A stretch of 38,720 nucleotides of DNA, taken from a virus (Duplodnaviria > Heunggongvirae > Uroviricota > Caudoviricetes). Every line of letters starts with the position of its first letter. Positions within the stretch are counted from its first letter, which is position 1. Location of the stretch: the IMG/VR virus record IMGVR_UViG_2563366844_000005; one strand, written 5' to 3'. The translations under genes were made by a program, and so were the position numbers. A model generated the notes under the pieces. It had not been told where the DNA came from, ran no database searches, and worked only from the letters and a program-made list of their open reading frames with translations. Below, piece by piece: positions 1-38,720 of the stretch.

Positions 1-249
1 ATGCGTATTGAGATCTGCATAGCCAAAGAAAAAATGACTAAAATGCCAAACGGTGCTGTGGATGCGTTAAAGGAAGAATTAACCCGACGCATCAGTAAAC
101 GTTATGACGATGTAGAGGTGATCGTAAAAGCCACCAGCAACGATGGCCTTTCTGTTACGCGCACCGCCGATAAAGATTCAGCTAAAACTTTTGTTCAGGA
201 AACTCTGAAAGATACCTGGGAGTCTGCTGACGAGTGGTTTGTTCACTAA
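1..249 (+). CDS. DinI-family DNA-damage-inducible protein
   Basis: 82 aa; N-terminal MRIE and C-terminal [14 protein letters not shown] closely match E. coli DinI as I recall it. Starts at base 1, so promoter and any LexA box lie outside the window. Confidence 0.75.
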
Positions 250-316
250 TTAGCACGTAAAATCAGTAACGGCTGGAAATCATTCAATACTCGCACTATC
301 GAAAGTTAACCAGCCA

Positions 317-366
317 GCCGCAGTATCCTATCATGACAAGTTACTGCGGCTTTTTACTTTTTATAT
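317..366 (+). terminator. Intrinsic terminator downstream of the dinI-like gene
   Basis: Perfect 9-bp inverted repeat GCCGCAGTA / TACTGCGGC (317-325 and 342-350) followed by a T-rich run. Confidence 0.55.
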
Positions 367-660
367 TTAACGGATCAACATCCAGATCAGCAGACACGGC
401 ACCACCGGCACAGCAAAATCCATCAGGCTTGCCACATCCCACGCGCGCGGATCAAAACCGCCCCACCACGGCATATTCATTCGCTTGCCATGCCCGAACA
501 TTTCAATCCAGCGATATTCTGCCTGGGTGTGTTCACGCGCAATGAAGAACGTACAACCGGCTATCGCCCCGTAAACCCAGTTCCCGGTAAAAAGACCAAT
601 CAGTAGCTGCGCAGCCACAGCACAAAGCGCATGAAGGAAAGGTGTTATATCCATTTTCAT
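367..660 (-). CDS. Hypothetical small inner-membrane protein (cargo gene beyond the tail fibres)
   Basis: Track ORF 367..669 begins with TTG; first ATG at 660. Two hydrophobic segments and a Trp-rich loop; no family recognised. Confidence 0.5.
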   Translation of the reverse strand: MKMDITPFLHALCAVAAQLLIGLFTGNWVYGAIAGCTFFIAREHTQAEYRWIEMFGHGKRMNMPWWGGFDPRAWDVASLMDFAVPVVPCLLIWMLIR

Positions 661-696
661 CCTACCCAATAAAACGGGGCGCTCTGCCCCTTGATA

Positions 697-1737
697 TTAT
701 TTAGACGCAAGCGCCGCCTCAATTGCAGATAATCTTTGTCTTAATTCTGCGTTTTCTTCTTCCAGTGCTGTTATCCTGTCGTCTGACTCTCTGGCTACCT
801 GAACAAGCAAACCCGTTACGCCTGAGTAATCGACGGTATAGTATCTTTCTCCCTCTTCTCCATCAGACCCATTGTCCCCGCTCTTGTACTTTATTGTGCT
901 ACCAACTGATTCAGGGATTGCATTAAGTGCCTCTTGCGCAATAACGCCAGCATAAGGCATACCATTAGACTTGAGACGGTAAGTATACCCATTCATTAAT
1001 CTGATGCGCTCAGTGGCATTATCAATAACCTGAATGTTTTCTTTAAGATCTCTGTCCGACACCTGGTCGAATGATGTAGCCTTGCATGGCCCGTTTATCT
1101 CAAGCTGATAGGTTTTATCTGGGTTCCTTTGTGCATAAAACAAAAAAAGCCCGCCATCATCCCTAATTTCATAAACAACTGGACGACTGGAATTTCCCCA
1201 TAATAACGTCGACACACCAGAATACGCCGTACCTTGCGTGTTTAATGTCATGGTTGACCCATGATTGGCATATTTGATCTGTAATGTGTCTGTATTATCA
1301 AACTTAATAAGCGCGTTACTTCCCCGCACACCATACGACATGAGACAGTTCCCCATTTTCAGATAGCCTGAAGTTCCAGGGAAGATCATTGTTCCGCCGT
1401 AAAGGTTGGTAAAATCCCAGCAAATATTTTCACCGTTATCGTTCAGGTTAAGGCGCGCCATTGCGTTACCTGGACTGTCTATCCATTTTTTGAGGTATAG
1501 TTCGCAATACGCATCCTCAACACCTGCCGTCCTGTGAGTTGAGCGGAGTTTTCTCCCAAATATAGCTCCGCTAGTTGGCAATACCTGCTGATACCATGAA
1601 GCAGACCAGTCACCAACGATTTCATCTTTGCTGTCTACATATAATTTTGTTGCGTAGCTTCCTTGATCGTTTTTTAATTTGCTAACGTCGGATTTTAGCG
1701 TTTTGATGTCATCAGGAATTACTGTCGATGTAGCCAT
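697..1737 (-). CDS. Tail fibre/spike protein with C-terminal intramolecular chaperone (peptidase S74-like) domain
   Basis: 346 aa; C-terminus ends in a heptad coiled coil (ITALEEENAELRQRLSAIEAAL) typical of self-cleaving chaperone domains of phage fibres; GAGGAAG precedes the ATG. Confidence 0.75.
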   Translation of the reverse strand: MATSTVIPDDIKTLKSDVSKLKNDQGSYATKLYVDSKDEIVGDWSASWYQQVLPTSGAIFGRKLRSTHRTAGVEDAYCELYLKKWIDSPGNAMARLNLNDNGENICWDFTNLYGGTMIFPGTSGYLKMGNCLMSYGVRGSNALIKFDNTDTLQIKYANHGSTMTLNTQGTAYSGVSTLLWGNSSRPVVYEIRDDGGLFLFYAQRNPDKTYQLEINGPCKATSFDQVSDRDLKENIQVIDNATERIRLMNGYTYRLKSNGMPYAGVIAQEALNAIPESVGSTIKYKSGDNGSDGEEGERYYTVDYSGVTGLLVQVARESDDRITALEEENAELRQRLSAIEAALASK

Positions 1738-1746
1738 TTTTCTTCC

Positions 1747-2028
1747 TCACATCCAGCCACGAAGTTGATGCTCAACAGCAACCACGTATTCATCGAATAA
1801 TGACGATATTTGCGTATCATTAATGATGCGTACGTTTACAAAATATCCGTCTTCCTTAACACATACCGGCTCGCCATCTTCGGTAAGTTCTCCGGTTTCT
1901 TTGTACACGTTACCTATCACATCAATGAGAACATTGTTCTGCATCGACTCGTCATCATAATAGCCAGTGCTCTCCATAAAGGCCGAAAAGTCGGCTCTGT
2001 CGGCAAATTTGAGGGTTAAGTCTCGCAT
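1747..2028 (-). CDS. Hypothetical protein within the tail-fibre module
   Basis: 93-aa acidic ORF; its ATG overlaps the stop of the upstream fibre gene (TAATG), suggesting translational coupling. Confidence 0.55.
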   Translation of the reverse strand: MRDLTLKFADRADFSAFMESTGYYDDESMQNNVLIDVIGNVYKETGELTEDGEPVCVKEDGYFVNVRIINDTQISSLFDEYVVAVEHQLRGWM

Positions 2029-4382
2029 TATATTTTTTCTCCCTGCTGCGCTGCTGTTAATTCCCTGTGCCAGATACGCAAATTTCGGACGTGCCCGAAC
2101 AGATGGCGGCTGCCACTGGACGCCTTTCCACCGATAGTGATGAATCCACCAGTGTACTTCTGATTTTGATATGCTGAAGTTGTCAATGCCCCGAAAACAC
2201 CATTGACAACAACTTGCAACCTTCTGTCTTCCGAAAATAAAAAACCAACGATATTATGGCGCTTAGTTCTTGCAAGAGTACTATTATACTCTTTAATGGC
2301 ATTTGAGTCGCCGTTTGTGATTATCGCTTTATTACCACGAGTAGCAAAACCAAGGTACATATAACTTTGATTTATTATATCTGTGGAATCTCCCGTTGTT
2401 GTTATATCCAGAATCCTTGCTCCACCAGTAATATTAGGCATAAAGCCAGGTTCCCATAGTGTATTTACTTCAACAAGACAACTTATTGCAGGAGTTGACC
2501 AGTTTAATTTTACAGGGACAGTAACCATATCACTGGCTCTTGTTGCACCAGTTCCCGACGTAATGATAAATGATGACGCATGAGTTCCCTTTTCAAACTG
2601 AGGGGTGGTCATCATTATCTGGTCTCCGGCCTGTATGGAACGCCCGTCCGCAGCTATCTCAAAACGAGCGTGAATACTTTTCGGTTCTGGTGATTTATAT
2701 GTAAATTCGATGCGTAACCATCCGTTAGCTTCTCTGTATATGACATGATTGACAGCATCCTCACCATTCGGAATTTTTAATATTTCTCCGGTGCCGCAAT
2801 CTATATATGACTCAGCAACCAGTGTGTTGCTTGTTCCGTCATCGTTCACATAAGCTACGCGAGGTCTGATTAATATATCAGTCCCTTTAACACGGCACGA
2901 AAGTGTAACTGATTCATTTGCATCAACACTGATTACACGGGGATAACCACTCGTAATTAATGTCGCCCGGCCATCCAACGGAGTTCCCGTAACCGTGAAT
3001 GTTCCATATGTAAACCCATACTCGTCAGTTTCACTAGTCACCGATAATGCAGATTTCAGATAATTCCATAAGGATGGTGTATTACTATAATAAAGTGTGT
3101 TTGTTCTCTGCCCCTCTATTAACAACCCCATTTTTTCAAATCTGGGTTCATCTACAGACGCAATACAAAGCCCCCCGGATTTATCAATATATGTCGCTTC
3201 AGATGCCCGCTTAAACTTAACAATCTTGTCGCCAGGCATTGTTATTTCATCATCACCAATAACAATCTTTTTATATGATGGCGAAAAGCCCGTAATCATA
3301 TCCAGTGAATCGTTAAACGGTATCCACACATCAGGCAGCGGTTGTAAGACATATTTATACGGCTCTGCTGCCTGGCTTGCATACTCTCTGGCTGCATCTT
3401 CACTTGCTTTAGCTGCCGTCTGGCTTGCTGCCGATGCTTTCGCTGAGTTCGCAGCCGCTGTTTCGCTCACCTTTGCGTTGGTTTCACTGGTTTTTGCTGC
3501 TTTTTGGCTGTTGGCTGATGCAGTGGCAGAAGCATCCGCCGCACTTGCAGAACCAGCTGCGGCACTCTCGCTTTGGGCCGCTGCATCCTGACTGTTTTTC
3601 GCCGCAGTTTCGCTGGCTTTGGCATTCGTTTCACTCGTCTTCGCTGCTTTCTGGCTGTTAGCCGCAGCAGTTGCTGATCCAGCAGCTGAAGTCGCAGAAC
3701 CGGCAGCGGCACTCTCGCTTTCAGCTGCTGCAACCTGGCTGTTTTTTGCCGCAGTTTCACTGGCTTTGGCATTCGTTTCGCTGGTCTTCGCTGCCGTCTG
3801 GCTGGACTTTGCGTTGGTTTCGCTCGTCTTTGCGGCTGTCTCGCTGTTTTTCGCGTTGGTTTCTGATTTTTTGGCTGCTGTCGCGGAGTTTGCCGATGCA
3901 GTCTGCGAGGTCGCTGCCGCCTGTGCGCTGTTAGCTGCATTCGTTTCTGAGGTTTTCGCCGCGTTCTTCGATGATGCCGCTGCAGTTTCGGATTTCTTTG
4001 CCGCCGCTGCGCTCTGAGAGGCGGCTTCGGCGTTGCGTGCCGCTTCTTCCACCATTGCCTCAAAACGGCGCAATGCCTCCGGCATGACATCATCTTCCGT
4101 CATGGCACCGAGAAAATCATTCAGCGTACCTGGTCTGGAACCTTCATAGACGGTAATGGTCCCGGCATGTGAAGGCGGAAAACCTTCAACCAGCAGGGTG
4201 ACGCTGTACTGGCCATACTCAACATCCATGCTGTAACGTCCGGCTTCATCCGGATTTTCAGAAGCCACCGTGTTCACCAGTACCGTGGTGCTGTTACGCT
4301 TTGCCTTCAGTTGAATAGTGCAGTTCTGTATTGGTTTTCCCGCACCATCTTTCAGCACACCTGAGATTTTTACTGCTGCCAT
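2028..4382 (-). CDS. stf: Side tail fibre protein (lambda Stf-like)
   Basis: N-terminus MAAVKISGVLKDGAGKPIQNCTIQLKA matches the lambda Stf family as recalled; first ATG at 4382 (track start 4388 is GTG) with GGAG upstream; internal Ser/Thr/Ala/Lys-rich tandem repeats. Confidence 0.85.
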   Translation of the reverse strand: MAAVKISGVLKDGAGKPIQNCTIQLKAKRNSTTVLVNTVASENPDEAGRYSMDVEYGQYSVTLLVEGFPPSHAGTITVYEGSRPGTLNDFLGAMTEDDVMPEALRRFEAMVEEAARNAEAASQSAAAAKKSETAAASSKNAAKTSETNAANSAQAAATSQTASANSATAAKKSETNAKNSETAAKTSETNAKSSQTAAKTSETNAKASETAAKNSQVAAAESESAAAGSATSAAGSATAAANSQKAAKTSETNAKASETAAKNSQDAAAQSESAAAGSASAADASATASANSQKAAKTSETNAKVSETAAANSAKASAASQTAAKASEDAAREYASQAAEPYKYVLQPLPDVWIPFNDSLDMITGFSPSYKKIVIGDDEITMPGDKIVKFKRASEATYIDKSGGLCIASVDEPRFEKMGLLIEGQRTNTLYYSNTPSLWNYLKSALSVTSETDEYGFTYGTFTVTGTPLDGRATLITSGYPRVISVDANESVTLSCRVKGTDILIRPRVAYVNDDGTSNTLVAESYIDCGTGEILKIPNGEDAVNHVIYREANGWLRIEFTYKSPEPKSIHARFEIAADGRSIQAGDQIMMTTPQFEKGTHASSFIITSGTGATRASDMVTVPVKLNWSTPAISCLVEVNTLWEPGFMPNITGGARILDITTTGDSTDIINQSYMYLGFATRGNKAIITNGDSNAIKEYNSTLARTKRHNIVGFLFSEDRRLQVVVNGVFGALTTSAYQNQKYTGGFITIGGKASSGSRHLFGHVRNLRIWHRELTAAQQGEKI
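3390..3995 (-). repeat. In-frame tandem repeats inside the side tail fibre gene
   Basis: Protein shows reiterated KTSETNAKASETAAKNSQ-type units; the same periodicity creates many overlapping alternative-frame ORFs on both strands in the track. Confidence 0.8.
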
Positions 4383-4392
4383 ATCCACTCCA

Positions 4393-4420
4393 CAAAAAAG
4401 CCCGCCTGAACCGGCGGGCT
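4393..4420 (-). terminator. Intrinsic terminator between lom and stf
   Basis: Minus-strand hairpin AGCCCGCC / GGCGGGCT followed by six U. Confidence 0.6.
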
Positions 4421-4446
4421 GTCATAACACTGTGTTACCTGGCTAA

Positions 4447-5046
4447 TCAGAATTTATAACCGACACCCACGATGAAACCGTCAGTGCGCCAGTCACCACT
4501 GCCGGAGCCTTCATAAGCAATATCAATGGCCACGGATTCGGTCGGGTTAAACTGCACGCCAGCTCCCCACGCCAGAGACGTGTTGCTGTGGCGATCATCA
4601 TCACTTCCGGTCAGCACATCGTTCGTTTTCCCCTTGCTGTCAGTTACGCGGAGATAATCACCGGAAAAAGTCGAAACACGGCTGTAAGCCACACCTGCCA
4701 TCGCATAAGCACTGAACCATTCATTCACGCGTACAGATGGCCCCGCCATCATGCTGAACCAGCGGTTACGCACTGAATCTTCATGCCAGCGGGTATCGCT
4801 GTAATGCGTTTTTTGCTCATCTTTGGCATTGGCATAACTGAATGACGTCACCAGCCCCAGCGTGTCCGTAAATTCATAACGGTATTTCACGTTAATGCCC
4901 TTCAGGTCATCACTGCCTGGCATATCAGTATGGGCCTGAAGATACCCGGCGCTTAGTGTGGACTGATGCTCTGCTGCGCTCGCTGGCGTACCAGCGGCAA
5001 CCAGCCAGACTACTGCGGACAGAATAACAGCACATAATTTACGCAT
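4447..5046 (-). CDS. lom: Lom/Ail/PagC-family outer-membrane beta-barrel protein
   Basis: 199 aa; signal peptide ending ASA; C-terminal aromatic residue (GVGYKF); sits immediately after J as in lambda; own RBS; terminators on both sides. Confidence 0.9.
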   Translation of the reverse strand: MRKLCAVILSAVVWLVAAGTPASAAEHQSTLSAGYLQAHTDMPGSDDLKGINVKYRYEFTDTLGLVTSFSYANAKDEQKTHYSDTRWHEDSVRNRWFSMMAGPSVRVNEWFSAYAMAGVAYSRVSTFSGDYLRVTDSKGKTNDVLTGSDDDRHSNTSLAWGAGVQFNPTESVAIDIAYEGSGSGDWRTDGFIVGVGYKF

Positions 5047-5067
5047 AATTACCTCTCGCTTTTCTGC

Positions 5068-5094
5068 AATAAAAAAGGCGTCATTTCTGACGCC
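5068..5094 (-). terminator. Intrinsic terminator between J and lom
   Basis: Minus-strand hairpin GGCGTCA-GAAA-TGACGCC followed by UUUUUUAUU. Confidence 0.6.
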
Positions 5095-5113
5095 CGTATT
5101 GGGGTTATAAAAT

Positions 5114-8100
5114 TCAGCTGATACTGATGCCTGCGGTGGCTTTCTTCATCACCACAACCAGCAAATCGCTGATACTTGCTGTGGGATACCAGCCATTTAC
5201 CAGCCATGCCGATACAGAAAATTCCAGTGTCATTACACCACTGCCTGCAGGCATATCAATAACACCCGTATATATCAGCGTATTATCCAGAGCCGTTCGG
5301 TTATAAATTTCAGCACCGTTTTTTCGTACTATCAGACGGCATGAGGAGTAGATATCAGTATGATCTTGCTCATGTTTAGCGCCACTGAATGCCACCGCCG
5401 GAATAACAATTTGCCGGTCAAACGGCTGATCGTCATAAACCCTGACGGTAATGGTCCCTGATGGCCACCGCTCCGGTGCACGGGAGTCCCGGGGGAAAGC
5501 TTTGCCCACCGTTTTAACAATATCGCCTTCAATCTGGTTGGCTGACAGTTTTCCCAGAATCCGGCAGTTCTGATTAATCGTGACATTGTTGAGCGTCCCG
5601 GAGTTCGCATTCACGTTACCGCTGATATCGGCATTTTTCGCCGTCAGCCGCCCGTCCGGTGTCAGGGAAAATGCCGGAGGATTACCGCCGCTGGTAATGG
5701 TGGGAGCCGTCAGGTATTTCAGGAACACTTCGTTCATAAATATCTGATCGCCCTGACCAACAAACATCGGCTTTGTGTTGCCATTCGCAGGATTAATCAT
5801 CGCAATCCTGTCTGCCGCCAGCAGCACCTGACTCTGCATGCCGTCAGGGGTGTTTTCAATACCGGCACCAATACCCGCGATATAAAGGCGTCCGTCCTGC
5901 ATCTGCTGCAGCTTCACAGCCCACATGCTGTTCAGGTTATTATTTGTATCAACCTGAACCTTCTGTATCTGCTGAATTGCCGCACTCTGGTCTTCCAGTT
6001 TCTTATTGACGGTCTGCGTGATTTCATTACTGACATCCGTGATGGACGTTCTGATTTCCGCCAGGTCAGGCGCAAGCTGACCGTTATCAATCTGCGTCCA
6101 CAACTCCTGAGCCAGATGGGTTTTCCCTATCTCTCCTTTGAAAAAATCCAGATAGCCGGATGCATCATCACTCGGCTGGCCAACAGCCTCCACGAATGCA
6201 GATTTGCCAACGGTGTTCACACTGCGGATGTAAAAATAATAATCATGGCCCGGCTTGATATTGATACTGGCAGCTATCCAGTACAGCGCCGTGCCAAGAT
6301 AGCGGGCTGTGGTTTCAACCTGCCTGATATCCGCAATCCGCTTTTCTGAGAACCAGAACTCAAACTGTACCGTCGGATCATAAACGGCGAGATGCGGCGT
6401 GGCGGTTATCTGAAAATAGCCCGGCGTCAGCTCAATCCGCGATGGCGCTGCCGGTGCGGCAATCCGGAACGATACCGATGCCGGATCGCCCTGCTGCCCC
6501 CAGGCATTTGCCGCCCGGACTGTCAGCCTGTAATTTCCCAGCGCCAGTTGCCTGAAGCGGTATGTGGTTTCCGTCGTCCGGGCCGTGCTGACCAGCCGCT
6601 CACTGCCGTCATCCGCTGCCACGGTCAGGCGAAGCAGGAAGCTCACGCCCTTCACCACCTTCGGCGTGTCCCAGCGCGCCAGCACCTGATATTCCCCGCT
6701 GTCTGCGGTGACTTCGGCGGTCAGGTGCTGCACCGCTGGCGGCGTGACACCGTTCACCGTTCCGCTCTGGTCGCCGTCAAAGTGCGCCCCGTTATCCACG
6801 ATGGCTTCTTTCTCCGGCACATGCTGCACGGCAGTGATGGCATACGTGCCGTCATCGTTCTCACGGATACTCACACAGCGGAACAGGCGCTGGCGCAGCG
6901 TCGGCAGCTTCAGCCCCCATACGCTGTATTCGGCAACACCGTCAGGAACACGGCTCACTTTTACCTTCACGCCGTCGGTGACGGACTGAACCTCCACGCT
7001 GACCGGATTGCCACTTCCGTCAACCAGGCTTATCAGCGTGGTACCGGAGGATGGCAGCGTGATTTCACGGTCGAGCGTCAGCGTCCGGGTCTGGCTGTTC
7101 ACCGCCAGCACGCGACCACCGATGCTGATACCGGCATAGTCATCATCACAGATTTCAATGACATCGCCCGGTACATGGCGAAGCCCTTCGGCACCCACGC
7201 TGAAGTCCACGGTCTGCGTTTCCAGCAGTTCCGTTTTAATCAGCCACAGCCCGGCGCGGTGCGCCTGCCCCCGGCTGGTACAGCCAAAGGCATCCATCTT
7301 CGTGACGTTACGACCGTAACGGAGAATGGCCTGCGTATCTTCAACAAGCTCTGTCGCCGTCTCCCAGCCGTTATCCGGGTCAATCCAGTTCACCTCAACG
7401 GCATTATGGCGGTCCTTCAGGGCGCTGAAGCTGTAGCGGAACGGCGCGCCATCATCCGGCATAACCACATTACTGTGGTTATAGGTCCACACCTTATCCG
7501 ACGGTCGGTCCTGCACGAACGTCAGCGTCTGCCCGTTCCATACCGGCATACAGCGCATCGCCGAACAGAAATCACTGAGCACATCCCACGCCTTACGCTG
7601 TGTGGTCAGGTAAGCGTTACAGGTGATGCGCGGCTCCGTGCCACCAAAGCCATCCGGCACTGACTGATCGCAATACTGGCCGATGACATACAGCGCCCAT
7701 TTGTCCACATCCGCCGCACCAAGACGTTTCCCCATGCCGTAGCGCGGGTGGGTCAGCATATCCCACAGACACCAGGCCATGTTGTTGCTGTATGCCGGTT
7801 TAAACGTCCCGTCCCAGATACCGCTGTATTGCCGCGTCTGCGGGTTATAGTTCGATGGCACCTGCAGAATGCGCCCGCGAAGATGATAATTACGGCTCAC
7901 CTGCTGGCTGCCGAACTGTTCCGAGTCCACCTGCACGCCGACCAGTGCCGTGTTCGGGTAGCACTGTTTCACATCGATGATTTCAGTGTATGACGACCAG
8001 AGCGTTTTGTTCTGCAGCTGGTCTGTGGTGCTGTCCGGCGTCATCCTGCGCATCCGGATATTAAACGGGCGCGGCGGCAGGTTACCCACCACCACCGAGG

Positions 8101-8593
8101 CCAGATACTGCGAGGTGGTTTTGCCCTTAATGGTGATGTCTTTTTCCGTCACCCAGCCACCGTTACGTTGTATCTGAACCAGCAGGCGGACTTCCGACGG
8201 ATTCCTGTCACCCTTTGAGGTGGTTTCCACCAGTGCCTGCACACCGAAGGTAAAGCGCAGACGGTCGATGTTTGCAGACGTGATGGTCCGGGTGATCGGC
8301 GTGTCGTATTTCACTTCCGTACCCAGCACCGTCTCGGAACCGGAGGATTCAAATCCCTCCGGCGGTGTCTGCTCCTGCTCACCTGCCCGGAACACCACCG
8401 TGACACCGGAGATGTTGGTATTCCCCTCACTGTCCAGCACCGGTGTACTGTTCAGCAGCACGCTTTTTAATCCATCCACCGGACCTTCTATCGGCCCTTC
8501 GCTGATGGCATCGATCACACTCAGTAACTGCGTGGATTTCAGGTTGTCCTTCGCTTCGCGCGGGGTATGCCCCTTACTGCTGCCTTTACCCAT
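5114..8593 (-). CDS. J: Tail tip / host-specificity protein J
   Basis: 1159 aa; N-terminal roughly 800 aa nearly identical to lambda J as I recall it; C-terminal roughly 320 aa differ. GGAG RBS. Confidence 0.95.
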
Positions 8594-8653
8594 TCGTCAT
8601 GCTCCATAAACGACAAAACCGCCCGCAGGCGGTTTCACATAAAACATTTTGCA

Positions 8654-9301
8654 TCAGCGACCAATCACCACAACCTGACCACCATCCCCTTCGTCTGCCG
8701 TGCTGATCTCCTGAGAAACCACGCGTGACCCCACGCGCATTTCACCGTACAGAACAGGCAGAACATTGCCCTGGGCAACCATGTTATCCAGTGACGAGAA
8801 ATACGTGTTCTGCTTACCGTTATCCGTTCTGTGTGTACTGGGCGTCCGGGCTTTCGGTGCCAGCATCTGCGCCACTCCGCCCAGGATCATACTGGCCCCT
8901 GCTGCATACATACCCGATACAGCCGCGGCCCCCAGCCAGCCCACAGGGTTCCACCATGCCACCGCAATCAGCGCCGCACCCAGCACTGCCTGAAAAACAC
9001 CGCCACTTTTAGCTCCCGCCAGACGCGGCACAATGTGGATCACGGCACCATTTGCCAGCGGCTCATTAAGACGGGCAGATAATTCATTTTCGCCTGCATC
9101 ACGCCCGGCAATGCGTACCTGGTACCAGCCGTCGCTCAGTTTCTGACGAAACGCCGGGATCTGCATGGCCAGCGCCCGGATGGCTTCGGCCCCCGTTTTC
9201 ACACGAAGGTCGATGCGGCGGCCAAATCGTTGTAAATCCCCGTAAAGGCAGATGCGTGCCATGCCCGGTGACGCCAGAGGGAGTGTGTGCGTCGCTGCCA
9301 T
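8654..9301 (-). CDS. I: Tail assembly protein I
   Basis: MAATHTLPLASPGMARICLYGDLQRF... matches lambda I as recalled; ATG at 9301; overlaps the end of K by 103 nt. Confidence 0.9.
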   Translation of the reverse strand: MAATHTLPLASPGMARICLYGDLQRFGRRIDLRVKTGAEAIRALAMQIPAFRQKLSDGWYQVRIAGRDAGENELSARLNEPLANGAVIHIVPRLAGAKSGGVFQAVLGAALIAVAWWNPVGWLGAAAVSGMYAAGASMILGGVAQMLAPKARTPSTHRTDNGKQNTYFSSLDNMVAQGNVLPVLYGEMRVGSRVVSQEISTADEGDGGQVVVIGR

Positions 9302-9942
9302 TTGTCTGTATACCTCTCTCGTTTGCTCAGTTGTTCAGGAATATGGTGCAACAGCTCGCCGTCGCCACAGTAAATGGCGGCATGATTCGGCACCGATGAA
9401 CCAAAACAGCACAGCAGCACATCGCCCGGCTGGGCCGATGACAACGGCACCTGATACAGCCCTGTGGCCTCCAGATTATCCAGATAGAGATTCTGGCCGT
9501 TACGCCACCAGTCATCCTCGCGGTGAAAATCCGGCATCTCAATCCCCGCCAGATGGTAAGCGTCCCGGAACAGCGTGTAACAGTCCGTCACCCCGTGCTC
9601 AAAGCGCCGCCCGGTGAGATACGGCACACAGCGGAATTTATGAATCTCCCCGCGGCAGACCAGCCACCACGGTAAATCACTCTGCACCTGCAGCCGCCGG
9701 TCGGCTTCACTCAGCCAGGACAGACCACCGGGATGGCTGTGGACCAGCGCCACAATCTCACCCTGCATTTCTGCCTGCAGCCAGTCCTCCGGCGACATCC
9801 GGAAATACTCCTCCGGCTCACCGGAGATATTCACGCAGGGAAAATATCTTTCCCCCTCCGACGTTCTCACCACGAAGCCGCACGACTCCGCTGGCGCACA
9901 TCGCCGGGCGTGCGCCAGAATCGCTGATTCTGTCTCTGTCAT
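9199..9942 (-). CDS. K: Tail assembly protein K (JAB/MPN plus NlpC/P60-like domains)
   Basis: HSHPGG JAMM-type motif; lambda-K-like sequence; ATG at 9942 directly follows the L stop. Confidence 0.9.
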   Translation of the reverse strand: MTETESAILAHARRCAPAESCGFVVRTSEGERYFPCVNISGEPEEYFRMSPEDWLQAEMQGEIVALVHSHPGGLSWLSEADRRLQVQSDLPWWLVCRGEIHKFRCVPYLTGRRFEHGVTDCYTLFRDAYHLAGIEMPDFHREDDWWRNGQNLYLDNLEATGLYQVPLSSAQPGDVLLCCFGSSVPNHAAIYCGDGELLHHIPEQLSKRERYTDKWQRRTHSLWRHRAWHASAFTGIYNDLAAASTFV

Positions 9943-9947
9943 GGGAT

Positions 9948-10646
9948 TTACTGCGAAAGTTTGTTAATGGAAAGGAAGCCGCCAAAGTTGCCGACGTTAT
10001 TGCGAAACTTACAGCCACTCAGGCATTTGCTACATTTATCCTTCGTGATATCGGACGTCGGCTGGTCATATTCATCCGCGACAGCCGGACCATTATAACC
10101 GCACTCATCACCGCGATAGGTCCAGGTGCAGGTGTTGGCCAGCATGGTGCGCCCCGGAAAAACGGCACCATCCGTTTCCGTCGGTGTGGACAACACAAAG
10201 GAGGCACTGACCGCGCTCAGTTCGCTGCACTGCTCGATGCGCCAGCGGCTGATCACCTCCTGCTCCGGATCGGCGTCACTGTTTCCGTTGACGAAGTTCA
10301 CCGCATCCAGAAAACGGGCGTAAACCTTACGCCTGACCACCGTTCCGCCGACCAGACTTTGCAGGTCTTCCGCCATCCCGGTGACCATGCCGTGCAGGTT
10401 AGAGACTTTCAGCGTTGGTCTTGCACTGGCTCCTTTGCCGTTCATCTCAAAGCCGCTTCCCTGAATAGGGTACGCCTGATACTGTCGCCCCTGCCAGGTG
10501 ACTGACTCACCTTTTTCGTTCTGCTCATTACAGAAAAAATAACGCTCTCCGCCGACTTCTGTCAGATCGACTTCCCAGAGCACGACCAGCGCGGATTGCT
10601 CCGCTTTTGTACACTCATTCAGTGTTTCCTGCTGTATATCCTGCAT
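9948..10646 (-). CDS. L: Minor tail protein L
   Basis: 232 aa; C-terminal Cys cluster (CSKCLSGCKF); lambda-L-like; ATG overlaps the M stop (ATGA). Confidence 0.9.
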   Translation of the reverse strand: MQDIQQETLNECTKAEQSALVVLWEVDLTEVGGERYFFCNEQNEKGESVTWQGRQYQAYPIQGSGFEMNGKGASARPTLKVSNLHGMVTGMAEDLQSLVGGTVVRRKVYARFLDAVNFVNGNSDADPEQEVISRWRIEQCSELSAVSASFVLSTPTETDGAVFPGRTMLANTCTWTYRGDECGYNGPAVADEYDQPTSDITKDKCSKCLSGCKFRNNVGNFGGFLSINKLSQ

Positions 10647-10945
10647 CAGTGAGTGACCTCTTCAAAGGTACAGTTAAAATCGGTATACATGGCATTATCC
10701 GAAATACTCCACTCCCTGCAGACAACCCGGACGGTTCTGTTGTGTTTTGGCGGACGCCACAAAAAAGCACGTATCCCGGCATGACGGGATAAAAAACTGT
10801 CCAGCGCAGCACGGGAATATTCATCTGTGACACGAAACACCGGTTTAAACGTTTTCAGATCCGCATTCAGACCACCAGCCCGCCGCTGTTCATATCCGTC
10901 ACCGAACTTTACCGTAATAACAGATGGCTTTCGTGTCGTCTCCAT
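10646..10945 (-). CDS. M: Minor tail protein M
   Basis: Contains VKFGDGYEQRRAGGLNADLKTF, similar to lambda M (RFGDGYSQRAPAGLNANLKTY as recalled). Start uncertain: the track start is TTG at 11032; I chose the ATG at 10945. Confidence 0.75.
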   Translation of the reverse strand: METTRKPSVITVKFGDGYEQRRAGGLNADLKTFKPVFRVTDEYSRAALDSFLSRHAGIRAFLWRPPKHNRTVRVVCREWSISDNAMYTDFNCTFEEVTH

Positions 10946-10979
10946 CCCCTCGCGGGGGATCCAGTTAAAAACTTCAGGC

Positions 10980-13900
10980 TCAGGCACTGTATAATCCTCC
11001 GTCCCGACGTGATGACTGCATAATTGACACAACCCTGCTGTCGATCAGATCCACCAGCCCCCTGGCTGACTGCGTATCTATCTCGCCATTGCTCCCTTTA
11101 TTCTGAATACTGATGTGATACACGGGAGAATAAACAAATCCCCCGCCACCATTCACATTGCCAATGGCTCTGACTCCAAGAGAGCCGTCCGCTGCCCGGG
11201 TCAGTGGCATGATAGCTTCAGGCCCGGCCTCGCCCATCAGCCCGGCACCTTTCGCAAAAGCAAAATACGTCGGGGTATCCACAATGGTGTTACTGTAAGC
11301 ACTCAGATTTGCAGATGTATAAACACCACCTTTTGCGTTTGCCACTGCACCGGAAAGCCAGTCGCCGACCGTACCAAGCCATCCTCCGGCACCGGACATG
11401 CTTTTGGAAAGTGACTTCAGCCCGTTAACGATGGCAGCGTTCATCAGAATTTTTGAAACTTCCTGGAGAATTGAACTCCCCCAGTTTCGCCAGTCCACAA
11501 CATTTCCGGCCAGTGCATCGGAAATATTTGATACCAGCCCGTCCATAGTGGAAACGACAGCATCTGCCGCCTGCGAAGCATAATCGGTGGCACTGTCTGC
11601 CCAGTTCGTCAGTCCCTCCTGGAGGCCGGCATTCCAGTCACTGCGTAAAGCATCAGCCTTTGCATAATAATCCTGCTGATCGCTGAGACGCTCTTCCAGA
11701 TATTTTTCATTCAGCGATTTTTCCTGTTTCCACAGGGCTTCTTCAATTTCTCCGGCCTGATACTGTCTCAGTAGCTCGTTATTTTTCTGCTCAAACGCCT
11801 GCCGGATACTCCACATTTCCTGGAGTCGTTCACGCATCCGTGAGCCTTCACCATATCCCAGCAACTGCGCGTCGTCAGATGCCCGGGCACTGGCATTACT
11901 GTCCGCCAGACTGCTTTCATACGCGGCAAGCTGCTCACGAATCTTTTTCTGGTCGATGAGTGCCGCATTCTGTAAAAGCGTTTTTTTCTGCGCTTCTGAC
12001 AGGGTTGATAATTCGCCCTGACTGACCTGATATTTCATCTTAGCCAGTTCAGTATTCTGCCCTGCCAGTGCTATTTGCTCTTTCTGCTGTTTAATCAGCC
12101 GTTTATAAATATCTTCTGTTTTTTCCGCTTCGGTCTTTTTATGCGCTTTGGGTTTATTTGCCTGGTTATTTCGCCATGCATCCAGTGAGTTATTGATATA
12201 ATTCAGTCTTGCTGTCTGATATGCCTCTCCCACAAAGCCGAGATCATCCGCAGCATAACCCAGGCGGGCACGCTCACGGTCTTCCCCCTTCAGGCGGGAC
12301 AGAGCCAGTTCGCGCTCGCTGTTATTCAGTGCGGTCTGCTGTTTATCATCCAGGGTTGCCTGTGGTAGCCGTAACGGTACATTCACCAGCCCCTGTCGCT
12401 GCTGAAGTAATTCATTACCGAGCCCGAGAAGGCGATTAAACTCGGTATGCTGCCCATTCATGATCAACAGGGACTGATACGCTTTGTTTTGTTCCGCGGC
12501 CTGTTGACGGATCAACGCCACCCGTCGCTCCTCCAGCCCGGCAAGCACATCCTGAATGGATTGCGCTTTGCCCTGCATTTGTGTGAGACGGGACTGTTCA
12601 ACTGCCAGTTGATTTGTTGCTTCGGCAAGCCCTTTAAGGATGATTTCAGCACCCGAACCACTCTGCGAACTTTCATCAAGCCAACGTTGATAATCAGCAA
12701 TTTGATTTTTCAGTCCGCGAATTTTTCCTTCCTGTTCGCTAATCAGGCGATTTTGTTCCTCCAGTGCCTGCCGCGTCTTTTCCTCATTATCTGACGCTTC
12801 AGGAAGCGACATTGCCGACGTTTTCTGGCGAATTTCGTCGATTGTTGCGGCATACTGGCGTGCAGATTCTCTGGCCTGCTCCTGATTCTGATACATCGTG
12901 TACCAGGCCGCGGCCCCCAGCATGACAAGCCCCGGCACCCCACCAACCAGTCCCAGTGCTCCACTTAACAGACGACTTCCCACTGACGTGACAGTATTCA
13001 GCGTTGTCTGTGCTGCTGTTCTGGCCGCAATATTACGGGTAAGTGATGCCTGGGCAGCAGCCAGTTTCGCTTCTGCGGCTGCCTGCCTTTCGGTACCGCG
13101 AGCAGCAACAACCGCCTGTTGCGCACGATAAACCGCCGCACGCGCCCTGGCTGTTGCTATCTGTGTCCCCCGGAGCTGCGCTTCCGCAAGAGCCACTTCG
13201 TTTCTGGCTGCAGTAATTAATCCGGCAGTTGCAGATCCAGCAGAAGACGCCATATTGCCAAAATATCGGGCTACCCCGACGGCAACCAGAGCACCGGCAG
13301 CGGTTGCCACAGTGTCAATATGGCCTGCAATACCATTCAGCACACCGGAGAGCGTCTTCGTCACTCCGCTTGCCTCGTTCGCACCACCAACCCAGGCCAT
13401 AAAGGCGTTTTCAACTTTGGTTGCAGAGGATGAAACCGTATCAGGCATTGCCGCATATTCATCACGTAATGCCCCAAGCTGACTAATCAGTGCAGGAACA
13501 ACCTTATCGGCGGTCAACTTTCCGTTATCCGCCATGGCCTTCAGATCCTTACGGGCAACCCCCATTCCCGCAGCCAGCGCACGAATAACACGATCGCCGT
13601 TCTCATTCACCGAGTTAAACTCTTCACCGCGCAGCACTCCCTGCGCCAGTGCCTGACTGAACTGCGTGATCACCGAACTGGCTTCTGCTGTACTGGCACC
13701 GGATAATTTCAGGCCCGTGGAGATCGCCTCGGTGACTTTCAGTACCTCCTCAGAACTGTAACCATACTCCCGCATGGAAGCTGCAGAACGGGCAAAAAGG
13801 CTGGCGTTATCAGAAAACGCCGTCCCCGTTCTCTGGCTGATCGCCATTAATTCACGCTGTGATGCCTGAAAATCATCACTGGACTGTGAGGCCTGCTTCA

Positions 13901-14198
13901 GACGGGCATTTACTGAATTCCACTCATCGGCGAGAGAAATAAGATGACCGGTAGCAAAAGCCCCGGCAAATGCCCCCGCCATATTCAGTGCCGAAGATTT
14001 AGCTGTATTTATCTGATCCGTCACTTCTGCCAGTGCACGCCGCATTTCACGGGATGCCGCAGCGGACTGCCGGCCTCCGTTCTGCATGGTACGGTAGTAA
14101 TCCTGCCCCAAACGCGAAGCCCGGGAGATCTCTGACTGGAATGACCGGGAATTTGCCGAGATTTTAATAATCAGTTCACGTAATGTCGCCACACTCAT
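10980..14198 (-). CDS. H: Tail tape measure protein
   Basis: 1072 aa; Ala/Gln-rich coiled-coil composition; sits between the G/T pair and M; GGAGA RBS. Confidence 0.9.
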   Translation of the reverse strand: MSVATLRELIIKISANSRSFQSEISRASRLGQDYYRTMQNGGRQSAAASREMRRALAEVTDQINTAKSSALNMAGAFAGAFATGHLISLADEWNSVNARLKQASQSSDDFQASQRELMAISQRTGTAFSDNASLFARSAASMREYGYSSEEVLKVTEAISTGLKLSGASTAEASSVITQFSQALAQGVLRGEEFNSVNENGDRVIRALAAGMGVARKDLKAMADNGKLTADKVVPALISQLGALRDEYAAMPDTVSSSATKVENAFMAWVGGANEASGVTKTLSGVLNGIAGHIDTVATAAGALVAVGVARYFGNMASSAGSATAGLITAARNEVALAEAQLRGTQIATARARAAVYRAQQAVVAARGTERQAAAEAKLAAAQASLTRNIAARTAAQTTLNTVTSVGSRLLSGALGLVGGVPGLVMLGAAAWYTMYQNQEQARESARQYAATIDEIRQKTSAMSLPEASDNEEKTRQALEEQNRLISEQEGKIRGLKNQIADYQRWLDESSQSGSGAEIILKGLAEATNQLAVEQSRLTQMQGKAQSIQDVLAGLEERRVALIRQQAAEQNKAYQSLLIMNGQHTEFNRLLGLGNELLQQRQGLVNVPLRLPQATLDDKQQTALNNSERELALSRLKGEDRERARLGYAADDLGFVGEAYQTARLNYINNSLDAWRNNQANKPKAHKKTEAEKTEDIYKRLIKQQKEQIALAGQNTELAKMKYQVSQGELSTLSEAQKKTLLQNAALIDQKKIREQLAAYESSLADSNASARASDDAQLLGYGEGSRMRERLQEMWSIRQAFEQKNNELLRQYQAGEIEEALWKQEKSLNEKYLEERLSDQQDYYAKADALRSDWNAGLQEGLTNWADSATDYASQAADAVVSTMDGLVSNISDALAGNVVDWRNWGSSILQEVSKILMNAAIVNGLKSLSKSMSGAGGWLGTVGDWLSGAVANAKGGVYTSANLSAYSNTIVDTPTYFAFAKGAGLMGEAGPEAIMPLTRAADGSLGVRAIGNVNGGGGFVYSPVYHISIQNKGSNGEIDTQSARGLVDLIDSRVVSIMQSSRRDGGLYSA

Positions 14199-14208
14199 TC
14201 TCCGGACG

Positions 14209-14230
14209 AAAAAAAACCGCCGAAGCGGTT
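14209..14230 (-). terminator. Hairpin plus U-tract between T and the tape-measure gene (candidate attenuator)
   Basis: Minus-strand AACCGC-UUCG-GCGGUU followed by eight U, immediately upstream of the H RBS. Confidence 0.4.
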
Positions 14231-14238
14231 ATGTTGAC

Positions 14239-14529
14239 TCACTGAGACACTATTAAAAGCGCGTTTTCCAGTCCGGCAAATGGATCTGATACGCCTTCTG
14301 TCTGCTCCTTCTCCCACTGAAGAAGCGCATCATTCAGTGGCACTTTGACCCCCTGCGCACCGTAAACAGCTGAAACAATCTGGGCAGCCCGGATATCAGC
14401 CCGTTCGTCCCCCAGCGGGCTGAACCTGTCAAATTCTGCCCACATCATGATTTCTGATGCGGACATTTCCCGGCGTAACTCTGACAATGTGCGCCCCATC
14501 CTGAGCGCCAGCATCATCAGAAAACGCAT
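14239..14529 (-). CDS. Tail assembly chaperone T segment, probably expressed as a G-T fusion by -1 frameshift
   Basis: ORF lies in the -1 frame relative to G and opens just downstream of the slippery site; equivalent to the lambda G/GT arrangement. Confidence 0.7.
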   Translation of the reverse strand: MRFLMMLALRMGRTLSELRREMSASEIMMWAEFDRFSPLGDERADIRAAQIVSAVYGAQGVKVPLNDALLQWEKEQTEGVSDPFAGLENALLIVSQ

Positions 14530-14540
14530 CCCCGGAAGCG

Positions 14541-14912
14541 CTACTTTTTTTTAACCTCGCCGGCATCACTGATCAGTTCCAGAGACTGCCGAAGAAGCCG
14601 CGCATGCACCGGGCCATACACGGCAATCACCTGTTCACGATCATCCTCTGAAAATACAGGTTGCAGTCCGGTATCACACAGAACATCAATGAACAGTTCA
14701 ACGTCCGCCTCCAGATTTCGGCGGGCACGCTCTGCAACAGATGGCGATGTATCATCTTCCCTGGCTTTAACGATCTCCTGCCAGCGCAACCAGGCTTCTG
14801 CAGAAGGTTCCCGTAACACAACCGTTGCTCCCTCCCATTCAGGCACATCAACGGTTTTATGGCGAAACCCCGACATCGTTGCCAGTGCCAGATTACGGAT
14901 ATTTTTAGTCAT
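14541..14912 (-). CDS. Tail assembly chaperone G
   Basis: Position between major tail and tape-measure genes; ends ...EVKKK with the slippery heptamer at its 3' end; start taken at the third in-frame ATG (14912), which has a GAGGA SD. Confidence 0.75.
   Translation of the reverse strand: MTKNIRNLALATMSGFRHKTVDVPEWEGATVVLREPSAEAWLRWQEIVKAREDDTSPSVAERARRNLEADVELFIDVLCDTGLQPVFSEDDREQVIAVYGPVHARLLRQSLELISDAGEVKKK
14544..14550 (-). other. Programmed -1 ribosomal frameshift slippery heptamer A_AAA_AAG
   Basis: The minus strand reads GUU AAA AAA AAG UAG at the end of G; a -1 slip continues into the T frame (..KK-VALPGMRFLMM..). Confidence 0.7.
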
Positions 14913-14926
14913 CACATCCATCCTCA

Positions 14927-15631
14927 TTAACTGACGGTTACAGTGCAGGAAATGGAGGTCACTTTGTTAACCGGGCTTGCTGAATCAGAAATCTCGCAGG
15001 TATACGCACCGGCATCACCGGATGCTGCTGATGCCTTACTGAACGTTGCCGCCGTCTGTCCGGAAACAGGAGAACTACCTTTCTTCCAGACATAAGAATA
15101 AGGCGGCACACCACCGGCAGCCTCAACCACCATTTCGAGTTTCGCTCCGGCAGAAACCTGCAGCGTGCTGTTTAAATCGACCTTCACTTTCAGCGGCTCT
15201 GTCGTCAGCACAGGTTTACCTTTCAGGCGCAGGGAAAACGTTGCAGCCACAACACCATTGGTTCCTGCAGACCTGGTATGCTGACGCACCTCTGCCATAA
15301 AGGTAAATCCGTTTCCTGACGGAAAAATAACTTTAAAGCCATACGTGGTGTCATTGTCATAGGCACTGCGCAACGCGTTCTGGGCAGCATTGAGGTAAAA
15401 GTTGCCTGACATGGAAATCTCTGACGCGGCACCAAGACCGTTAATATTTTCCTGCTCAACAGAACACAGCGTGGTGACATCAATATCCTGCTTTTGTCCT
15501 GCGGTAAACTGCACCTCTTTGATTGTACAGCTCAGGCCAAGATAGCTGGCAGAATCCAGGGTTTCTGCTGTTACCGGTGCAGACGAAATCATAATTTTCG
15601 TCAGTTGCGAACGCTCAAAATTAGAGGACAT
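14927..15631 (-). CDS. Major tail protein with C-terminal Ig-like domain
   Basis: Position upstream of G/T; C-terminal roughly 90 aa resemble a bacterial Ig-like (Big_2-type) domain; AGGAG RBS before the ATG at 15631. Confidence 0.8.
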   Translation of the reverse strand: MSSNFERSQLTKIMISSAPVTAETLDSASYLGLSCTIKEVQFTAGQKQDIDVTTLCSVEQENINGLGAASEISMSGNFYLNAAQNALRSAYDNDTTYGFKVIFPSGNGFTFMAEVRQHTRSAGTNGVVAATFSLRLKGKPVLTTEPLKVKVDLNSTLQVSAGAKLEMVVEAAGGVPPYSYVWKKGSSPVSGQTAATFSKASAASGDAGAYTCEISDSASPVNKVTSISCTVTVS

Positions 15632-15642
15632 ACTCGTCTCCT

Positions 15643-15669
15643 GAAAATAAAAAACCCGCCAGCGGCGGG
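15643..15669 (-). terminator. Intrinsic terminator/attenuator upstream of the major tail gene
   Basis: Minus-strand CCCGCC-GCU-GGCGGG hairpin followed by UUUUUUAUUUU. Confidence 0.5.
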
Positions 15670-15690
15670 TGGGTAAAATCATTAACGACC

Positions 15691-16035
15691 TCAGGCTATT
15701 ACCTGAAATTCAAGCGTGGCTCTGCTCAGACGGGAGTCAGGATCATAACCCTGCGTTTTAGAAATAACGGAGGGTGCCAGTTTCCTTACTGTATCAAGCG
15801 CCTGCTCACGAATATCATCTGCGTCATCAGGTACTGTCGCCCAGACATCGATCTGCACGACAATTCTGGATTCAGCCTGACCATCAAGCACATCAGACGC
15901 CGTGTCAGACACCACAGAAAACACCAGCCACGGCGGAGATACCGCAGGCTTTCCCTCCGTCAGCGGGACCACATAAGGATATACCTGTCCTCCGGCCAGC
16001 TGAGACAGCAGGGAATACAGTGTGGCCTCCCTCAT
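15691..16035 (-). CDS. Tail completion / tail terminator-like protein
   Basis: 114 aa; assigned by size and position between head-tail joining genes and the major tail gene (HK97 gp11-like by synteny). Confidence 0.6.
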   Translation of the reverse strand: MREATLYSLLSQLAGGQVYPYVVPLTEGKPAVSPPWLVFSVVSDTASDVLDGQAESRIVVQIDVWATVPDDADDIREQALDTVRKLAPSVISKTQGYDPDSRLSRATLEFQVIA

Positions 16036-16478
16036 TTACTTAAGACCTCATCAATAGCCTGATTCATTCGCTGTATGGCAACCTGCGCCGCCAGCTCCTC
16101 TGTCGTATCGAAAGCCGGGCGAATGAATGGATGCGCGGGCATGTTTATCGTTCCCAGCTCCACAAAGCGCCAGTAAAACGCATTTCGGGGATCGCTGGCT
16201 TTCATGCTGTTATCACTGTTTCCGGTTCGCAGGTTCCGTCCGCGAATGTGGACACCCGAGATAATTTCTCCCCGACGCTTTGAACGCTGCGTGAGAACAA
16301 CCACATTTTTCTTCAGTTTCCCGGTTCGCTCCGGCGCACGTTCAACAACTGCATCCCGCATAACTTCAGCACCGGCACGGGTGGCATCGCGCAGAACCTT
16401 ATTGTTTTCTGCCCTGCTGAGCGTCTCCAGATCCCGTGCAATATCCGCCAGACCTGAAAAATCAAGACTGAAATCCAT
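16032..16478 (-). CDS. Head-tail joining protein (HK97 gp10-like)
   Basis: Synteny and size; start/stop overlaps with both neighbours (translational coupling). Confidence 0.6.
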   Translation of the reverse strand: MDFSLDFSGLADIARDLETLSRAENNKVLRDATRAGAEVMRDAVVERAPERTGKLKKNVVVLTQRSKRRGEIISGVHIRGRNLRTGNSDNSMKASDPRNAFYWRFVELGTINMPAHPFIRPAFDTTEELAAQVAIQRMNQAIDEVLSK

Positions 16479-16816
16479 CACACATTCCCCTTCTGAGAAC
16501 AGAGTATCTCAAGCCGTGTGGCACGAGCATCCGGTATCGGCGGACCGTCTATACTCAGAATCGCGCCTTTGAATGCACCAGTCAGCACTTTCAGACATGA
16601 AGTTGCTGTTACATCTCGCCGGAATCTCATCCAGACCCTCACTGTAGCCTGAGCAGTTTCTGCGCCTCCGGATATTCTCTCCCTGCCACTGATCCCCTTA
16701 ACTTCTGCCCATATGGTTGCCCCCTCCGTCATTGTTTCCACAGGGTGCCCTGACGGAGACCGAACGGTGGTGGCATTCAGAATAACCACACGATCACGTA
16801 ATCTTCCTGCCTGCAT
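16478..16816 (-). CDS. Head closure / head-tail adaptor protein
   Basis: 112 aa; position after the connector gene. Confidence 0.6.
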   Translation of the reverse strand: MQAGRLRDRVVILNATTVRSPSGHPVETMTEGATIWAEVKGISGRERISGGAETAQATVRVWMRFRRDVTATSCLKVLTGAFKGAILSIDGPPIPDARATRLEILCSQKGNV

Positions 16817-16824
16817 GAATCCCC

Positions 16825-17130
16825 CTATGTTCCGGGATGAAACCGATACATCCGCAGTCCGGTATAGAAAAAATCAGGCATTGCATCCTGCATTTCCCTG
16901 TTCTCGTACCAGTAGCCAACCAGTTGCATAAGACGCAGCTTTATCAGCGGTGTTATTACAAGCCCGGTCGTATCCTGCTCAGAAACAGTTTCATCGTAAA
17001 GCGTCCGGTTTAAAAACTTTTCAGCCTCTTCCCTGGCAGCAGCCAGATACATCATAAGAAGAGCATTCTCCTGTTCATTGTCATCATCAATCCTGCACTG
17101 AACACGAAGCTCTTCCAGAGTGGGCATCAT
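16825..17130 (-). CDS. Head-tail connector protein (gp6-like)
   Basis: 101 aa acidic protein directly downstream of the capsid region; typical order for HK97-like heads. Confidence 0.6.
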   Translation of the reverse strand: MMPTLEELRVQCRIDDDNEQENALLMMYLAAAREEAEKFLNRTLYDETVSEQDTTGLVITPLIKLRLMQLVGYWYENREMQDAMPDFFYTGLRMYRFHPGT

Positions 17131-17141
17131 TTGGGCAACCT

Positions 17142-17330
17142 CTATGAATGCTGTTTTTTAGACTTATCAGCCCCCCGCGCAACAGGTGTTCTCTTATCAG
17201 AGACAATCCCAGCTGCAGTGGCAATTTCGCGTACCCGTTCGGGTAATTCTTTATCTTCATACTCACCGGCCCGAATAATCTCAACACGCATACCGTCCGG
17301 TGACCATTTCAGATCTTGTTTCAGGATCAT
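17142..17330 (-). CDS. Small hypothetical protein after the major capsid gene
   Basis: 62 aa from the internal ATG at 17330; weak RBS; function unknown. Confidence 0.35.
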   Translation of the reverse strand: MILKQDLKWSPDGMRVEIIRAGEYEDKELPERVREIATAAGIVSDKRTPVARGADKSKKQHS

Positions 17331-17379
17331 GATTCTTTCACCTGTCAGAACAGGGCGCACTTCTGCGCCCCCTGAATGA

Positions 17380-18585
17380 TTACGCCGCTGCAATCTTCAG
17401 CAGTTTGATGGCCTGCGAATCGACCAGCATGCCGCCGGTGCGCTTGGTGGTATAAAAACCGACAAACGGTTTATTGGTGTACGGATCACGCAGAATGCGG
17501 GTGCCGATACGGTCAACGATGGTGTAACCCCGTTTGAAGTTACCAAATGCAATGGCTTTCGCATCAGCGGCGATATCCGGCATCTGTTCGTTTTCAGCGA
17601 TACCGTAACCCGCCAGAGAGGACGGCTGCCCCAGCTCCAGCCCCGGACGCCACAGATAGTTACCCTCGCTGTCTTTCAGCAGACGGATGGCAAACAGGCT
17701 GTTGTTGTTCATCATGAACTTCGCGCCAGTGCGGTGTGCCTTACGCAGCGTGTAAATCAGTTTGATAATGGCGTCTGCGGTCACCGTCGTCGCTTCGCCG
17801 GATACAATATGCTGAAGTTTGCCGAACGCCCGGACCTTATCGGTTTCATCGGTGGATTCATACGCCAGGAACCCTTTCGGCTTCTTGGTACCATCGCCGG
17901 AGGTAAAGGCAATTTCTTCCTGTTCGGCAAATTCGGTTGCCAGCTCGCTGTTGATCCAGGCCTCCACGTTGAAGAAAGCATCATCCAGCATTTTCTGGGT
18001 GGCCTGCGGGTTACCGTAGATTTCCCCCATGAAAGGTTCAATCAGGCCCAGTTTTGAGGTGGCAGTCTGGGTGCGCGCGTCAGTCTCGCCAACCCATCCG
18101 GAAGCCGTGCCGCCCAGATTCACCAGTTTTTTGTAGTCGGAACCGCCAACGGTGATCACCGTGGCTTCCTGGCGCATCACCACTTCATCTTTCAGCAGGT
18201 TGAGAATGTTGCGATCCAGTTCTTCCGGCACGGCATAGCCGCCGTCTTCATCGGTGCCCACCTGCAATGCCTTACGCTCCAGATCACGCAGACCGTCTTC
18301 ACGGCCTTTACGCAGGAAGCCCACAAAAGCCTCTTTATGCTCAGTGGCCAGTTTATTTTGCACACCACCTGCCGGACGTTTCAGCTCAAGCAGCTCTTTT
18401 TCAAGATCGCTTTTGAGATTTTCCAGCTCGCTGAGTTTCCCGTTCAGGGTTTCCACCTGCCCGGCAAGCTTGCCTTTTTCCTGCTCAATCGCATCCACGC
18501 GCTTGTCGTTCTTTGCCTTGAAGTCGTCAAACTTCTGCTGCAGCTCCTGCGCGACCTGTTCGACATCTTTAATATCTACCGCCAT
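17380..18585 (-). CDS. Major capsid protein, HK97 fold
   Basis: 401 aa; N-terminal coiled-coil delta domain followed by a capsid body, typical of HK97-type proteins cleaved by the prohead protease; AGGAG RBS. Confidence 0.9.
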   Translation of the reverse strand: MAVDIKDVEQVAQELQQKFDDFKAKNDKRVDAIEQEKGKLAGQVETLNGKLSELENLKSDLEKELLELKRPAGGVQNKLATEHKEAFVGFLRKGREDGLRDLERKALQVGTDEDGGYAVPEELDRNILNLLKDEVVMRQEATVITVGGSDYKKLVNLGGTASGWVGETDARTQTATSKLGLIEPFMGEIYGNPQATQKMLDDAFFNVEAWINSELATEFAEQEEIAFTSGDGTKKPKGFLAYESTDETDKVRAFGKLQHIVSGEATTVTADAIIKLIYTLRKAHRTGAKFMMNNNSLFAIRLLKDSEGNYLWRPGLELGQPSSLAGYGIAENEQMPDIAADAKAIAFGNFKRGYTIVDRIGTRILRDPYTNKPFVGFYTTKRTGGMLVDSQAIKLLKIAAA

Positions 18586-18599
18586 CGTATTTCTCCTGA

Positions 18600-19250
18600 T
18601 TAGAAGTTCAGATTTTTCAGTGCATTCAGTGCAGAGCCCACATCCTCAGCGTCGCGCAGGGACAGTGCGCCATAGCCCCCGGCCATGAATGCTTTGGCCT
18701 GGGTACGGGAGAGTCCGACATCACGCAGGACTCTTTCGATTTTTTTCTGTTCGGGGATTTCCCCGCGGGCCAGCGCGTTCTTGACGTCGCTGATCCGCGC
18801 CTCGTCGTTAGACGGAAACGTCACCAGACTGACTTCCCAGAGGTCGATTTCTTTCAACAGAAAGGCTTCTTTCGTCCGGTCGTATTCCCAGTCCTTCAGG
18901 ACGTACCCAATAGAAAGGCCGGTTAACGAACCGGCCTTCATGTGTGCATGTGCGCGTTTTGCCAGGGGATCATCATCAATGAGCAACCGCCCCCTGACGT
19001 AAAGCCCGACATCGTCTTCCTTCATTTCGGTGTAAACACCGATGGGCTCATCCATGCGGTGCTGCCAGAGCAGCGCAGGCAACGCTTTTCTGTCACTCCA
19101 CGCCCGCAGGGAAGCAGCAAATGCCCCGGACATCACCACATCATCGTGACTGTCCTTTACACCAAAGACGGAGCCATACCCTTCAAACTCACCGGAGTCA
19201 CTGACAGATTTCAGACTCAGCGGTACATCAAGACGTTGTTTCGTCTGCAT
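18600..19250 (-). CDS. Prohead maturation protease (HK97 family)
   Basis: Position between portal and capsid genes; start taken at the ATG at 19250, which has an AAGGA SD. Confidence 0.85.
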   Translation of the reverse strand: MQTKQRLDVPLSLKSVSDSGEFEGYGSVFGVKDSHDDVVMSGAFAASLRAWSDRKALPALLWQHRMDEPIGVYTEMKEDDVGLYVRGRLLIDDDPLAKRAHAHMKAGSLTGLSIGYVLKDWEYDRTKEAFLLKEIDLWEVSLVTFPSNDEARISDVKNALARGEIPEQKKIERVLRDVGLSRTQAKAFMAGGYGALSLRDAEDVGSALNALKNLNF

Positions 19251-20469
19251 TGGCGTTATCCTTCTGCTTACCGGCTTTACTGCCATCGGAGGGTTTCGTG
19301 GTCATGTTCATCGGTGTGAGATAGACATCCCCACCGGAACGCGGATTCATATCTTCCAGGTCGCGGCAGTCATTGGGAGAGTAAATTCCCCAGTTGATCC
19401 CGGTGGCGTAGGCTTCAAAACGGGACTTCATATCCCCGCGCAGTAACGCCCCGGCGTTAAATTTGGCGTAATAAACGCCCTGCTTACTTTTTCGTACCAG
19501 TCCGGTGTTGATCCGCTGTTCGATTCGGGTCAGATACGGCACCAGTGAATAGTTGATAAATCCGAGCCCCAGCTCTTCGATATTGTTGAAGGTGGCGCGA
19601 TCGGTGTTCTGCACCATGTGCAATGGCACACGGAACAGACGACAAATTTCTTCAAGCTGAAACTTGCGGGTTTCCAGGAACTGGCTGTCCTCTGCGTTCA
19701 ACGCCATCGACTTCCAGTCCAGCCCCATCTCAAGGATCATCGGGCGGTGAGCATTGCCAAGCCCGGTGTGACGCTCCTCAAAATCTTTCTTCAGGCGCTC
19801 ATAAGCCTGATCCGACAGCGTCTGCTCTGTACGCAACACACCCGACGTCACCGCGCCATTGCTGAACAGTCTGGCCCCATGCTCTTCGGTCGCTGCCGCC
19901 AGCGATATTGCCTCGCGGGCATAGGCGATGGGATTCAGTCCCACCAGACCGTCCAGCGTCAGCGTGCGCACATGCCAGATATCTTCCTGGTTCAGTACAT
20001 CCGTGGAGCCGTCCGGGAATGTGACCTGGTAAACCGGTTCCCAGCTACTGTTAAGCTTCGGTACCACACAACCGGGGTCGACGGGCAGCAGTTCAGCCAC
20101 TTCGCCAAATGCTTTCACTTTGTAGGCGTAAAAATTTCCCCTCAGGCACAGACAGGTGACCACCAGCTCCCAGAACTCCTGCGGCGTCATATAGCCATTG
20201 GGATGCGTGGAGATCAGTTTATGCAGACGTTCGCCGGTGGCTCTCTGCTTCAGGCTGCCGTTCAGGTGATACAGATTGCAGGGCAACATCCCGACCGACT
20301 CTGCCAGCACCCTGACGCAGGAAAAAACCGCCGTCAGTCGCATGGCTCGCTGACTGCTGATCTGCTTTCCGGTATAGGTGTCGTAGGACAACCCGATGGC
20401 ATCCGCCAGCTCTGCTGGCGTGGTCACCGGCGCGTCACTTTTTCGTTGAAATAATCCCGAAAAGAACAC
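19228..20469 (-). CDS. Portal protein (HK97 family)
   Basis: 413 aa between terminase and protease. The track start is a GTG overlapping the preceding stop; the true start may be downstream. Confidence 0.85.
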   Translation of the reverse strand: MFFSGLFQRKSDAPVTTPAELADAIGLSYDTYTGKQISSQRAMRLTAVFSCVRVLAESVGMLPCNLYHLNGSLKQRATGERLHKLISTHPNGYMTPQEFWELVVTCLCLRGNFYAYKVKAFGEVAELLPVDPGCVVPKLNSSWEPVYQVTFPDGSTDVLNQEDIWHVRTLTLDGLVGLNPIAYAREAISLAAATEEHGARLFSNGAVTSGVLRTEQTLSDQAYERLKKDFEERHTGLGNAHRPMILEMGLDWKSMALNAEDSQFLETRKFQLEEICRLFRVPLHMVQNTDRATFNNIEELGLGFINYSLVPYLTRIEQRINTGLVRKSKQGVYYAKFNAGALLRGDMKSRFEAYATGINWGIYSPNDCRDLEDMNPRSGGDVYLTPMNMTTKPSDGSKAGKQKDNANADETTS

Positions 20470-20651
20470 TATTTACCTCCGCCGACAGACAGCTGTGTAC
20501 GATCGAGATATCGCGCCACCAGCCACGACCAGAACAGGCACAGCACCCCGGCAACAACAAAACCCGCCGGGGGATAAATCAGCCAGGCACCATACGCCAG
20601 CAAAAGCGCACCCAGCACGCCCACCAGTGGCGCGAGAATTATCAGAAACAT
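20469..20651 (-). CDS. Small hydrophobic protein between large terminase and portal
   Basis: 60 aa with two predicted transmembrane segments; ATG with GAGGT SD. Confidence 0.4.
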
Positions 20652-20662
20652 AATGACCTCGG

Positions 20663-22420
20663 TTAAAGCGAGCGGATGCCCACGCTGACCAGATGTTCAG
20701 ACAGATCCGGCTCCGGTTCACCACCATTGACCAGCATCCGGCTCATTGCTGTAAACATCGCAACAGGGCCGTCGATTTTGGCTTCCAGCGTGGATTTATT
20801 CGGGAAGATATTGTCGTTTTTGTCCGGTTTTACCGTAACGTTAGACATCATCCAGTTCATGACCGGATGATTGCTGTGATGGAAACGCCCGGCATAGACC
20901 AGTGATTCCGTTTCCTTCATGGCCTCTGACAGATTGCGAACCGTCTGCGGAACCTCCACCAGCGGTATCCCTTCTTCAGCCAGTGCCAGGCTGAACTGCA
21001 TCGCGCTCCACGGGTCAAATCCCAGTTCCCTGAGGTTTTCACCACCAATCCATTCCAGTAAGTCACTTTTTATCTGAGCATGATCGATAACATCACCATC
21101 CGTCAGAATCAGCTTATCCATCTCCGCCCACTTCCGGTAAAGTTCTGCCTGCTGCCGCGAGCATCGTTCCAGCCGTCCTTCCGGAAGCCAGAATTTAAAA
21201 TCGGCATGAACATGCCCGTTATCCGTTCGCCAGAGTTTTGCCGCCGCACAGATATCAATCTTATGAGCAAGGTCAACGCCGACCCACATGGGATACGTTT
21301 TCAGCTCATGTCGTGGGGCAATGTATTCGCACTTCTCCCACTTAATCATGTCCATCCAGGCAGACTCTGCTGTTACCCACACATTCATGTGTTTGGTAAA
21401 AAAATTCACCCGCGCAGAGACCTGTTCTTTCGCTTTTTTCGCCAGGCGACGCAGATCATCCCAGCGTTTACAGATGCCCAGGCCGGGATTCGCTTTCTGC
21501 CAGACCGTTTCATCAAACGGATCATCTCCCTCATCGAGGGTGTAAATAATCGCAAAGTAGGAGTCGTCTTTTACCGCGCCCTCCACGTCGCTGTTATAGC
21601 CACGCAATACCTTGATGGCGTAATCACGCTGCTCGTAACAAATCCCTTCCTTGTTAAACCCTGCCGTGGTGATACCAAATAAAAGGGACTGCAGACGGGC
21701 ACCGGTTGCCGTTTCCAGAACGTCCCACACGTCACGGGTTTTATGTGCATGCAGCTCATCAATAATGGCGCAGTGGATGTTCAGACCATCCAGGTTGTTT
21801 GCATCCGAAGAAAGCGGTTCAAATTTTGATGCGCTCTGCTCCTGGTAAATCGCCAGCTTGTTGAAATCAAACAACCGCCCGAGTGTCGACCGGGCTTTTC
21901 TGACCATATTTTTGGCGTCTTCAAACACGATTCTGGCCTGGTCACGCGTGGTTGCGGCTGAATACACCTCAGCTCCGCCTTCACCATCTGCCCCCGTCAT
22001 ATACAGGCCGATACCCGATGACAGAGTTGATTTTGCGTTTTTACGGGCGACTTCGTTGTACGCCGTCCGGAACCGGCGCACCATCACCGGACGTCCGCTG
22101 CCATCGCTGCGCATGACAACTTCCCCGGTCTCTTCATTGACCAGCGGAATGACAAAACCAAAAATATTAATGAGGATAAATACATGCCAGTCCATCAACT
22201 CAATGGGCTGGCCTGCCAGCGCCCCTTTTACATGAGGCACAAATTTGTAGAAATTCAGGATGTGCTGCGCACGGGGTTCACTGAAATAAATCCCCCGCTC
22301 TTCGCCGTACTTCAGATCATCAAGAAAACGCTGGCAGGCTAGGCGGACAAATTCGCCAGCAACAATTTCTCCTGCAACAACACGTTCGGCGTAGCGGATC
22401 CCGTCAGCCACTTTTGCCAT
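20663..22420 (-). CDS. Terminase large subunit
   Basis: 585 aa; ATPase plus nuclease architecture expected of a terminase; its ATG overlaps the small-subunit stop (ATGA). Confidence 0.9.
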
Positions 22421-22902
22421 CAGTCTCTCGCTTTTAAAAGCTCCGCCAGCGGATCAACATCATCCGGTCCGGCGATATTTACTTTAGCCCGGCTTGCCGG
22501 TGACATACCAAACTCTGCAAGCATTGCCCGGATCCGCTTCCAGGCATCCGCTTTCATTGCCGCCGCGGGGTGCGCCTTAATCAGTACATCACCGCTCTGC
22601 GTTTCCGTGCGGTAGGTATACCCCTCAACATCGAGTGTTTCGCAGTGATGCCGATATTCGGTGTAGGCTTCCACCAGCAACTCGAGCGCACGCGCATCAA
22701 GCTGAGAAATGATCCCTTCCGCATTCAGCTCTTCCGCCATTCGCCTGAACCAGTACTTCCCCTGAGCCCCTAAATGCTGCGGAATTTTAGGAAGACCTTT
22801 TTCATCCTTTTTAGCGGTTTTTTTGTGGTCTTTAACGGGACGCTTTGAGGGGTTGCCTCGTATCAAATGCAGGCGTGGCGGGGTTTTCGGAGGTCCTGAC
22901 AT
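22420..22902 (-). CDS. Terminase small subunit (P27-like)
   Basis: 160 aa basic N-terminus; lies between the HNH gene and the large terminase, the usual HK97-type arrangement. Confidence 0.8.
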   Translation of the reverse strand: MSGPPKTPPRLHLIRGNPSKRPVKDHKKTAKKDEKGLPKIPQHLGAQGKYWFRRMAEELNAEGIISQLDARALELLVEAYTEYRHHCETLDVEGYTYRTETQSGDVLIKAHPAAAMKADAWKRIRAMLAEFGMSPASRAKVNIAGPDDVDPLAELLKARD

Positions 22903-23050
22903 AATCGGTCTTACCTATCAATCGTTTGTTCACATTTCCAAAAAAAAGTTTTCGAACCTGCGGCGATGTGAGGAAGGGTCAGGCGGCGGTACTGAGCAGC
23001 CAGGGTTGCAGAGATTTGACCCGCCCCTCCCCTACAGATGGGAACCGTTA

Positions 23051-23401
23051 TCAATTGATGCGTTCGCGCGCTGTTTTTGCTTTATGACAGGGCCAGCACA
23101 GACTCTGCAGGTTACTGTCTGCATCCGTGCCACCATGAGCTTTCGGAATGATGTGGTCCACAGTTCTGGCTTCAACGGCTCTCCCATTGCGCAGGCAGTT
23201 CTGACACAGATGATTATCACGCTTCAGTATGCGCGCACGTATGGCATCCCATTTCGAGCCATAGCCACGCTGGTGGCGGCTCAGTCCGCGTTGATGCTGT
23301 ACCCATCCTTCGCCACGATGTTTATCGCAGTAACCAGAACTGTCTGTGGTTGTACCTGCACATCCACGCTTACGGCAGGCGCGTGAGATTCGTGATGGCA
23401 T
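23051..23401 (-). CDS. HNH endonuclease (terminase-associated)
   Basis: 116 aa; Cys pairs plus His-Asn-His motif (CQNC ... VDHIIPKAHGGTDADSNLQSLCWPCH). Confidence 0.85.
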   Translation of the reverse strand: MPSRISRACRKRGCAGTTTDSSGYCDKHRGEGWVQHQRGLSRHQRGYGSKWDAIRARILKRDNHLCQNCLRNGRAVEARTVDHIIPKAHGGTDADSNLQSLCWPCHKAKTARERIN

Positions 23402-23443
23402 AAATACCTCATACCCTACGAAATGTTTACCACGATAAAAAGG

Positions 23444-23908
23444 CTACTTAATGCACTGAGTGCGGATATACTCCTGTGCCCCTTCCAGTTGCATCTGCAT
23501 CGTCATCAGCCGCTCTCTGAGGGTGAAATAATCCCGTTCAGCGGTGTCTGCCAGTCGGGGGCTGGTTGCATTATCCACGCCGGAGGCGGTGGTGGCTTCA
23601 CGCACTGACTGACAGACTGCTTTGATGTGCAACCGACGACGACCAGCGACAACATCAGCGCGCAGAGTTTCATTTTCAGCTTTCGCATTGGCTAATTCTC
23701 TCGAGTACTTTGCATCGAGCGCAGCAACATCACGCTGACGCTGCTGCATGTCAGCGATGGTGGCGATCGCCAGCTTCAGCTCACTGACTTTTTTATCACG
23801 CTGTTCTTTGTAGGCGATGGCGTTATCACGGTAATGATTGACCGCCCACGACAGGCAGACGATGATGCAGATAACCAGAGCATAAATAATCGCGGCGACT
23901 CTGCTCAC
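23444..23908 (-). CDS. Rz: Spanin inner-membrane subunit Rz
   Basis: Closely matches lambda Rz as recalled ([29 protein letters not shown]...); probable GTG start at 23908 overlapping the endolysin stop (GTGA). Confidence 0.85.
23506..23688 (-). CDS. Rz1: Spanin outer-membrane lipoprotein Rz1, embedded in Rz in another frame
   Basis: 60 aa; lipobox LVVVGC; proline run PPPPPAW; matches lambda Rz1 as recalled. Confidence 0.85.
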
Positions 23909-24438
23909 TGATCTATTCCCCAACAGGCTAATGCGCTTTCCTGGTCACGACGAATAACCTGACCGTAACAGTTATTTGAACGAATGCGGCAATCACGGCC
24001 ACCGTCCTTAATCCACCAGCGAATCGCCTCGCATGCACCTTTACGATCACCGGCATTCAGCCGCTTATAAAACGTCGACGGGAAACACTTACCAGGGCCA
24101 ATGTTATAGGGACAAAATGACGCTATACCCGCTTTCTGTGGCTCGGTCAGTGGTACTTTAATATTACGTTCCACCCATGCCAGCGCCTTATCACGTTCAA
24201 TAGCGTTAACCTGGTCGCACTTTTCCTTCGACAGCTTCATTCCCGGTATGACGGGCTTACCATCCACCATTGTGGCACCGCGGCAGATGGTCCATATACC
24301 GGAACCATCACGGTATGCCGTTGTGTGATTACCCTCTTTTTCGTTCAGAAACTGGTCAAGAATGTCAGGCGCAGGCGCACCTGCGGCAATCAGCGCCAGA
24401 ACGACAGCCGACAGACCGTATTTGATTTTTGCGCTCAT
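23905..24438 (-). CDS. SAR endolysin (lysozyme-like)
   Basis: N-terminal weakly hydrophobic Gly/Ala-rich signal-anchor-release segment from the ATG at 24438 (the track ORF begins with TTG at 24477); paired with a pinholin. Confidence 0.85.
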
Positions 24439-24574
24439 GGATATGGATGGATATTTATCAGGATTTATCGGTTCCAAATCCCTGGATATGTTTAGTACTC
24501 AGCCCGGCAGGTAGTTCCTCGCAGGGGTAATACTGACAATGTGAAGATCACAGAACAAACAGTAAGGACAACAT

Positions 24575-24856
24575 ATGAGCGATACTTATTTATCTAAAAA
24601 AGCTTTTGCTGATATTCTGGCCATCAGACAGGTTGTCATACTCCTGGTTAACGATTTACCAGATGAGAAAAAAGCAATTATTAAAGATTTGCTTACTAAA
24701 TCAGCTGACACTTTTTCATCAAAAAAATTACCCGAATCCCTGGAAACCCCGCAGGAAGTTTTAGACGAAATGAACAAATTGATTGCCGAATCATGCGCTA
24801 CTCTTGCTGAGACAATTTTAATTCCTGAAGAAGCTTCGTCGTCATACCATCAATAG
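24575..24856 (+). CDS. Hypothetical small acidic protein on the opposite strand inside the lysis cassette
   Basis: 93 aa; AT-rich; AAGGA SD 6 nt before the ATG; 3' end overlaps the 3' end of the convergent 174-aa gene by 59 nt. Confidence 0.5.
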   Translation: MSDTYLSKKAFADILAIRQVVILLVNDLPDEKKAIIKDLLTKSADTFSSKKLPESLETPQEVLDEMNKLIAESCATLAETILIPEEASSSYHQ

Positions 24857-25322
24857 TTTGCTGAACAGCTTTAGCAACAAACGCCACCCCATTTTCGTGG
24901 TGGCGTTGTCGCTCATTTACGGCTCGCATCGCGGCAACTATCGCACGACTTATGTCATCCCCGGCGTTTTTTTCCCGCCCTGCGCGCCTGGTGTTGGCTT
25001 TAACTGCACTATCAAAACCCGCAAGATGAGGACGATCGTGTTTATTGGCAGAATTTTCAATCTTAATGGAGTACTGATGCTGCAGATAAGACTCAACTTT
25101 TTCTGACAATTTTTCTGCCACTCCCAGGAAGACCTGCCTGACGCTCATTCTGGCTGCTGCCTCATAAAACTCCAGCGCGGCACCTTCAACACGGTCCATG
25201 GTGATGACCAGGTCAAAAATTTCACCGTCAAAGCGTTTTTTGTCCCGTAATGCTACAGTTACCGCAACTTTATTCTCAAAATTGCGGATCCCTTTCACAA
25301 TCAGTTCATAGTTTTGAGTCAT
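24798..25322 (-). CDS. Hypothetical protein between holin and endolysin
   Basis: 174-aa soluble protein; ATG 5 nt after the holin stop with a GGGGAGAG SD. Confidence 0.6.
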   Translation of the reverse strand: MTQNYELIVKGIRNFENKVAVTVALRDKKRFDGEIFDLVITMDRVEGAALEFYEAAARMSVRQVFLGVAEKLSEKVESYLQHQYSIKIENSANKHDRPHLAGFDSAVKANTRRAGREKNAGDDISRAIVAAMRAVNERQRHHENGVAFVAKAVQQTIDGMTTKLLQELKLSQQE

Positions 25323-25326
25323 TGAA

Positions 25327-25542
25327 TTACTCTCCCCGTGCAGCCTTACGCTTGTCTTCTCTGATTTTGAAGTACAGATTTGTCAGATAAGTCAGGAAGC
25401 CCAGAACCAGACTCCCCAGTACACCAATCGCAGCCCACTGTGACGGACTGACCTGATCAAGCCACTGTAAAAACCAGTAGCCAGCACTGCCTGCGGAGGT
25501 GCCGTAGGCAATGCCCGTTGAAATTTTGTCCATGGATTTCAT
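25327..25542 (-). CDS. Class II holin (phage 21 S-like pinholin) with dual-start motif
   Basis: 71 aa, MKSMDK... with two in-frame Met codons (1 and 4), two transmembrane segments, charged C-terminus; strong GGAGGTGAGG SD. Confidence 0.85.
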
Positions 25543-25811
25543 AGCCTCACCTCCGCAAATAACGGATGGCGTAATTCTTATATCGGGAAGGGGAAAAAGA
25601 AGGCCGCAGCGTAACTATCACTGAGGAGTTCAGGATAGCCAGTGGCTACGGCTCAGTTTGGGTTGTGCTGTTGCTGGGCGGCGATGACGCCTGTACGCAT
25701 TTGGTAATCCGGTTCTGCTTCCGGCATTCGCTTAATTCAGCACAACGGAAAGAGCACTCGGTACATTTAAGCCAAGCCCCATAAGGGAGAATGCTCTTAC
25801 CTGTTGTGCAG

Positions 25812-25848
25812 AAAAAAAACCACACGGCAGCGGGTTTAAGCTGTGTGG
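25812..25848 (-). terminator. Strong intrinsic terminator in the late-operon leader (candidate tR')
   Basis: Minus-strand hairpin CCACAC...GUGUGG followed by eight U, about 270 nt upstream of the holin. Confidence 0.55.
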
Positions 25849-25951
25849 CGAAGTTACCTCTCTTCACCAAGAATTCGGTAATAAAATAACTTGTGGCGCT
25901 CTCGTTTTTATGCCGATAAAATAAACGGTCCACTTTCAAATGGAGCGATTC

Positions 25952-26872
25952 ATGATTTTTCTCAGAACTGAAAACGGCATCGAGAAACTTGAAAACTGGG
26001 AGGAAATTATATCCAGACCAAACTTTGTCACCGCTATAGACAAAGGAGTTCAACAACTTGAGGAGATAATTGGTTACTACAAATTTAAAGAAGAAATCCA
26101 CTGTGGTCTAACTGGTTGCAACCAACCACATCAAATGGGTTATATTGTAAAAACATCTAGTGGCATTGAAACCAACATCGGAAATAAATGTGGTAAAAAC
26201 GAATTTGGTGTGGAATTTGGTGAAAACGTTCTTAGTTTCAATAAACTTATGCAACTCGAAACCAATCGGGAAATTATTAGTACCGCAAAAAGTAAATGTG
26301 AAGCGTGGCAAAAAAATATTGAAACGATACGAAATATCAAACCCACAATAGATTATCTATCTTCTACCATCGAAAATAGTAAAAATTCCAATTACGCCGG
26401 AAGACTTGGTGCTACAGAAATTCGTTTTTTGACCAAGAGCCAGACAGGCCTTGTAACCCTTTCTGAAGTGGAAACTGATAAGAATACCAAAACAATTCTG
26501 TTCGCAATGAATGAACACATGCGCGAGTCTGGAGAAGCAATAAGTGAATTCTACATAGGAAAAGTATCATTTAGTCATGTTCTTTTACCAGAAAACAATC
26601 TTCGTGATTTTTTTGTTGCGCTCAAAGAAGATCTAAAAAAAATTCAGTGTATTGATCTACAAACAGCCCCAAGCCCAGAAATTTCTAATGTTGCCAAAAT
26701 TGCCAGTTCAATCGAAGAACGAATCAAACGATTAAAAAAACTGAAACATGAAGCCAGTAAATTCCTAACTAAAAAAAATCTGCGTCCCATCGCAAACAAA
26801 ATAAAATACTCATCGACAGCGGATGAACTTGAATTCCATAATTTCGAACGCTTTTTAAACGGGCTGAAATGA
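25952..26872 (+). CDS. Hypothetical 307-aa protein, AT-rich moron antisense to the late operon
   Basis: Uninterrupted ORF in a visibly AT-rich block; second ATG at 25952 has a GGAG SD at 6 nt; Lys/Glu/Asn/Ile-rich; no family recognised; stable hairpin immediately 3'. Confidence 0.65.
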   Translation: MIFLRTENGIEKLENWEEIISRPNFVTAIDKGVQQLEEIIGYYKFKEEIHCGLTGCNQPHQMGYIVKTSSGIETNIGNKCGKNEFGVEFGENVLSFNKLMQLETNREIISTAKSKCEAWQKNIETIRNIKPTIDYLSSTIENSKNSNYAGRLGATEIRFLTKSQTGLVTLSEVETDKNTKTILFAMNEHMRESGEAISEFYIGKVSFSHVLLPENNLRDFFVALKEDLKKIQCIDLQTAPSPEISNVAKIASSIEERIKRLKKLKHEASKFLTKKNLRPIANKIKYSSTADELEFHNFERFLNGLK

Positions 26873-26896
26873 TAGAAGCCCCGAAAGGGGCTTCTA
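26873..26896. terminator. Stable 10-bp stem with GAAA tetraloop after the moron gene (possible bidirectional terminator or RNA end element)
   Basis: TAGAAGCCCC-GAAA-GGGGCTTCTA; no strong U-tract on either side. Confidence 0.45.
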
Positions 26897-26986
26897 TCAA
26901 AATCATTTACGCATTATTCCGCATGCTCAAAAGAATACATGACAGATTCGGACAAAATCAAGTGCAATGTCGCAAAAAGTCTAAGT

Positions 26987-27817
26987 TTAGTTCACATCAT
27001 CACCAAAACTTGTCACATTCTGAAAAGCAATATCGGCCTTATGCTCTTCCTGGTGACAAATGTCAACCAGAGAATCAAGAAACGGCTTCCAATTACGTGT
27101 CCATGTCCTGACATGTAGCTCGGGTATCCGCTTCAGTACAACTTTATATACTGTGGTAGACGGTATCGTGGAAAATCCATTTCCGCTACAACGTTCGCAG
27201 ATTTTAAACACTGGCACACCACGCTCGCTTGTGGCTTTGCGGTCCAGTACCTCTCCCTTTCCACCACAACGACACCTGGCACTTATCACTCCCTTCCCTT
27301 TACATACATCGCAAACGACTGGTACAACTTCTGTTACCTCTGTCCATTTCTCCCAGTCTGACGGTCGAACAGCACGGGAGCGACTGGCCCAATATGGTGC
27401 TTTACCCCATGGGTATGAAACCTTACGAATGACCTGCTTACGGGGTGTTAGTCCGGTACCACTGCAACTATGGCATGTTACGCTGGTGGACGCCGATCGG
27501 GAATACTCAGCAAAAGCAAACTGCGCCAGCACCAGCATACACCAGCCAAATTCACCACCAGCTGCTTTACGCACATTCTTCGGTGCAATTTCCATCGCGT
27601 GACGCGCCAGCGCCTGGACTGCCATCTGCTCATCAGTCTTGCTGATACCTGCCTTCCCGAAGAAGGCCACCAGACCAAACCGCTCACGATTGCTGGTGGT
27701 ACCAATAGCCGCCATAACATCGGTGCCTGTAAGACGTTCCGGAGAGGTTCCTTTCACATCATCGCCGATATACATTCCCTGAGGACTGAAGTATTTTAGG
27801 GATGCCTCAAGCTTCAT
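26987..27817 (-). CDS. Putative late-gene regulator at the Q position, with DnaJ-type zinc-finger repeats
   Basis: 276 aa; four Cys repeats (CHSCSGTG, CDVCKGKG, CRCGGKG, CERCSGNG); last gene before the late leader and lysis genes. Q-family membership not verified. Confidence 0.4.
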   Translation of the reverse strand: MKLEASLKYFSPQGMYIGDDVKGTSPERLTGTDVMAAIGTTSNRERFGLVAFFGKAGISKTDEQMAVQALARHAMEIAPKNVRKAAGGEFGWCMLVLAQFAFAEYSRSASTSVTCHSCSGTGLTPRKQVIRKVSYPWGKAPYWASRSRAVRPSDWEKWTEVTEVVPVVCDVCKGKGVISARCRCGGKGEVLDRKATSERGVPVFKICERCSGNGFSTIPSTTVYKVVLKRIPELHVRTWTRNWKPFLDSLVDICHQEEHKADIAFQNVTSFGDDVN

Positions 27818-28674
27818 TATTCACACTCCCCAACCAGATTAAGAATAACCGCCGCGCCATTGTCTTTCATATATTCGCCCTTTCCGCTTGCCAAAAACCA
27901 ACGACACACCTCCACGGCTTCAGCCCGTGTCACCGGTTTGATGGTCATCAGCAATTTTTCAAGGTAGCGCTCGCGGTCATATACCGATTCGTGATGCTCA
28001 GAGTAACCAAACTCATCGCCCTGTTCTTTAGTTGCAGTGTGGCGAACACTGTAGAGCCAGTCCCAGTAAACAAACTCACGAACTACGTCTGACAATGTAT
28101 GAGGCTCTGGCAGTACATCACGATAGCCATCAACATATGCACGACGCTGATCATCAATTTCATTCATACGGATGCCGTCAATTCTGCCCGCTTTCTTCTC
28201 GGCTGCAGTCCAGCCCCAGAGATGATCGTCGATAAATTTCTGGGAAGACTTGATCACTCGCTCGGCTTCCACATCTTCGAGTGCTGCTTCATAGCTACCA
28301 AACGTAGCCCTGACTGATGCTGCTTTTTTGATATTCTCCCGGGCGATACTGATTGCCTGTGCCGGGTTATCCATGCCGATGGTACCGAAAGCAATCTGGA
28401 AAGGATCGCCACCATTCGCCAGCAGATAACGCGAATAGCGTTCCTGGGCCTCTTTTGGGGAAATTTTAATTTTCACCAGCGCAGCCTCAGCAGCATCCAG
28501 ATGTGCGGGTTCGTTCAGACGGATAACCTCCAGCACCCAAAGATAAGCATCAGTCTGCTTATGCCCGGTGATTCTCCGTTGCTCTGGCAGGGGCTTGATG
28601 TTTGCGAGGACGGAGCTGTACGCTGCCGTCGGGATGGTGAATAGTGCTTTATGTTCGTTGTTATCAGTACGCAT
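27817..28674 (-). CDS. Hypothetical protein between the replication genes and the Q-like gene
   Basis: 285 aa; translationally coupled at both ends (TAATG overlaps); no motif recognised. Confidence 0.6.
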   Translation of the reverse strand: MRTDNNEHKALFTIPTAAYSSVLANIKPLPEQRRITGHKQTDAYLWVLEVIRLNEPAHLDAAEAALVKIKISPKEAQERYSRYLLANGGDPFQIAFGTIGMDNPAQAISIARENIKKAASVRATFGSYEAALEDVEAERVIKSSQKFIDDHLWGWTAAEKKAGRIDGIRMNEIDDQRRAYVDGYRDVLPEPHTLSDVVREFVYWDWLYSVRHTATKEQGDEFGYSEHHESVYDRERYLEKLLMTIKPVTRAEAVEVCRWFLASGKGEYMKDNGAAVILNLVGECE

Positions 28675-29642
28675 TACGCAACCGCCTTTTTCTTATGGAA
28701 AACCAGCTCTCGAACCTGATCACCGTTCATGAGCATATTGTTGAAATCATCGTGATCCGGCCAGTACACGCTCACGCGCTGCAGGTCATTCTTTGCCATC
28801 AGATTGGCATGAGCACATTCGCAAGCCGCAGCCAGCCCGGTGGCGCTGTTCTCATCACGGTCGGCAAAAATAATCAGGTGCAGCACACCAGCTGGTACAC
28901 GGAACTTTTTCATAAAGCCGCTGTTAATGGTTGCCCAGGTGTTCACGTTATAAATCTGGTGCGCTGACAGCGCTGTTTCGATGCCTTCGGCGATACCCAG
29001 AGTGCTAGCGACAGGAAACATGCGGATAGCTACAGAACGAGCGTGGTCCAAATAGTTATCTTCCTGCAGGGATTTGAGGCGCTTTGCACTGCTACCAATA
29101 TCTGCTTTTTTATCACCATCAAGCAGAGTCTGGTGCAGATAGCACAACTCCCCTTTATCGTCCGTAGCAAGTGAATAAAGAGACTGAAACACACTCCCGT
29201 TGTGTCTCTGCCTGGCATTGAACCGGATCGCCTCAGCAGGAAGACTGAATATTCCACGAGAATTAAGATACGCTGCGCCGGATGTACCACGCAGTGCCTC
29301 CAGTTTTGAAAACTTGCTCAATACCCGTTTGCGTAAGCTGGTGGCGCTGCTGGTTGCCGGGATTTTAACCCGTTGGTAATCATTACCGATCAGGCGGTCT
29401 ATTTCGGTACAAATCTCGTTAAATGGCTTCGCCTGTGTCAGGGTGACAAGTTTCATACCATCGCCACTACCACATACACAGATCCACGTTCCTGCACCGT
29501 CGCGGTCATCAATTCGGAACTTGCCACGTGCACCGCATACCGGGCATTCACCCTTGAAGTGATTTTTTCCTGTTATCGGCGGCAAGCCGAAGTGCTCTAA
29601 TATTTCAGGCCAGCGGCCTTTCGCTGCAGCTGCTGTTTTCAT
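28674..29642 (-). CDS. DNA primase (zinc-binding plus Toprim domain)
   Basis: N-terminal CPVCG...CVCG zinc motif; Toprim-like acidic motifs (AEGIETALS, FADRDEN). Confidence 0.8.
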   Translation of the reverse strand: MKTAAAAKGRWPEILEHFGLPPITGKNHFKGECPVCGARGKFRIDDRDGAGTWICVCGSGDGMKLVTLTQAKPFNEICTEIDRLIGNDYQRVKIPATSSATSLRKRVLSKFSKLEALRGTSGAAYLNSRGIFSLPAEAIRFNARQRHNGSVFQSLYSLATDDKGELCYLHQTLLDGDKKADIGSSAKRLKSLQEDNYLDHARSVAIRMFPVASTLGIAEGIETALSAHQIYNVNTWATINSGFMKKFRVPAGVLHLIIFADRDENSATGLAAACECAHANLMAKNDLQRVSVYWPDHDDFNNMLMNGDQVRELVFHKKKAVA

Positions 29643-29643
29643 C

Positions 29644-31302
29644 TTACTGACTCAAACTGTTTATATTTTTCTGGAGTTGTTGCTTTGCTTGCATGATGCG
29701 CCAAGCCTCAGTGCCTATTGGCATCTCGCTTCGCTCACCTCGTTCCTGAGACAGAGGAATCGTTGCCTGCAATTTTTCTATAGTTCTCTGCGTCCGCTGA
29801 CGGCCTTTGGCAAACCGAATCAGCTTGTGTTTGATGTAGTTACTTACCTCTGGGCTTATTTCCATCGGGAAACTGCTCAACCCATCAGGCCATTCACCGA
29901 ATTTCTCCCTGAAAGTGTGAGCACACCATCCATCACTGACTGGACGCCCCAGCGAAGCACGCTGGCGCTGATAAAATTTGATCTGACTCCACCAGGACTG
30001 TTTCTCTGCCTTCGTCGACTGATGCTGATTTTTACCCAGCTTATTAAGTTTGCGGCTAGTGTCAGTATCAACGTCTTCACCTCGCAGCGGCTTGTGTCCA
30101 CATTTCGGGCAAACATAGACGCCAGCTGGCTTCATGTAGTGGCATTGAGGGCATTCATGTGGCAGTTTTTCGGCCCGTTCCTCAACTGCGCGGCGCGCAC
30201 TTTCCTCCATACCGTCAGACTTGCCGGGAAGATCGTCGTACTCGATTGAATCCGGATAACCCAGACGGTGCACGGTGCCGCTATGATCGAAGATGAGGCA
30301 GGACTCTTTACCCGGTGCGGTGCGCAGCCCACGCCCGAGCGCCTGCAACCAGCGAATTTCGCTTTTTGTTGGCCTGGCGTAGATGATGCAACGAACGTCA
30401 CTATCGAAGCCGGCCACCAGCACGCCCACACTAACGATGATTTTCGTTGCACCAGTTTCAAAGCGGTGAATGATGGTCTGGCGCTCATCTACCGGAGTGT
30501 CTGCGGTCATTACCTCAGCGTTAACACCTGCGAGGTTAAACTGGATTGTCAGGTAATTGGCGTGGGCTACGTTAACGCAGAAAGCGATGGTAGGTAGATC
30601 CCGACCATTCTCCAGCCAGTTCTGTACGATGTCGCCCACCAGCGTAGATCCGCACATGATTTCAGCCAGCTGCGTTTCGTTGTAATCCCGGCCGTACTCA
30701 AGCGAAGATGTGGTTTTAACACCTTTCAGATCCGGCTTAGTTGGCGCGTAAAATTCGTATTTACTCAGATCGCCACGCTGGATTAACTCGCCGATTGTGG
30801 TCGGCTTAATCAGTCGGTCATAGTATTTGCCCAGGAACGGGGAAAACGGAGTACCCGACAGGCCAATCACCTTTACGCCTTTGCCGCGCAGACGTTCGAT
30901 ATCCTTCAGGATGCGCTTTTTACGCAGGTGTGCTTCGTCGATAATCAGCAGATCAATATTTTCAGGAAAAACACGACGAATAAGCGTGTCGGCGCTGGCA
31001 ATCTGAATTTTCCGGTCCGGATCGTAGTTCGGGTGATCCGCCCAGATATAACCGATTTCATCCCCCGGTAATCCATACTCCACGAACCGATTAGCCGTCT
31101 GGCCGATCAGGATGGTGTACGGTGCACAGAACAGGACGCGCATACCACGGCTGACAAACCCGGCAACGATGAAGGCAGCCAAACCCGTTTTACCACTACC
31201 GGTTGGCGAATACACCATGAAGGTGTCGTTTGCCTTCCAATCACGGCGCAACATGTTTAGCGCTCGTTCCTGTGCAAAATTCGGCGTGATCGTCAGCTCC
31301 AT
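29644..31302 (-). CDS. SF2 (DEAD/DEAH-type) replicative helicase
   Basis: Walker A SPTGSGKTG, Walker B/DEAH IIDEAH, C-terminal CPQC...CPKCG zinc ribbon. Confidence 0.85.
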   Translation of the reverse strand: MELTITPNFAQERALNMLRRDWKANDTFMVYSPTGSGKTGLAAFIVAGFVSRGMRVLFCAPYTILIGQTANRFVEYGLPGDEIGYIWADHPNYDPDRKIQIASADTLIRRVFPENIDLLIIDEAHLRKKRILKDIERLRGKGVKVIGLSGTPFSPFLGKYYDRLIKPTTIGELIQRGDLSKYEFYAPTKPDLKGVKTTSSLEYGRDYNETQLAEIMCGSTLVGDIVQNWLENGRDLPTIAFCVNVAHANYLTIQFNLAGVNAEVMTADTPVDERQTIIHRFETGATKIIVSVGVLVAGFDSDVRCIIYARPTKSEIRWLQALGRGLRTAPGKESCLIFDHSGTVHRLGYPDSIEYDDLPGKSDGMEESARRAVEERAEKLPHECPQCHYMKPAGVYVCPKCGHKPLRGEDVDTDTSRKLNKLGKNQHQSTKAEKQSWWSQIKFYQRQRASLGRPVSDGWCAHTFREKFGEWPDGLSSFPMEISPEVSNYIKHKLIRFAKGRQRTQRTIEKLQATIPLSQERGERSEMPIGTEAWRIMQAKQQLQKNINSLSQ

Positions 31303-31716
31303 TGTGCTGCTCCCGTGCTGATGAGATAATAATTTCGTGATGTGGTTTTCATGGATTCCCCCTCACATGGCTGGTGGCCTCCCCAAAGGCTGCCAGCCCC
31401 CTTTCTGATTCAGCTCCTCTGAAAAATCACTCTTCCAAGAAGAACCCTTTTCGTTTCTCAAGGCCTGGGCGCTTTGTACTACCTTGCTGATACGAGCGTT
31501 TTTTTAAATTGCGCCCTTAAGACAGTGATCTACTTAACCAATGGATCTCTCCTGTTGGAAAAGACCCTATTCCTGCCCCTACACCCAATCCCCCCCTACC
31601 CCCCCTTTCCCTCTTCCCCATAAAAACGTACTACTTACCTAGTACATATGAGGAATTGGGTCAGTTGGTTGCCAACCTGAACAGGCACCTTTAAGCCTGC
31701 TTCTGTTCGGGTGCCT

Positions 31717-32025
31717 TTAAACCCGAAACAATGAGGAGCGCGATTGCGATCCAGCCAGGGGCGGCTGAGTTGTATACCCCTGTAAAGCCCTGCCCTGATT
31801 TCTCACAAACAAGCGGAGCCTTGTGTTTGCTTCGTGCCTTGCTCTGTTCTCCTTGCGGAATGAAACAGGCTCAGCGTCAAAAGTGATTTCGTATACCTCC
31901 GCATATTTCAGGGCGACCTTCCGTCTCAGTGACGGAGGCAGCCCCTGTAACTGCTGCTGAATCCACTCTTCGTCTGCCTGGCAGTACCTAGATGGCATCT
32001 CTGTCTGAACGTAATTCTGGGACAT
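31717..32025 (-). CDS. Hypothetical protein at the cII position
   Basis: 102-aa ORF with AGGTGAAGGG SD, overlapping the cro-like 3' end; the C-terminal third is low-complexity, so the real product may be shorter. Confidence 0.35.
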   Translation of the reverse strand: MSQNYVQTEMPSRYCQADEEWIQQQLQGLPPSLRRKVALKYAEVYEITFDAEPVSFRKENRARHEANTRLRLFVRNQGRALQGYTTQPPLAGSQSRSSLFRV

Positions 32026-32275
32026 ACAAGCCCTTCACCTCCCCCGTGCGCGCTAAGCTTGGATGTGGAAAAAGCTCTGGTAGGTCTGGACGAAATTCAT
32101 ACGCTTGGATCTTTCCGTCGACAGCTGCAACCAATAACGGCACAAATTCTGGTGAAATCTTGTTCTTGCAGTTCAACCAATCGCAGACTGTTGACTGGGC
32201 CTTTCCGCATCGCTTGGCTAAGGCTTGCTGACTTCCAAGAATCTCAATAGCTTTCTCTATGGCTTTATGTTTCAT
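31988..32275 (-). CDS. Cro-like HTH transcriptional regulator
   Basis: HTH segment SQQALAKRCGKAQSTVCDWLN; divergent from the S24 repressor across an operator-containing intergenic region; ATG at 32275 has an AGGAGA SD. Confidence 0.65.
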   Translation of the reverse strand: MKHKAIEKAIEILGSQQALAKRCGKAQSTVCDWLNCKNKISPEFVPLLVAAVDGKIQAYEFRPDLPELFPHPSLARTGEVKGLYVPELRSDRDAI

Positions 32276-32342
32276 AATCGCATCTCCTATTGAGCGCATA
32301 ATAGCAACAGGAAAAGCGATATTCAACGTTAAACCTAGAACA

Positions 32343-32362
32343 TTTATCGGAAAGCCGATAAA
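32343..32362. promoter_or_regulatory. Candidate operator palindrome in the cro/repressor intergenic region
   Basis: Perfect inverted repeat TTTATCGG-AAAG-CCGATAAA; CGATAAA/CCGAT half-site variants recur near the pL-like promoter. Confidence 0.5.
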
Positions 32363-32394
32363 CTAGCCAAGATAGAGAGGGGAGGAAAATCGCA

Positions 32395-33087
32395 ATGACA
32401 TTTTCAGAACGACTTGATTTAGCTATGCGCAACGCAAAATTTACGCAAGGTAGGCTGGCCAAAGAAGTGGGTATGGCTCAGTCCAGTGTTAATCAACTAC
32501 TTAACAAAGCCAACGGTTCCAGAAAAACAGTCGAAATAGCAAAAGTTTTGGGCGTTAACCCGGAATGGCTCGCATCGGGTGTTGGCCCAATGGAAATCGT
32601 GACCTCTGCAGACTCACACCAAATACGTAACATTTCTGAAGATTGGGTTACTGATTCGTATGTCGTGGATGTTTTAGACATCAGATATAGTTGCGGACCT
32701 GGTAGTTATAACTCTGATTTTCCTGACATTGTCAGATCTATAGCGATAGAACCAGGATACGCATCAAGAGTTTTTGGCGGCAGACCAGCATCAGCAATCA
32801 AAGCAATAAACGCCCACGGCGACAGTATGAAAGGCACAATAGACCCTGAAGACTTGGTATTTGTAGATGTATCAGTTCGCACATTTAATGGTGATGGTAT
32901 ATACGCCTTTACATACTCTGGAACATCGCACATCAAAAGACTTCAAAAAATCAAAGATACTCTAACGGTGATATCTGACAACCCAGCTTACAAGGATTGG
33001 GCTATCGAACCTGAAGACTTCGAACAACTTCACATTGACGGAAAAGTAATTGTCAGTTGGCCCATGACACTACACCGTTTTGCATAA
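32395..33087 (+). CDS. CI-type prophage repressor (N-terminal HTH, C-terminal S24 LexA-like peptidase)
   Basis: HTH FTQGRLAKEVGMAQSSVNQL; C-terminal domain with GDSM (Ser nucleophile) and downstream Lys; GAGGGGAGG SD. Confidence 0.9.
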   Translation: MTFSERLDLAMRNAKFTQGRLAKEVGMAQSSVNQLLNKANGSRKTVEIAKVLGVNPEWLASGVGPMEIVTSADSHQIRNISEDWVTDSYVVDVLDIRYSCGPGSYNSDFPDIVRSIAIEPGYASRVFGGRPASAIKAINAHGDSMKGTIDPEDLVFVDVSVRTFNGDGIYAFTYSGTSHIKRLQKIKDTLTVISDNPAYKDWAIEPEDFEQLHIDGKVIVSWPMTLHRFA

Positions 33088-33105
33088 GCAAAAATCATTT
33101 AACCC

Positions 33106-33132
33106 GCCCACTCTTAAGTGGGCTTTTTTTTT
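33106..33132 (+). terminator. Intrinsic terminator after the repressor gene
   Basis: GCCCACT-CTTA-AGTGGGC followed by nine T. Confidence 0.7.
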
Positions 33133-33151
33133 GGAAAAATCGATAAACCGA

Positions 33152-33180
33152 TTGACAGGCAAAATCGGTAAACCTATTAT
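33152..33180 (+). promoter_or_regulatory. Candidate early-left (pL-like) sigma-70 promoter with flanking operator half-sites
   Basis: -35 TTGACA, 17-bp spacer, -10 TATTAT; CGATAAACCGAT immediately upstream and AAATCGGTAAA inside the spacer. Confidence 0.55.
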
Positions 33181-33229
33181 CATGACATAGGTATCGAACT
33201 CACCAAAGCAATTATAGAGGATGAGAAAA

Positions 33230-33640
33230 ATGTCATCGTATATGGGATTACCAACAAATCAGCACGATGCTCTTGAGAATATTCAGCTCTTAGTAGGGGC
33301 TGGTGCACTACTGTATAGCAGCAATAACCCTGAGTTAATTGAACTTGCCAGCTCCATCCTGTCTGTAACTCAAAAATATAGCCTCACCGCGTCACGTTTA
33401 TGCAAACAAAATTTAGCTATTAATTCCCAGAATCGGATTCGCACCCAACGCGAAGCCTGCGGCTTAACAACCGCCGAACTCGCCAGGCTGCTCGATCTCG
33501 ATGAAGAAATTATCTCCCAGTGGGAGAGCGGAGAGTACGAACCAACCATCAGCATGCTTATCCCTCTGGCTAATGTTCTTGGCTGTGATCCAATGTGGTT
33601 ATTGACTGGTGCTTATAAACAAAATCAGGAGGAAGCATAA
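33230..33640 (+). CDS. HTH (XRE-family) DNA-binding protein, first gene of the early-left operon
   Basis: C-terminal half contains a Cro/C1-type HTH (LTTAELARLLDLDEEIISQWESG); N-terminal roughly 70 aa unrecognised; lacks the Arg-rich motif of N proteins. Confidence 0.6.
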   Translation: MSSYMGLPTNQHDALENIQLLVGAGALLYSSNNPELIELASSILSVTQKYSLTASRLCKQNLAINSQNRIRTQREACGLTTAELARLLDLDEEIISQWESGEYEPTISMLIPLANVLGCDPMWLLTGAYKQNQEEA

Positions 33641-33641
33641 G

Positions 33642-33833
33642 ATGAAAATGTTCAAAGGCCTCACCAACGAACCGGAAACAGCTTTTCATCACATTGCCGT
33701 ACTGCTTGAAGCGGGGTTAATCATTTCGGCTTCCGGTGATGAAGAATGTGATGAACTTTCGGATGACATCTTTTTACTGGCACAGCAATACGCCAGAAGC
33801 GCATGCGATGCATTTAAGGAGCAAAGAACATGA
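33642..33833 (+). CDS. Small acidic hypothetical protein
   Basis: 63 aa from the ATG at 33642; AGGAGGAAG SD. Confidence 0.5.
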   Translation: MKMFKGLTNEPETAFHHIAVLLEAGLIISASGDEECDELSDDIFLLAQQYARSACDAFKEQRT

Positions 33834-34021
33834 AAACTCCATTAAATATTCTTGAGGAAGTGGCGGCACAAATAAAAGAGAATACATCAATGCTTGAATT
33901 TATATTTAAGAATTCGCCCGACTCAGGAGAGACAGACGATTATTTATGCTGCCTCATTCGCTCCATGAATAAGACCTGTGAAATGGCTTACGAGTATATA
34001 GAAACACTACGTAACGAATAA
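33830..34021 (+). CDS. Small acidic hypothetical protein
   Basis: 63 aa; ATGA start/stop overlap with the upstream gene. Confidence 0.5.
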   Translation: MKTPLNILEEVAAQIKENTSMLEFIFKNSPDSGETDDYLCCLIRSMNKTCEMAYEYIETLRNE

Positions 34022-34205
34022 AGAATTCTCAAAAGAAAATCACACATAAAAGCATGACGGCCTCTGGTCGGGGGTTTTCACAACCAGAAAATAATGGTGA
34101 TGCATGAAAAACAGAAGTGCTTATAAAACCGCATTATTAATGGCTAATGCAGGATACTGGTCAGTTGCAATACTGTTTCTCAGGAAAGCATACGGGAAAT
34201 AACAA

Positions 34206-34571
34206 ATGGCATATGAAATTATTGGTAAATATCGTCAGCGCATAGCCGCAACAGCATTACAGCGGATGCAACGTAAAACAGGAGGAAACCTTCTCATCGT
34301 AAATCTTCCTGACGGAGGGTTAACAACCATCGAAATTACGGAACACTTCATGACGCAACTATTATTACGATTTGAAGGTCTTACCCGTGTTGAATTTGGA
34401 CGGACGGATGGTGAGATCGCAATACTTACCGCATACCGGAATGCCATCAATATTAATCAACACACTGAGTATCTAACTGAGTCTGGGAAGTTAATTGTAG
34501 ACAATCTTTTAAAAGAGGTTGTTGATTACGAAAAAGAAAAATATACCAGTGGAGGAATTACTGATGTCTGA
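34206..34571 (+). CDS. Hypothetical protein
   Basis: 121-aa ORF in the early operon; no motif recognised. Confidence 0.5.
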   Translation: MAYEIIGKYRQRIAATALQRMQRKTGGNLLIVNLPDGGLTTIEITEHFMTQLLLRFEGLTRVEFGRTDGEIAILTAYRNAININQHTEYLTESGKLIVDNLLKEVVDYEKEKYTSGGITDV

Positions 34572-34773
34572 TTTACCCCCTCTTATACACGAAAAAATAC
34601 AGATAGTTATGACGATTGAAAATGGTCAGGTAATAAATACCCGTAAAGTTCACAATAACGAGATGATTGCTAGCATGGATACCTTCTTATGGACAGCAAA
34701 GAAAGCGGGATATCAGGTAATCGCTCCTGATTCGGAGGAAATCGGTGACATTAACAGCAATACGAATTCCTGA
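34564..34773 (+). CDS. Hypothetical small protein
   Basis: 69 aa from the ATG at 34564 with a GGAGG SD; overlaps the upstream stop. Confidence 0.45.
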   Translation: MSDLPPLIHEKIQIVMTIENGQVINTRKVHNNEMIASMDTFLWTAKKAGYQVIAPDSEEIGDINSNTNS

Positions 34774-34959
34774 GCGTGTCAGACAACAGGCGTTACAGGT
34801 CCTGTTGCGATACCAACACCGACGGATATTTCCACACCGAATACACAGTACCGGATATCTCAGCCTGAAGCTAAACCGTAGCTGGCGGCTGTTATCGAAA
34901 GACGACGGTCGGAACTGGAAGGTAATGAGCCATGAAACGTATAACGGAGAATTAAAACG

Positions 34960-35466
34960 ATGAGCACCAACAAAAACAACAACGTCAAGCAACTAGTTGC
35001 CCGCCTGAAAGAAATGCAGGAGCAGTCCGGTACGCCCATCCCTACATGGATGCTCGATGAAAATCGTTACGGCACAGGTACGCTGACAACTGAAGAGCAG
35101 CATGAATGGGCTGAAACCGTTTGTCACTCCATGCGCAGAACTGTCGCCCTGCTTTACCTGATTGAATGTGATAAACGTTGGGGCCTCCGTGACGGTGAGT
35201 ATCAGTTTAAAACCGGTGAGTTTGTTTTTGGTTTAACGCGGGAGCTTATCGAGAACCTGCTTATTGAATACGTAGAAGGCGCACTGATCGAACAAAAACC
35301 ACAGGAAAGATATATGGCTGTATTCCAGTTCTACTCCGCCAACAATCAGCGCCGGAAAGAAGACGGTCATTCGTGGTTCACCGGCTTTCTTGACGAGATA
35401 TTTATGGATCTTGCTGTCCGGTTGCGTACCGGTGAAAAGCCGCCAGTAAAACTGGTTTTGCATTAA
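34960..35466 (+). CDS. Hypothetical protein
   Basis: 168 aa; GGAGA SD; no motif recognised. Confidence 0.55.
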   Translation: MSTNKNNNVKQLVARLKEMQEQSGTPIPTWMLDENRYGTGTLTTEEQHEWAETVCHSMRRTVALLYLIECDKRWGLRDGEYQFKTGEFVFGLTRELIENLLIEYVEGALIEQKPQERYMAVFQFYSANNQRRKEDGHSWFTGFLDEIFMDLAVRLRTGEKPPVKLVLH

Positions 35467-35478
35467 GGAGAAACGAAA

Positions 35479-36336
35479 ATGGCAATGAAAACTCAATTAA
35501 CACCAGTAGCGGCTCGTGATTTGCAAATCATTGAGTACCTCGGTCAACGCGTGGTGACGACTGAGCAACTGGCGGCGGGGTATGGTGCAGATGTAGAGAA
35601 TATTCGCCGCAACTTCAACCGCAACAAGTCACGGTTCGCTGAAGGCAAGCACTATTTTCAGGTTACAGGCATTCAACTGGAGAATTTGCGCGGGACTTTT
35701 AGTCCTGCACAAATTTCGAACAAAACACGCGCACTGACACTGTGGACTGAACGCGGCGCTGCAAACCACGCCAAAATGCTGGAAACGGACCAGGCATGGA
35801 GCTATCACGAAGACCTTGTGGAGTTCTACTTCACTCATCGGGAAAACACCGATGTTCAGTGCCTGCCATCCCGCAAGGAACTCGCAATGATGGTCATCGA
35901 GGCCGAGGATCGCGCCGAAGCTATGGCTCTGGAAAATAAGACGCTTTCTGAAACCGTAGACAGCCTGGAAAAACATTTCTCTAAAGGAATGACCGTCCCC
36001 CAGTTCTGCCGCGCACTGAACGGTGTAAACACAAGCAAAATGATGAGTTGGCTGTCCGAACGTAACTGGGTATTTAACGAACAACGCGATCAAGAAAAAC
36101 CCCCTCGCTGGCGCGCTGCTTCTTATGCCCGTGACAGATATCTGACCGAAGAGGCTACACAGATCACTCCGCACGGGAAATATCCGTTCACTAAATTCAC
36201 TCCCGTGCTGCTGGAAAAAGGGTGTCACCGTTTATACCAGCTTTACATGAAAGGCGAACTGCCAATGAAGAAAAACTGGAACGGTGAATACCGACACGAC
36301 AAAGCCATTTACGCGCCAGAGGCAGAACATGGATAA
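35479..36336 (+). CDS. Antirepressor-like protein (Ant family, ORF6N and KilA-C-like regions)
   Basis: 285 aa; N-terminal and C-terminal segments resemble phage antirepressor domains as recalled; AGGAGA SD. Confidence 0.7.
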   Translation: MAMKTQLTPVAARDLQIIEYLGQRVVTTEQLAAGYGADVENIRRNFNRNKSRFAEGKHYFQVTGIQLENLRGTFSPAQISNKTRALTLWTERGAANHAKMLETDQAWSYHEDLVEFYFTHRENTDVQCLPSRKELAMMVIEAEDRAEAMALENKTLSETVDSLEKHFSKGMTVPQFCRALNGVNTSKMMSWLSERNWVFNEQRDQEKPPRWRAASYARDRYLTEEATQITPHGKYPFTKFTPVLLEKGCHRLYQLYMKGELPMKKNWNGEYRHDKAIYAPEAEHG

Positions 36337-36682
36337 CTCAGCCACATCAATAATGAACTATGACCCGAATCTGACGTTGTGCGGACGCATGGCAAAACAA
36401 ACTGTTCGATTAACTTTCGGGCTATGGGAATACCGCGAAACATTCGAAGTTTCTGTCGGCGGCAATCTGACCGGACTGGATGTTATCAGTTGCGCCATTG
36501 AAAGCCTGTACGCAACGCTGCCTTATGAAGAAGTCGAGGATGAGCGCGATATCATAGCCACCATTAATATCGGCGGCATGGAATGCAAGGATGAAAACCT
36601 GAACGGAGAACTCTGGCTTGCCGGGATGCTTATCTCGGCAGAAATCATCAGTATTGAACCCGCTACAAACATACGACTCTGA
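36329..36682 (+). CDS. Hypothetical protein
   Basis: 117 aa from the ATG at 36329, overlapping the upstream stop. Confidence 0.5.
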   Translation: MDNSATSIMNYDPNLTLCGRMAKQTVRLTFGLWEYRETFEVSVGGNLTGLDVISCAIESLYATLPYEEVEDERDIIATINIGGMECKDENLNGELWLAGMLISAEIISIEPATNIRL

Positions 36683-36713
36683 AGTTCTCACAACTCAGGG
36701 AGCAGGAGAAAAA

Positions 36714-36956
36714 ATGTTCGCTTTGATTAATCAGGGGCAACTGTATACCGATAGTGCTGGCTACCCGATAAAAATTATTCGCTGCATAAACAACACTGTG
36801 TTGTACAGAAGAATGGATGGGCGAACACAGTCGGTAAAAATAAACGATTTTAATGAACTGTTTGAACGAATCGATCACCAGGAATACCGACAAATTCTGG
36901 CAGAAACAGAGCAGGAAGCTCATCTGAAAAAATTACGGGCCATGAAAAGGAAGTAA
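36714..36956 (+). CDS. Hypothetical small protein
   Basis: 80 aa from the ATG at 36714 with a GGAG SD. Confidence 0.45.
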   Translation: MFALINQGQLYTDSAGYPIKIIRCINNTVLYRRMDGRTQSVKINDFNELFERIDHQEYRQILAETEQEAHLKKLRAMKRK

Positions 36957-36959
36957 AGA

Positions 36960-37106
36960 ATGAATAAAGCGTTTGAGCTATGGGTACGCCAGCGTTACGG
37001 CAATCGCTATGACCTGACGCGAGATGTTGACGGTTTCTACTGTCGTGAAATTGTGAAACGAATGTTTGAAGTGTGGTGTCACTGTCGTGGACTGAATGTT
37101 ATGTGA
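36960..37106 (+). CDS. Hypothetical 48-aa protein (below the ORF-track size cut-off)
   Basis: ATG preceded by AAGGAAG at good spacing; Cys/His-containing (CREIV...WCHCRG). Confidence 0.4.
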   Translation: MNKAFELWVRQRYGNRYDLTRDVDGFYCREIVKRMFEVWCHCRGLNVM

Positions 37107-37114
37107 GGTAATGC

Positions 37115-37351
37115 ATGGGCAATGTGATTCAACTGGCTCCCAATGAATGGGTTTGTGAAAGCGTTCTTATCGCAATTACCGGGCTCAAACCAGGCACAAT
37201 TCTTCGGGCCCGGAAAGAATGCTGGATGGTTGGAAGAGAGTATATTCACGTATCACCAGACGGTAATCCAAAGCCTTCCAGCGAATGTATGTATAACAGA
37301 AAAGCAATAGATGCCTGGGTCGCTTCAATGAAAAACAAACAACCTGGGTGA
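37115..37351 (+). CDS. Excisionase-like small DNA-binding protein
   Basis: 78-aa basic protein immediately upstream of the integrase; GAGGT SD. Confidence 0.55.
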   Translation: MGNVIQLAPNEWVCESVLIAITGLKPGTILRARKECWMVGREYIHVSPDGNPKPSSECMYNRKAIDAWVASMKNKQPG

Positions 37352-37406
37352 TTTAATGCCATGAAATATGTAAGCTCGTATCGCTCTTGGGCGTCTGGAG
37401 GTATCA

Positions 37407-38720
37407 ATGGATAAAGTCAAATATCCAACAGGCGTCGAAAACCACGGCGGCACATTACGCATCTGGTTTAATTTTAAAGGTAAACGTGTCAGGGAAAATC
37501 TTGGTGTCCCTGACACTGCCAAGAACAGGAAGATCGCCGGGGAACTACGGACATCGGTATGTTTTGCCATCCGCACAGGAAGCTTTGATTATGCTGCACA
37601 GTTCCCTGACTCCCCTAACCTTCAGGCTTTTGGGGTAAGTAAAAAAGAAATTACGGTGAAAGAACTTGAAGAAAAATGGCTGGATCTGAAACGAATGGAA
37701 ATCTCTGCAAATGCATTCAATCGCTATGAATCCGTTGCAAGAACGATGGTTCCGAAAATTGGAGGCAGCAGACTGGTGTCATCGGTAACCAAAGAGGAAT
37801 TGCTGTATATCAGGAAAGAATTGCTGACCGGGTATCAGAATTCAACGAAAAACAAAGCAGCAGCAAGAGGACGGAGCGTCGTTACAGTAAATTATTACAT
37901 GACGACAATCGCTGGAATGTTTCAGTTTGCTGCAGATCACGGTTACTTAGAAGCAAATCCCTTCCAGGGAATTAAGCCTCTTAAAAGAGCCAGGGCAGAG
38001 CCAGATCCGCTAACTCGTGACGAGTTTATTCGCCTGATAGATGCTTGCCGACATCAGCAGACGAAAAACCTGTGGTCATTGGCTGTGTACACAGGAATGC
38101 GTCACGGTGAACTGGTCTCCCTGGCCTGGGAAGATATCGATCTGAAAGCAGGAACTATTACTATCAGGCGCAATTATACGAAACTCGGTGAGTTCACTCT
38201 ACCTAAAACTGAAGCAAGTACAAACAGGGTTGTGCATCTTATCCAGCCCGCTATCAGTGTCCTGAAAAATCAGGCTGAAATGACAAGACTGGGTAAGCAG
38301 CACCACATCAAGGTTCAACTACGTGAATATGGACGTTCAGTGAATCATGAATGTACTTTCGTATTTAACCCCCAGGTGGTTAGAAAAAGCAAACAGGTCG
38401 GTTTTATCTACAAGGTAGATTCTATTGGCGACTCATGGGAAACAGCCATTAAGCGTGCGGGCATCAGGCACCGGAAAGCATACCAGTCACGACACACTTA
38501 TGCGTGCTGGTCATTATCTGCCGGAGCAAACCCAAGCTTCATTGCCAGCCAGATGGGTCATGCAAGTGCCCAGATGGTGTTCAATGTATACGGAGCATGG
38601 ATGACTGACAGCAATGCAGAACAAATCGCAATGCTGAATCAGAAGCTGGCGGATTATGTCCCAATGATGTCCCATGGTCACCAAAGTGACACAATAGACT
38701 TATTAAAATCAGTGGGTTAG
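37407..38720 (+). CDS. int: Tyrosine site-specific integrase
   Basis: 437 aa; C-terminal catalytic region with conserved Arg, His-x-x-Arg and Tyr (..RHTYACWS..HA..VYGAW); GGAGGT SD; stop codon is the last triplet of the window. Confidence 0.9.
   Translation: MDKVKYPTGVENHGGTLRIWFNFKGKRVRENLGVPDTAKNRKIAGELRTSVCFAIRTGSFDYAAQFPDSPNLQAFGVSKKEITVKELEEKWLDLKRMEISANAFNRYESVARTMVPKIGGSRLVSSVTKEELLYIRKELLTGYQNSTKNKAAARGRSVVTVNYYMTTIAGMFQFAADHGYLEANPFQGIKPLKRARAEPDPLTRDEFIRLIDACRHQQTKNLWSLAVYTGMRHGELVSLAWEDIDLKAGTITIRRNYTKLGEFTLPKTEASTNRVVHLIQPAISVLKNQAEMTRLGKQHHIKVQLREYGRSVNHECTFVFNPQVVRKSKQVGFIYKVDSIGDSWETAIKRAGIRHRKAYQSRHTYACWSLSAGANPSFIASQMGHASAQMVFNVYGAWMTDSNAEQIAMLNQKLADYVPMMSHGHQSDTIDLLKSVG

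Follow-up and report, generated by a model that had tools for sequence, protein, structure and literature searches.

Mosaic structure of J, the tail-tip protein of a lambdoid prophage, and a receptor-binding domain most likely directed at non-K-12 OmpC

Lambda J binds LamB, phage 434 uses OmpC, and a few point mutations can retarget lambda J from LamB to OmpF. Among proteins whose receptor has been tested, the one nearest to the J protein analyzed here is 1A2, a chimera in which a foreign gpJ C-terminus, taken from an E. coli strain of a private collection, is joined to lambda J at aa 964 (Brödel et al., Nature 2024; PMC11338833). The lambda-1A2 chimera was assayed on MG1655 ΔlamB ΔompC with plasmid-borne OmpC variants; it delivered into ~98% of MG1655 carrying EDL933 OmpC, into ≤2% with K-12 OmpC, and into ≤5% of wild-type MG1655, a strain with both LamB and K-12 OmpC (PMC11338833). 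For these values we used the 8a source data and the text; the Extended Data Fig. 2 panel C sheet duplicates the panel B numbers and conflicts with the text. 1A2 thus discriminates among OmpC variants, whereas another gpJ, A8, uses OmpC and accepts the K-12 form (PMC11338833). In the Gifsy-1 J of Salmonella, the N-terminal region is lambda-like (79% identity) and the C-terminal receptor region is only 18% identical (PMC12312913). Compared by description only, the present J likewise joins a lambda-like N-terminus to a divergent C-terminal receptor region, although Gifsy-1 J, from another host genus, has diverged much further.

Architecture and mosaic structure of J

The J gene studied here lies on a stretch of viral DNA of 38,720 nucleotides (IMG/VR record IMGVR_UViG_2563366844_000005; the window), apparently a complete lambdoid prophage. 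The gene and its parts are as follows.

5114..8593, minus strand: J (tip attachment or central tail fibre protein), a complete, intact ORF of 1159 aa
6179..8593, minus strand: lambda-like body, aa 1-805 (hub domains and two FNIII/Ig domains), from protein and DNA identity
5894..6178, minus strand: alpha-helical-shaft region, aa 806-900, divergent from lambda and 434, from segment identities and the breakpoint
5996..6088, minus strand: aa 836-866, with ~28 residues that lambda lacks, from BLASTP gaps of 5+16+7
5567..5893, minus strand: beta-prism fibre region, aa 901-1009, from segment identities, ending in a conserved linker (aa ~950-1005)
5114..5566, minus strand: receptor-binding domain (RBD), aa 1010-1159 plus stop codon, of the 1A2 / VT1-Sakai / PhiR46_1 allele group

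BLASTP aligned J with lambda J (NP_040600, 1132 aa; PDB 8iyk, 8xcj, 8xck) at 83% identity overall. All six gpJ-specific Pfam domains scored above cut-off and in the canonical order of hub, two FNIII/Ig domains, tip fibre and C-terminal Ig-like RBD: FNIII-A_GpJ (86-207), Phage-tail_3 (330-496), Ig_J (610-714), Ig_J_second (716-818), Phage_Tail_Tip (872-1000) and Ig_GpJ_C (1029-1159). The best PDB matches were 9wca, 'A8 gpJ 713' (E = 1e-122), and lambda J 8xcj/8iyk (E = 1e-100 to 1e-102); a literature search found no paper describing 9wca. J therefore resembles lambda gpJ in family, domain order, I-J-lom-stf neighbourhood and the fold family of its Ig-like C-terminus. As originally predicted, the N-terminal ~800 residues are nearly identical to those of lambda: aa 1-805 align without gaps at 98.0% identity (789/805), the figure being 98.9% for 434 and 98.1% for phage 21. 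At the DNA level, J nt 1-2400 show 95-99% identity to all three phages, and 150-nt sliding windows over the body give 91-99%. Given this body identity and the structures described in PMC11101478, J would be a trimer at the tail tip that carries a 4Fe-4S cluster and opens upon receptor binding.

Similarity to lambda ends abruptly. DNA identity drops from 91-99% to 27-65% at J nt ~2409-2417, where mismatch density also jumps, placing the first breakpoint relative to lambda and 434 at aa 804-806 (window ~6177-6185) and the start of divergence at aa 806 (~6178). The C-terminal divergence from lambda that had been predicted is thus real, but it spans 354 residues rather than ~320, because the peptide quoted as its start begins at aa 801. 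Its boundary had been put at 6073, which corresponds to aa 841 and misses ~35 divergent residues. The tail had also been treated as one region in contact with LamB in lambda; this applies to the last ~150 residues only, the RBD, with the last ~150-170 determining the receptor, whereas aa 806-1009 correspond to the shaft and prism fibre, named here after the domain description in PMC11101478. Divergence within the tail is uneven, since the linker at aa ~950-1005 is nearly conserved in the lambdoid J proteins compared (78-99% DNA identity), and windows at J nt 2776-3000 are 77-99% identical to all five comparators.

The shaft region, aa 806-900, is only 33% identical to lambda with 28 gap positions, but 97.9% identical to phage 21 and 96.8% to VT1-Sakai. 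The insert of ~28 residues that lengthens it relative to lambda sits between Ig_J_second and Phage_Tail_Tip and is common to phage 21, VT1-Sakai and PhiR46_1. It is predicted to be helical in a low-confidence AlphaFold2 single-sequence model of aa 806-1159 (mean pLDDT 44), which we used for rough secondary structure only. The beta-prism region, aa 901-1009, is 75% identical to lambda and 434, 97% to phage 21 and 98% to VT1-Sakai.

A second breakpoint lies at J nt ~3030-3100, and sharp divergence from phage 21 (OL657228) begins at nt 3099-3102, aa 1034; up to aa 1033, phage 21 shares the body, long shaft and prism (97-98%). The DNA identity blocks demonstrate a module swap directly, in agreement with what had been proposed: high identity to lambda, 434 and 21 gives way to 95-98% identity to phage 21 only (J nt 2400-2925) and then to identity with VT1-Sakai (86-97%) and PhiR46_1 (100%) only (J nt 3030-3480). 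Third-codon-position G+C falls from 70% in the body to 48% in the RBD along with this shift. J therefore contains two nested swaps rather than one, and the conserved linker, in which Brödel et al. placed their chimera junction, is a likely site of recombination among J alleles. Over the whole gene, J shares 98.7% DNA identity with that of PhiR46_1 (PV340565), and from J nt 1132 on, the last 2349 nt are the same except for one base. The two elements differ in type, PhiR46_1 being a linear plasmid-prophage (telR, ParA/ParB) rather than an integrase-type prophage.

The receptor-binding domain and its allele group

The RBD belongs to the Ig_GpJ_C family (127.5 bits; cut-off 26.2). It is neither of the LamB type (lambda h+), with 42.7% identity to lambda J aa ~982-1132 and unlike variable segments, nor of the 434 type (40.6%, 16 gap positions); identity is 63% to phage 21 and 59% to A8 (PDB 9wca), whose own RBDs are 81% identical to each other. 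By contrast, it is 94.0% identical to VT1-Sakai, 94.7% to 1A2 (142/150) and 100% to PhiR46_1, and the VT1-Sakai and 1A2 RBDs share 99% identity. The predicted lack of C-terminal conservation was thus borne out by alignment with lambda J, and the differences and indels cluster in four segments that vary in both sequence and length. Judged by the alignment and the low-confidence model, these segments may be receptor-facing loops. The comparisons with phi80, HK97 and N15 that had also been suggested were uninformative for this allele, as the bodies of these proteins are only 30-35% identical to that of the present J and no RBD match was detected at E < 1. Nor is J of the FhuA type represented by N15 and phi80, there being no C-terminal match and lom, not gp22/gp23/cor, lying downstream.

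The 1A2 protein was rebuilt by stitching reading frames from the codon-recoded, machine-read DNA text in the supplement of PMC11338833. At the DNA level J and 1A2 are only 69% identical, owing to the codon recoding of the foreign part and to reading errors in the text, so that proteins were compared instead; for the same reason, one or two residues of the comparison are uncertain. Like the present J, 1A2 has the conserved linker ahead of its RBD, but it retains the shaft and prism of lambda. The two RBDs differ at eight of 150 positions: I1012V, I1025L, Q1076K, D1077E, S1118H, V1120H, G1134N and S1157T. Five of these (1076, 1077, 1118, 1120 and 1134) coincide with the most variable sites of the allele group, whose hot spots are 1076-1082, 1118/1120 and 1134. 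The combination found here, 'QD / S-V / G' at 1076-1077, 1118, 1120 and 1134, also occurs, without any change, in PhiR46_1 and three complete E. coli genomes. PhiR46_1 is deposited as a phage genome with E. coli ECOR13 as listed host; a literature search on the PhiR series and ECOR13 found no paper describing these phages or their receptors.

The allele group itself is widespread: 3365 (~62%) of the 5426 complete E. coli genomes have it, with multiple copies per genome (median 2). EHEC prophages related in this way include VT1-Sakai, PPompW and those of long-tailed Stx phages; RBD identity to the present one is 94% for VT1-Sakai and for many Stx phages, although the J body of VT1-Sakai is only 60-85% identical and its J is frameshifted. 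Because the group is so frequent, the finding made here is known biology: J shows ordinary host-range module swapping with a common, already catalogued RBD, and has little import beyond the correct annotation of J.

Probable receptor and alternative explanations

The RBD sequence strongly implies a receptor other than LamB. This agrees with the different receptor originally proposed, since the domain is only 42.7% identical to that of lambda but ~95% identical to that of 1A2, which works via EDL933 OmpC. By homology to this tested domain, which delivers poorly on wild-type K-12, OmpC is most likely the receptor of J, with an uncertain allele preference. We consider the following reading probable as a whole: J is a lambdoid-prophage tip protein recombined from three blocks, and its RBD is most likely directed at non-K-12 OmpC. 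The first block is the lambda-type hub and FNIII body (aa 1-805), the second the phage-21-type shaft and beta-prism (aa 806 to ~1009-1033), ~28 residues longer than in lambda, and the third the C-terminal Ig-like RBD (aa ~1010-1159), whose allele group also includes the RBDs of 1A2, PhiR46_1 and EHEC prophages (VT1-Sakai). The four variable bottom loops of a trimeric RBD would enter the extracellular mouth of a trimeric porin, most likely a non-K-12 (EDL933-like) OmpC rather than LamB. Binding would then rearrange the shaft and prism and open the tail tip, as suggested by the lambda structures.

The five substitutions relative to 1A2 at the most variable sites may tune specificity and, given the discrimination of 1A2 among OmpC variants, the allele spectrum of J, in principle even its receptor, could differ. 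It is conceivable, though unlikely, that the 'QD / S-V / G' sub-allele recognizes OmpC variants outside the range of 1A2 and A8 or a different porin altogether; if so, these positions would form a naturally occurring switch of specificity in step with porin polymorphism. That sub-allele-specific substitutions have retargeted the RBD to neither OmpC nor LamB but, for example, to OmpF or another porin appears quite improbable. The RBD does differ from 1A2 by eight substitutions, several of them at sites where the group varies most, and lambda J itself can be turned to OmpF by a few point mutations, but the substitutions are mostly conservative (I/V, I/L, D/E, Q/K, S/T) and 434, with 41% identity, uses OmpC as well. 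Moreover, both tested relatives on the RBD branch, 1A2 (95% identity) and A8 (59%), use OmpC. The use of OmpF versus OmpC by gpJ is discussed in PMC11101478.

There is very little likelihood that J is an inactive remnant of a decaying prophage, which would make the receptor question moot. VT1-Sakai J, a closely related allele, is split by mutation, and E. coli genomes carry multiple copies of the group, but the present frame of 1159 codons is unbroken, and around it the tail, head, lysis, replication, repressor and integrase genes all occur as full-length ORFs. In addition, the C-terminal two-thirds of J match, except for one base, the J of PhiR46_1, which is deposited as a complete phage genome and names a host. 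Least probable of all is that the RBD still uses LamB and has diverged by drift or arms-race variation inside a LamB-binding domain: its fold and family are those of lambda (Pfam Ig_GpJ_C and PDB matches) and LamB and OmpC are both trimeric porins, but its differences from lambda are concentrated in the four variable segments and 1A2 reached so few LamB-bearing MG1655 cells.

With OmpC as the probable receptor, work with this prophage should expect OmpC-dependent, not LamB-dependent, adsorption. OmpC of a non-K-12 type is probably used, and plating on K-12 may therefore fail. More generally, the frequency of the RBD group and the use of OmpC by its tested relatives make the LamB use of lambda a minority case. 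When lambda-based delivery particles are engineered, the within-group hot spots are candidate positions for altering specificity.

Genes and sites flanking J

PHROG assignments of the ORFs gave the gene order tape measure, M, L, K, I, J, lom, stf, which matches the PhiR46_1 annotation. The features downstream of J are as follows.

5076..5095, minus strand: terminator-like hairpin and T-run, 19 nt past the J stop codon
4447..5046, minus strand: lom (Ail/Lom outer-membrane protein), following J as it does in lambda (Pfam Ail_Lom, 419 bits; phrog_108)
2028..4388, minus strand: Stf side tail fibre, 786 aa (Pfam phage_tail_N; phrog_1419)

Stf is the second host-range determinant of the cassette. 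A block 98.6% identical to PhiR46_1 covers window positions 3598-8899 and takes in only the N-terminal ~260 aa of Stf. Two ORFs overlapping J, at 5332-5610 on the minus strand and at 6392-7663 on the plus strand (423 aa), were judged to be mechanical ORFs of a G+C-rich coding region. The records of phages 21 and 434 carry a terminator annotation that matches the position of the terminator-like hairpin after J, and a second terminator-like site is found at 4420-4399.

Structure and mosaicism of the J gene

The J gene, which encodes the tip attachment (central tail fibre) protein, is one uninterrupted long ORF at 5114..8593 (-) specifying 1159 residues. Pfam analysis identified in it the full gpJ-specific domain set in canonical order.

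Pfam domains of J (residues)
86-207: FNIII-A_GpJ
330-496: Phage-tail_3
610-714: Ig_J
716-818: Ig_J_second
872-1000: Phage_Tail_Tip
1029-1159: Ig_GpJ_C, the annotated C-terminal receptor-binding domain (127.5 bits, cut-off 26.2)

BLASTP revealed 83% overall identity to lambda J (1132 aa), distributed heterogeneously. Residues 1-805 are 98.0% identical without gaps, confirming the lambda-like N-terminal stretch of about 800 residues in the original prediction. Identity is 33% with 28 gap positions over residues 806-900, 75% over 901-1009, and only 42.7% over 1010-1159, the receptor-binding domain (RBD), which speaks against a C-terminus conserved with lambda J; residues ~950-1005 are conserved across every J compared. 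In 150-nt windows, DNA identity to lambda is 91-99% until J nt ~2400 and 27-65% beyond that, and mismatch density jumps at nt 2409-2417 (residues 804-806; window ~6177-6185). The divergent C-terminus, at the 3′ end of the ORF, was thus correctly recognized, but it comprises 354 rather than ~320 residues (the peptide originally quoted starts at residue 801), and the proposed start at 6073 falls at residue 841, ~35 residues past the true breakpoint (~6178). Equating the entire divergent tail with the region that contacts LamB in lambda holds for the last ~150 residues only, the rest being shaft and prism: in published lambda structures, the second FNIII domain is followed by an alpha-helical shaft, a beta-sheet prism and then the RBD (PMC11101478).

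We compared J with its counterparts in lambda, 434, phage 21, VT1-Sakai (AP000400) and Escherichia phage PhiR46_1 (PV340565).

Identity of J blocks to the five comparators
Block 1, nt 1-~2400 (aa 1-805), DNA: lambda/434, 91-100%; phage 21, 93-98%; VT1-Sakai, 59-97%; PhiR46_1, 93-100%
Block 2, aa 806-1009, protein: lambda/434, 33% (806-900) and 75% (901-1009); phage 21 and VT1-Sakai, 97-98%; PhiR46_1, 100%
Block 3, aa 1010-1159, protein: lambda, 42.7%; 434, 40.6%; phage 21, 63%; VT1-Sakai, 94%; PhiR46_1, 100%

The predicted module swap is borne out by this comparison and refined: judged from the alignments, J carries two nested exchanges, one covering shaft and prism, the other the RBD on its own. 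The likeness to phage 21 stops sharply at nt 3099-3102 (residue 1034). Window and PhiR46_1 J differ at 43 positions in nt 180-1131 and at one only beyond, within a 98.6%-identical block (window 3598-8899) that begins at the end of I, takes in J and lom, and stops ~260 codons into stf, the side tail fibre gene. At third codon positions, G+C drops from 70% (J body) to 48% (RBD; 62% in the RBD of lambda), which fits a separate module history. Block 3 is directly preceded by a conserved linker, a plausible natural crossover site given that Brödel et al. placed their chimera junction there (PMC11338833).

Block 2 is ~28 residues longer than in lambda. The extra residues lie after Ig_J_second and before Phage_Tail_Tip, in a part homologous to lambda's alpha-helical shaft, and residues 812-885 were predicted to be helical by single-sequence AlphaFold2 (low confidence, mean pLDDT 44). 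As 28 residues equal four heptads, a trimeric helical shaft would gain roughly 4 nm with its register unchanged. The long form is common to phage 21, VT1-Sakai, PhiR46_1 and many wild lambda-like phages, and is therefore not peculiar to the window.

Receptor of the J protein

Brödel et al. (Nature 2024) took C-terminal parts from naturally occurring variants of gpJ and attached them to the lambda protein at residue 964, using as recipients MG1655 ΔlamB ΔompC with plasmid-expressed OmpC variants (PMC11338833). Two of these chimeras, A8 and 1A2, use OmpC; A8 works with OmpC of both MG1655 and EDL933, 1A2 efficiently with that of EDL933 only (PMC11338833). In the source data, 1A2 delivery is ~98% into MG1655 with EDL933 OmpC, ≤5% into wild-type MG1655 and ≤2% with K-12 OmpC (PMC11338833). 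A later preprint by the same group reports that both chimeras recognize EDL933 OmpC, not LamB. In supplementary file 10 (Extended Data Fig. 2) of PMC11338833, the panel C (OmpC-EDL933) values for 1A2 and A8 equal those of panel B (OmpC-MG1655) and clash with the text and Fig. 1b data, probably a spreadsheet copy error. The last ~170 gpJ residues alone were enough for the receptor switch (PMC11338833); the receptor-determining part of J is ~150-170 residues.

The printed GpJ 1A2 DNA in the supplement of PMC11338833 is unbroken up to the next heading, with lambda sequence through …ADISG followed by a codon-recoded foreign part. Because the machine-read text contained indels, we rebuilt the protein by joining tblastn frames. 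The rebuilt RBD is 99% identical to that of VT1-Sakai and matches the window RBD at 142 of 150 residues (94.7%), the differences (window to 1A2) being I1012V, I1025L, Q1076K, D1077E, S1118H, V1120H, G1134N and S1157T. The A8 RBD is 81% identical to that of phage 21 and 59% to the window's. Together with the delivery data, this identity means that the nearest experimentally characterized RBD relative, 1A2, is an OmpC user that does not use LamB. The predicted change of receptor relative to lambda is accordingly supported, and the relationship to 1A2 points to OmpC as the likely receptor of window J; a porin other than OmpC is conceivable, though less probable.

As 1A2 does not treat all OmpC variants alike, it is uncertain which OmpC alleles window J would accept. 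Variation within the allele group of the window RBD is focused at residues 1076-1082, 1118/1120 and 1134, and five of the eight differences from 1A2 fall at these most variable sites. Between allele groups, four RBD segments (roughly 1034-1046, 1070-1085, 1099-1111 and 1128-1141) vary in sequence and length, alternating in the alignment with the conserved turns DDxxFDRQ, NG and MPAGxG. The lambda RBD has four receptor-facing loops, L1-L4 (PMC11101478), and the alignment and the strand pattern of a weak model suggest that the variable segments may correspond to them. If this mapping holds, Q1076/D1077 and G1134 would sit on the receptor face.

Distribution of the RBD

That lambdoid phages carry mosaic J genes whose C-terminal host-range modules can be exchanged is well established, and Gifsy-1 is a recently documented parallel. 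The case of window J is itself already known: its exact C-terminal sequence is in GenBank (PhiR46_1, as 'tail tip host specificity protein J'), and close variants occur in thousands of genomes. A tblastn search of 50,697 phage records with the 150-residue RBD sorted J C-termini into discrete allele groups.

RBD allele groups by identity to the window RBD
88-100%: PhiR46_1, PhiR49_2, VT1-Sakai, PPompW prophages, many long-tailed Stx1a and Stx2a phages, JLK-2012
~63%: phage 21, Lambda_ev phages, 1H12
~59-60%: BP-4795, other Stx phages
42.7%: lambda, HK630
~40%: 434, cdtI, ev099

No RBD homologue was detectable in HK97, N15 or phi80, the phages originally proposed for alignment, whose J bodies are merely 30-35% identical. 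Of the solved structures, 9wca, 'A8 gpJ 713', matched best (E = 1e-122), with lambda J behind it. Among 5426 complete E. coli genomes, 3514 carry the 453 RBD-coding nt at ≥80% nucleotide identity, and in 3365 the match spans ≥80% of the query (median, two copies per genome); strains AMSCJX02, CM2 and EC332 carry exact copies (100% identity). Species representatives with the RBD are E. coli, E. albertii, E. ruysiae and Shigella flexneri. According to its annotation, a mutation has divided the VT1-Sakai J (AP000400, 1089-4561) into two ORFs, so that prophage's own tail tip is probably defective.

Genomic setting and other window features

Upstream of J on the same strand are I, K, L, M and the gene for a 1072-aa tape-measure protein; downstream are lom, the 786-aa side tail fibre gene and two more ORFs. 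The remaining genes comprise an HK97-type head module with an HNH endonuclease, lysis genes, Q, primase, helicase, a CI-like repressor and integrase, so that J is part of an apparently complete lambdoid prophage. No credible further ORF of ≥60 aa was found inside 5114-6073. An antisense open frame of 423 aa within the G+C-rich J body is most likely a codon-composition by-product and no gene. Annotated terminators of phages 21 and 434 match the terminator-like sites of the window.

Features around J and in the fibre region
6392-7663 (+): 423-aa antisense open frame
5095-5076 (-): terminator-like hairpin and T-run, 19 nt past the J stop
4420-4399: second terminator-like site, after lom
2028-4388 (-): side tail fibre gene, stf
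1747-2028 (-): 93-aa ORF, phrog_1361, function unknown
697-1737 (-): 346-aa ORF, tail-fibre PHROG matches; Pfam Peptidase_S74 (intramolecular chaperone of endosialidase) at aa 227-278

Mosaicism extends to stf: the 98.6% PhiR46_1 block covers no more than its first ~260 codons, the next part is 83-84% identical, and 2108-3099 gave no megablast match to PhiR46_1. No lambda-type tfa was found downstream of stf in the window. The domain content of the 346-aa ORF suggests that it may encode another fibre or spike protein, one with its own chaperone. The order of genes past stf is shared by PhiR46_1, but at only 86% DNA identity. That phage also has genes for ParA and ParB and a telR annotation (PV340565, 16318-18941), as in an N15-type linear plasmid prophage, whereas the window element has an integrase at 37407-38720; the same J-lom-stf cassette thus occurs on two kinds of temperate-phage backbone.

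The head/packaging module at 17380-23401 (-) is unlike lambda's and encodes the HNH endonuclease, small and large terminase, portal, prohead protease and major head protein (phrog_10). In DNA it is best matched by phages that include phi467 and Evi rather than by lambda, which restricts the lambda-like share of the virion module to the tail tip. A 310-aa ORF on the opposite strand (25940-26872, +) separates the Q antiterminator gene from the lysis genes; it has no Pfam or PADLOC match and only phrog_7003, function unknown. Cargo genes occupy this position in many lambdoid prophages, and the ORF lies in the lowest-G+C kilobase of the window (26001-27000, 35.8%).

What the first reader, a model, noticed from the sequence alone, without database searches (positions are those of the whole stretch)
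24575..25322. Convergent, 3'-overlapping gene pair inside the lysis cassette
Between the pinholin and the SAR endolysin lies a 174-aa minus-strand gene tightly coupled to the holin, and an AT-rich 93-aa acidic plus-strand gene with a good SD. Their 3' ends overlap by 59 nt, so their transcripts would be mutually antisense. Whether the 93-aa product is a lysis-timing regulator or an unrelated moron cannot be told from sequence.
Basis: partly seen in the sequence, partly recalled or inferred. Interest (0 to 1): 0.5.

Follow-up and report, generated by a model that had tools for sequence, protein, structure and literature searches.

The report
Antisense accessory gene inside lysis operon
Inside an E. 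coli prophage's cell-bursting (lysis) operon sits a conserved pair of tail-to-tail overlapping genes, a YdfR-family late gene and a small backwards-facing gene of unknown function; the pair is real and recurrent, but it looks like a passenger (moron-type) cassette, not a proven lysis regulator.

Summary
A 93-aa + strand ORF (24575-24856) and a 174-aa - strand ORF (24798-25322) overlap by 59 nt at their 3' ends. They lie between a phage-21-type holin and a SAR-type lysozyme.

The 174-aa protein is a YdfR/DUF1327 N-domain (86% identical to K-12 YdfR) followed by a C-terminal extension. RefSeq calls it a pseudogene. The frame is nevertheless open, and it matches 243-aa relatives apart from an in-frame 69-aa segment.

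The 93-aa gene is a real protein gene: dN/dS is about 0.3 between subfamilies, and the predicted product is an acidic three-helix protein. It belongs to a tiny enterobacterial prophage family (phrog_2572) with no known relatives.

The pair travels as a cassette. Three subfamilies all keep the 53-59 nt overlap and a G+C-rich hairpin just past the small gene's stop, inside the partner ORF. In one subfamily the partner is a free-standing 73-aa ORF located after Rz in a lambda-S-type lysis cassette, so the cassette is not tied to pinholin/SAR lysis. Two unrelated antisense small genes occupy the same ydfR-R junction in other phages.

Best reading: a moron-like antisense accessory gene with its own terminator, silenced by late read-through transcription. 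Its function is unknown. A lysis-timing role is not supported.

The parts
24575..24856 (+). 93-aa small acidic helical protein gene (phrog_2572 family; identical or near-identical to RefSeq WP_059332741.1), antisense to the late operon
   Evidence: ORF and SD. phrog_2572 E 4e-40. Annotated as a hypothetical protein in E. coli KP63, MS8345 and APEC E18055. dN/dS 0.29-0.33 between subfamilies, codon positions 3>1>2. In-frame indel variants P0002, P0126, P0130 and P0132. AF2 model: helices 8-26, 30-49, 59-82, pLDDT 72, tail 83-93 disordered. GC 0.37.
24798..25322 (-). 174-aa YdfR/DUF1327-family late gene: N-domain (aa 1-~93), linker, C-terminal helical extension. An in-frame deletion variant of a 243-aa form.
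   Evidence: PF07041 E 4e-46, 155 bits against a 25-bit cut-off. phrog_34145 matched over the full length. 86% identity to K-12 YdfR over aa 1-99. P0004 and P0005 (243 aa) share both ends and carry a 69-aa in-frame insert. PGAP calls it a pseudogene 'missing C-terminus'. AF2 pLDDT is only 44; helices predicted at 121-139 and 145-173.
24798..24856 (.). 59-nt 3'-3' overlap of the two ORFs; encodes the C-terminal tails of both proteins
   Evidence: The same 59-nt overlap is seen in L006/L007 and in the C-type loci L090 and L097; it is 53 nt in B-type loci. The small-protein tail is predicted disordered. Substitutions in the overlap are non-synonymous in both frames.
24881..24908 (+). Conserved G+C-rich hairpin (AACGCCACC-N10-GGTGGCGTT) 25 nt past the small gene's stop, inside the 174-aa ORF (codons QRHHENGVAF). 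Inferred transcription terminator or 3'-end stabiliser of the small gene.
   Evidence: Fold energy z = -4.0 on the + strand and -4.4 on the - strand. The hairpin sits at the same position in all three subfamilies. In B-type loci it is followed by T8. The 8-bp core is kept in all 8 distinct sequences, with one compensatory G-C to A-U change. The tool's terminator scan did not flag it: the loop exceeds 8 nt, and in the window the U-tract is poor.
24858..24877 (+). Second, window-type-specific hairpin (TTGCTGAACAGCTTTAGCAA) immediately after the small gene's stop codon
   Evidence: Part of the MFE structure. Present in A-type sequences only.
24464..24492 (+). Candidate weak promoter of the small gene: TTTATC (24464-24469), 17 nt spacer, TATGTT (24487-24492). 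Inferred only.
   Evidence: The hexamers and 17-nt spacing are conserved in A, B and C subfamilies while the spacer varies, including C-type loci where no R gene is adjacent. The match to consensus is only 7 of 12, and the tool's sigma-70 scan found no + strand site.
25327..25542 (-). Phage-21-type class II holin (pinholin family), 71 aa, MKSM dual start; upstream neighbour in the late operon
   Evidence: PF04971 E 1.4e-35; phrog_9876 and phrog_20 holin.
23905..24438 (-). Lysozyme with an N-terminal SAR-like segment (177 aa from ATG 24436-24438); downstream neighbour, reached by late transcription only after crossing the small gene in antisense
   Evidence: PF00959 E 1.3e-24; phrog_7 endolysin. 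Homologues are annotated as 534-nt genes.

Best explanation
The interval holds a conserved two-gene convergent cassette carried as a passenger in the late (lysis) operon of an E. coli lambdoid prophage.

Gene 1 is the 174-aa gene. It is translated as part of the Q-dependent late transcript, immediately after the holin. It consists of a YdfR/DUF1327 N-domain, a linker and a helical C-terminal tail. In K-12 the YdfR N-domain binds the catalytic half of RNase E.

Gene 2 is the 93-aa gene. It is an independent, AT-rich, moron-like unit facing the other way, with its own Shine-Dalgarno and a weak conserved promoter-like element. A conserved hairpin 25 nt past its stop lies inside gene 1's coding sequence and most likely ends or stabilises its transcript.

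Because late RNA polymerase must cross the whole of gene 2 in antisense to reach the endolysin gene, expression of the two genes is predicted to be mutually exclusive. The small acidic three-helix protein would be made in the lysogen or early. It would be shut off by transcriptional collision and antisense pairing once Q-antiterminated late transcription starts.

Shown here:
- both ORFs exist and are conserved
- the small gene is under protein-level purifying selection
- the overlap and the hairpin are conserved
- the cassette is mobile and independent of lysis-gene type

Inferred:
- the promoter
- the terminator function of the hairpin
- lysogen expression
- mutual exclusion

Unknown: the biochemical role of the small protein.
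For: 1. The cassette is a unit. Small-gene homologues fall into three subfamilies: A is the window type, B the 2H10/PhiR5_1 type, C the P0142 type (39-55% aa identity). Each is overlapped at its 3' end by a convergent ORF, by 59, 53 and 59 nt respectively.

2. In C-type loci the partner is a free-standing 73-aa ORF that starts at the Rz (DUF2514) stop. Its last 35 aa are 43% identical to the B-type YdfR tail (E 3e-5). Its unconstrained N-half has dN/dS 0.33.

3. The small gene is a real protein gene: dN/dS about 0.3, in-frame indels, a conserved SD and a three-helix AF2 model.

4. The hairpin is conserved in position in all subfamilies, carries one compensatory change, and is followed by T8 in B-type loci. 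It is lost in P0095-type proteins, which lack the phrog_2572 gene.

5. Moron traits: GC 0.37 against 0.50 for the surroundings. Presence/absence polymorphism: K-12 Qin lacks the block 24439-~25017, and 606R7 lacks it. The junction is a hot spot with two other unrelated antisense small genes, phrog_2411 and phrog_1853.

6. Independence from pinholin/SAR lysis: C-type loci have a PF05106 holin and a different endolysin.

7. The late-operon layout (Q at 26987-27817, then S, ydfR-like, R, Rz, HNH, terminase, all on the - strand) forces antisense read-through of the small gene.

8. The long ydfR frame is maintained. Length variants of 169, 171, 174, 176, 183, 211 and 243 aa all end at the same C-terminus. 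B-type pairs are annotated intact in 293 of 5426 complete E. coli genomes.

9. The YdfR N-domain binds the RNase E N-terminal half and co-purifies RNA (PMC13232886).
Against: - No consensus sigma-70 promoter was found upstream of the small gene. The proposed element matches only 7 of 12 positions, and in A/B loci it doubles as the 5' leader of R.
- In the window the hairpin lacks a good U-tract, and its loop exceeds the usual size, so the terminator scans missed it. The covariation evidence rests on a single compensatory event.
- The C-terminal 37-40 codons of the YdfR-type ORF show dN/dS 0.7-1.4 and no codon-position bias between subfamilies. Protein-level function of the tail is therefore not demonstrated.
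- Within-type pN/pS values are noisy: 0.3-1.0 across the non-overlap segments, and undefined or above 1 in the overlap, where synonymous differences are almost absent.
- AF2 confidence for the 174-aa protein is low (pLDDT 44).
- The constant association of the phrog_2572 gene with the coiled-coil tail module could mean a functional partnership and not a passive passenger.
- There are no expression data.
Confidence: 0.5

Rival explanations
1. Cognate protein pair. The small acidic protein binds and neutralises the C-terminal coiled-coil module of the YdfR-family protein, or otherwise works with it, in the manner of an antidote/effector or immunity pair. It would for example hold an RNase E-directed late effector in check until late transcription silences the antidote. 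The convergent overlap keeps the two co-inherited.
For: In every intact locus found, the phrog_2572 gene is paired with the homologous tail module, whether that module is fused to YdfR or free-standing. The free-standing 73-aa partner is under purifying selection in its N-half. The small proteins are acidic (pI 4.5-4.6) and the window's C-extension is basic (pI 9.8). YdfR-family proteins have variable C-termini, each with a different convergent small gene.
Against: Physical overlap alone explains the co-inheritance. Charge complementarity fails in the B type, where the module has pI 5.0. The phrog_2411 antisense gene pairs with a short YdfR that has no extra module. There is no toxin, immunity or defence family hit. 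The orientation is unlike known type II TA or polymorphic-toxin operons. No complex prediction was possible with the tools.
Confidence: 0.18
2. Only the small gene and the YdfR N-domain matter. The C-terminal 75 codons of the 174-aa ORF are incidental read-through into the inserted cassette. This is RefSeq's 'pseudogene, missing C-terminus' view, under which the overlap has no meaning beyond where the first stop codon happens to fall.
For: PGAP annotates the A-type ORF as a 99-codon fragment in three genomes. The tail shows dN/dS 0.7-1.4 and no codon-position bias. The 'conserved' KRRDE..AAF / QRHHEN..VAF peptide is encoded by the hairpin arms, so RNA or DNA constraint can explain it. AF2 is unconfident for residues 65-174. 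Truncated or frameshifted variants exist: P0006-P0008 and L085. K-12 YdfR works as an RNase E binder through residues 1-72 alone.
Against: Seven length variants keep the same frame and C-terminus. The chance of 144 stop-free codons is 0.001. The 69-aa insert has pN/pS 0.33. The module exists as a free-standing, translationally coupled ORF with dN/dS 0.33 in its N-half. It also forms the N-terminus of a 222-aa protein in STEC1587. There is no frameshift or premature stop, so 174 residues will be translated in any case.
Confidence: 0.22
3. Lysis-timing regulator. The 93-aa product, or its mRNA acting as antisense to the S-R intercistronic region, tunes holin/endolysin expression or the timing of pinholin triggering.
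For: The location is between S and R. The small-gene mRNA is fully complementary to the late transcript segment that precedes R. The hairpin could also attenuate non-antiterminated - strand transcription before R.
Against: The cassette also sits after Rz in phages with lambda-S-type holins and other endolysins. It is absent from many phages with near-identical S and R genes. The protein has no membrane segment and no similarity to antiholins or lysis inhibitors.
Confidence: 0.08
4. The + strand ORF is not translated. The interval is a non-coding spacer, or it encodes only a cis-antisense RNA.
For: No strong promoter was detected. The family is very small, with 12 representatives among 1.84 billion proteins. 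No known fold or domain was found.
Against: dN/dS is about 0.3 with a 3>1>2 substitution pattern across three subfamilies. The start codon and SD are conserved. Only in-frame indels are seen. AF2 predicts a helical fold at pLDDT 72 from a shallow alignment. There is no Rfam match.
Confidence: 0.04

Closest known systems
Phage morons (lambda bor and lom; HK97-type morons): autonomous promoter-gene-terminator units inserted between late genes and expressed from the prophage
   Same: An AT-rich small gene whose composition differs from its neighbours. It shows presence/absence polymorphism between otherwise similar phages. It has its own SD and a hairpin right after the stop. It lies in the late region, and like bor its orientation is opposite to late transcription.
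   Different: Here the gene's 3' end and its hairpin lie inside the neighbouring late ORF, and the two have been inherited together as a cassette across three subfamilies. The promoter is only weakly predicted. Expression in lysogens is untested. No membrane or lipoprotein features like those of Bor or Lom.
E. coli K-12 Qin prophage YdfR (P76160; Pfam DUF1327), located between essQ/essD-type holin and rrrQ
   Same: The N-terminal 99 residues are 86% identical. The genes occupy the same position directly after a phage-21-type holin. By homology the N-domain is likely to bind the catalytic half of RNase E (PMC13232886).
   Different: K-12 YdfR is 103 aa and abuts the lysozyme start. It lacks the 75-residue extension, the hairpin and the antisense gene: the block 24439-~25017 is missing. 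It may be a deletion derivative, but the direction of the event is not resolved.
Convergent cis-antisense pairs with 3' overlap, e.g. type I toxin-antitoxin loci such as B. subtilis txpA/RatA and bsrG/SR4
   Same: Convergent transcription units whose 3' ends overlap, so the RNAs can pair. Both are prophage-borne.
   Different: Both partners here are protein-coding and under protein-level selection, at least the small gene. There is no small hydrophobic toxin. The antisense relation comes mainly from late-operon read-through and not from a dedicated sRNA.
Rz/Rz1 embedded spanin genes of the same lysis cassette
   Same: Another case of two proteins encoded by overlapping DNA in lambdoid lysis cassettes. 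It is present in this window (23444-23923 with 23506-23688).
   Different: Rz1 is embedded on the same strand in another frame, and the two products are known to form one functional complex. Here the genes are on opposite strands and only their tails overlap.

Membership tests
YdfR / DUF1327 (PF07041) | N-terminal domain scores above the Pfam gathering threshold | tested here: met
   155.5 bits against a 25-bit cut-off, residues 1-93, E 4.3e-46. 86% identity to K-12 YdfR over residues 1-99.
YdfR / DUF1327 (PF07041) | Gene placed directly downstream of a class II (phage 21-type) holin and upstream of the lysozyme in lambdoid prophages | tested here: met
   the same order holin-ydfR-lysozyme is seen in K-12 Qin, KP63 and phage 606R7.
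YdfR / DUF1327 (PF07041) | Binding of the RNase E N-terminal half through residues 1-72 (reported for K-12 YdfR, PMC13232886) | not testable with these tools
   Homology only.
YdfR / DUF1327 (PF07041) | Full-length agreement with the reference protein used by RefSeq | tested here: not met
   PGAP labels the ORF 'incomplete, missing C-terminus'. The C-terminal 75 residues have no counterpart in the 103-116-aa forms. They do match the 243-aa forms P0004 and P0005.
Phage moron | Own transcription terminator immediately after the gene | tested here: inconclusive
   A conserved stable hairpin lies 25 nt after the stop (z = -4.0) and is followed by T8 in B-type loci. In the window the U-tract is poor, and the scan tool did not call it.
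Phage moron | Own promoter | tested here: inconclusive
   No consensus site was found. A positionally conserved TTTATC-N17-TATGTT element is present in all three subfamilies but matches only 7 of 12 positions.
Phage moron | Base composition distinct from flanking phage genes | tested here: met
   GC 0.37 against 0.50-0.53.
Phage moron | Present in some and absent from other closely related phages at the same junction | tested here: met
Phage moron | Expressed from the repressed prophage | not testable with these tools
   No expression data available.
Type II toxin-antitoxin / polymorphic toxin-immunity pair | Recognisable toxin or immunity domain, or a defence-system model hit | tested here: not met
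   No significant Pfam, NCBIfam or PADLOC hit for the small protein, the 73-aa module or the C-extension. The best hit is HamA at E 0.005 and 14.5 bits, which is not credible.
Type II toxin-antitoxin / polymorphic toxin-immunity pair | Co-directional bicistronic operon | tested here: not met
   The genes are convergent.
Type I toxin-antitoxin (3'-overlapping antisense RNA) | Small hydrophobic membrane toxin plus a non-coding antisense RNA | tested here: not met
   Neither product is hydrophobic (GRAVY -0.08 and -0.47). The antisense partner is coding. No Rfam hit.
Pinholin / SAR-endolysin lysis cassette (phage 21 type), as context only | PF04971 holin with dual start; lysozyme with N-terminal SAR segment; Rz with embedded Rz1 | tested here: met
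   The SAR character is judged from the sequence [24 protein letters not shown] only.
DUF1823 (label given to the B-type small protein in phage PhiR5_1) | Score above the Pfam gathering threshold | tested here: not met
   15.3 bits against a 25-bit cut-off for the B-type protein; no hit for the window protein.

The most novel reading that the evidence does not exclude
The convergent pair is a dedicated switch embedded in the late operon. The small acidic protein, made in the lysogen, would antagonise the YdfR-family RNase E-binding protein through its coiled-coil tail, or would guard against leaky late expression. Q-dependent late transcription would then erase it by collision and antisense pairing. 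The three unrelated antisense small genes at the ydfR-R junction would then be alternative 'cognate' antagonists of a polymorphic late effector family. That would be a new kind of phage effector/antagonist module organised tail-to-tail.
Probability: 0.12. Interest if true: 0.7.

Novelty: new variant of a known kind. Interest (0 to 1): 0.38.

Why it matters
Lambdoid lysis cassettes are among the best-studied gene sets in biology. Even so, about 60% of the YdfR-family loci sampled here carry an uncharacterised backwards-facing small gene between ydfR and the endolysin gene. One family of these genes travels with a piece of the neighbouring late protein and with a hairpin embedded in that protein's coding sequence.

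If the small genes are expressed in lysogens, they are a common but unnoticed class of prophage cargo. The B-type pair is present in about 5% of complete E. coli genomes.

The analysis also has a practical consequence. The K-12 YdfR used in the recent RNase E interaction study matches only the first 99 residues of these longer modular proteins. RefSeq's 'pseudogene' label for the window-type ORF is likely an artefact of comparing it with short references.

The function of either product remains unknown, so the present value is descriptive.

Tried and rejected
- Functional assignment of the 93-aa protein failed. Pfam, NCBIfam and PADLOC gave nothing, and PHROGs gave only an unknown-function family. 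A PDB profile search gave only noise. Foldseek against PDB and BFVD had no hit with E<0.1. An HMMER profile search over 1.84 billion representatives found only the three subfamilies plus fragments. The afdb50 library was unavailable.
- The 'DUF1823' label used in phage PhiR5_1 was rejected: 15 bits against a 25-bit cut-off.
- Homology between phrog_2572 proteins and the other junction small proteins (phrog_1853, phrog_2411) was rejected by hhalign, with probability below 1%.
- The structure of the 174-aa protein had pLDDT 44, too poor for a fold search. The PDB profile search gave nothing.
- BLASTP between the window-type C-terminus and the B/C modules was not significant. Homology there rests on the DNA alignment and the shared hairpin.
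- Within-type pN/pS was too noisy to decide whether the tail is selected.
- Rfam had no family at the gathering threshold in the window, and only sub-threshold noise in 23000-27500.
- The genome-contig scan returned one locus only. The metagenome scan for the 73-aa module returned none.
- Literature searches found no paper on the pair. The only functional YdfR paper found was the RNase E interaction study.
- Charge complementarity as evidence for a protein pair was rejected because it is inconsistent across subfamilies.
Full report
**1. What is in the sequence**

The window is an E. coli lambdoid/HK97-like prophage. The interval is 98.9-99.6% identical to the chromosomes of strains KP63, JP538, MS8345 and APEC E18055.

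The late genes run on the minus strand in this order:
- antiterminator Q (26987-27817, PF03589)
- a phage-21-type class II holin (25327-25542, PF04971, MKSM dual start)
- the 174-aa ORF (24798-25322)
- a lysozyme with a SAR-like N-terminus (23905-24438 from the likely ATG; PF00959)
- Rz with an embedded lipoprotein ORF (23444-23923; PF03245)
- an HNH endonuclease, then terminase

The 93-aa ORF (24575-24856) is on the plus strand, in the 320-nt stretch where the minus strand has no ORF. The two ORFs share 59 nt (24798-24856). Their codon phases are 1<->1, 2<->3, 3<->2.

The small gene has an AAGGA Shine-Dalgarno 6 nt before its ATG and a GC content of 0.37, against about 0.50-0.53 for its neighbours. 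The 174-aa ORF starts 4 nt after the holin stop and sits behind a GGGGAGAG motif.

**2. The 174-aa gene**

Residues 1-93 match Pfam DUF1327 (155 bits, cut-off 25). Residues 1-99 are 86% identical to K-12 Qin YdfR.

The rest has no counterpart in the common 103-116-aa YdfR proteins. It is, however, collinear with 243-aa proteins (P0004, P0005). These share both the middle region and the last 46 residues, and carry an extra in-frame 69-aa segment. Contigs encoding the 243-aa form have the same 93-aa gene and the same 59-nt overlap.

RefSeq's pipeline labels the window-type ORF 'DUF1327, incomplete, missing C-terminus' in three genomes, while keeping the 93-aa gene as WP_059332741.1.

I think that label is an artefact of comparison with short references, for these reasons:
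- There is no frameshift or premature stop.
- 75 to 144 stop-free codons are unlikely by chance (0.027 to 0.001).
- Across the family, length variants of 169, 171, 174, 176, 183, 211 and 243 aa all return to the same frame and C-terminus.

Whether the tail has a protein-level function is not settled:
- Between subfamilies, its last 37-40 codons give dN/dS 0.7-1.4 with no codon-position bias.
- Within-type values are noisy.
- AlphaFold is unconfident beyond residue 65. Mean pLDDT is 44, with helices predicted at 121-139 and 145-173.

**3. The 93-aa gene**

It matches only phrog_2572, a family of unknown function.

A profile search of 1.84 billion representative proteins finds just three subfamilies plus fragments:
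- type A, the window type (93 aa)
- type B (86 aa), in phages 2H10 and PhiR5_1 and in many E. coli prophages
- type C (93 aa, P0142)

Between subfamilies dN/dS is 0.29-0.33, and substitutions follow codon positions 3>1>2. Variants differ by in-frame indels. The SD and start codon are conserved.

AlphaFold predicts three helices (8-26, 30-49, 59-82; pLDDT 72) and a disordered tail at 83-93. That tail is the part encoded by the overlap. The protein is acidic (pI 4.6) and not hydrophobic.

No solved or predicted structure and no family model resembles it. It is a real protein gene of unknown function.

**4. The pair is a cassette**

Of about 88 loci carrying a small-gene homologue, 73 have a long DUF1327 ORF overlapping the gene's 3' end by exactly 53 nt (type B) or 59 nt (type A). 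The exceptions are contig ends, frameshifts, N runs or insertions.

The decisive case is type C. There the small gene is overlapped by 59 nt by a free-standing 73-aa ORF whose start overlaps the stop of a DUF2514 Rz-type spanin gene. That lysis cassette has a lambda-S-type holin (PF05106) and a different endolysin.

The last 35 residues of the 73-aa protein are 43% identical to the type B YdfR tail (E 3e-5). Its N-terminal half is constrained neither by the overlap nor by the hairpin, and it shows dN/dS 0.33 between two alleles.

So the unit is a roughly 70-aa helical module on the late strand, a hairpin, and a roughly 90-aa antisense gene. In the window this unit is fused in frame to a YdfR N-domain.

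K-12 Qin lacks precisely the block from the R start codon to about 25017. The YdfR studied experimentally therefore corresponds to only the first 99 residues of the window-type protein. It may be a truncated derivative, but the direction of the event is not resolved.

**5. The hairpin**

The best-conserved DNA outside the coding constraint is a G+C-rich inverted repeat 21-25 nt after the small gene's stop:
- type A, window 24881-24908: AACGCCACC-N10-GGTGGCGTT
- type B: AAAACGCCGC-N12-GCGGCGTTTT followed by T8
- type C: AACGCCGC-N12-GCGGCGTT

It folds well on either strand (z = -4.0 and -4.4 in the window). The 8-bp core is intact in all eight distinct sequences, with one compensatory G-C to A-U change in type A.

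In the YdfR frame the two arms encode KRRDE...AAF (or QRHHEN...VAF in the window). The apparent peptide motif may therefore reflect nucleic-acid constraint.

P0095-type proteins lack the phrog_2572 gene and have also lost one arm. This fits a role tied to the small gene. I infer that the hairpin is the small gene's terminator or 3'-end stabiliser.

Caveats:
- The scan tool did not call it, because the loop exceeds 8 nt.
- The U-tract is poor in the window.
- The covariation rests on one event.

**6. Promoter**

No consensus sigma-70 site precedes the small gene.

A weak element, TTTATC-N17-TAT(G/T)(T/G)T, lies at 24464-24492 in the window. It is conserved in position in A, B and C loci while the spacer varies, including type C loci where no R gene is adjacent. 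It matches only 7 of 12 positions and remains an inference.

**7. Context at the junction**

In 80 IMG/VR loci chosen for a YdfR N-domain:
- about 27 have a short YdfR directly before R
- about 28 carry the phrog_2572 gene
- 12 carry an unrelated 90-aa antisense gene (phrog_2411; 35-nt overlap with a 114-aa YdfR)
- 5 carry a 104-aa phrog_1853-like antisense gene (9-nt gap; 21-nt overlap with a 222-aa protein in STEC1587)

hhalign finds no relation among the three small-protein families.

The ydfR-R junction is thus a hot spot for backwards-facing small genes. The short-YdfR/phrog_2411 case shows that such a gene need not come with a special YdfR tail. This supports a passenger (moron) reading over an obligate protein pair.

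The type B pair is in 293 of 5426 complete E. coli genomes, with both genes annotated intact. The window's type A pair is in 6-7 genomes.

**8. How it most likely works**

Late transcription from downstream of Q must traverse the entire small gene in antisense to reach R. The small-gene transcript, if it ends at the hairpin, would overlap the last roughly 39 codons of the YdfR-type ORF.

The simplest model is mutually exclusive expression:
- The small protein is made from its own weak promoter in the lysogen, or before late transcription begins.
- It is shut off by polymerase collision and RNA pairing once Q-modified polymerase reads through. Such polymerase ignores the hairpin.
- The YdfR-type protein is made late.

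By homology its N-domain binds the catalytic half of RNase E and may bind RNA (PMC13232886). That suggests a role in late mRNA metabolism, but this was not tested here.

What the small protein does is unknown. Its constant association with the tail module keeps a partner/antagonist model alive (about 0.18). A lysis-timing role is unlikely (about 0.08), because the cassette is independent of holin and endolysin type and is dispensable in close relatives.

**9. Comparison with known systems, and novelty**

The closest known kind is the phage moron, such as lambda bor, which is also antisense to late transcription near the lysis genes. This case differs in three ways:
- the 3' overlap
- the hairpin embedded in the neighbour's coding sequence
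- co-inheritance with a piece of that neighbour

It is not a member of any TA or defence family tested.

Both ORFs are already present in databases as hypothetical proteins. The literature searches found no description of the pair.

I rate it a new variant of a known kind, of moderate interest (0.38).

Noticed in passing
window 25940-26872 (+): A second AT-rich (GC 0.36) antisense-oriented gene of 310 aa (phrog_7003, unknown function; no Pfam, NCBIfam or PADLOC hit). It lies between Q and the holin, so late transcripts must also cross it in antisense. Close relatives (KP63, phage 606R7) carry 3-4 tRNA genes at this position instead, and the window has no tRNA gene at all.
   Followed up: partly
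L003 2759-3341; L093 1717-2688; L099-L178: The ydfR-R junction is a hot spot. Two further unrelated antisense small genes sit at the same place in other phages: a 90-aa phrog_2411 gene overlapping a 114-aa YdfR by 35 nt, and a 104-106-aa phrog_1853-like gene overlapping a 222-aa protein by 21 nt or separated from a 268-aa YdfR by a 9-nt gap.
   Followed up: partly
L089 1487-1798 (K-12/C600 Qin) versus window 24439-25017: K-12 YdfR (103 aa), the form used in the 2026 RNase E interaction study, equals the first 99 residues of the window-type protein plus 4 residues. Its stop overlaps the rrrQ start. The whole antisense gene, the hairpin and the C-terminal extension are missing as one block.
   Followed up: yes
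L001 3527-3823; L179 1247-1543; L180 1247-1543: RefSeq (PGAP) annotates the intact 174-aa ORF as a 99-codon pseudogene fragment 'missing C-terminus' in at least three genomes. The homologous B-type long YdfR ORFs are annotated as intact.
   Followed up: yes
P0095, P0059 (296 and 268 aa); L093 2017-2688: YdfR-family proteins are modular: DUF1327 N-domain, linker, coiled-coil module, and in some an extra roughly 130-aa C-terminal domain of unknown function (ending ...PPFKKVPAYWFHPGLTYLKGR). In STEC1587 the coiled-coil module plus this domain occur without the DUF1327 N-domain.
   Followed up: partly
window 24439-24458: A 10-nt tandem duplication (GGATATGGAT) lies immediately upstream of the lysozyme start codon, relative to B-type loci. 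Its effect on R translation initiation is unknown.
   Followed up: no
window 129-197 of the 243-aa relatives (absent between window residues 128 and 129; DNA near 24935): The window's 174-aa protein lacks a 69-aa segment present in 243-aa relatives. This segment has the lowest pN/pS (0.33) of the variable part, so the window copy may be a functionally reduced deletion variant.
   Followed up: partly

Follow-up and report, generated by a model that had tools for sequence, protein, structure and literature searches.

Between the Q antiterminator and the holin of a lambdoid prophage lies a single gene that runs against the late operon around it. This raises two questions: how can such a gene be expressed inside a transcription unit of opposite direction, and what does its product do? 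The window, i.e. the whole stretch of 38,720 nucleotides analysed here, is a complete lambdoid prophage on the minus strand. The Q gene (26987..27817, minus strand; PF03589, E=6e-52) is convergent with the cargo gene, and the two stop codons are 114 nt apart. On the other side, a P21-type (class II; S21-type) holin (25327..25542, minus strand; PF04971, E=1.4e-35) leads the series of lysis genes that follow the cassette in the late operon, with lysozyme and Rz genes further on. These two profile matches bear out an earlier note, made from the letters of the window, that had placed the gene antisense between a Q-like regulator and a holin. Rfam and tRNA scans over the whole window were empty.

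The cargo gene occupies positions 25952..26872 of the plus strand and is defined by its ORF and translation, by a profile match to the phrog_7003 family and by homologues. Its 921 nt include the stop codon, so that the product has 306 residues and not 307 as first stated. An in-frame ATG at 25940 would give a longer ORF. The start was placed at 25952 because all homologues and phrog_7003 begin at the methionine of MIFLRT. A Shine-Dalgarno sequence, GGAG (25942..25945, plus strand), stands 6 nt before this ATG and is invariant in five E. coli carriers. The gene is therefore a plus-strand ORF with its own ribosome binding site, as had been noticed. An overlapping minus-strand ORF (25646..26101, 151 aa) was treated as spurious. 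The GC content of the gene is 0.356 and its GC3 0.296, against 0.50-0.53 for the Q, holin, lysozyme, primase and helicase genes and 0.502 for the whole window, which confirms that the gene is AT-rich compared with its neighbours among the late genes. In five E. coli alleles, dN/dS is 0.08-0.12 (pairs with dS of 0.24-1.6). Such values show that we are dealing with a working protein-coding gene and not with a chance ORF; judging from these substitution rates, it is under purifying selection.

The gene was found antisense to the late operon, convergent with Q and abutting a terminator, in every Enterobacterales/Morganellaceae prophage examined. Besides the window, these loci come from E. coli (L002, L043-L047), Salmonella (L048-L050; the exact protein is found in 870 blocks of the index), Enterobacter (L051-L053), Serratia, Pectobacterium and Providencia (L003, L004, L009), and Phytobacter, Yersinia, Morganella and Proteus (L010-L012, L016, L017); L039 and L042 complete the set. 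The adjoining Q belongs to either of two families, PF03589 or DUF1133/PF06530, and the similarity of the cargo proteins does not follow the Q type. The holins beside the carriers belong to at least six families, and replication, lysis and packaging modules vary freely. The earlier description of the gene as an autonomous antisense insert in this slot can be kept, but the insert is not a one-off: in many prophages of the Enterobacterales it has long accompanied Q.

The sequences around the gene suggest how it could be regulated. Just past the stop codon of Q, on the minus strand, a PR'-like late promoter (26932..26961) is composed of TTGATT (26961-26956), an 18-nt spacer with TTTGTCCGAA, and TATTCT (26937-26932). 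Within the spacer, TTTGTCCGAA is a candidate Q-binding element. The block is kept in E. coli, Yersinia and Morganella prophages of the same Q family, whether or not they carry the cargo gene. It also resembles phi80, the Q of which is 41% identical to that of the window and the record of which annotates pR' (-35, QBE/Q-binding site, -10) and a terminator in identical layout. A scan with a strict sigma-70 consensus missed this PR'-like promoter.

Downstream of PR' on the minus strand, a hairpin (26870..26899, both strands) with a perfect 13-bp stem and a GAAA loop overlaps the stop codon of the cargo gene. Its predicted folding energy is -24.7 kcal/mol (z=-7.6 on the plus strand and z=-6.4 on the minus strand). 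The GAAA hairpin previously seen 3' of the gene is thus real, but it is not merely the gene's own terminator, since it occupies the tR' position downstream of the PR'-like promoter. According to this layout, the cargo gene ends inside the tR' hairpin of the late operon, and the same hairpin would also terminate plus-strand transcription of the cargo gene. Its termination efficiency is uncertain because the U-tract is degenerate on both strands in the window. At the tR' position of eight other carriers (L003, L004, L009-L012, L016, L017) and of L041, which has no cargo gene, a canonical GC stem is followed by a minus-strand T-run, and several of these terminators are T-rich on the plus strand too.

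On the 5' side of the gene, a second intrinsic terminator of the minus strand (25812..25848) consists of a 9-bp stem (25848-25820) with an 11-nt loop, followed by T8 (25819-25812). It folds with -12.9 kcal/mol (z=-2.9) and corresponds to the minus-strand terminator reported earlier at this place. Most other E. coli carriers become homologous to the window from about 25813, which coincides with this terminator. The alignment suggests that the terminator marks the left boundary of the module and that the cassette is bracketed by two minus-strand terminators. By eye, a T-tailed minus-strand hairpin at the same place is apparent in L001 and L043, and not in L044 and L045. The long imperfect hairpin also mentioned 5' of the gene is present at about 25722-25806, but it is modest (z about -2.2) and lies outside the cassette, because it belongs to a lambda-like segment common to more than 1200 E. 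coli genomes. As a side observation, a highly conserved non-coding stretch of 160 bp upstream of the holin (25600..25758) shares 95% identity with lambda 44845-45003, a region located between tR' and S, and matches part of phage P7 too; a 1441-bp query containing this stretch matches 1223 of 5426 complete E. coli genomes.

Ahead of the cargo gene, the alignment of five carriers revealed a conserved block on the plus strand (25885..25925), with TTGTGG ... GATAAAAT and TAAAAT at 25917-25922. This block contains the best candidate for a cargo gene promoter, a tentative assignment since the match to sigma-70 is weak. A consensus scan ahead of the gene found no plus-strand promoter.

Read along the minus strand, the order is therefore Q, the PR'-like promoter, a short leader, the hairpin at the tR' position, the antisense cargo gene, the second terminator, then the holin and lysis genes. 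The cargo gene lies on the opposite strand inside a unit driven by PR' and Q, which is the layout of a noncontiguous operon. These observations support the idea of an AT-rich insert, autonomous and antisense, between Q and the holin. Our preferred reading, which we regard as plausible and slightly short of an even chance, is that of an antisense cargo gene expressed in the lysogen from a noncontiguous operon, the product of which is probably a non-enzymatic immunity or exclusion protein disarmed by Q-driven late transcription. The gene would be a self-contained piece of cargo (moron), placed back to front in the leader of a late operon that depends on Q. As long as the prophage is dormant, transcription from PR' would stop at tR', and the cargo gene could be transcribed from its own weak promoter. 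After induction, RNA polymerase modified by Q would read through both terminators and travel head-on through the cargo gene. This read-through would collide with the cargo transcript or mask it, so that cargo expression would be lowered during late protein synthesis. Stray antisense transcripts arising within the AT-rich gene would be stopped by the second terminator before they reach the lysis genes. We infer these regulatory steps from the sequence and from the precedent of TaiEcA, described below. Two features of the window speak against them: the promoter of the cargo gene is a weak candidate only, and the U-tract of the tR' hairpin is degenerate.

The constant association with Q also leads to the main rival of this proposal, a role in late regulation. 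The cargo protein could be a phage-intrinsic regulator tied to Q, which would, for example, restrain late transcription or lysis in the lysogen, block trans-activation of the prophage's PR' by the Q of a superinfecting phage, or exclude phages having the same Q. It would then be an analogue, at the level of Q, of HK022 Nun, and convergent transcription over PR' and Q could add to the effect. The invariable place beside Q and PR' in all Enterobacterales prophages examined, with two Q families, argues for such a role. Comparison of synonymous divergence points in the same direction: dS values for the cargo gene and for Q are 0.24 vs 0.21, 0.77 vs 0.64 and 1.29 vs 1.35, so that the cargo gene has diverged in step with Q, a linkage that also fits our preferred reading. 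Finally, an exchange of alleles has involved both genes. A 314-aa family member that is only 26% identical occupies the same slot in phage vB_EcoS-611R1 and in 22 other E. coli genomes, and Q is a mosaic there. Its first two thirds are 98% identical to Q of the window, and the block corresponding to 26900..27174, i.e. the last third of Q and PR', was swapped together with the downstream cargo allele. Either allele is found in about 38 of 5426 complete E. coli genomes. Many of the strains with the swapped block are STEC, including an O157 strain.

Against a regulator tied to Q, the joint exchange with the C-terminus of Q is expected from physical linkage alone. Further, the closely related, functional-looking prophage of E. 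coli 2012EL-2448 (L041), which serves as a relative lacking the insert, has the same Q, PR' and tR' and no cargo gene; the gene is frameshifted in phage phi467; and members of the family are found far from any Q, as described below. Weighing these points, we find a regulator tied to Q unlikely. Against our preferred reading, the strict association with Q could equally mean a service to the phage's own late regulation.

The same slot is known for other cargo. In Stx2f prophages, the gene is located between Q and stxA2f (phi467, L001 6140-7014; E. coli 2015C-4136CT1, L046 3640-4560), in the order Q, cargo gene, stxA2f, stxB2f, tRNAs and holin. This agrees with the idea, put forward in the earlier note, that the gene sits where Stx inserts. 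The gene is intact in human STEC isolates, and in phage phi467 a frameshift splits it into two annotated CDS. Because the gene stands between Q and stxA2f, Q-dependent transcription of stx2f has to cross an antisense gene of about 1 kb and the second terminator. The gene, its promoter and the terminators could therefore influence toxin output. In a published comparison of Stx2f prophages with phi467, the antiterminator and the region upstream of stx2f are unmentioned. Prophage L002 carries iss in the Q-to-holin slot. In relatives such as L041, L043 and L045, the stretch downstream of Q contains a DNA methyltransferase gene (intact or truncated), tRNA-Ile/Arg, a TerB-family gene, a SASA-family esterase gene, or stx2f. 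Since the cargo downstream of Q varies in relatives with or without the cargo gene, the region is a cargo hotspot. In E. coli M8 (L047), the cassette was found in a decayed prophage beside an IS200/IS605 transposase gene and iraM; the gene is annotated there from a shorter start (738 nt) and may be truncated or mis-started. The same 1188-bp DNA match as in E. coli M8 was obtained with other mouse gut isolates (hits H5-H8).

This neighbourhood brings in a further explanation, namely a lysogenic-conversion factor that helps the host in matters other than phages (for instance virulence, stress tolerance or metabolism), like Stx or Iss/Bor-like cargo. The presence of toxin or fitness genes in the slot of relatives (stx2f in L001 and L046, iss in L002), the foreign AT-rich composition of the gene and the occurrence of STEC and gut isolates among its carriers are consistent with this explanation. 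The properties of the protein and of its family are less favourable to it. The protein is predicted to be soluble (34.9 kDa, pI 8.1), and neither a signal peptide nor a hydrophobic or membrane segment is predicted. It has no enzymatic or toxin-like domain, and the family occurs widely in free-living Proteobacteria of sea and soil, which share no host niche. We consider a conversion factor of this kind distinctly improbable.

The antisense cassette may not be the only AT-rich insert of the late operon. A second AT-rich antisense ORF (24575..24856, plus strand; GC 0.369; 93 aa; phrog_2572, function not described) lies inside the lysis cassette, between a DUF1327/YdfR gene and the lysozyme gene, and has 59 nt in common with the 3' end of the DUF1327 gene. 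In E. coli KC-Dl-1, a related gene, annotated as hypothetical, is found at the same place (273 nt vs 282). This ORF may be another noncontiguous-operon insert. The DUF1327 (YdfR-family) gene itself (24798..25322, minus strand) encodes 174 residues, of which only residues 1-93 match PF07041. Its relatives in L002 and L039 have about 115 residues, so that the C-terminal 80 residues in the window correspond to an extension or a replacement.

The distribution of the family reaches well beyond the Q slot. With an exhaustive profile search (E<=1e-3), the family amounts to 1004 representative clusters at 50% identity, nearly all of them stand-alone proteins of about 300 residues; 103 close homologues of the cargo protein were found. 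The genome scan for the family was seeded with the closer of two alignments. In one Klebsiella and one Pseudomonas temperate phage, the family member is located near the repressor, in the direction opposite to its neighbours. Another member belongs to a satellite-like element that also carries genes for an integrase, a primase, a small terminase and a capsid protein. In other Proteobacteria, some members stand between housekeeping genes, and others have resolvases, integrases, RepB, ImmA/IrrE-HTH pairs or, in one case, an AbiJ-domain gene nearby. The non-phage mobile contexts are those of Alteromonas, Variovorax, Pseudomonas and others. It is these locations on the repressor side, in a satellite-like element and in non-phage mobile contexts that count against a regulator tied to Q.

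An all-against-all BLAST comparison of the ±5 neighbouring genes at 33 loci gave no conserved partner apart from Q, as would suit a cargo gene, and small neighbours on the same strand at five loci gave no informative family. PADLOC matches were few among 143 neighbouring genes of the distant members: DpdF, PsyrT (two), Cas3-like, MTase_II, RmrA, SoFic and PD-Lambda-2_B. The matches to DpdF, to one PsyrT and to the Cas3-like family correspond to a single RecQ-like helicase (L021 3799-5736), which matches BrxH too. The association of the distant members with defence islands is weak, and in part an artefact of this one helicase. The case illustrates that helicase matches of PADLOC in surveys of neighbourhoods can be housekeeping genes.

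What, then, can be said of the protein? Its sole match is phrog_7003 (PHROGs v4), a family with no described function (E=2.8e-111; residues 5-310 of the long ORF on profile positions 1-309). Searches of Pfam and NCBIfam with the cargo protein gave no match, PADLOC-DB v2.0.0 returned 0 families at E<=1, and a Pfam search with 41 diverse members of the family gave noise only. A search of PDB sequences with the profile of the close family gave no match, and no significant structural neighbour was obtained from PDB and BFVD. As regards characterised families, the earlier statement that no family could be recognised therefore holds after HMM and structure searches.

Sequence alignments of the family reveal a small set of invariant residues. 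In 139 members, with a median identity to the query of 25%, these are Y43, C51, C56, H60, G63, G77, C80 and G81; F85 and N276 are also invariant in an alignment of 41 sequences. Residues C51, C56, H60, C80 and G81 are invariant in the alignments of 24, 41 and 139 sequences and follow the pattern C-x4-C-x3-H...C-G. The cysteine cluster that had been suspected in the product is thus real and better defined than expected, with C51, C56, H60 and C80 invariant across the 139 members. As the simplest reading, this pattern suggests a structural CCHC zinc site. The AlphaFold (AF2) model has high confidence (pLDDT 92.6, pTM 0.77). In it, a β-rich N-terminal domain of about 85 residues precedes long helices with two short strands, and the putative zinc ligands are carried by the E36-50/E59-68 hairpin and by helix 78-85. 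The fold is possibly new. A zinc-binding domain associated with a helical domain, as modelled, would fit a binder of nucleic acids or of RNA polymerase, in agreement with a regulatory role beside Q.

Invariant residues are limited to cysteines, histidine, glycines, aromatic residues and one asparagine. No catalytic Asp/Glu/His pattern was found among the conserved positions, nor any match to a catalytic family. The one hint of an enzyme came from a broad profile of the family, which gave marginal matches to GTP pyrophosphokinases of the RelQ/RelP type (3l9d, E=0.025; 2be3, E=0.059). These matches span about 90 residues and include the region aligned to the EIQIRT strand. They would make the protein a toxic effector resembling small alarmone synthetases (RelA/SpoT-type), as in fused defence proteins of the CapRel type. 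However, the RelA_SpoT Pfam family matched none of the 41 diverse members (0/41), even at E<=0.05. The catalytic motifs of the synthetases are absent from the conserved positions. The model is mostly helical in this region, with no nucleotidyltransferase sheet, and no fold match was obtained. We judge the RelQ-type match to be due to chance, having no backing from Pfam, fold or motifs; a synthetase-like effector is very hard to credit and close to refuted.

We come back to our preferred reading, an immunity or exclusion protein expressed in the lysogen. The soluble 35-kDa product would work by binding rather than by catalysis, using a β domain stabilised by CCHC-bound zinc and a helical domain. 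Its target would be a component of an incoming phage, the growth of which would be blocked (superinfection immunity or exclusion), and with the gene placed inside the late operon the resident phage would escape its own weapon. Immunity of the binding type is favoured because there is no catalytic signature, because the family is mobile among phages, satellites and mobile elements, and because divergent alleles occupy one slot. The binding and immunity function is less supported than the regulatory account and is the weakest link of the proposal. In particular, dN/dS of about 0.1, with no sign of the diversifying selection often seen in sensors, speaks against it, as do the empty PADLOC search, the lack of similarity to TaiEcA and the single helicase behind a large part of the apparent defence neighbours.

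A wider version of the proposal can be formulated. The whole family, about 1000 clusters at 50% identity, of which the cargo gene would be the first recognised member, would consist of single-protein, non-enzymatic anti-phage proteins with a fold not present in PDB or BFVD and with a CCHC zinc sensor, and in Enterobacterales prophages placement at tR' would act as an automatic off-switch that prevents self-targeting. We are inclined to doubt this generalisation, without dismissing it. In a still bolder variant, the cargo protein would specifically counter the Q-type antitermination of rival phages.

Should the product prove to be an immunity factor, a widespread defence family with a new fold would be gained, together with a second independent example of a noncontiguous operon by which a prophage arms its host and disarms itself when it turns lytic. 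Should it have no phenotype, the gene would be one more ordinary hypothetical cargo gene. The evidence so far shows no unusual mechanism; the candidate is well-defined.

Comparison with known systems helps to place the gene. On the function of the gene, or on the Q-to-holin slot as a defence hotspot, the literature searched offered only the precedent of Tai and its noncontiguous operon and general papers on prophage defence. TaiEcA (orf63) of phi80 is a tail-assembly-inhibition defence gene located antisense inside a Q-controlled late operon, termed a “noncontiguous operon” (He et al. 2024, PMC11364771). The same paper reports that TaiEcA is produced in the lysogen and that its level drops once Q is expressed. 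Both TaiEcA and the cargo gene are single prophage genes on the opposite strand of a Q-dependent late operon, with no partner on the same strand. Their Q proteins are 41% identical and the PR'/terminator layout after Q is shared. Both Tai and the cargo family also occur in a satellite-like element. However, TaiEcA has 203 residues, against 306 and a CCHC motif for the cargo protein. In addition, tai is located after the lysis genes and before packaging, whereas the cargo gene comes right after tR', before the holin, and shares the terminator. No Ati-like counter-defence gene is evident beside the cargo gene. Homology with Tai was considered and rejected (BLASTP E=0.43; hhalign probability 0.1%).

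Other exclusion or abortive-infection genes of lambdoid prophages are lambda rexAB and sieB, HK022 nun, BTP1 bstA and Gifsy-1 hepS. Like the cargo gene, they are accessory genes that stand at mosaic junctions in temperate phages and are expected to be expressed from the prophage. The family members found near the repressor in Klebsiella and Pseudomonas occupy a position of the rex/sie type. By contrast, the cargo protein has no homology with the products of rexAB, sieB, nun, bstA and hepS (PADLOC negative), contains neither a nuclease (HEPN) nor a membrane domain, and belongs to a family whose main slot is the leader of the late operon, not the immunity region.

With Stx, the cargo gene has in common the insertion region between Q and S, and the two are neighbours in Stx2f phages. 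They differ in direction: stx is co-directional with late transcription and switched on by Q, whereas the antisense cargo gene would be switched off. The protein is absent from PADLOC-DB v2.0.0, but the gene as such is of a familiar type: antisense cargo carried by a prophage within its late operon, at the slot used by Stx.

Follow-up and report, generated by a model that had tools for sequence, protein, structure and literature searches.

A conserved pair of G runs resembling mitochondrial CSB II beside the helicase and primase genes of Eru1-type phages, a possible origin-proximal element

Introduction

The origin of lambda-type phages is embedded in the O initiator gene and combines iterons with an AT-rich region and a GC-rich palindrome. 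Other replicons start from a transcript: at the ColE1/pMB1 RNA II origin and at oriF and oriG of phage T4, RNA made from an upstream promoter is hybridized at the origin and replication is coupled to transcription. For ColE1, Masukata and Tomizawa are said to have found in 1990 that the hybrid is held by an interaction between G-rich RNA and C-rich template. RNA-based prophage origins have been documented in mycobacteriophages (PMC7157519). In vertebrate mitochondria, the consensus of conserved sequence block CSB-2 (CSB II) is given as AAACCCCCCTTACCCCCC (PMC6295329) or C8TTAC8 (PMC4395372), and heterogeneity in the length of its G runs is functional (PMC5027508).

The gene arrangement closest to the one described here is the Eru1 unit of non-lambdoid Stx phages such as TL-2011c, in which genes for a DEAD/DEAH SF2 helicase and a Toprim primase lie downstream of CI/Cro (PMC8044961). 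The published account of this unit (Llarena et al. 2021, 2022) deals with the proteins only; it mentions neither the p852 homolog nor the G-run element described below, nor an origin. Replication of Eru phages has been called uncharacterised, with the origin and the initiation mechanism unknown (PMC8951638, PMC8044961). Here we analyze a non-coding gap in a related phage replication unit and compare it with these systems. The window is the whole stretch of DNA analyzed, 38,720 nucleotides of a tailed-phage genome (IMG/VR record IMGVR_UViG_2563366844_000005).

Results

The gap, at positions 31303-31716, comprises 414 nt without translation between the gene for a small protein, p852, and that for an SF2 helicase. 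A first-pass annotation of the sequence had reported no open reading frame of 60 aa or more here, and with both strands checked this holds, the longest frames reaching 32 and 34 aa (minus strand) and 33-49 aa (plus strand). The features that define the unit are as follows.

28674-29642, minus strand: gene for a Toprim/zinc-ribbon primase
29644-31302, minus strand: gene for the SF2 (ResIII/DEAD/Helicase_C) helicase, sharing 67% identity with Eru1A of Stx phage TL-2011c
31576-31619, minus (helicase-sense) strand: purine-rich G tract, 68% G and 89% purine, with the plus strand as C-rich template
31590-31605, minus strand: core of the tract, a CSB II-like G-run pair G7-TA-G7 (C7-TA-C7 on the plus strand), for which variants were compared
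31717-32025, minus strand: gene for p852 (102 aa, phrog_852), which always precedes the element and encodes an Arg-rich helix, FRKENRARHEANTRLRLFVRNQGR
32298-32326, minus strand: PR-like promoter, TTGAAT-17-TATTAT with a TG, upstream of a Cro/YdaS-like gene

Searches of Pfam and NCBIfam and sequence and profile searches of the PDB returned nothing on the function of p852, and its AlphaFold model, three helices with a pLDDT of 60, is too weak for a fold search. Its homolog in TL-2011c is unannotated in NC_019442. The genes for p852, helicase and primase remain together while CI and Cro are exchanged. Cro, p852 and the helicase are all encoded with the G-rich strand as sense strand, which makes it the non-template strand downstream of the PR-like promoter, the arrangement expected of a CSB II-type element. 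This promoter is presumed to be the source of a transcript that crosses the element; neither inspection by eye nor a promoter scanner gave a convincing sigma-70 promoter within the gap, and no intrinsic terminator was found on the minus (helicase-sense) strand.

The first-pass annotation had described a C-rich run on the plus strand at 31566-31620. The run is real, and its span had been drawn slightly too wide, the quoted string occupying 31576-31619. By composition it stands out from the rest of the window: positions 31576-31627 form the longest G-free run (52 nt; runner-up 35 nt), 35 C fall in one 55-nt stretch, exceeding all of 300 shuffles (maximum 32), and the 78 nt from 31564, with 51% C and 3% G, show the strongest C-G asymmetry (0.487, against a 99.9th percentile of 0.385). 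A G-rich sense strand thus faces a C-rich template, as in a ColE1-type arrangement. The G-quadruplex (G4) potential proposed for the minus-strand tract was borne out in silico: a G4 is predicted for every tract variant, the tract being otherwise devoid of secondary structure, and, with both strands of the window considered, (G3+N1-7)x4 motifs occur nowhere except from 31619 to 31576 on the minus strand. This canonical motif, which the window shares with 69 of 99 loci, is missing from the Fels-1 type and from loci L011/L022, L032, L060 and L157; in TL-2011c, which is outside the 99 loci, the predicted G4 has two layers only. Judged from these sequence variants, the feature conserved across the family is a pair of long G runs and not a canonical four-run G4. 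Right after the tract G density drops to about 25%, so that a long R-loop elongation zone is not predicted, a point that we counted against an origin. A QmRLFS-style long R-loop was rejected on the same ground, the initiation zone being present and the G-rich elongation zone absent.

Relatives with the same replication genes, close and distant, have kept the tract. Together with its adjoining motif it lies upstream of the helicase gene in essentially all of ∼110 loci with at least 73% helicase identity, and the G-run pair persists at 69% (Providencia phage PSTCR3) and 67% (TL-2011c, where the counterpart of the 16-bp core is GGGGGTAAGGGGG). Compared with Klebsiella-type relatives, the tract is the best-conserved segment, at 75% identity versus 61-64% for the flanking genes. 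Most conserved within the element are the two G runs split by 1-3 A/T, found in relatives as G6-TAA-G6, G6-TT(T)-G6, G6-AAA-G6, G4-A-G5, G5-AAA-G5 and G5-TAA-G5; 76 of the 99 loci follow the pattern G5+, 1-3 nt, G4+, and the remainder, of Fels-1 type, have G4-A-G5. Run lengths (4-8) and the A/T-only spacers (1-3 nt) both vary among relatives, which fits a structural role and argues against a protein site of fixed geometry. The G runs are on the helicase-sense strand in all loci, while the distance from the core to the helicase start ranges from about 150 to 760 nt, with genes inserted between them. At least one GATC lies within 120 nt of the G runs in all 63 unique variants, ∼4 times the window density, and circular ∼40-kb records of related phages hold no other replicon; both observations favor an origin. 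A pattern search of genome contigs with 16 specified bases was unspecific, the true matches among the 120 listed being confined to Yersinia massiliensis and Pseudescherichia.

The common variant of the core is GGGGGGTAAGGGGGG, and its complement, CCCCCCTTACCCCCC, is the vertebrate mitochondrial CSB-2 consensus, an identity that could have arisen by convergence, the motif being low in complexity. An exact scan of viral contigs for this 15-mer returned at least 120 loci. Among the matches listed, 23 lie between p852 and the helicase gene, every one with the G runs on the helicase-sense strand. Many other listed matches fall inside open reading frames with the initiator-type domains HTH_36, DUF1376, DnaD_N or Lin1244_N, which are followed by DnaB, DnaC-like or primase genes and in which the 15-mer is accompanied by an AT/CT-rich spacer and 3-4 iterons. 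Synonymous positions at the motif are locked to C in these genes, which points to constraint at the nucleotide level. In the O-type initiator genes the C-rich strand is the sense strand and the motif orientation is therefore opposite to that in the window, so that one mechanism dependent on the orientation of transcription cannot explain both contexts. A C-run partner is found in 0 of the 23 Eru1-type loci.

That the gap might be a replication origin had been suggested in the first-pass annotation. The suggestion gains indirect support, since the element is always linked to the helicase-primase unit and the 15-mer is associated with origins elsewhere, and loses some, since classical hallmarks are absent. 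We found no iterons (at least three direct repeats) in 31280-31780, only two-copy direct repeats. The gap contains a single DnaA box with 1 mismatch and no enrichment or cluster of such boxes, and it lacks an AT-rich unwinding region of about 30-40 bp, its lowest 60-nt GC content being 0.38 and its only AT stretch ∼13 bp. Cumulative GC skew turns at the divergent CI/Cro promoters and not at the element, and its turning point is uninformative.

The reading that we prefer, and hold tentatively, is that the gap supplies the non-coding, cis-acting portion of an 'Eru1-type' unit consisting of p852, the element, an optional small nuclease-like gene, the SF2 helicase and the Toprim primase, and that the element is origin-proximal, with early transcription leaving a G-rich R-loop or hybrid G-quadruplex that the adjacent helicase and primase would use. 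When the early promoter of the CI-controlled rightward operon fires, the G runs would be on the non-template strand, and the G-rich nascent RNA would fail to leave the DNA cleanly. It would stay as an rG:dC R-loop, as a hybrid G-quadruplex with the displaced G-rich DNA strand, or both, opening the duplex and offering an RNA 3′ end or a loading site; the helicase and primase encoded just downstream could then use the opened site to start replication. If an early transcript initiates replication, replication would be coupled to derepression, much as transcriptional activation couples the two at ori-lambda.

One alternative is that the element acts as RNA in the early rightward mRNA and sets expression of the helicase, primase and Q instead of the start of replication. 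We regard this as somewhat unlikely. Two features at the p852 end of the gap bear on it.

31680-31701, minus strand: hairpin 2, 7-bp stem, loop UUAAAGGU
31706-31727, minus strand: hairpin 1, 7-bp stem, loop UUAAAGGC, which contains the p852 stop codon (31717-31719)

A 7-bp inverted repeat noted earlier, AGGCACC (31683-31689) and GGTGCCT (31710-31716), exists, but its interpretation as one structure was a misreading, and the sequence variants favor a reading in which it results incidentally from two RNA hairpins in tandem that share a conserved loop. Among 35 unique variants the stems covary and the 8-nt loop UUAAAGGU is present in 28; the stems contain 206 Watson-Crick, 20 G-U and 4 A-C pairs on the helicase-sense strand, and this excess of G-U over A-C indicates that the structure is read on the sense strand. 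The hairpins, located right at the stop codon of a protein with an Arg-rich helix, might then be protein sites, perhaps for p852, with an N/boxB-like role or one in processing or stability, while the possible roles of the G tract include polymerase pausing, a block to Rho on the 414 untranslated nucleotides, and the binding of ribosomes or CsrA-like factors. Rho is disfavored by the composition of the gap's sense RNA, rich in G and poor in C, and the fold of this RNA is more stable than that of shuffles (z = −3.96). The likeness to lambda nutR (boxA-boxB) and N lies in short hairpins in the early rightward transcript beside the gene for a small Arg-rich protein and, for the hairpins alone, in an invariant loop on a freely covarying stem. 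The phage hairpins differ in having a loop of 8 nt instead of 5, in being in tandem, and in lacking a partner site in the leftward operon; a boxA-like sequence, CGCTCCTCA, is not conserved among relatives. No N-family protein is encoded here either; that Eru1 phages have no N homolog (PMC8044961) was counted in favor of the leader role.

Several observations argue against a role confined to the transcript. No further hairpin copy was found in the leftward operon, the rest of the window or the complete related phage L113, so this is not a nutL/nutR arrangement. TL-2011c and PSTCR3 keep p852 and the G runs and lack the UUAAAGGU hairpins, and the variable distance between core and helicase, with its inserted genes, argues against translational control of the helicase. 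The RNAalifold consensus of 21 variants is weak for the whole region (−7.65 kcal/mol), and a globally structured RNA was rejected. Hairpins of the sense strand would form equally in a DNA strand displaced by an R-loop, and a leader function leaves the presence of the same 15-mer at iteron origins unexplained.

The remainder of the gap has a mosaic of smaller features.

31293-31352, minus strand: candidate 19-codon upstream open reading frame (uORF), MKTTSRNYYLISTGAAQWS followed by a stop, with Shine-Dalgarno GAGGGGGA, as read from the sequence
31369-31398, minus strand: leader hairpin GGCUGGCAGCC-UUUGGGGA-GGCCACCAGCC, directly upstream of the uORF Shine-Dalgarno
31401-31475, minus strand: spacer resembling the two ends, ..CTGGAAGAG.. 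and ..GAGCTGAATCAGAAAGG, of a deleted STM0899/gp29-like gene
31476-31493: second, imperfect GTAC palindrome, toward the helicase, matching 31628-31645 at 72% identity
31499-31505, minus strand: A7 run (T7 on the plus strand), in a place where A-richness is moderately conserved
31527-31573, minus strand: most conserved flanking block, CTTTTCCAACAG..CAT-N-GGTTA(A/G)GTAG(A/G)T
31527 and 31544: two GATC sites inside the flanking block
31557-31573: small GGAA/UUCC hairpin inside the flanking block
31628-31645: GTAC-N10-GTAC palindrome on the p852 side of the G tract, followed on the minus strand by a U5 run in this type

The stop of the candidate uORF overlaps the helicase start (ATGGAGCTGA), and the STM0899/gp29-like gene is intact in Fels-1, phi467, L033 and TL-2011c. 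We rejected the GTAC palindromes as extra CI/Cro operators, the operators of this phage being TTATCGG-N4-CCGATAA. They were also rejected as specificity sites of a protein of the module: in loci L060 and L063 both are replaced by TAGACGTC repeats, with p852, the helicase, the primase and a 285-aa protein 93-99% identical. A search of the element against Rfam 15 gave no match at the gathering score or under E-value thresholds, the best E-values (1.3-2.2) belonging to eukaryotic families. Anti-sRNAs of the AgvB/AsxR type, considered for the CA-rich stretches, are late-region RNAs encoded beside moron genes, past Q/PR' (PMC4104026), and have a conserved 3′ region of ∼42 nt plus a terminator, whereas the phage element is in the early region and has no terminator; this candidate was rejected. 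RfaH ops, sigma-54, IHF and CsrA motifs, compared by eye within the gap, were unconvincing and were dropped.

Such a mosaic raises the question of a structure-prone recombination junction without a dedicated function, a homopurine/homopyrimidine mirror repeat (H-DNA- or G4-forming) kept because it favors or marks module exchange, or else the relic of an ancestral origin that no longer functions. Cassettes do come and go at this boundary (the STM0899-like gene, an HNH/NUMOD4 endonuclease, the leader with its uORF), in Klebsiella phages the element is an island of similarity amid more diverged flanks, and run lengths vary among near-identical prophages, consistent with slippage. We nevertheless consider this explanation improbable: in phages whose hosts range from Escherichia to Providencia, and at helicase identities as low as 67%, the tract holds the same strand and the same place with respect to p852 and the helicase, it is conserved above the neighboring coding DNA, and a neutral relic made of mutable homopolymers would decay.

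The C-rich strand could also be the functional one, as a Rho-loading (rut) site on plus-strand RNA that stops antisense transcription arriving from the direction of the helicase and Q before it meets the early operon head-on or enters the immunity region. The 78-nt segment from 31564 has the strongest rut-like composition in the window, and a hairpin-plus-T7 terminator-like feature with one compensatory change between variants (by eye) lies just upstream on the plus strand. This explanation is quite improbable in our view, as a consensus scan found no plus-strand promoter to feed the site, a G tract necessarily leaves its opposite strand C-rich, a composition that may be a by-product, and a rut site explains neither the precision of the G-run pair, nor its A/T-only spacer, nor its presence inside translated initiator genes. 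That the tract encodes a small protein, in a 34-aa Gly-rich frame from 31621 to 31517 (minus strand) or a 33-50-aa Pro-rich frame from 31541 (plus strand), is highly implausible, for although both frames occur in the window, and records of phage Fostie and of Klebsiella phages list overlapping 'hypothetical proteins', frame length ranges among variants over 7-34 aa (minus) and 14-80 aa (plus), single-base differences in run length shift the frames, and relatives conserve neither the reading frame nor any small gene over the tract.

Discussion

An origin-proximal element that uses early transcription, as we tentatively propose, would resemble the transcript-primed origin of ColE1. The two would differ in that the phage encodes its own SF2 helicase and primase, while ColE1 relies on Pol I and PriA. 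For a regulator of the antisense RNA I type, a consensus scan, which is a weak test, gave no plus-strand promoter-like site in 31000-32600, and there was no Rfam match.

The resemblance to mitochondrial CSB II is one of sequence, C6TTAC6 in most phage relatives and C7TAC7 in the window, and also one of proposed logic. The phage element has no equivalents of CSB I and CSB III, and it would be transcribed by the multisubunit RNA polymerase of the host and not by a T7-like single-subunit enzyme. With lambda-type origins in the O gene, the common ground is the identical G6TAAG6 15-mer in O-type or replisome-organizer genes of Pseudomonas and other phages; the element in the window differs in being intergenic, without iterons, and opposite in orientation relative to the replication genes.

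A wider generalization, which we think unlikely though worth stating, is that the G6-TAA-G6/C6-TTA-C6 block is widespread among tailed phages as an origin signal that has escaped description. It would be identical to mitochondrial CSB II and would serve two or more unrelated replication systems: in the SF2-helicase/primase 'Eru1-type' it lies between genes, and in the system of O-type initiator plus DnaB it lies inside the initiator gene beside iterons. If this were true, mitochondrial priming at the G-run pair would reflect either phage-like replisome ancestry or a convergent solution.

The Stx2a phages of two outbreak strains, O103:H25 from Norway and O104:H4 from Europe, rely on Eru1-type replication units, and these phages are reported to form less stable lysogens (PMC8044961). 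For such phages the core (31590-31605 here; GGGGGTAAGGGGG in TL-2011c) is a defined 16-bp site at which origin mapping and mutational study can be aimed, and this site bears on how derepression is coupled to replication and to amplification of the toxin genes. The mitochondrial field has postulated a factor that resolves the hybrid (PMC3488243), and the helicase encoded next to the phage element is of such a kind. A counterpart of CSB II in a bacterial virus would make the model of priming from a hybrid G-quadruplex or R-loop testable in tractable genetics.

The G-rich tract belongs to the replication unit

The window is a lambdoid prophage whose late genes resemble those of HK97. The features around the tract are listed below.

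Features of the early region (window coordinates)
32395-33087, plus strand: CI-type S24 repressor
32326->32298, minus strand: PR-like promoter
about 31988-32326, minus strand: Cro/YdaS-like gene
31717-32025, minus strand: p852, 102-aa protein of unknown function (phrog_852)
31706-31727 and 31680-31701, minus-strand reading: hairpins directly after the p852 stop
31303-31716: gap between p852 and the helicase
31369-31398, minus strand: stable hairpin ahead of the uORF
31293-31352, minus strand: candidate 19-codon uORF (MKTTSRNYYLISTGAAQWS, then a stop) with a strong Shine-Dalgarno sequence, GAGGGGGA
29644-31302, minus strand: SF2 helicase
28674-29642, minus strand: Toprim/zinc-ribbon primase
same neighbourhood, listed after the primase: 285-aa protein of unknown function and Q antiterminator

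A PR-like promoter lies upstream, and scanning for intrinsic terminators on the minus strand from there to the helicase found none; the early rightward transcript therefore most likely runs through the gap. TTATCGG-AAAG-CCGATAA at PR/PRM (32346-32365) is likely the CI/Cro operator sequence. A strong terminator after cI (33106-33135) is followed by a PL-like promoter, TTGACA-17-TATTAT, with operator-related sites ATCGATAAACCGAT / AATCGGTAAACC (33133-33175).

The first-pass annotation had described a C-rich run at 31566-31620; the run is present, but the quoted string sits at 31576-31619. One 55-nt stretch holds 35 C, exceeding all of 300 shuffles; the 78 nt from 31564 (51% C, 3% G) are the extreme of the window, and 31576-31627 (52 nt) is its longest G-free run. 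G makes up 68% of the tract's sense strand, and purines 89%. The G-quadruplex (G4) potential proposed for the minus strand was confirmed in silico, the window's only canonical G4 motifs on either strand of the 38.7 kb lying at 31619->31576.

A small gene is essentially excluded as the explanation of the element. Neither strand of 31303-31716 holds an ORF of 60 aa or more, as had been claimed for the transcribed strand, and candidate ORFs across the tract vary in length and frame among variants because of single-base differences in the homopolymer runs: the minus-strand ORF (34 aa in the window) ranges over 7-34 aa and the plus-strand ORF (33 aa) over 14-80 aa, both with frame changes. Since frames are lost between variants differing by one base in the C run, the 'hypothetical protein' CDSs that cover the tract on its C-rich strand in phage Fostie (locus L001:3120-3408) and in Klebsiella phages, such as ST512-KPC3phi13.5 (L002:3012-3398), are probably spurious.

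The tract was found to be conserved in relatives. Nearly all of the 110 loci recovered via the helicase (identity ≥73%) carry a G-rich tract and motif CTTTTCCAACAG upstream of it, 150-650 nt from its start; the exact motif is missing solely in L060 and L063, where a one-base variant and a shorter G tract lie some 760 nt upstream. Phages Fostie, YP3 and ENT39118 share the entire gap at 86-90% identity; with Klebsiella phages, whose flanks differ, the match is confined to the core (31530-31621). Identity to a Klebsiella-type relative is 75% in the C tract, 71% in the adjacent motif, 64% in the 5′ part of the helicase gene and 61% in p852. In Fels-1 and phi467 a 122-aa gene is inserted in the gap and the tract is different yet still polypurine. 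Because p852, helicase and primase remain together while CI and Cro are exchanged between relatives, we conclude that the element is part of the replication unit and not of the immunity region.

What the 51 unique variants share is two long G runs, a spacer of 1-3 A/T and purine-rich surroundings, not a four-run G4. The commonest core is G6-TAA-G6 and the window has G7-TA-G7; further forms are G6-TT(T)-G6, G6-AAA-G6, G6-A-G8, G5-AAA-G5 and G4-A-G5. ViennaRNA with G-quadruplex energies predicted a G4 in every variant, three-layered for the window, Klebsiella and Providencia types and two-layered for the rest; with these energies omitted, no secondary structure was predicted for the tract. Downstream of the tract is a conserved block (GGAA..UUCC / TTTTCCAA / CAT-N-GGTTA(A/G)GTAG(A/G)T), and at least one GATC and at least one GTAC within 120 nt are kept by 63/63 unique variants. 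On either side of the tract is a GTAC-N10-GTAC palindrome (31628-31645 and 31476-31493). In L060/L063, TAGACGTC repeats replace both and the G tract is reduced to G5-AAA-G5. The proteins of these two loci are 93-99% identical despite the replacement, so the palindromes do not co-vary with any module protein.

Between the element and the helicase, the uORF stop overlaps the helicase ATG. Nucleotide-level conservation of the uORF and leader hairpin extends over the E. coli, Salmonella and Cronobacter types; the Klebsiella type lacks both, and in phage YP3 the uORF stops earlier. Positions 31401-31475 resemble what is left of a deleted STM0899/gp29-like gene, its two ends joined. Fels-1 STM0899 (L003:2661-3029) and gp29 of Stx phage TL-2011c (L234:2127-2504), of 122-125 aa, are located between element and helicase and have a weak PD-(D/E)xK REase_MTES_1575 match (E = 0.037). 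L060/L063 have an HNH-type homing-endonuclease-like ORF inserted there, about 100-600 nt upstream of the helicase start, with the motif NHKDGNKLNNHASNLEW recognised by eye; RefSeq names a similar E. coli locus NUMOD4 domain protein.

The same 15-mer occurs in other replication modules

An exact scan of viral contigs for the commonest core, the 15-mer GGGGGGTAAGGGGGG, gave a raw count of at least 120 loci. Among the matches listed, at least 23 belong to the window's family; in 23/23 the motif precedes the helicase on the same strand, and in 22 a p852 homolog was detected on the far side of the motif. The other sites are not random. Among the listed matches outside the family, the 15-mer lies inside ORFs on the opposite strand in 46 cases versus 13 on the same strand (35 versus 5 for ORFs of at least 150 aa). 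The initiator or replisome-organizer domains of these ORFs in the listed matches are HTH_36 (8), DUF1376 (2), DnaD_N (2), Lin1244_N (1) and DUF6291 (2), and the next gene encodes DnaB helicase (6), a DnaC/IstB-like protein (2) or a Toprim/Prim-Pol protein. One of these ORFs matches the 'replication protein' region of Pseudomonas aeruginosa phages at 99% identity and, over its N-terminal half, 'replication protein O' of E. coli phages at 68%.

The motif occurs in such O-type or replisome-organizer genes of unrelated phages (loci L237-L355 and L356-L447; e.g. L279, L344, L305, L283, L261 and L267), those of P. aeruginosa among them. On the G strand the O-type genes read C5-6 TT G6 TAA G6, a 30-40-nt AT/CT-rich spacer and 3-4 iterons (e.g. 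GCGTGAC x4 at 10-bp spacing), which, judged by sequence layout, is a lambda-like origin within the initiator gene. Searched with a fully degenerate nucleotide pattern for the peptide PPLPPKGG, the whole collection yielded 99 sites. Of these, 64-79 have C at a given synonymous third position, 54 have a Leu codon ending in A, and 24 are the exact 23-mer CCCCCCTTACCCCCCAAGGGGGG. This pattern persists in proteins just 14-35% identical to each other, and it indicates selection on nucleotides and not on the peptide alone. In low-GC viral contigs L237, L243, L250, L294, L298 and L336, G6TAAG6 directly follows a near-consensus promoter, TTGACA-17-CATAAA, and would be at the 5′ end of the transcript.

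A literal text search of the literature for the 15-mer led to the CSB-2 block of vertebrate mitochondrial control regions (5′-AAACCCCCCTTACCCCCC-3′ in geckos, C8TTAC8 in frog), whose consensus equals the complement of GGGGGGTAAGGGGGG. At CSB-2 transcription is ended and the primer for H-strand synthesis is supplied; a helicase is postulated to release this primer (PMC3488243; PMC4176368), and the effect is modulated by run-length heterogeneity (PMC5027508). The prophage G runs share the orientation relative to the upstream promoter, and the prophage encodes an SF2 helicase, with a primase, directly downstream of the element.

A putative origin-associated element

The findings are most economically explained by taking the G-run pair as a structure-dependent, origin-associated element, which in the window's Eru1-type unit would act via a transcription-made R-loop or a hybrid G4. 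We hold this reading tentatively, at somewhat less than an even chance, because classical origin marks are absent at the window's element, G density there is insufficient for a long R-loop, and the motif in O-type modules is inverted relative to gene transcription.

The main rival, a purely RNA-level leader function, is favored by covarying hairpins on the sense strand and by the Arg-rich p852, but we regard it as unlikely. The 7-bp inverted repeat reported earlier exists and is better explained as two hairpins next to the p852 stop. Variants have one or two, with stems of 5-8 bp and an invariant 8-nt loop, UUAAAGGU (minus strand), that is not present in TL-2011c and Providencia phage PSTCR3. 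Stems covary at several positions in 35 unique variants (e.g. T-A/C-G and G-C/A-T/T-A/C-G). Because these variants have 20 sense-strand G-U pairs versus 4 A-C pairs (G-U on the other strand), the structure is, by this pairing evidence, read on the helicase-sense strand, as RNA or displaced DNA strand. A nutL/nutR system is argued against by the absence of a further hairpin copy in the window and in one complete related genome. A recombination-prone junction and a Rho-loading site for antisense RNA are minor alternatives.

Implications for the Eru1 unit

With Eru1A of Stx2a phage TL-2011c the helicase shares 67% identity, Eru1 being the SF2-helicase and Toprim unit of Llarena et al. (PMC8044961, PMC8951638). 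These papers cover proteins only and describe the replication of Eru phages as wholly uncharacterised. p852 has 477 homologs, all confined to Enterobacterales; of these, the 120 listed are either called hypothetical or left unnamed. An Arg-rich helix, FRKENRARHEANTRLRLFVRNQGR, is conserved in the protein, and its C-terminal QGYT-x-PPLAG is invariant; it had no Pfam, NCBIfam or PDB match, and structure prediction was uninformative. PSTCR3 (helicase 69%) has p852 and GGGGAAGAGGGGAAAA...GGGGGGTAAGGGGGG; Pseudoalteromonas phage HS5 (helicase 56%) has no such tract.

The element is also carried by ∼37-43-kb 'non-mobilizable plasmids' of Enterobacter and Klebsiella in PLSDB (NZ_CP083847.1, NZ_CP076549.1, NZ_AP024758.1 and others). 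NZ_CP083847.1 (L113), the sole record inspected, is a complete circular phage genome of the same family, with an integrase, full virion genes and no plasmid replicon.

Between cro and gp29, TL-2011c encodes a 97-aa p852 homolog that is missing from its annotation (L234:1626-1919; NC_019442.1, about 18662-18955); the order there is p852 homolog, GGGGGTAAGGGGG and GGTACATAGGTTAGGTAGATC, gp29 (37% identical to Fels-1 STM0899), helicase. Because TL-2011c carries this homolog and the element, we conclude that the published Eru1 unit misses a conserved gene, p852, and the non-coding element that follows it.

Follow-up and report, generated by a model that had tools for sequence, protein, structure and literature searches.

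Early-left small proteins with profile homology to the N-terminal domains of a hairpin-HTH regulator family in a lambdoid-type Escherichia coli prophage

Sequence profiles indicate that both tiny acidic proteins encoded behind the first gene of this early-left operon are free-standing versions of N-terminal domains of one regulator family, to which the product of that first gene belongs. The first gene, g1, encodes an α-helical hairpin fused to an XRE-type helix-turn-helix (HTH) domain. By the same profile comparisons, the g1 N-domain has a paralogue in g2, and g3 belongs to a second hairpin family that provides the N-domain in other members of the regulator family. The three genes are thus not independent, and the homology of the small proteins to regulator N-domains points to a regulatory protein-protein module.

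Organisation of the early-left operon

The 38,720 nucleotides analysed here (the window) represent almost all of an E. coli prophage of lambdoid type. Among sequenced phages phi467 is the nearest, with phiP27-like phages and several Stx-converting phages coming next, and the g1 protein is identical to WP_016231771.1 from Escherichia sp. KTE114. A YdaS-like cro gene and an S24-type cI gene diverge from a common gap, and cI is followed in order by a terminator, a promoter with operators, g1, g2, g3 and, further along, xis and int (Table 1).

Table 1. Features of the window that define the early-left operon and its surroundings
Feature	Position	Strand	Details
Q-type antiterminator	26987-27817	-	PF03589, E 6e-52
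cro, YdaS-like	31988-32326	-	
Operator-like palindrome ATCGGAAAGCCGAT (oR copy)	32346-32359		cI-cro gap; same 14-bp motif
cI-type repressor	32395-33087	+	230 aa; HTH + Peptidase_S24 (Pfam Peptidase_S24 E 7.5e-17; phrog_4 E 1.4e-53)
Intrinsic terminator closing the cI transcript	33106-33131	+	7-bp GC-rich stem (33106-33123), then T9
Operator palindrome ATCGATAAACCGAT	33139-33152		Overlaps the early-left -35 hexamer/spacer region together with ATCGGTAAACCTAT
Early-left promoter TTGACA-17-TATTAT	33152-33180	+	11/12 consensus match
Operator palindrome ATCGGTAAACCTAT	33164-33177		Second copy at the early-left promoter
g1	33230-33640	+	136 aa; GAGG 9 nt 5′ of ATG
g1 N-terminal α-hairpin, type A	33230-33436	+	aa 1-69; from AF2 and profiles; immunity-linked mosaic block
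g1 XRE-type HTH	33437-33640	+	aa 70-128 plus short tail
g2	33642-33833	+	63 aa; AGGAGG 9 nt upstream
g3	33830-34021	+	63 aa; AAGGAG 8 nt upstream
Basic micro-ORF	34104-34202	+	32 aa; protein-level conservation across loci, 3-4 sequence types
Further small genes, ORF6N/ANT protein, DUF5406, DUF4222, excisionase (DUF1233)	3′ of g3	+	
Integrase	at 37407	+	After the excisionase

The consensus-like promoter that had been placed ahead of the first gene was confirmed; it lies after the cI terminator and was the best promoter site within 31.3-38.7 kb. Two copies of the 14-bp palindrome ATCGnTAAnCCGAT bracket it and, with up to one mismatch allowed, the window holds only three copies, the third lying in the cI-cro gap. 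Since the promoter is bracketed by palindromes whose sole other copy lies between cI and cro, it is the CI-controlled early-left promoter, and the earlier view of these genes as an early-left operon, here that of a lambdoid-type prophage, is supported by both the gene order and the operator copies. Comparison with related loci showed that each immunity type has its own promoter/operator region.

All the elements of the operon described in the initial annotation were found in place. The genes are joined by TAAgATG at g1/g2 and by an ATGA overlap at g2/g3, and an alternative g1 start, the ATG at 33221, leaves no spacing to the GAGG. The isoelectric points of g1, g2 and g3 are 4.47, 4.45 and 4.45, with net charges of -8, -7 and -6; the open reading frames, the overlap and these values bear out the description of two coupled 63-aa acidic proteins, with the refinement that g1 is equally acidic. 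The C-terminal XRE-type HTH assigned to g1 was likewise recovered, as a match to Pfam HTH_3 (PF01381) at aa 70-124 (E 3e-13) that scores above the gathering threshold and has the five-helix lambda-repressor-like fold of that family. Across alleles from related loci, dN/dS was 0.04 for g2, 0.09 for g3 and 0.20 for the g1 N-domain, values which indicate that the three genes are under purifying selection. The 32-aa basic micro-ORF comes after the hairpin genes in nearly all related loci, and its membership of the hairpin/HTH module is uncertain.

Homology between the free hairpins and regulator N-domains

The 70-aa N-terminal domain of g1 was correctly described as fused to an HTH, and the label "unknown" can now be replaced, since AF2 predicts a two-helix hairpin. 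Of the three proteins for which structure prediction had been proposed as a check, AF2 hairpins are reported here for the g1 N-domain and g3. In g1, the hairpin spans aa 11-57 and the HTH aa 70-126, with the hairpin helices at 11-29 and 34-~57 (pLDDT ~90); the g3 hairpin is formed by helices 4-28 and 33-62 (pLDDT 92, pTM 0.75).

Pairwise BLASTP among g1, g2 and g3 gave no match, and profile searches were positive, so the homology is visible by profiles only. The PHROG family of g2, phrog_4587, matched g2 itself (E 1.6e-33) and aa 1-55 of g1 (E 1e-6). An HMM built from 18 free-standing small proteins alone matched g1 at aa 5-59 (39.3 bits, E 1e-10) and, besides g1, only the ORF of g2 in the window. 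In addition, tblastn with g2 matched the N-terminus of gp50 of phage ASU11, a g1 homologue. Alignment of profiles with hhalign related the g1-type N-domain (type A) to g2 at 93%, the type B N-domain to g2 at 97.7%, and the type C N-domain to a small C-type protein at 97.5%. The type E N-domain, from the sister regulator P0099 that carries the same HTH as g1, was related to g3 at 97.4% (36% identity), and g3 itself was assigned to phrog_6882 (E 1.9e-40).

On the other hand, hhalign of the g2 family against the g3 family gave 0.1%, with no detectable homology. The grouping of g1, g2 and g3 into one family was therefore dropped: they have a fold class in common, and common ancestry is not demonstrable. 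No Pfam or PDB sequence match was obtained for g2, g3 or the g1 N-domain, the PDB sequence searches with g2 and g3 returning nothing meaningful.

The hairpin-HTH regulator family

A word-indexed search with g1 retrieved 158 relatives, nearly all from E. coli. Among them, at least eight N-domain types, spanning at least three unrelated sequence families, precede one nearly invariant HTH (motif QREACGLTTAELARLLDLDEEII.QWESGEYEPTISMLIPLANVLGCDP). By hhalign, types A, B and C group with g2 and the C-type small protein, type E with g3, and type D with type F, and types G and H are orphans. The hairpins of types A, B and C are only 23-40% identical to one another, and for types D, G and H no homology between the N-domain and a free hairpin could be detected. 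In some type D loci an 80-aa ORF lies ahead of the small hairpin gene; it was considered as a free D-type hairpin and rejected, as hhalign found no homology. Regulators with one HTH have about 136 aa and those with two have 213-231 aa; the shorter proteins could be derived from the tandem ones by in-frame deletion between the two ..GCDP.. motifs that are repeated there.

A profile of the g2-type hairpin, run with HMMER against 1.84 billion representative proteins, found only 57 clusters. In these the hairpin stands alone (60-90 aa) or precedes one, two or three XRE HTH domains, and no other fusion partner was seen among the ten multi-domain members scanned. Database records annotate these proteins solely as "HTH domain-containing" or "hypothetical", and our literature search found no published study of g1/g2/g3-type genes. 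The genes are common and have often been sequenced before; the hairpin relationships and the mosaic rules described below are new observations.

Mosaic structure of related loci

We compared 95 related loci. The regulator gene always lies directly 3′ of cI and its terminator/promoter, except in L090, where a gene on the reverse strand separates the two. Most megablast matches start at 33437, exactly the hairpin/HTH boundary, and matches to phiP27-like phages stop near 33611. The interval 33437-33611 is a conserved HTH cassette common to heteroimmune prophages and the sole widely shared DNA across the 95 loci. Consistent with this, the 12-mers common to more than 75% of 83 loci lie solely within 33440-33510, inside the HTH-coding sequence, which argues that the HTH cassette is a mosaic joint.

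The two sides of this joint behave differently. On the left, each N-domain type co-segregates with one CI type (1:1 in 81 loci), whereas on the right the small-protein modules are freely shuffled, whatever the type of the regulator ahead of them. Four modules were seen: g2 plus g3, a 121-aa protein ending in a C-type hairpin, the 66-aa short form of this protein, and an 80-aa ORF plus the 121-aa protein. At least one free gene of the g2-superfamily hairpin is kept in 93 of the 95 loci, always in the early-left operon and downstream of the regulator wherever a regulator is present. The pair of g2-type and g3-type genes, again with a stop/start overlap, is also present in the distant prophages L089, L090 and SaltyDalty (37-60% identity), and in SaltyDalty and L089 it occurs without any hairpin-HTH regulator. 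Alleles of g2 and g3 that are 98-100% identical were found behind regulators of N-types A, B and C. In 34 of the 95 loci, mainly of types D, G and H, there is a free g2-type hairpin but no fused N-domain of g2 or g3 type. In the window itself, g2 shares 39.6% identity with type B and 28% with type A, the type of its own regulator; g3 belongs to type E.

The HTH domain of g1 and its possible target

The HTH of g1 differs from well-known DNA-binding domains of the HTH_3 family, those of P22 C2 and the 434 repressor, in being C-terminal and in occurring in one to three tandem copies within its family. It also differs in charge, with a net -6 vs +5 for the N-terminal domain of P22 C2, +4 for the 434 repressor and +4 for the CI of the same prophage. 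The recognition helix reads DEEIISQWE in g1 and SNVAISQWE in P22 C2, so that S-N-V at its start is replaced by D-E-E, and Asp/Glu occupy base-contacting positions. The net charge and the acidic recognition helix make sequence-specific DNA binding by g1 doubtful: its fold suggests that it may bind DNA, and this is no safe assumption. Some distant members of the family have an ordinary CI-like HTH that is basic or neutral (net charge +2 in P0149 and 0 in P0157).

No candidate g1 target site was conserved within ±3.5 kb across 83 loci. A DNA site common to all loci was considered as the target and discarded, the only shared 12-mers being those within the HTH-coding sequence. Phages whose operators are unrelated share the g1 HTH at about 90% conservation, and this conservation among heteroimmune phages indicates that the target of the HTH is not the immunity operators.

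A possible regulator-mimic module

By established principles of protein structure, a two-helix hairpin of 55 residues cannot bury its hydrophobic face alone, so the hairpins described here must pack into helical bundles. The HTH is the sole fusion partner seen for them, which implies, by the gene-fusion argument, that hairpin and HTH act together. Taken together, these two points make a mixed-bundle model the most economical one. In this model, g1, g2 and g3, which are transcribed together from the early-left promoter under CI repression, would constitute a single regulatory module acting early. The g1 product would be an XRE-type HTH protein whose N-terminal hairpin serves as an oligomerisation or partner-binding domain, with g2 as a free paralogue of this hairpin and g3 as a free copy of a sister-regulator hairpin. 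The free hairpins would bundle with the hairpin-HTH protein and with one another, and the mixed bundles would set the share of g1 in the active (dimeric) form. The target of g1 might be a site or partner that these E. coli phages have in common or that belongs to the host. The genes, their promoter and operators, the folds, the homologies, the fusions and the recurrent association are observations; that the hairpins and g1 hetero-oligomerise, that the effect is antagonistic and that g1 binds DNA are the steps that we infer. We hold this SinR/SinI-like reading tentatively, as a possibility short of probable.

Several observations speak for such a module: the predicted hairpin folds, the homology of free and fused hairpins, the exclusive fusion to HTH domains, the co-occurrence in 93 of 95 loci, the translational coupling of g1, g2 and g3, and the stop/start overlap of the g2-type/g3-type pair in distant loci as well. 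Others speak against it. The presence of the same g2/g3 alleles behind A, B and C regulators means that regulator and small proteins do not co-vary, and this missing co-variation argues against a tightly matched pair. The 34 loci without a matching fused N-domain imply that mimicry cannot be a general rule, and the pairs in SaltyDalty and L089 exist without a hairpin-HTH regulator. Furthermore, co-transcription and coupling are easier to reconcile with a stoichiometric complex than with an antagonist under its own control, such as SinI, and the acidity of the g1 HTH also counts against the model.

The module would work most like SinR/SinI, without membership of that family. In Bacillus subtilis, SinI mimics the helical oligomerisation domain of SinR (PMC3163267). 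The likeness is that g1 combines an XRE HTH with a two-helix domain and is adjacent to a small protein homologous to that domain. However, in SinR/SinI (and SlrR/SlrA) the domain order is reversed, the hairpin being N-terminal here, and the SinI/SinR hairpins have no sequence relationship to g1, g2 or g3, so that the likeness is one of logic and not of family. SinI is separately controlled, unlike g2 and g3, which are co-transcribed and translationally coupled with g1. Two free hairpin families are present here, and many sister-regulator N-domains are unrelated to the free hairpins.

A second system with similar logic, a small helical protein acting as a mimic of the domain through which an HTH regulator oligomerises, is AimC/AimX of arbitrium Bacillus phages. 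The very small helical protein AimX binds AimC directly and blocks its oligomerisation, and its authors liken the system to SinI/SinR (bioRxiv 10.1101/2025.11.23.689978). Both systems pair a phage HTH regulator with a very small helical protein, the control of g1 by g2 and g3 being putative. On the other hand, the lysogeny repressor there is AimC itself, and AimR induces AimX, whereas here it is a separate S24-type CI, which also represses the module; there is no homology between AimC/AimX and g1/g2/g3.

The TF-smORF modules of linear plasmid-like phages, in which a TF activates a divergent smORF and prophage induction follows from inactivation of the cognate cI by the smORF (Silpe et al. 2023, PMC10432266), also place an XRE-type TF beside a gene for a protein of about 60 aa of no known family in a temperate phage. 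Those modules are highly diverse in sequence, with a common logic and relevance to polylysogeny (PMC10432266). They differ in that g1, g2 and g3 are co-directional, coupled and located downstream of CI-controlled operators, so that, unlike TF-smORF modules, they cannot initiate induction, and in that the small proteins here are homologous to a domain of the TF.

Alternative readings of the small proteins and of g1

The initial annotation had suggested a host-takeover or anti-defence role for the small acidic proteins. In its broader form, g2 and g3 would be independent early effectors, inhibitors of host proteins included, and their homology to the regulators would only mean that the HTH gene next to them has repeatedly acquired a convenient hairpin for dimerisation. 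The occurrence of such genes without a hairpin-HTH regulator in SaltyDalty and L089, their shuffling independently of regulator type, their low pI of 4.45, the several more small acidic helical ORFs that follow in related operons and the strong constraint on both genes (dN/dS 0.04-0.09) are all compatible with this idea. However, neither protein resembles a known effector, defence or anti-defence family in Pfam, NCBIfam, PADLOC or PDB: PADLOC gave sub-threshold generic HTH matches for g1 and none for g2 and g3, and NCBIfam nothing beyond sub-threshold generic HTH matches. Moreover, the HTH is the sole fusion partner seen in 1.84e9 proteins, which ties hairpin function to the HTH protein. The proposed host-takeover or anti-defence role thus gained nothing in its favour from the homologies, which point to a regulatory module, and we regard independent effectors as somewhat unlikely.

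The linkage of N-domain and CI types bears on another reading, in which g1 is a protein-binding antirepressor or adaptor and not a DNA-binding regulator. The immunity-linked hairpin would recognise CI or Cro and the acidic HTH would engage a common host or phage protein, which would give commitment feedback after the early-left promoter fires. The MOR protein of TP901-1 is an HTH-fold antirepressor that binds CI, and g1 would be comparable to it. The 1:1 linkage in 81 loci, the acidic residues at base-contacting positions of an HTH of net charge -6, and the conservation of this HTH across heteroimmune phages, by which it cannot read their operators, all fit the adaptor. Nevertheless, adjacency alone predicts the 1:1 linkage, with about 140 bp that offer no shared sequence for recombination. 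The neutral or basic CI-like HTH of P0149 and P0157 also counts against the adaptor, as do the tandem HTH domains of the family, an arrangement more typical of DNA binders. Altogether, we consider an adaptor role of g1 unlikely.

The diversity of N-domains, at least eight types from at least three unrelated families on one HTH that is about 90% conserved, would be accounted for by interference between prophages. The free hairpins would then be dominant-negative decoys aimed at the hairpin-HTH regulators of co-resident or superinfecting prophages: early after derepression, the hairpins of rival phages would be expressed free and poison these regulators by forming mixed bundles, and the regulators would escape by swapping their N-terminal hairpin, hence its hypervariability. 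The hosts are polylysogenic STEC strains, and the free hairpin is nearest to a foreign N-type in most loci, the window included, where g2 is closer to type B than to its own type A and g3 is of type E. Against this, the free hairpin behind a type C regulator is often itself of type C (48-50% identical), and random shuffling among many types already predicts mostly non-self pairings. Decoys are in our view very unlikely; if real, they would explain why at least eight hairpin types are found on a nearly invariant HTH in polylysogenic E. coli/STEC.

Relation to N/nut and distribution of the module

The module fails every tested defining feature of N/nut. As the initial annotation had stated, the first three genes carry no Arg-rich N-like motif, all having pI values of 4.45-4.47, and no 15-aa window with at least six Arg was found in any ORF of 31-38.7 kb. 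The search for nut-like boxA/boxB sites downstream of the promoter, proposed at the same time, found nothing: boxA (YGCTCTTWA) had no match in the entire 38.7-kb window, the early-left leader of about 45 nt contained no boxB-like hairpin and folded only modestly better than shuffled sequences (z -2.0), and Rfam returned no element. The segment after g3 (34020-34110) folded no better than shuffles (z -0.6). A put-like or nut-like RNA or a terminator, in the leader or after g3, was rejected on these fold-versus-shuffle results. A canonical N/nut system elsewhere in the operon, which would have spoken against the initial annotation, was not found either.

No convincing intrinsic terminator was found on the + strand from 33180 to int or on the - strand from cro to Q, the weak pattern hits being at or below shuffle expectation; the scan covered intrinsic terminators. 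The lack of strong intrinsic terminators between the early promoters and int/Q suggests that N/nut may be unneeded. Lambda N/nut and g1 are thus alike in position only, each being the first gene after a CI-controlled leftward promoter: N is a basic, Arg-rich protein acting with boxA/boxB, whereas g1 is acidic, has an HTH fold and neither box, and its operon, unlike that of lambda, has no strong terminators to read through. Eru1 Stx phages without N, CII and CIII have been published (PMC8044961), and the "instead of N" aspect of the initial annotation is therefore real but not new.

It is scarcely credible that g1 is a functional substitute for N, as a protein antiterminator, or for CII/CIII: it does hold the N position, its PHROG (phrog_4836) is labelled "CII-like regulator" and some records name its homologues "putative CII repressor", but these labels are unverified annotation transfers, there is no Pfam Phage_CII/CIII match at E<0.1, g1 lies on the cI side whereas the CII position is to the right of cro, and the short leader, the missing Arg-rich motif, boxA and boxB and the lack of strong terminators tell against an N-like function.

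The regulator-mimic reading, if right, would make the module a Gram-negative, lambdoid counterpart of SinR/SinI- and AimC/AimX-type control, and would offer a handle on the early development of Stx phages, which ultimately gates toxin release. The module is uncharacterised and common in STEC prophages, and a large group of E. coli prophages that lack N carry it in the N position. Of 5,426 complete E. coli genomes, 354 contain the g1 HTH cassette, and one relative with tandem HTH domains occurs on more than 1,000 contigs, many Stx1/Stx2 converting phages included.

Conserved micro-ORF and hairpin gene pair

The seeming intergenic gap 3′ of g3, the second free-standing hairpin gene, is occupied by a micro-ORF encoding a basic 32-aa protein. 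This micro-ORF was conserved at the protein level across nearly all related loci, in three to four sequence types that each carry a C-terminal ..LRKAYG(K/R) motif, and it lacks annotation in phi467, the closest sequenced phage.

In the distant prophages L089, L090 and L004 (SaltyDalty), hairpin genes of the g2 and g3 types are conserved as a pair in which the stop codon of one overlaps the start codon of the next. Of these prophages, L089 and SaltyDalty have no hairpin-HTH regulator. The L089 repressor is a 139-aa, non-S24 protein with a helical C-terminus.

Forms of the regulator

In the tandem-HTH forms of the regulator, HTH1 and HTH2 each end in a repeated ..(G/H)CDP.. motif. When positions 33590-33640 of the window are set against P0019/P0025, single-HTH regulators, g1 among them, resemble products of an in-frame deletion from one repeat to the other. 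Single- and tandem-HTH regulators are both common in E. coli. The palindrome within g1 codes for ISQWES, and is probably a coincidence with conserved codons.

Rightward early operon and candidate cargo gene

On the - strand, the non-coding gap of the rightward early operon includes an extended G-rich stretch (ggggaagagggaaagggggggtagggggggattgggtgtagggg). This gap might act as an origin or as a regulatory region. The adjacent 102-aa ORF, for which Pfam gave nothing significant, holds the position of cII in lambda. The 310-aa ORF near the antiterminator gene Q, without any Pfam match, may be a moron; its slot holds cargo in Stx phages.

Features of the window and of distant prophage loci
Feature	Position	Strand	Remarks
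Basic micro-ORF, 32 aa	34104-34202	+	pI 10.4; MKNRSAYKTALLMANAGYWSVAILFLRKAYGK
Perfect palindrome, 6 bp, 3-nt loop	33513-33527	+	TCTCCCAGTGGGAGA; inside conserved HTH cassette
Non-coding gap, 414 nt	31303-31716	-	Between 102-aa post-cro ORF and helicase gene
102-aa ORF	31717-32025	-	38-nt overlap with cro 3′ end
310-aa ORF	25940-26872	+	Strand opposite Q (26987-27817) and lysis genes
g2-type/g3-type pair	L089 3501-3916; L090 4208-4992; L004 3989-4611
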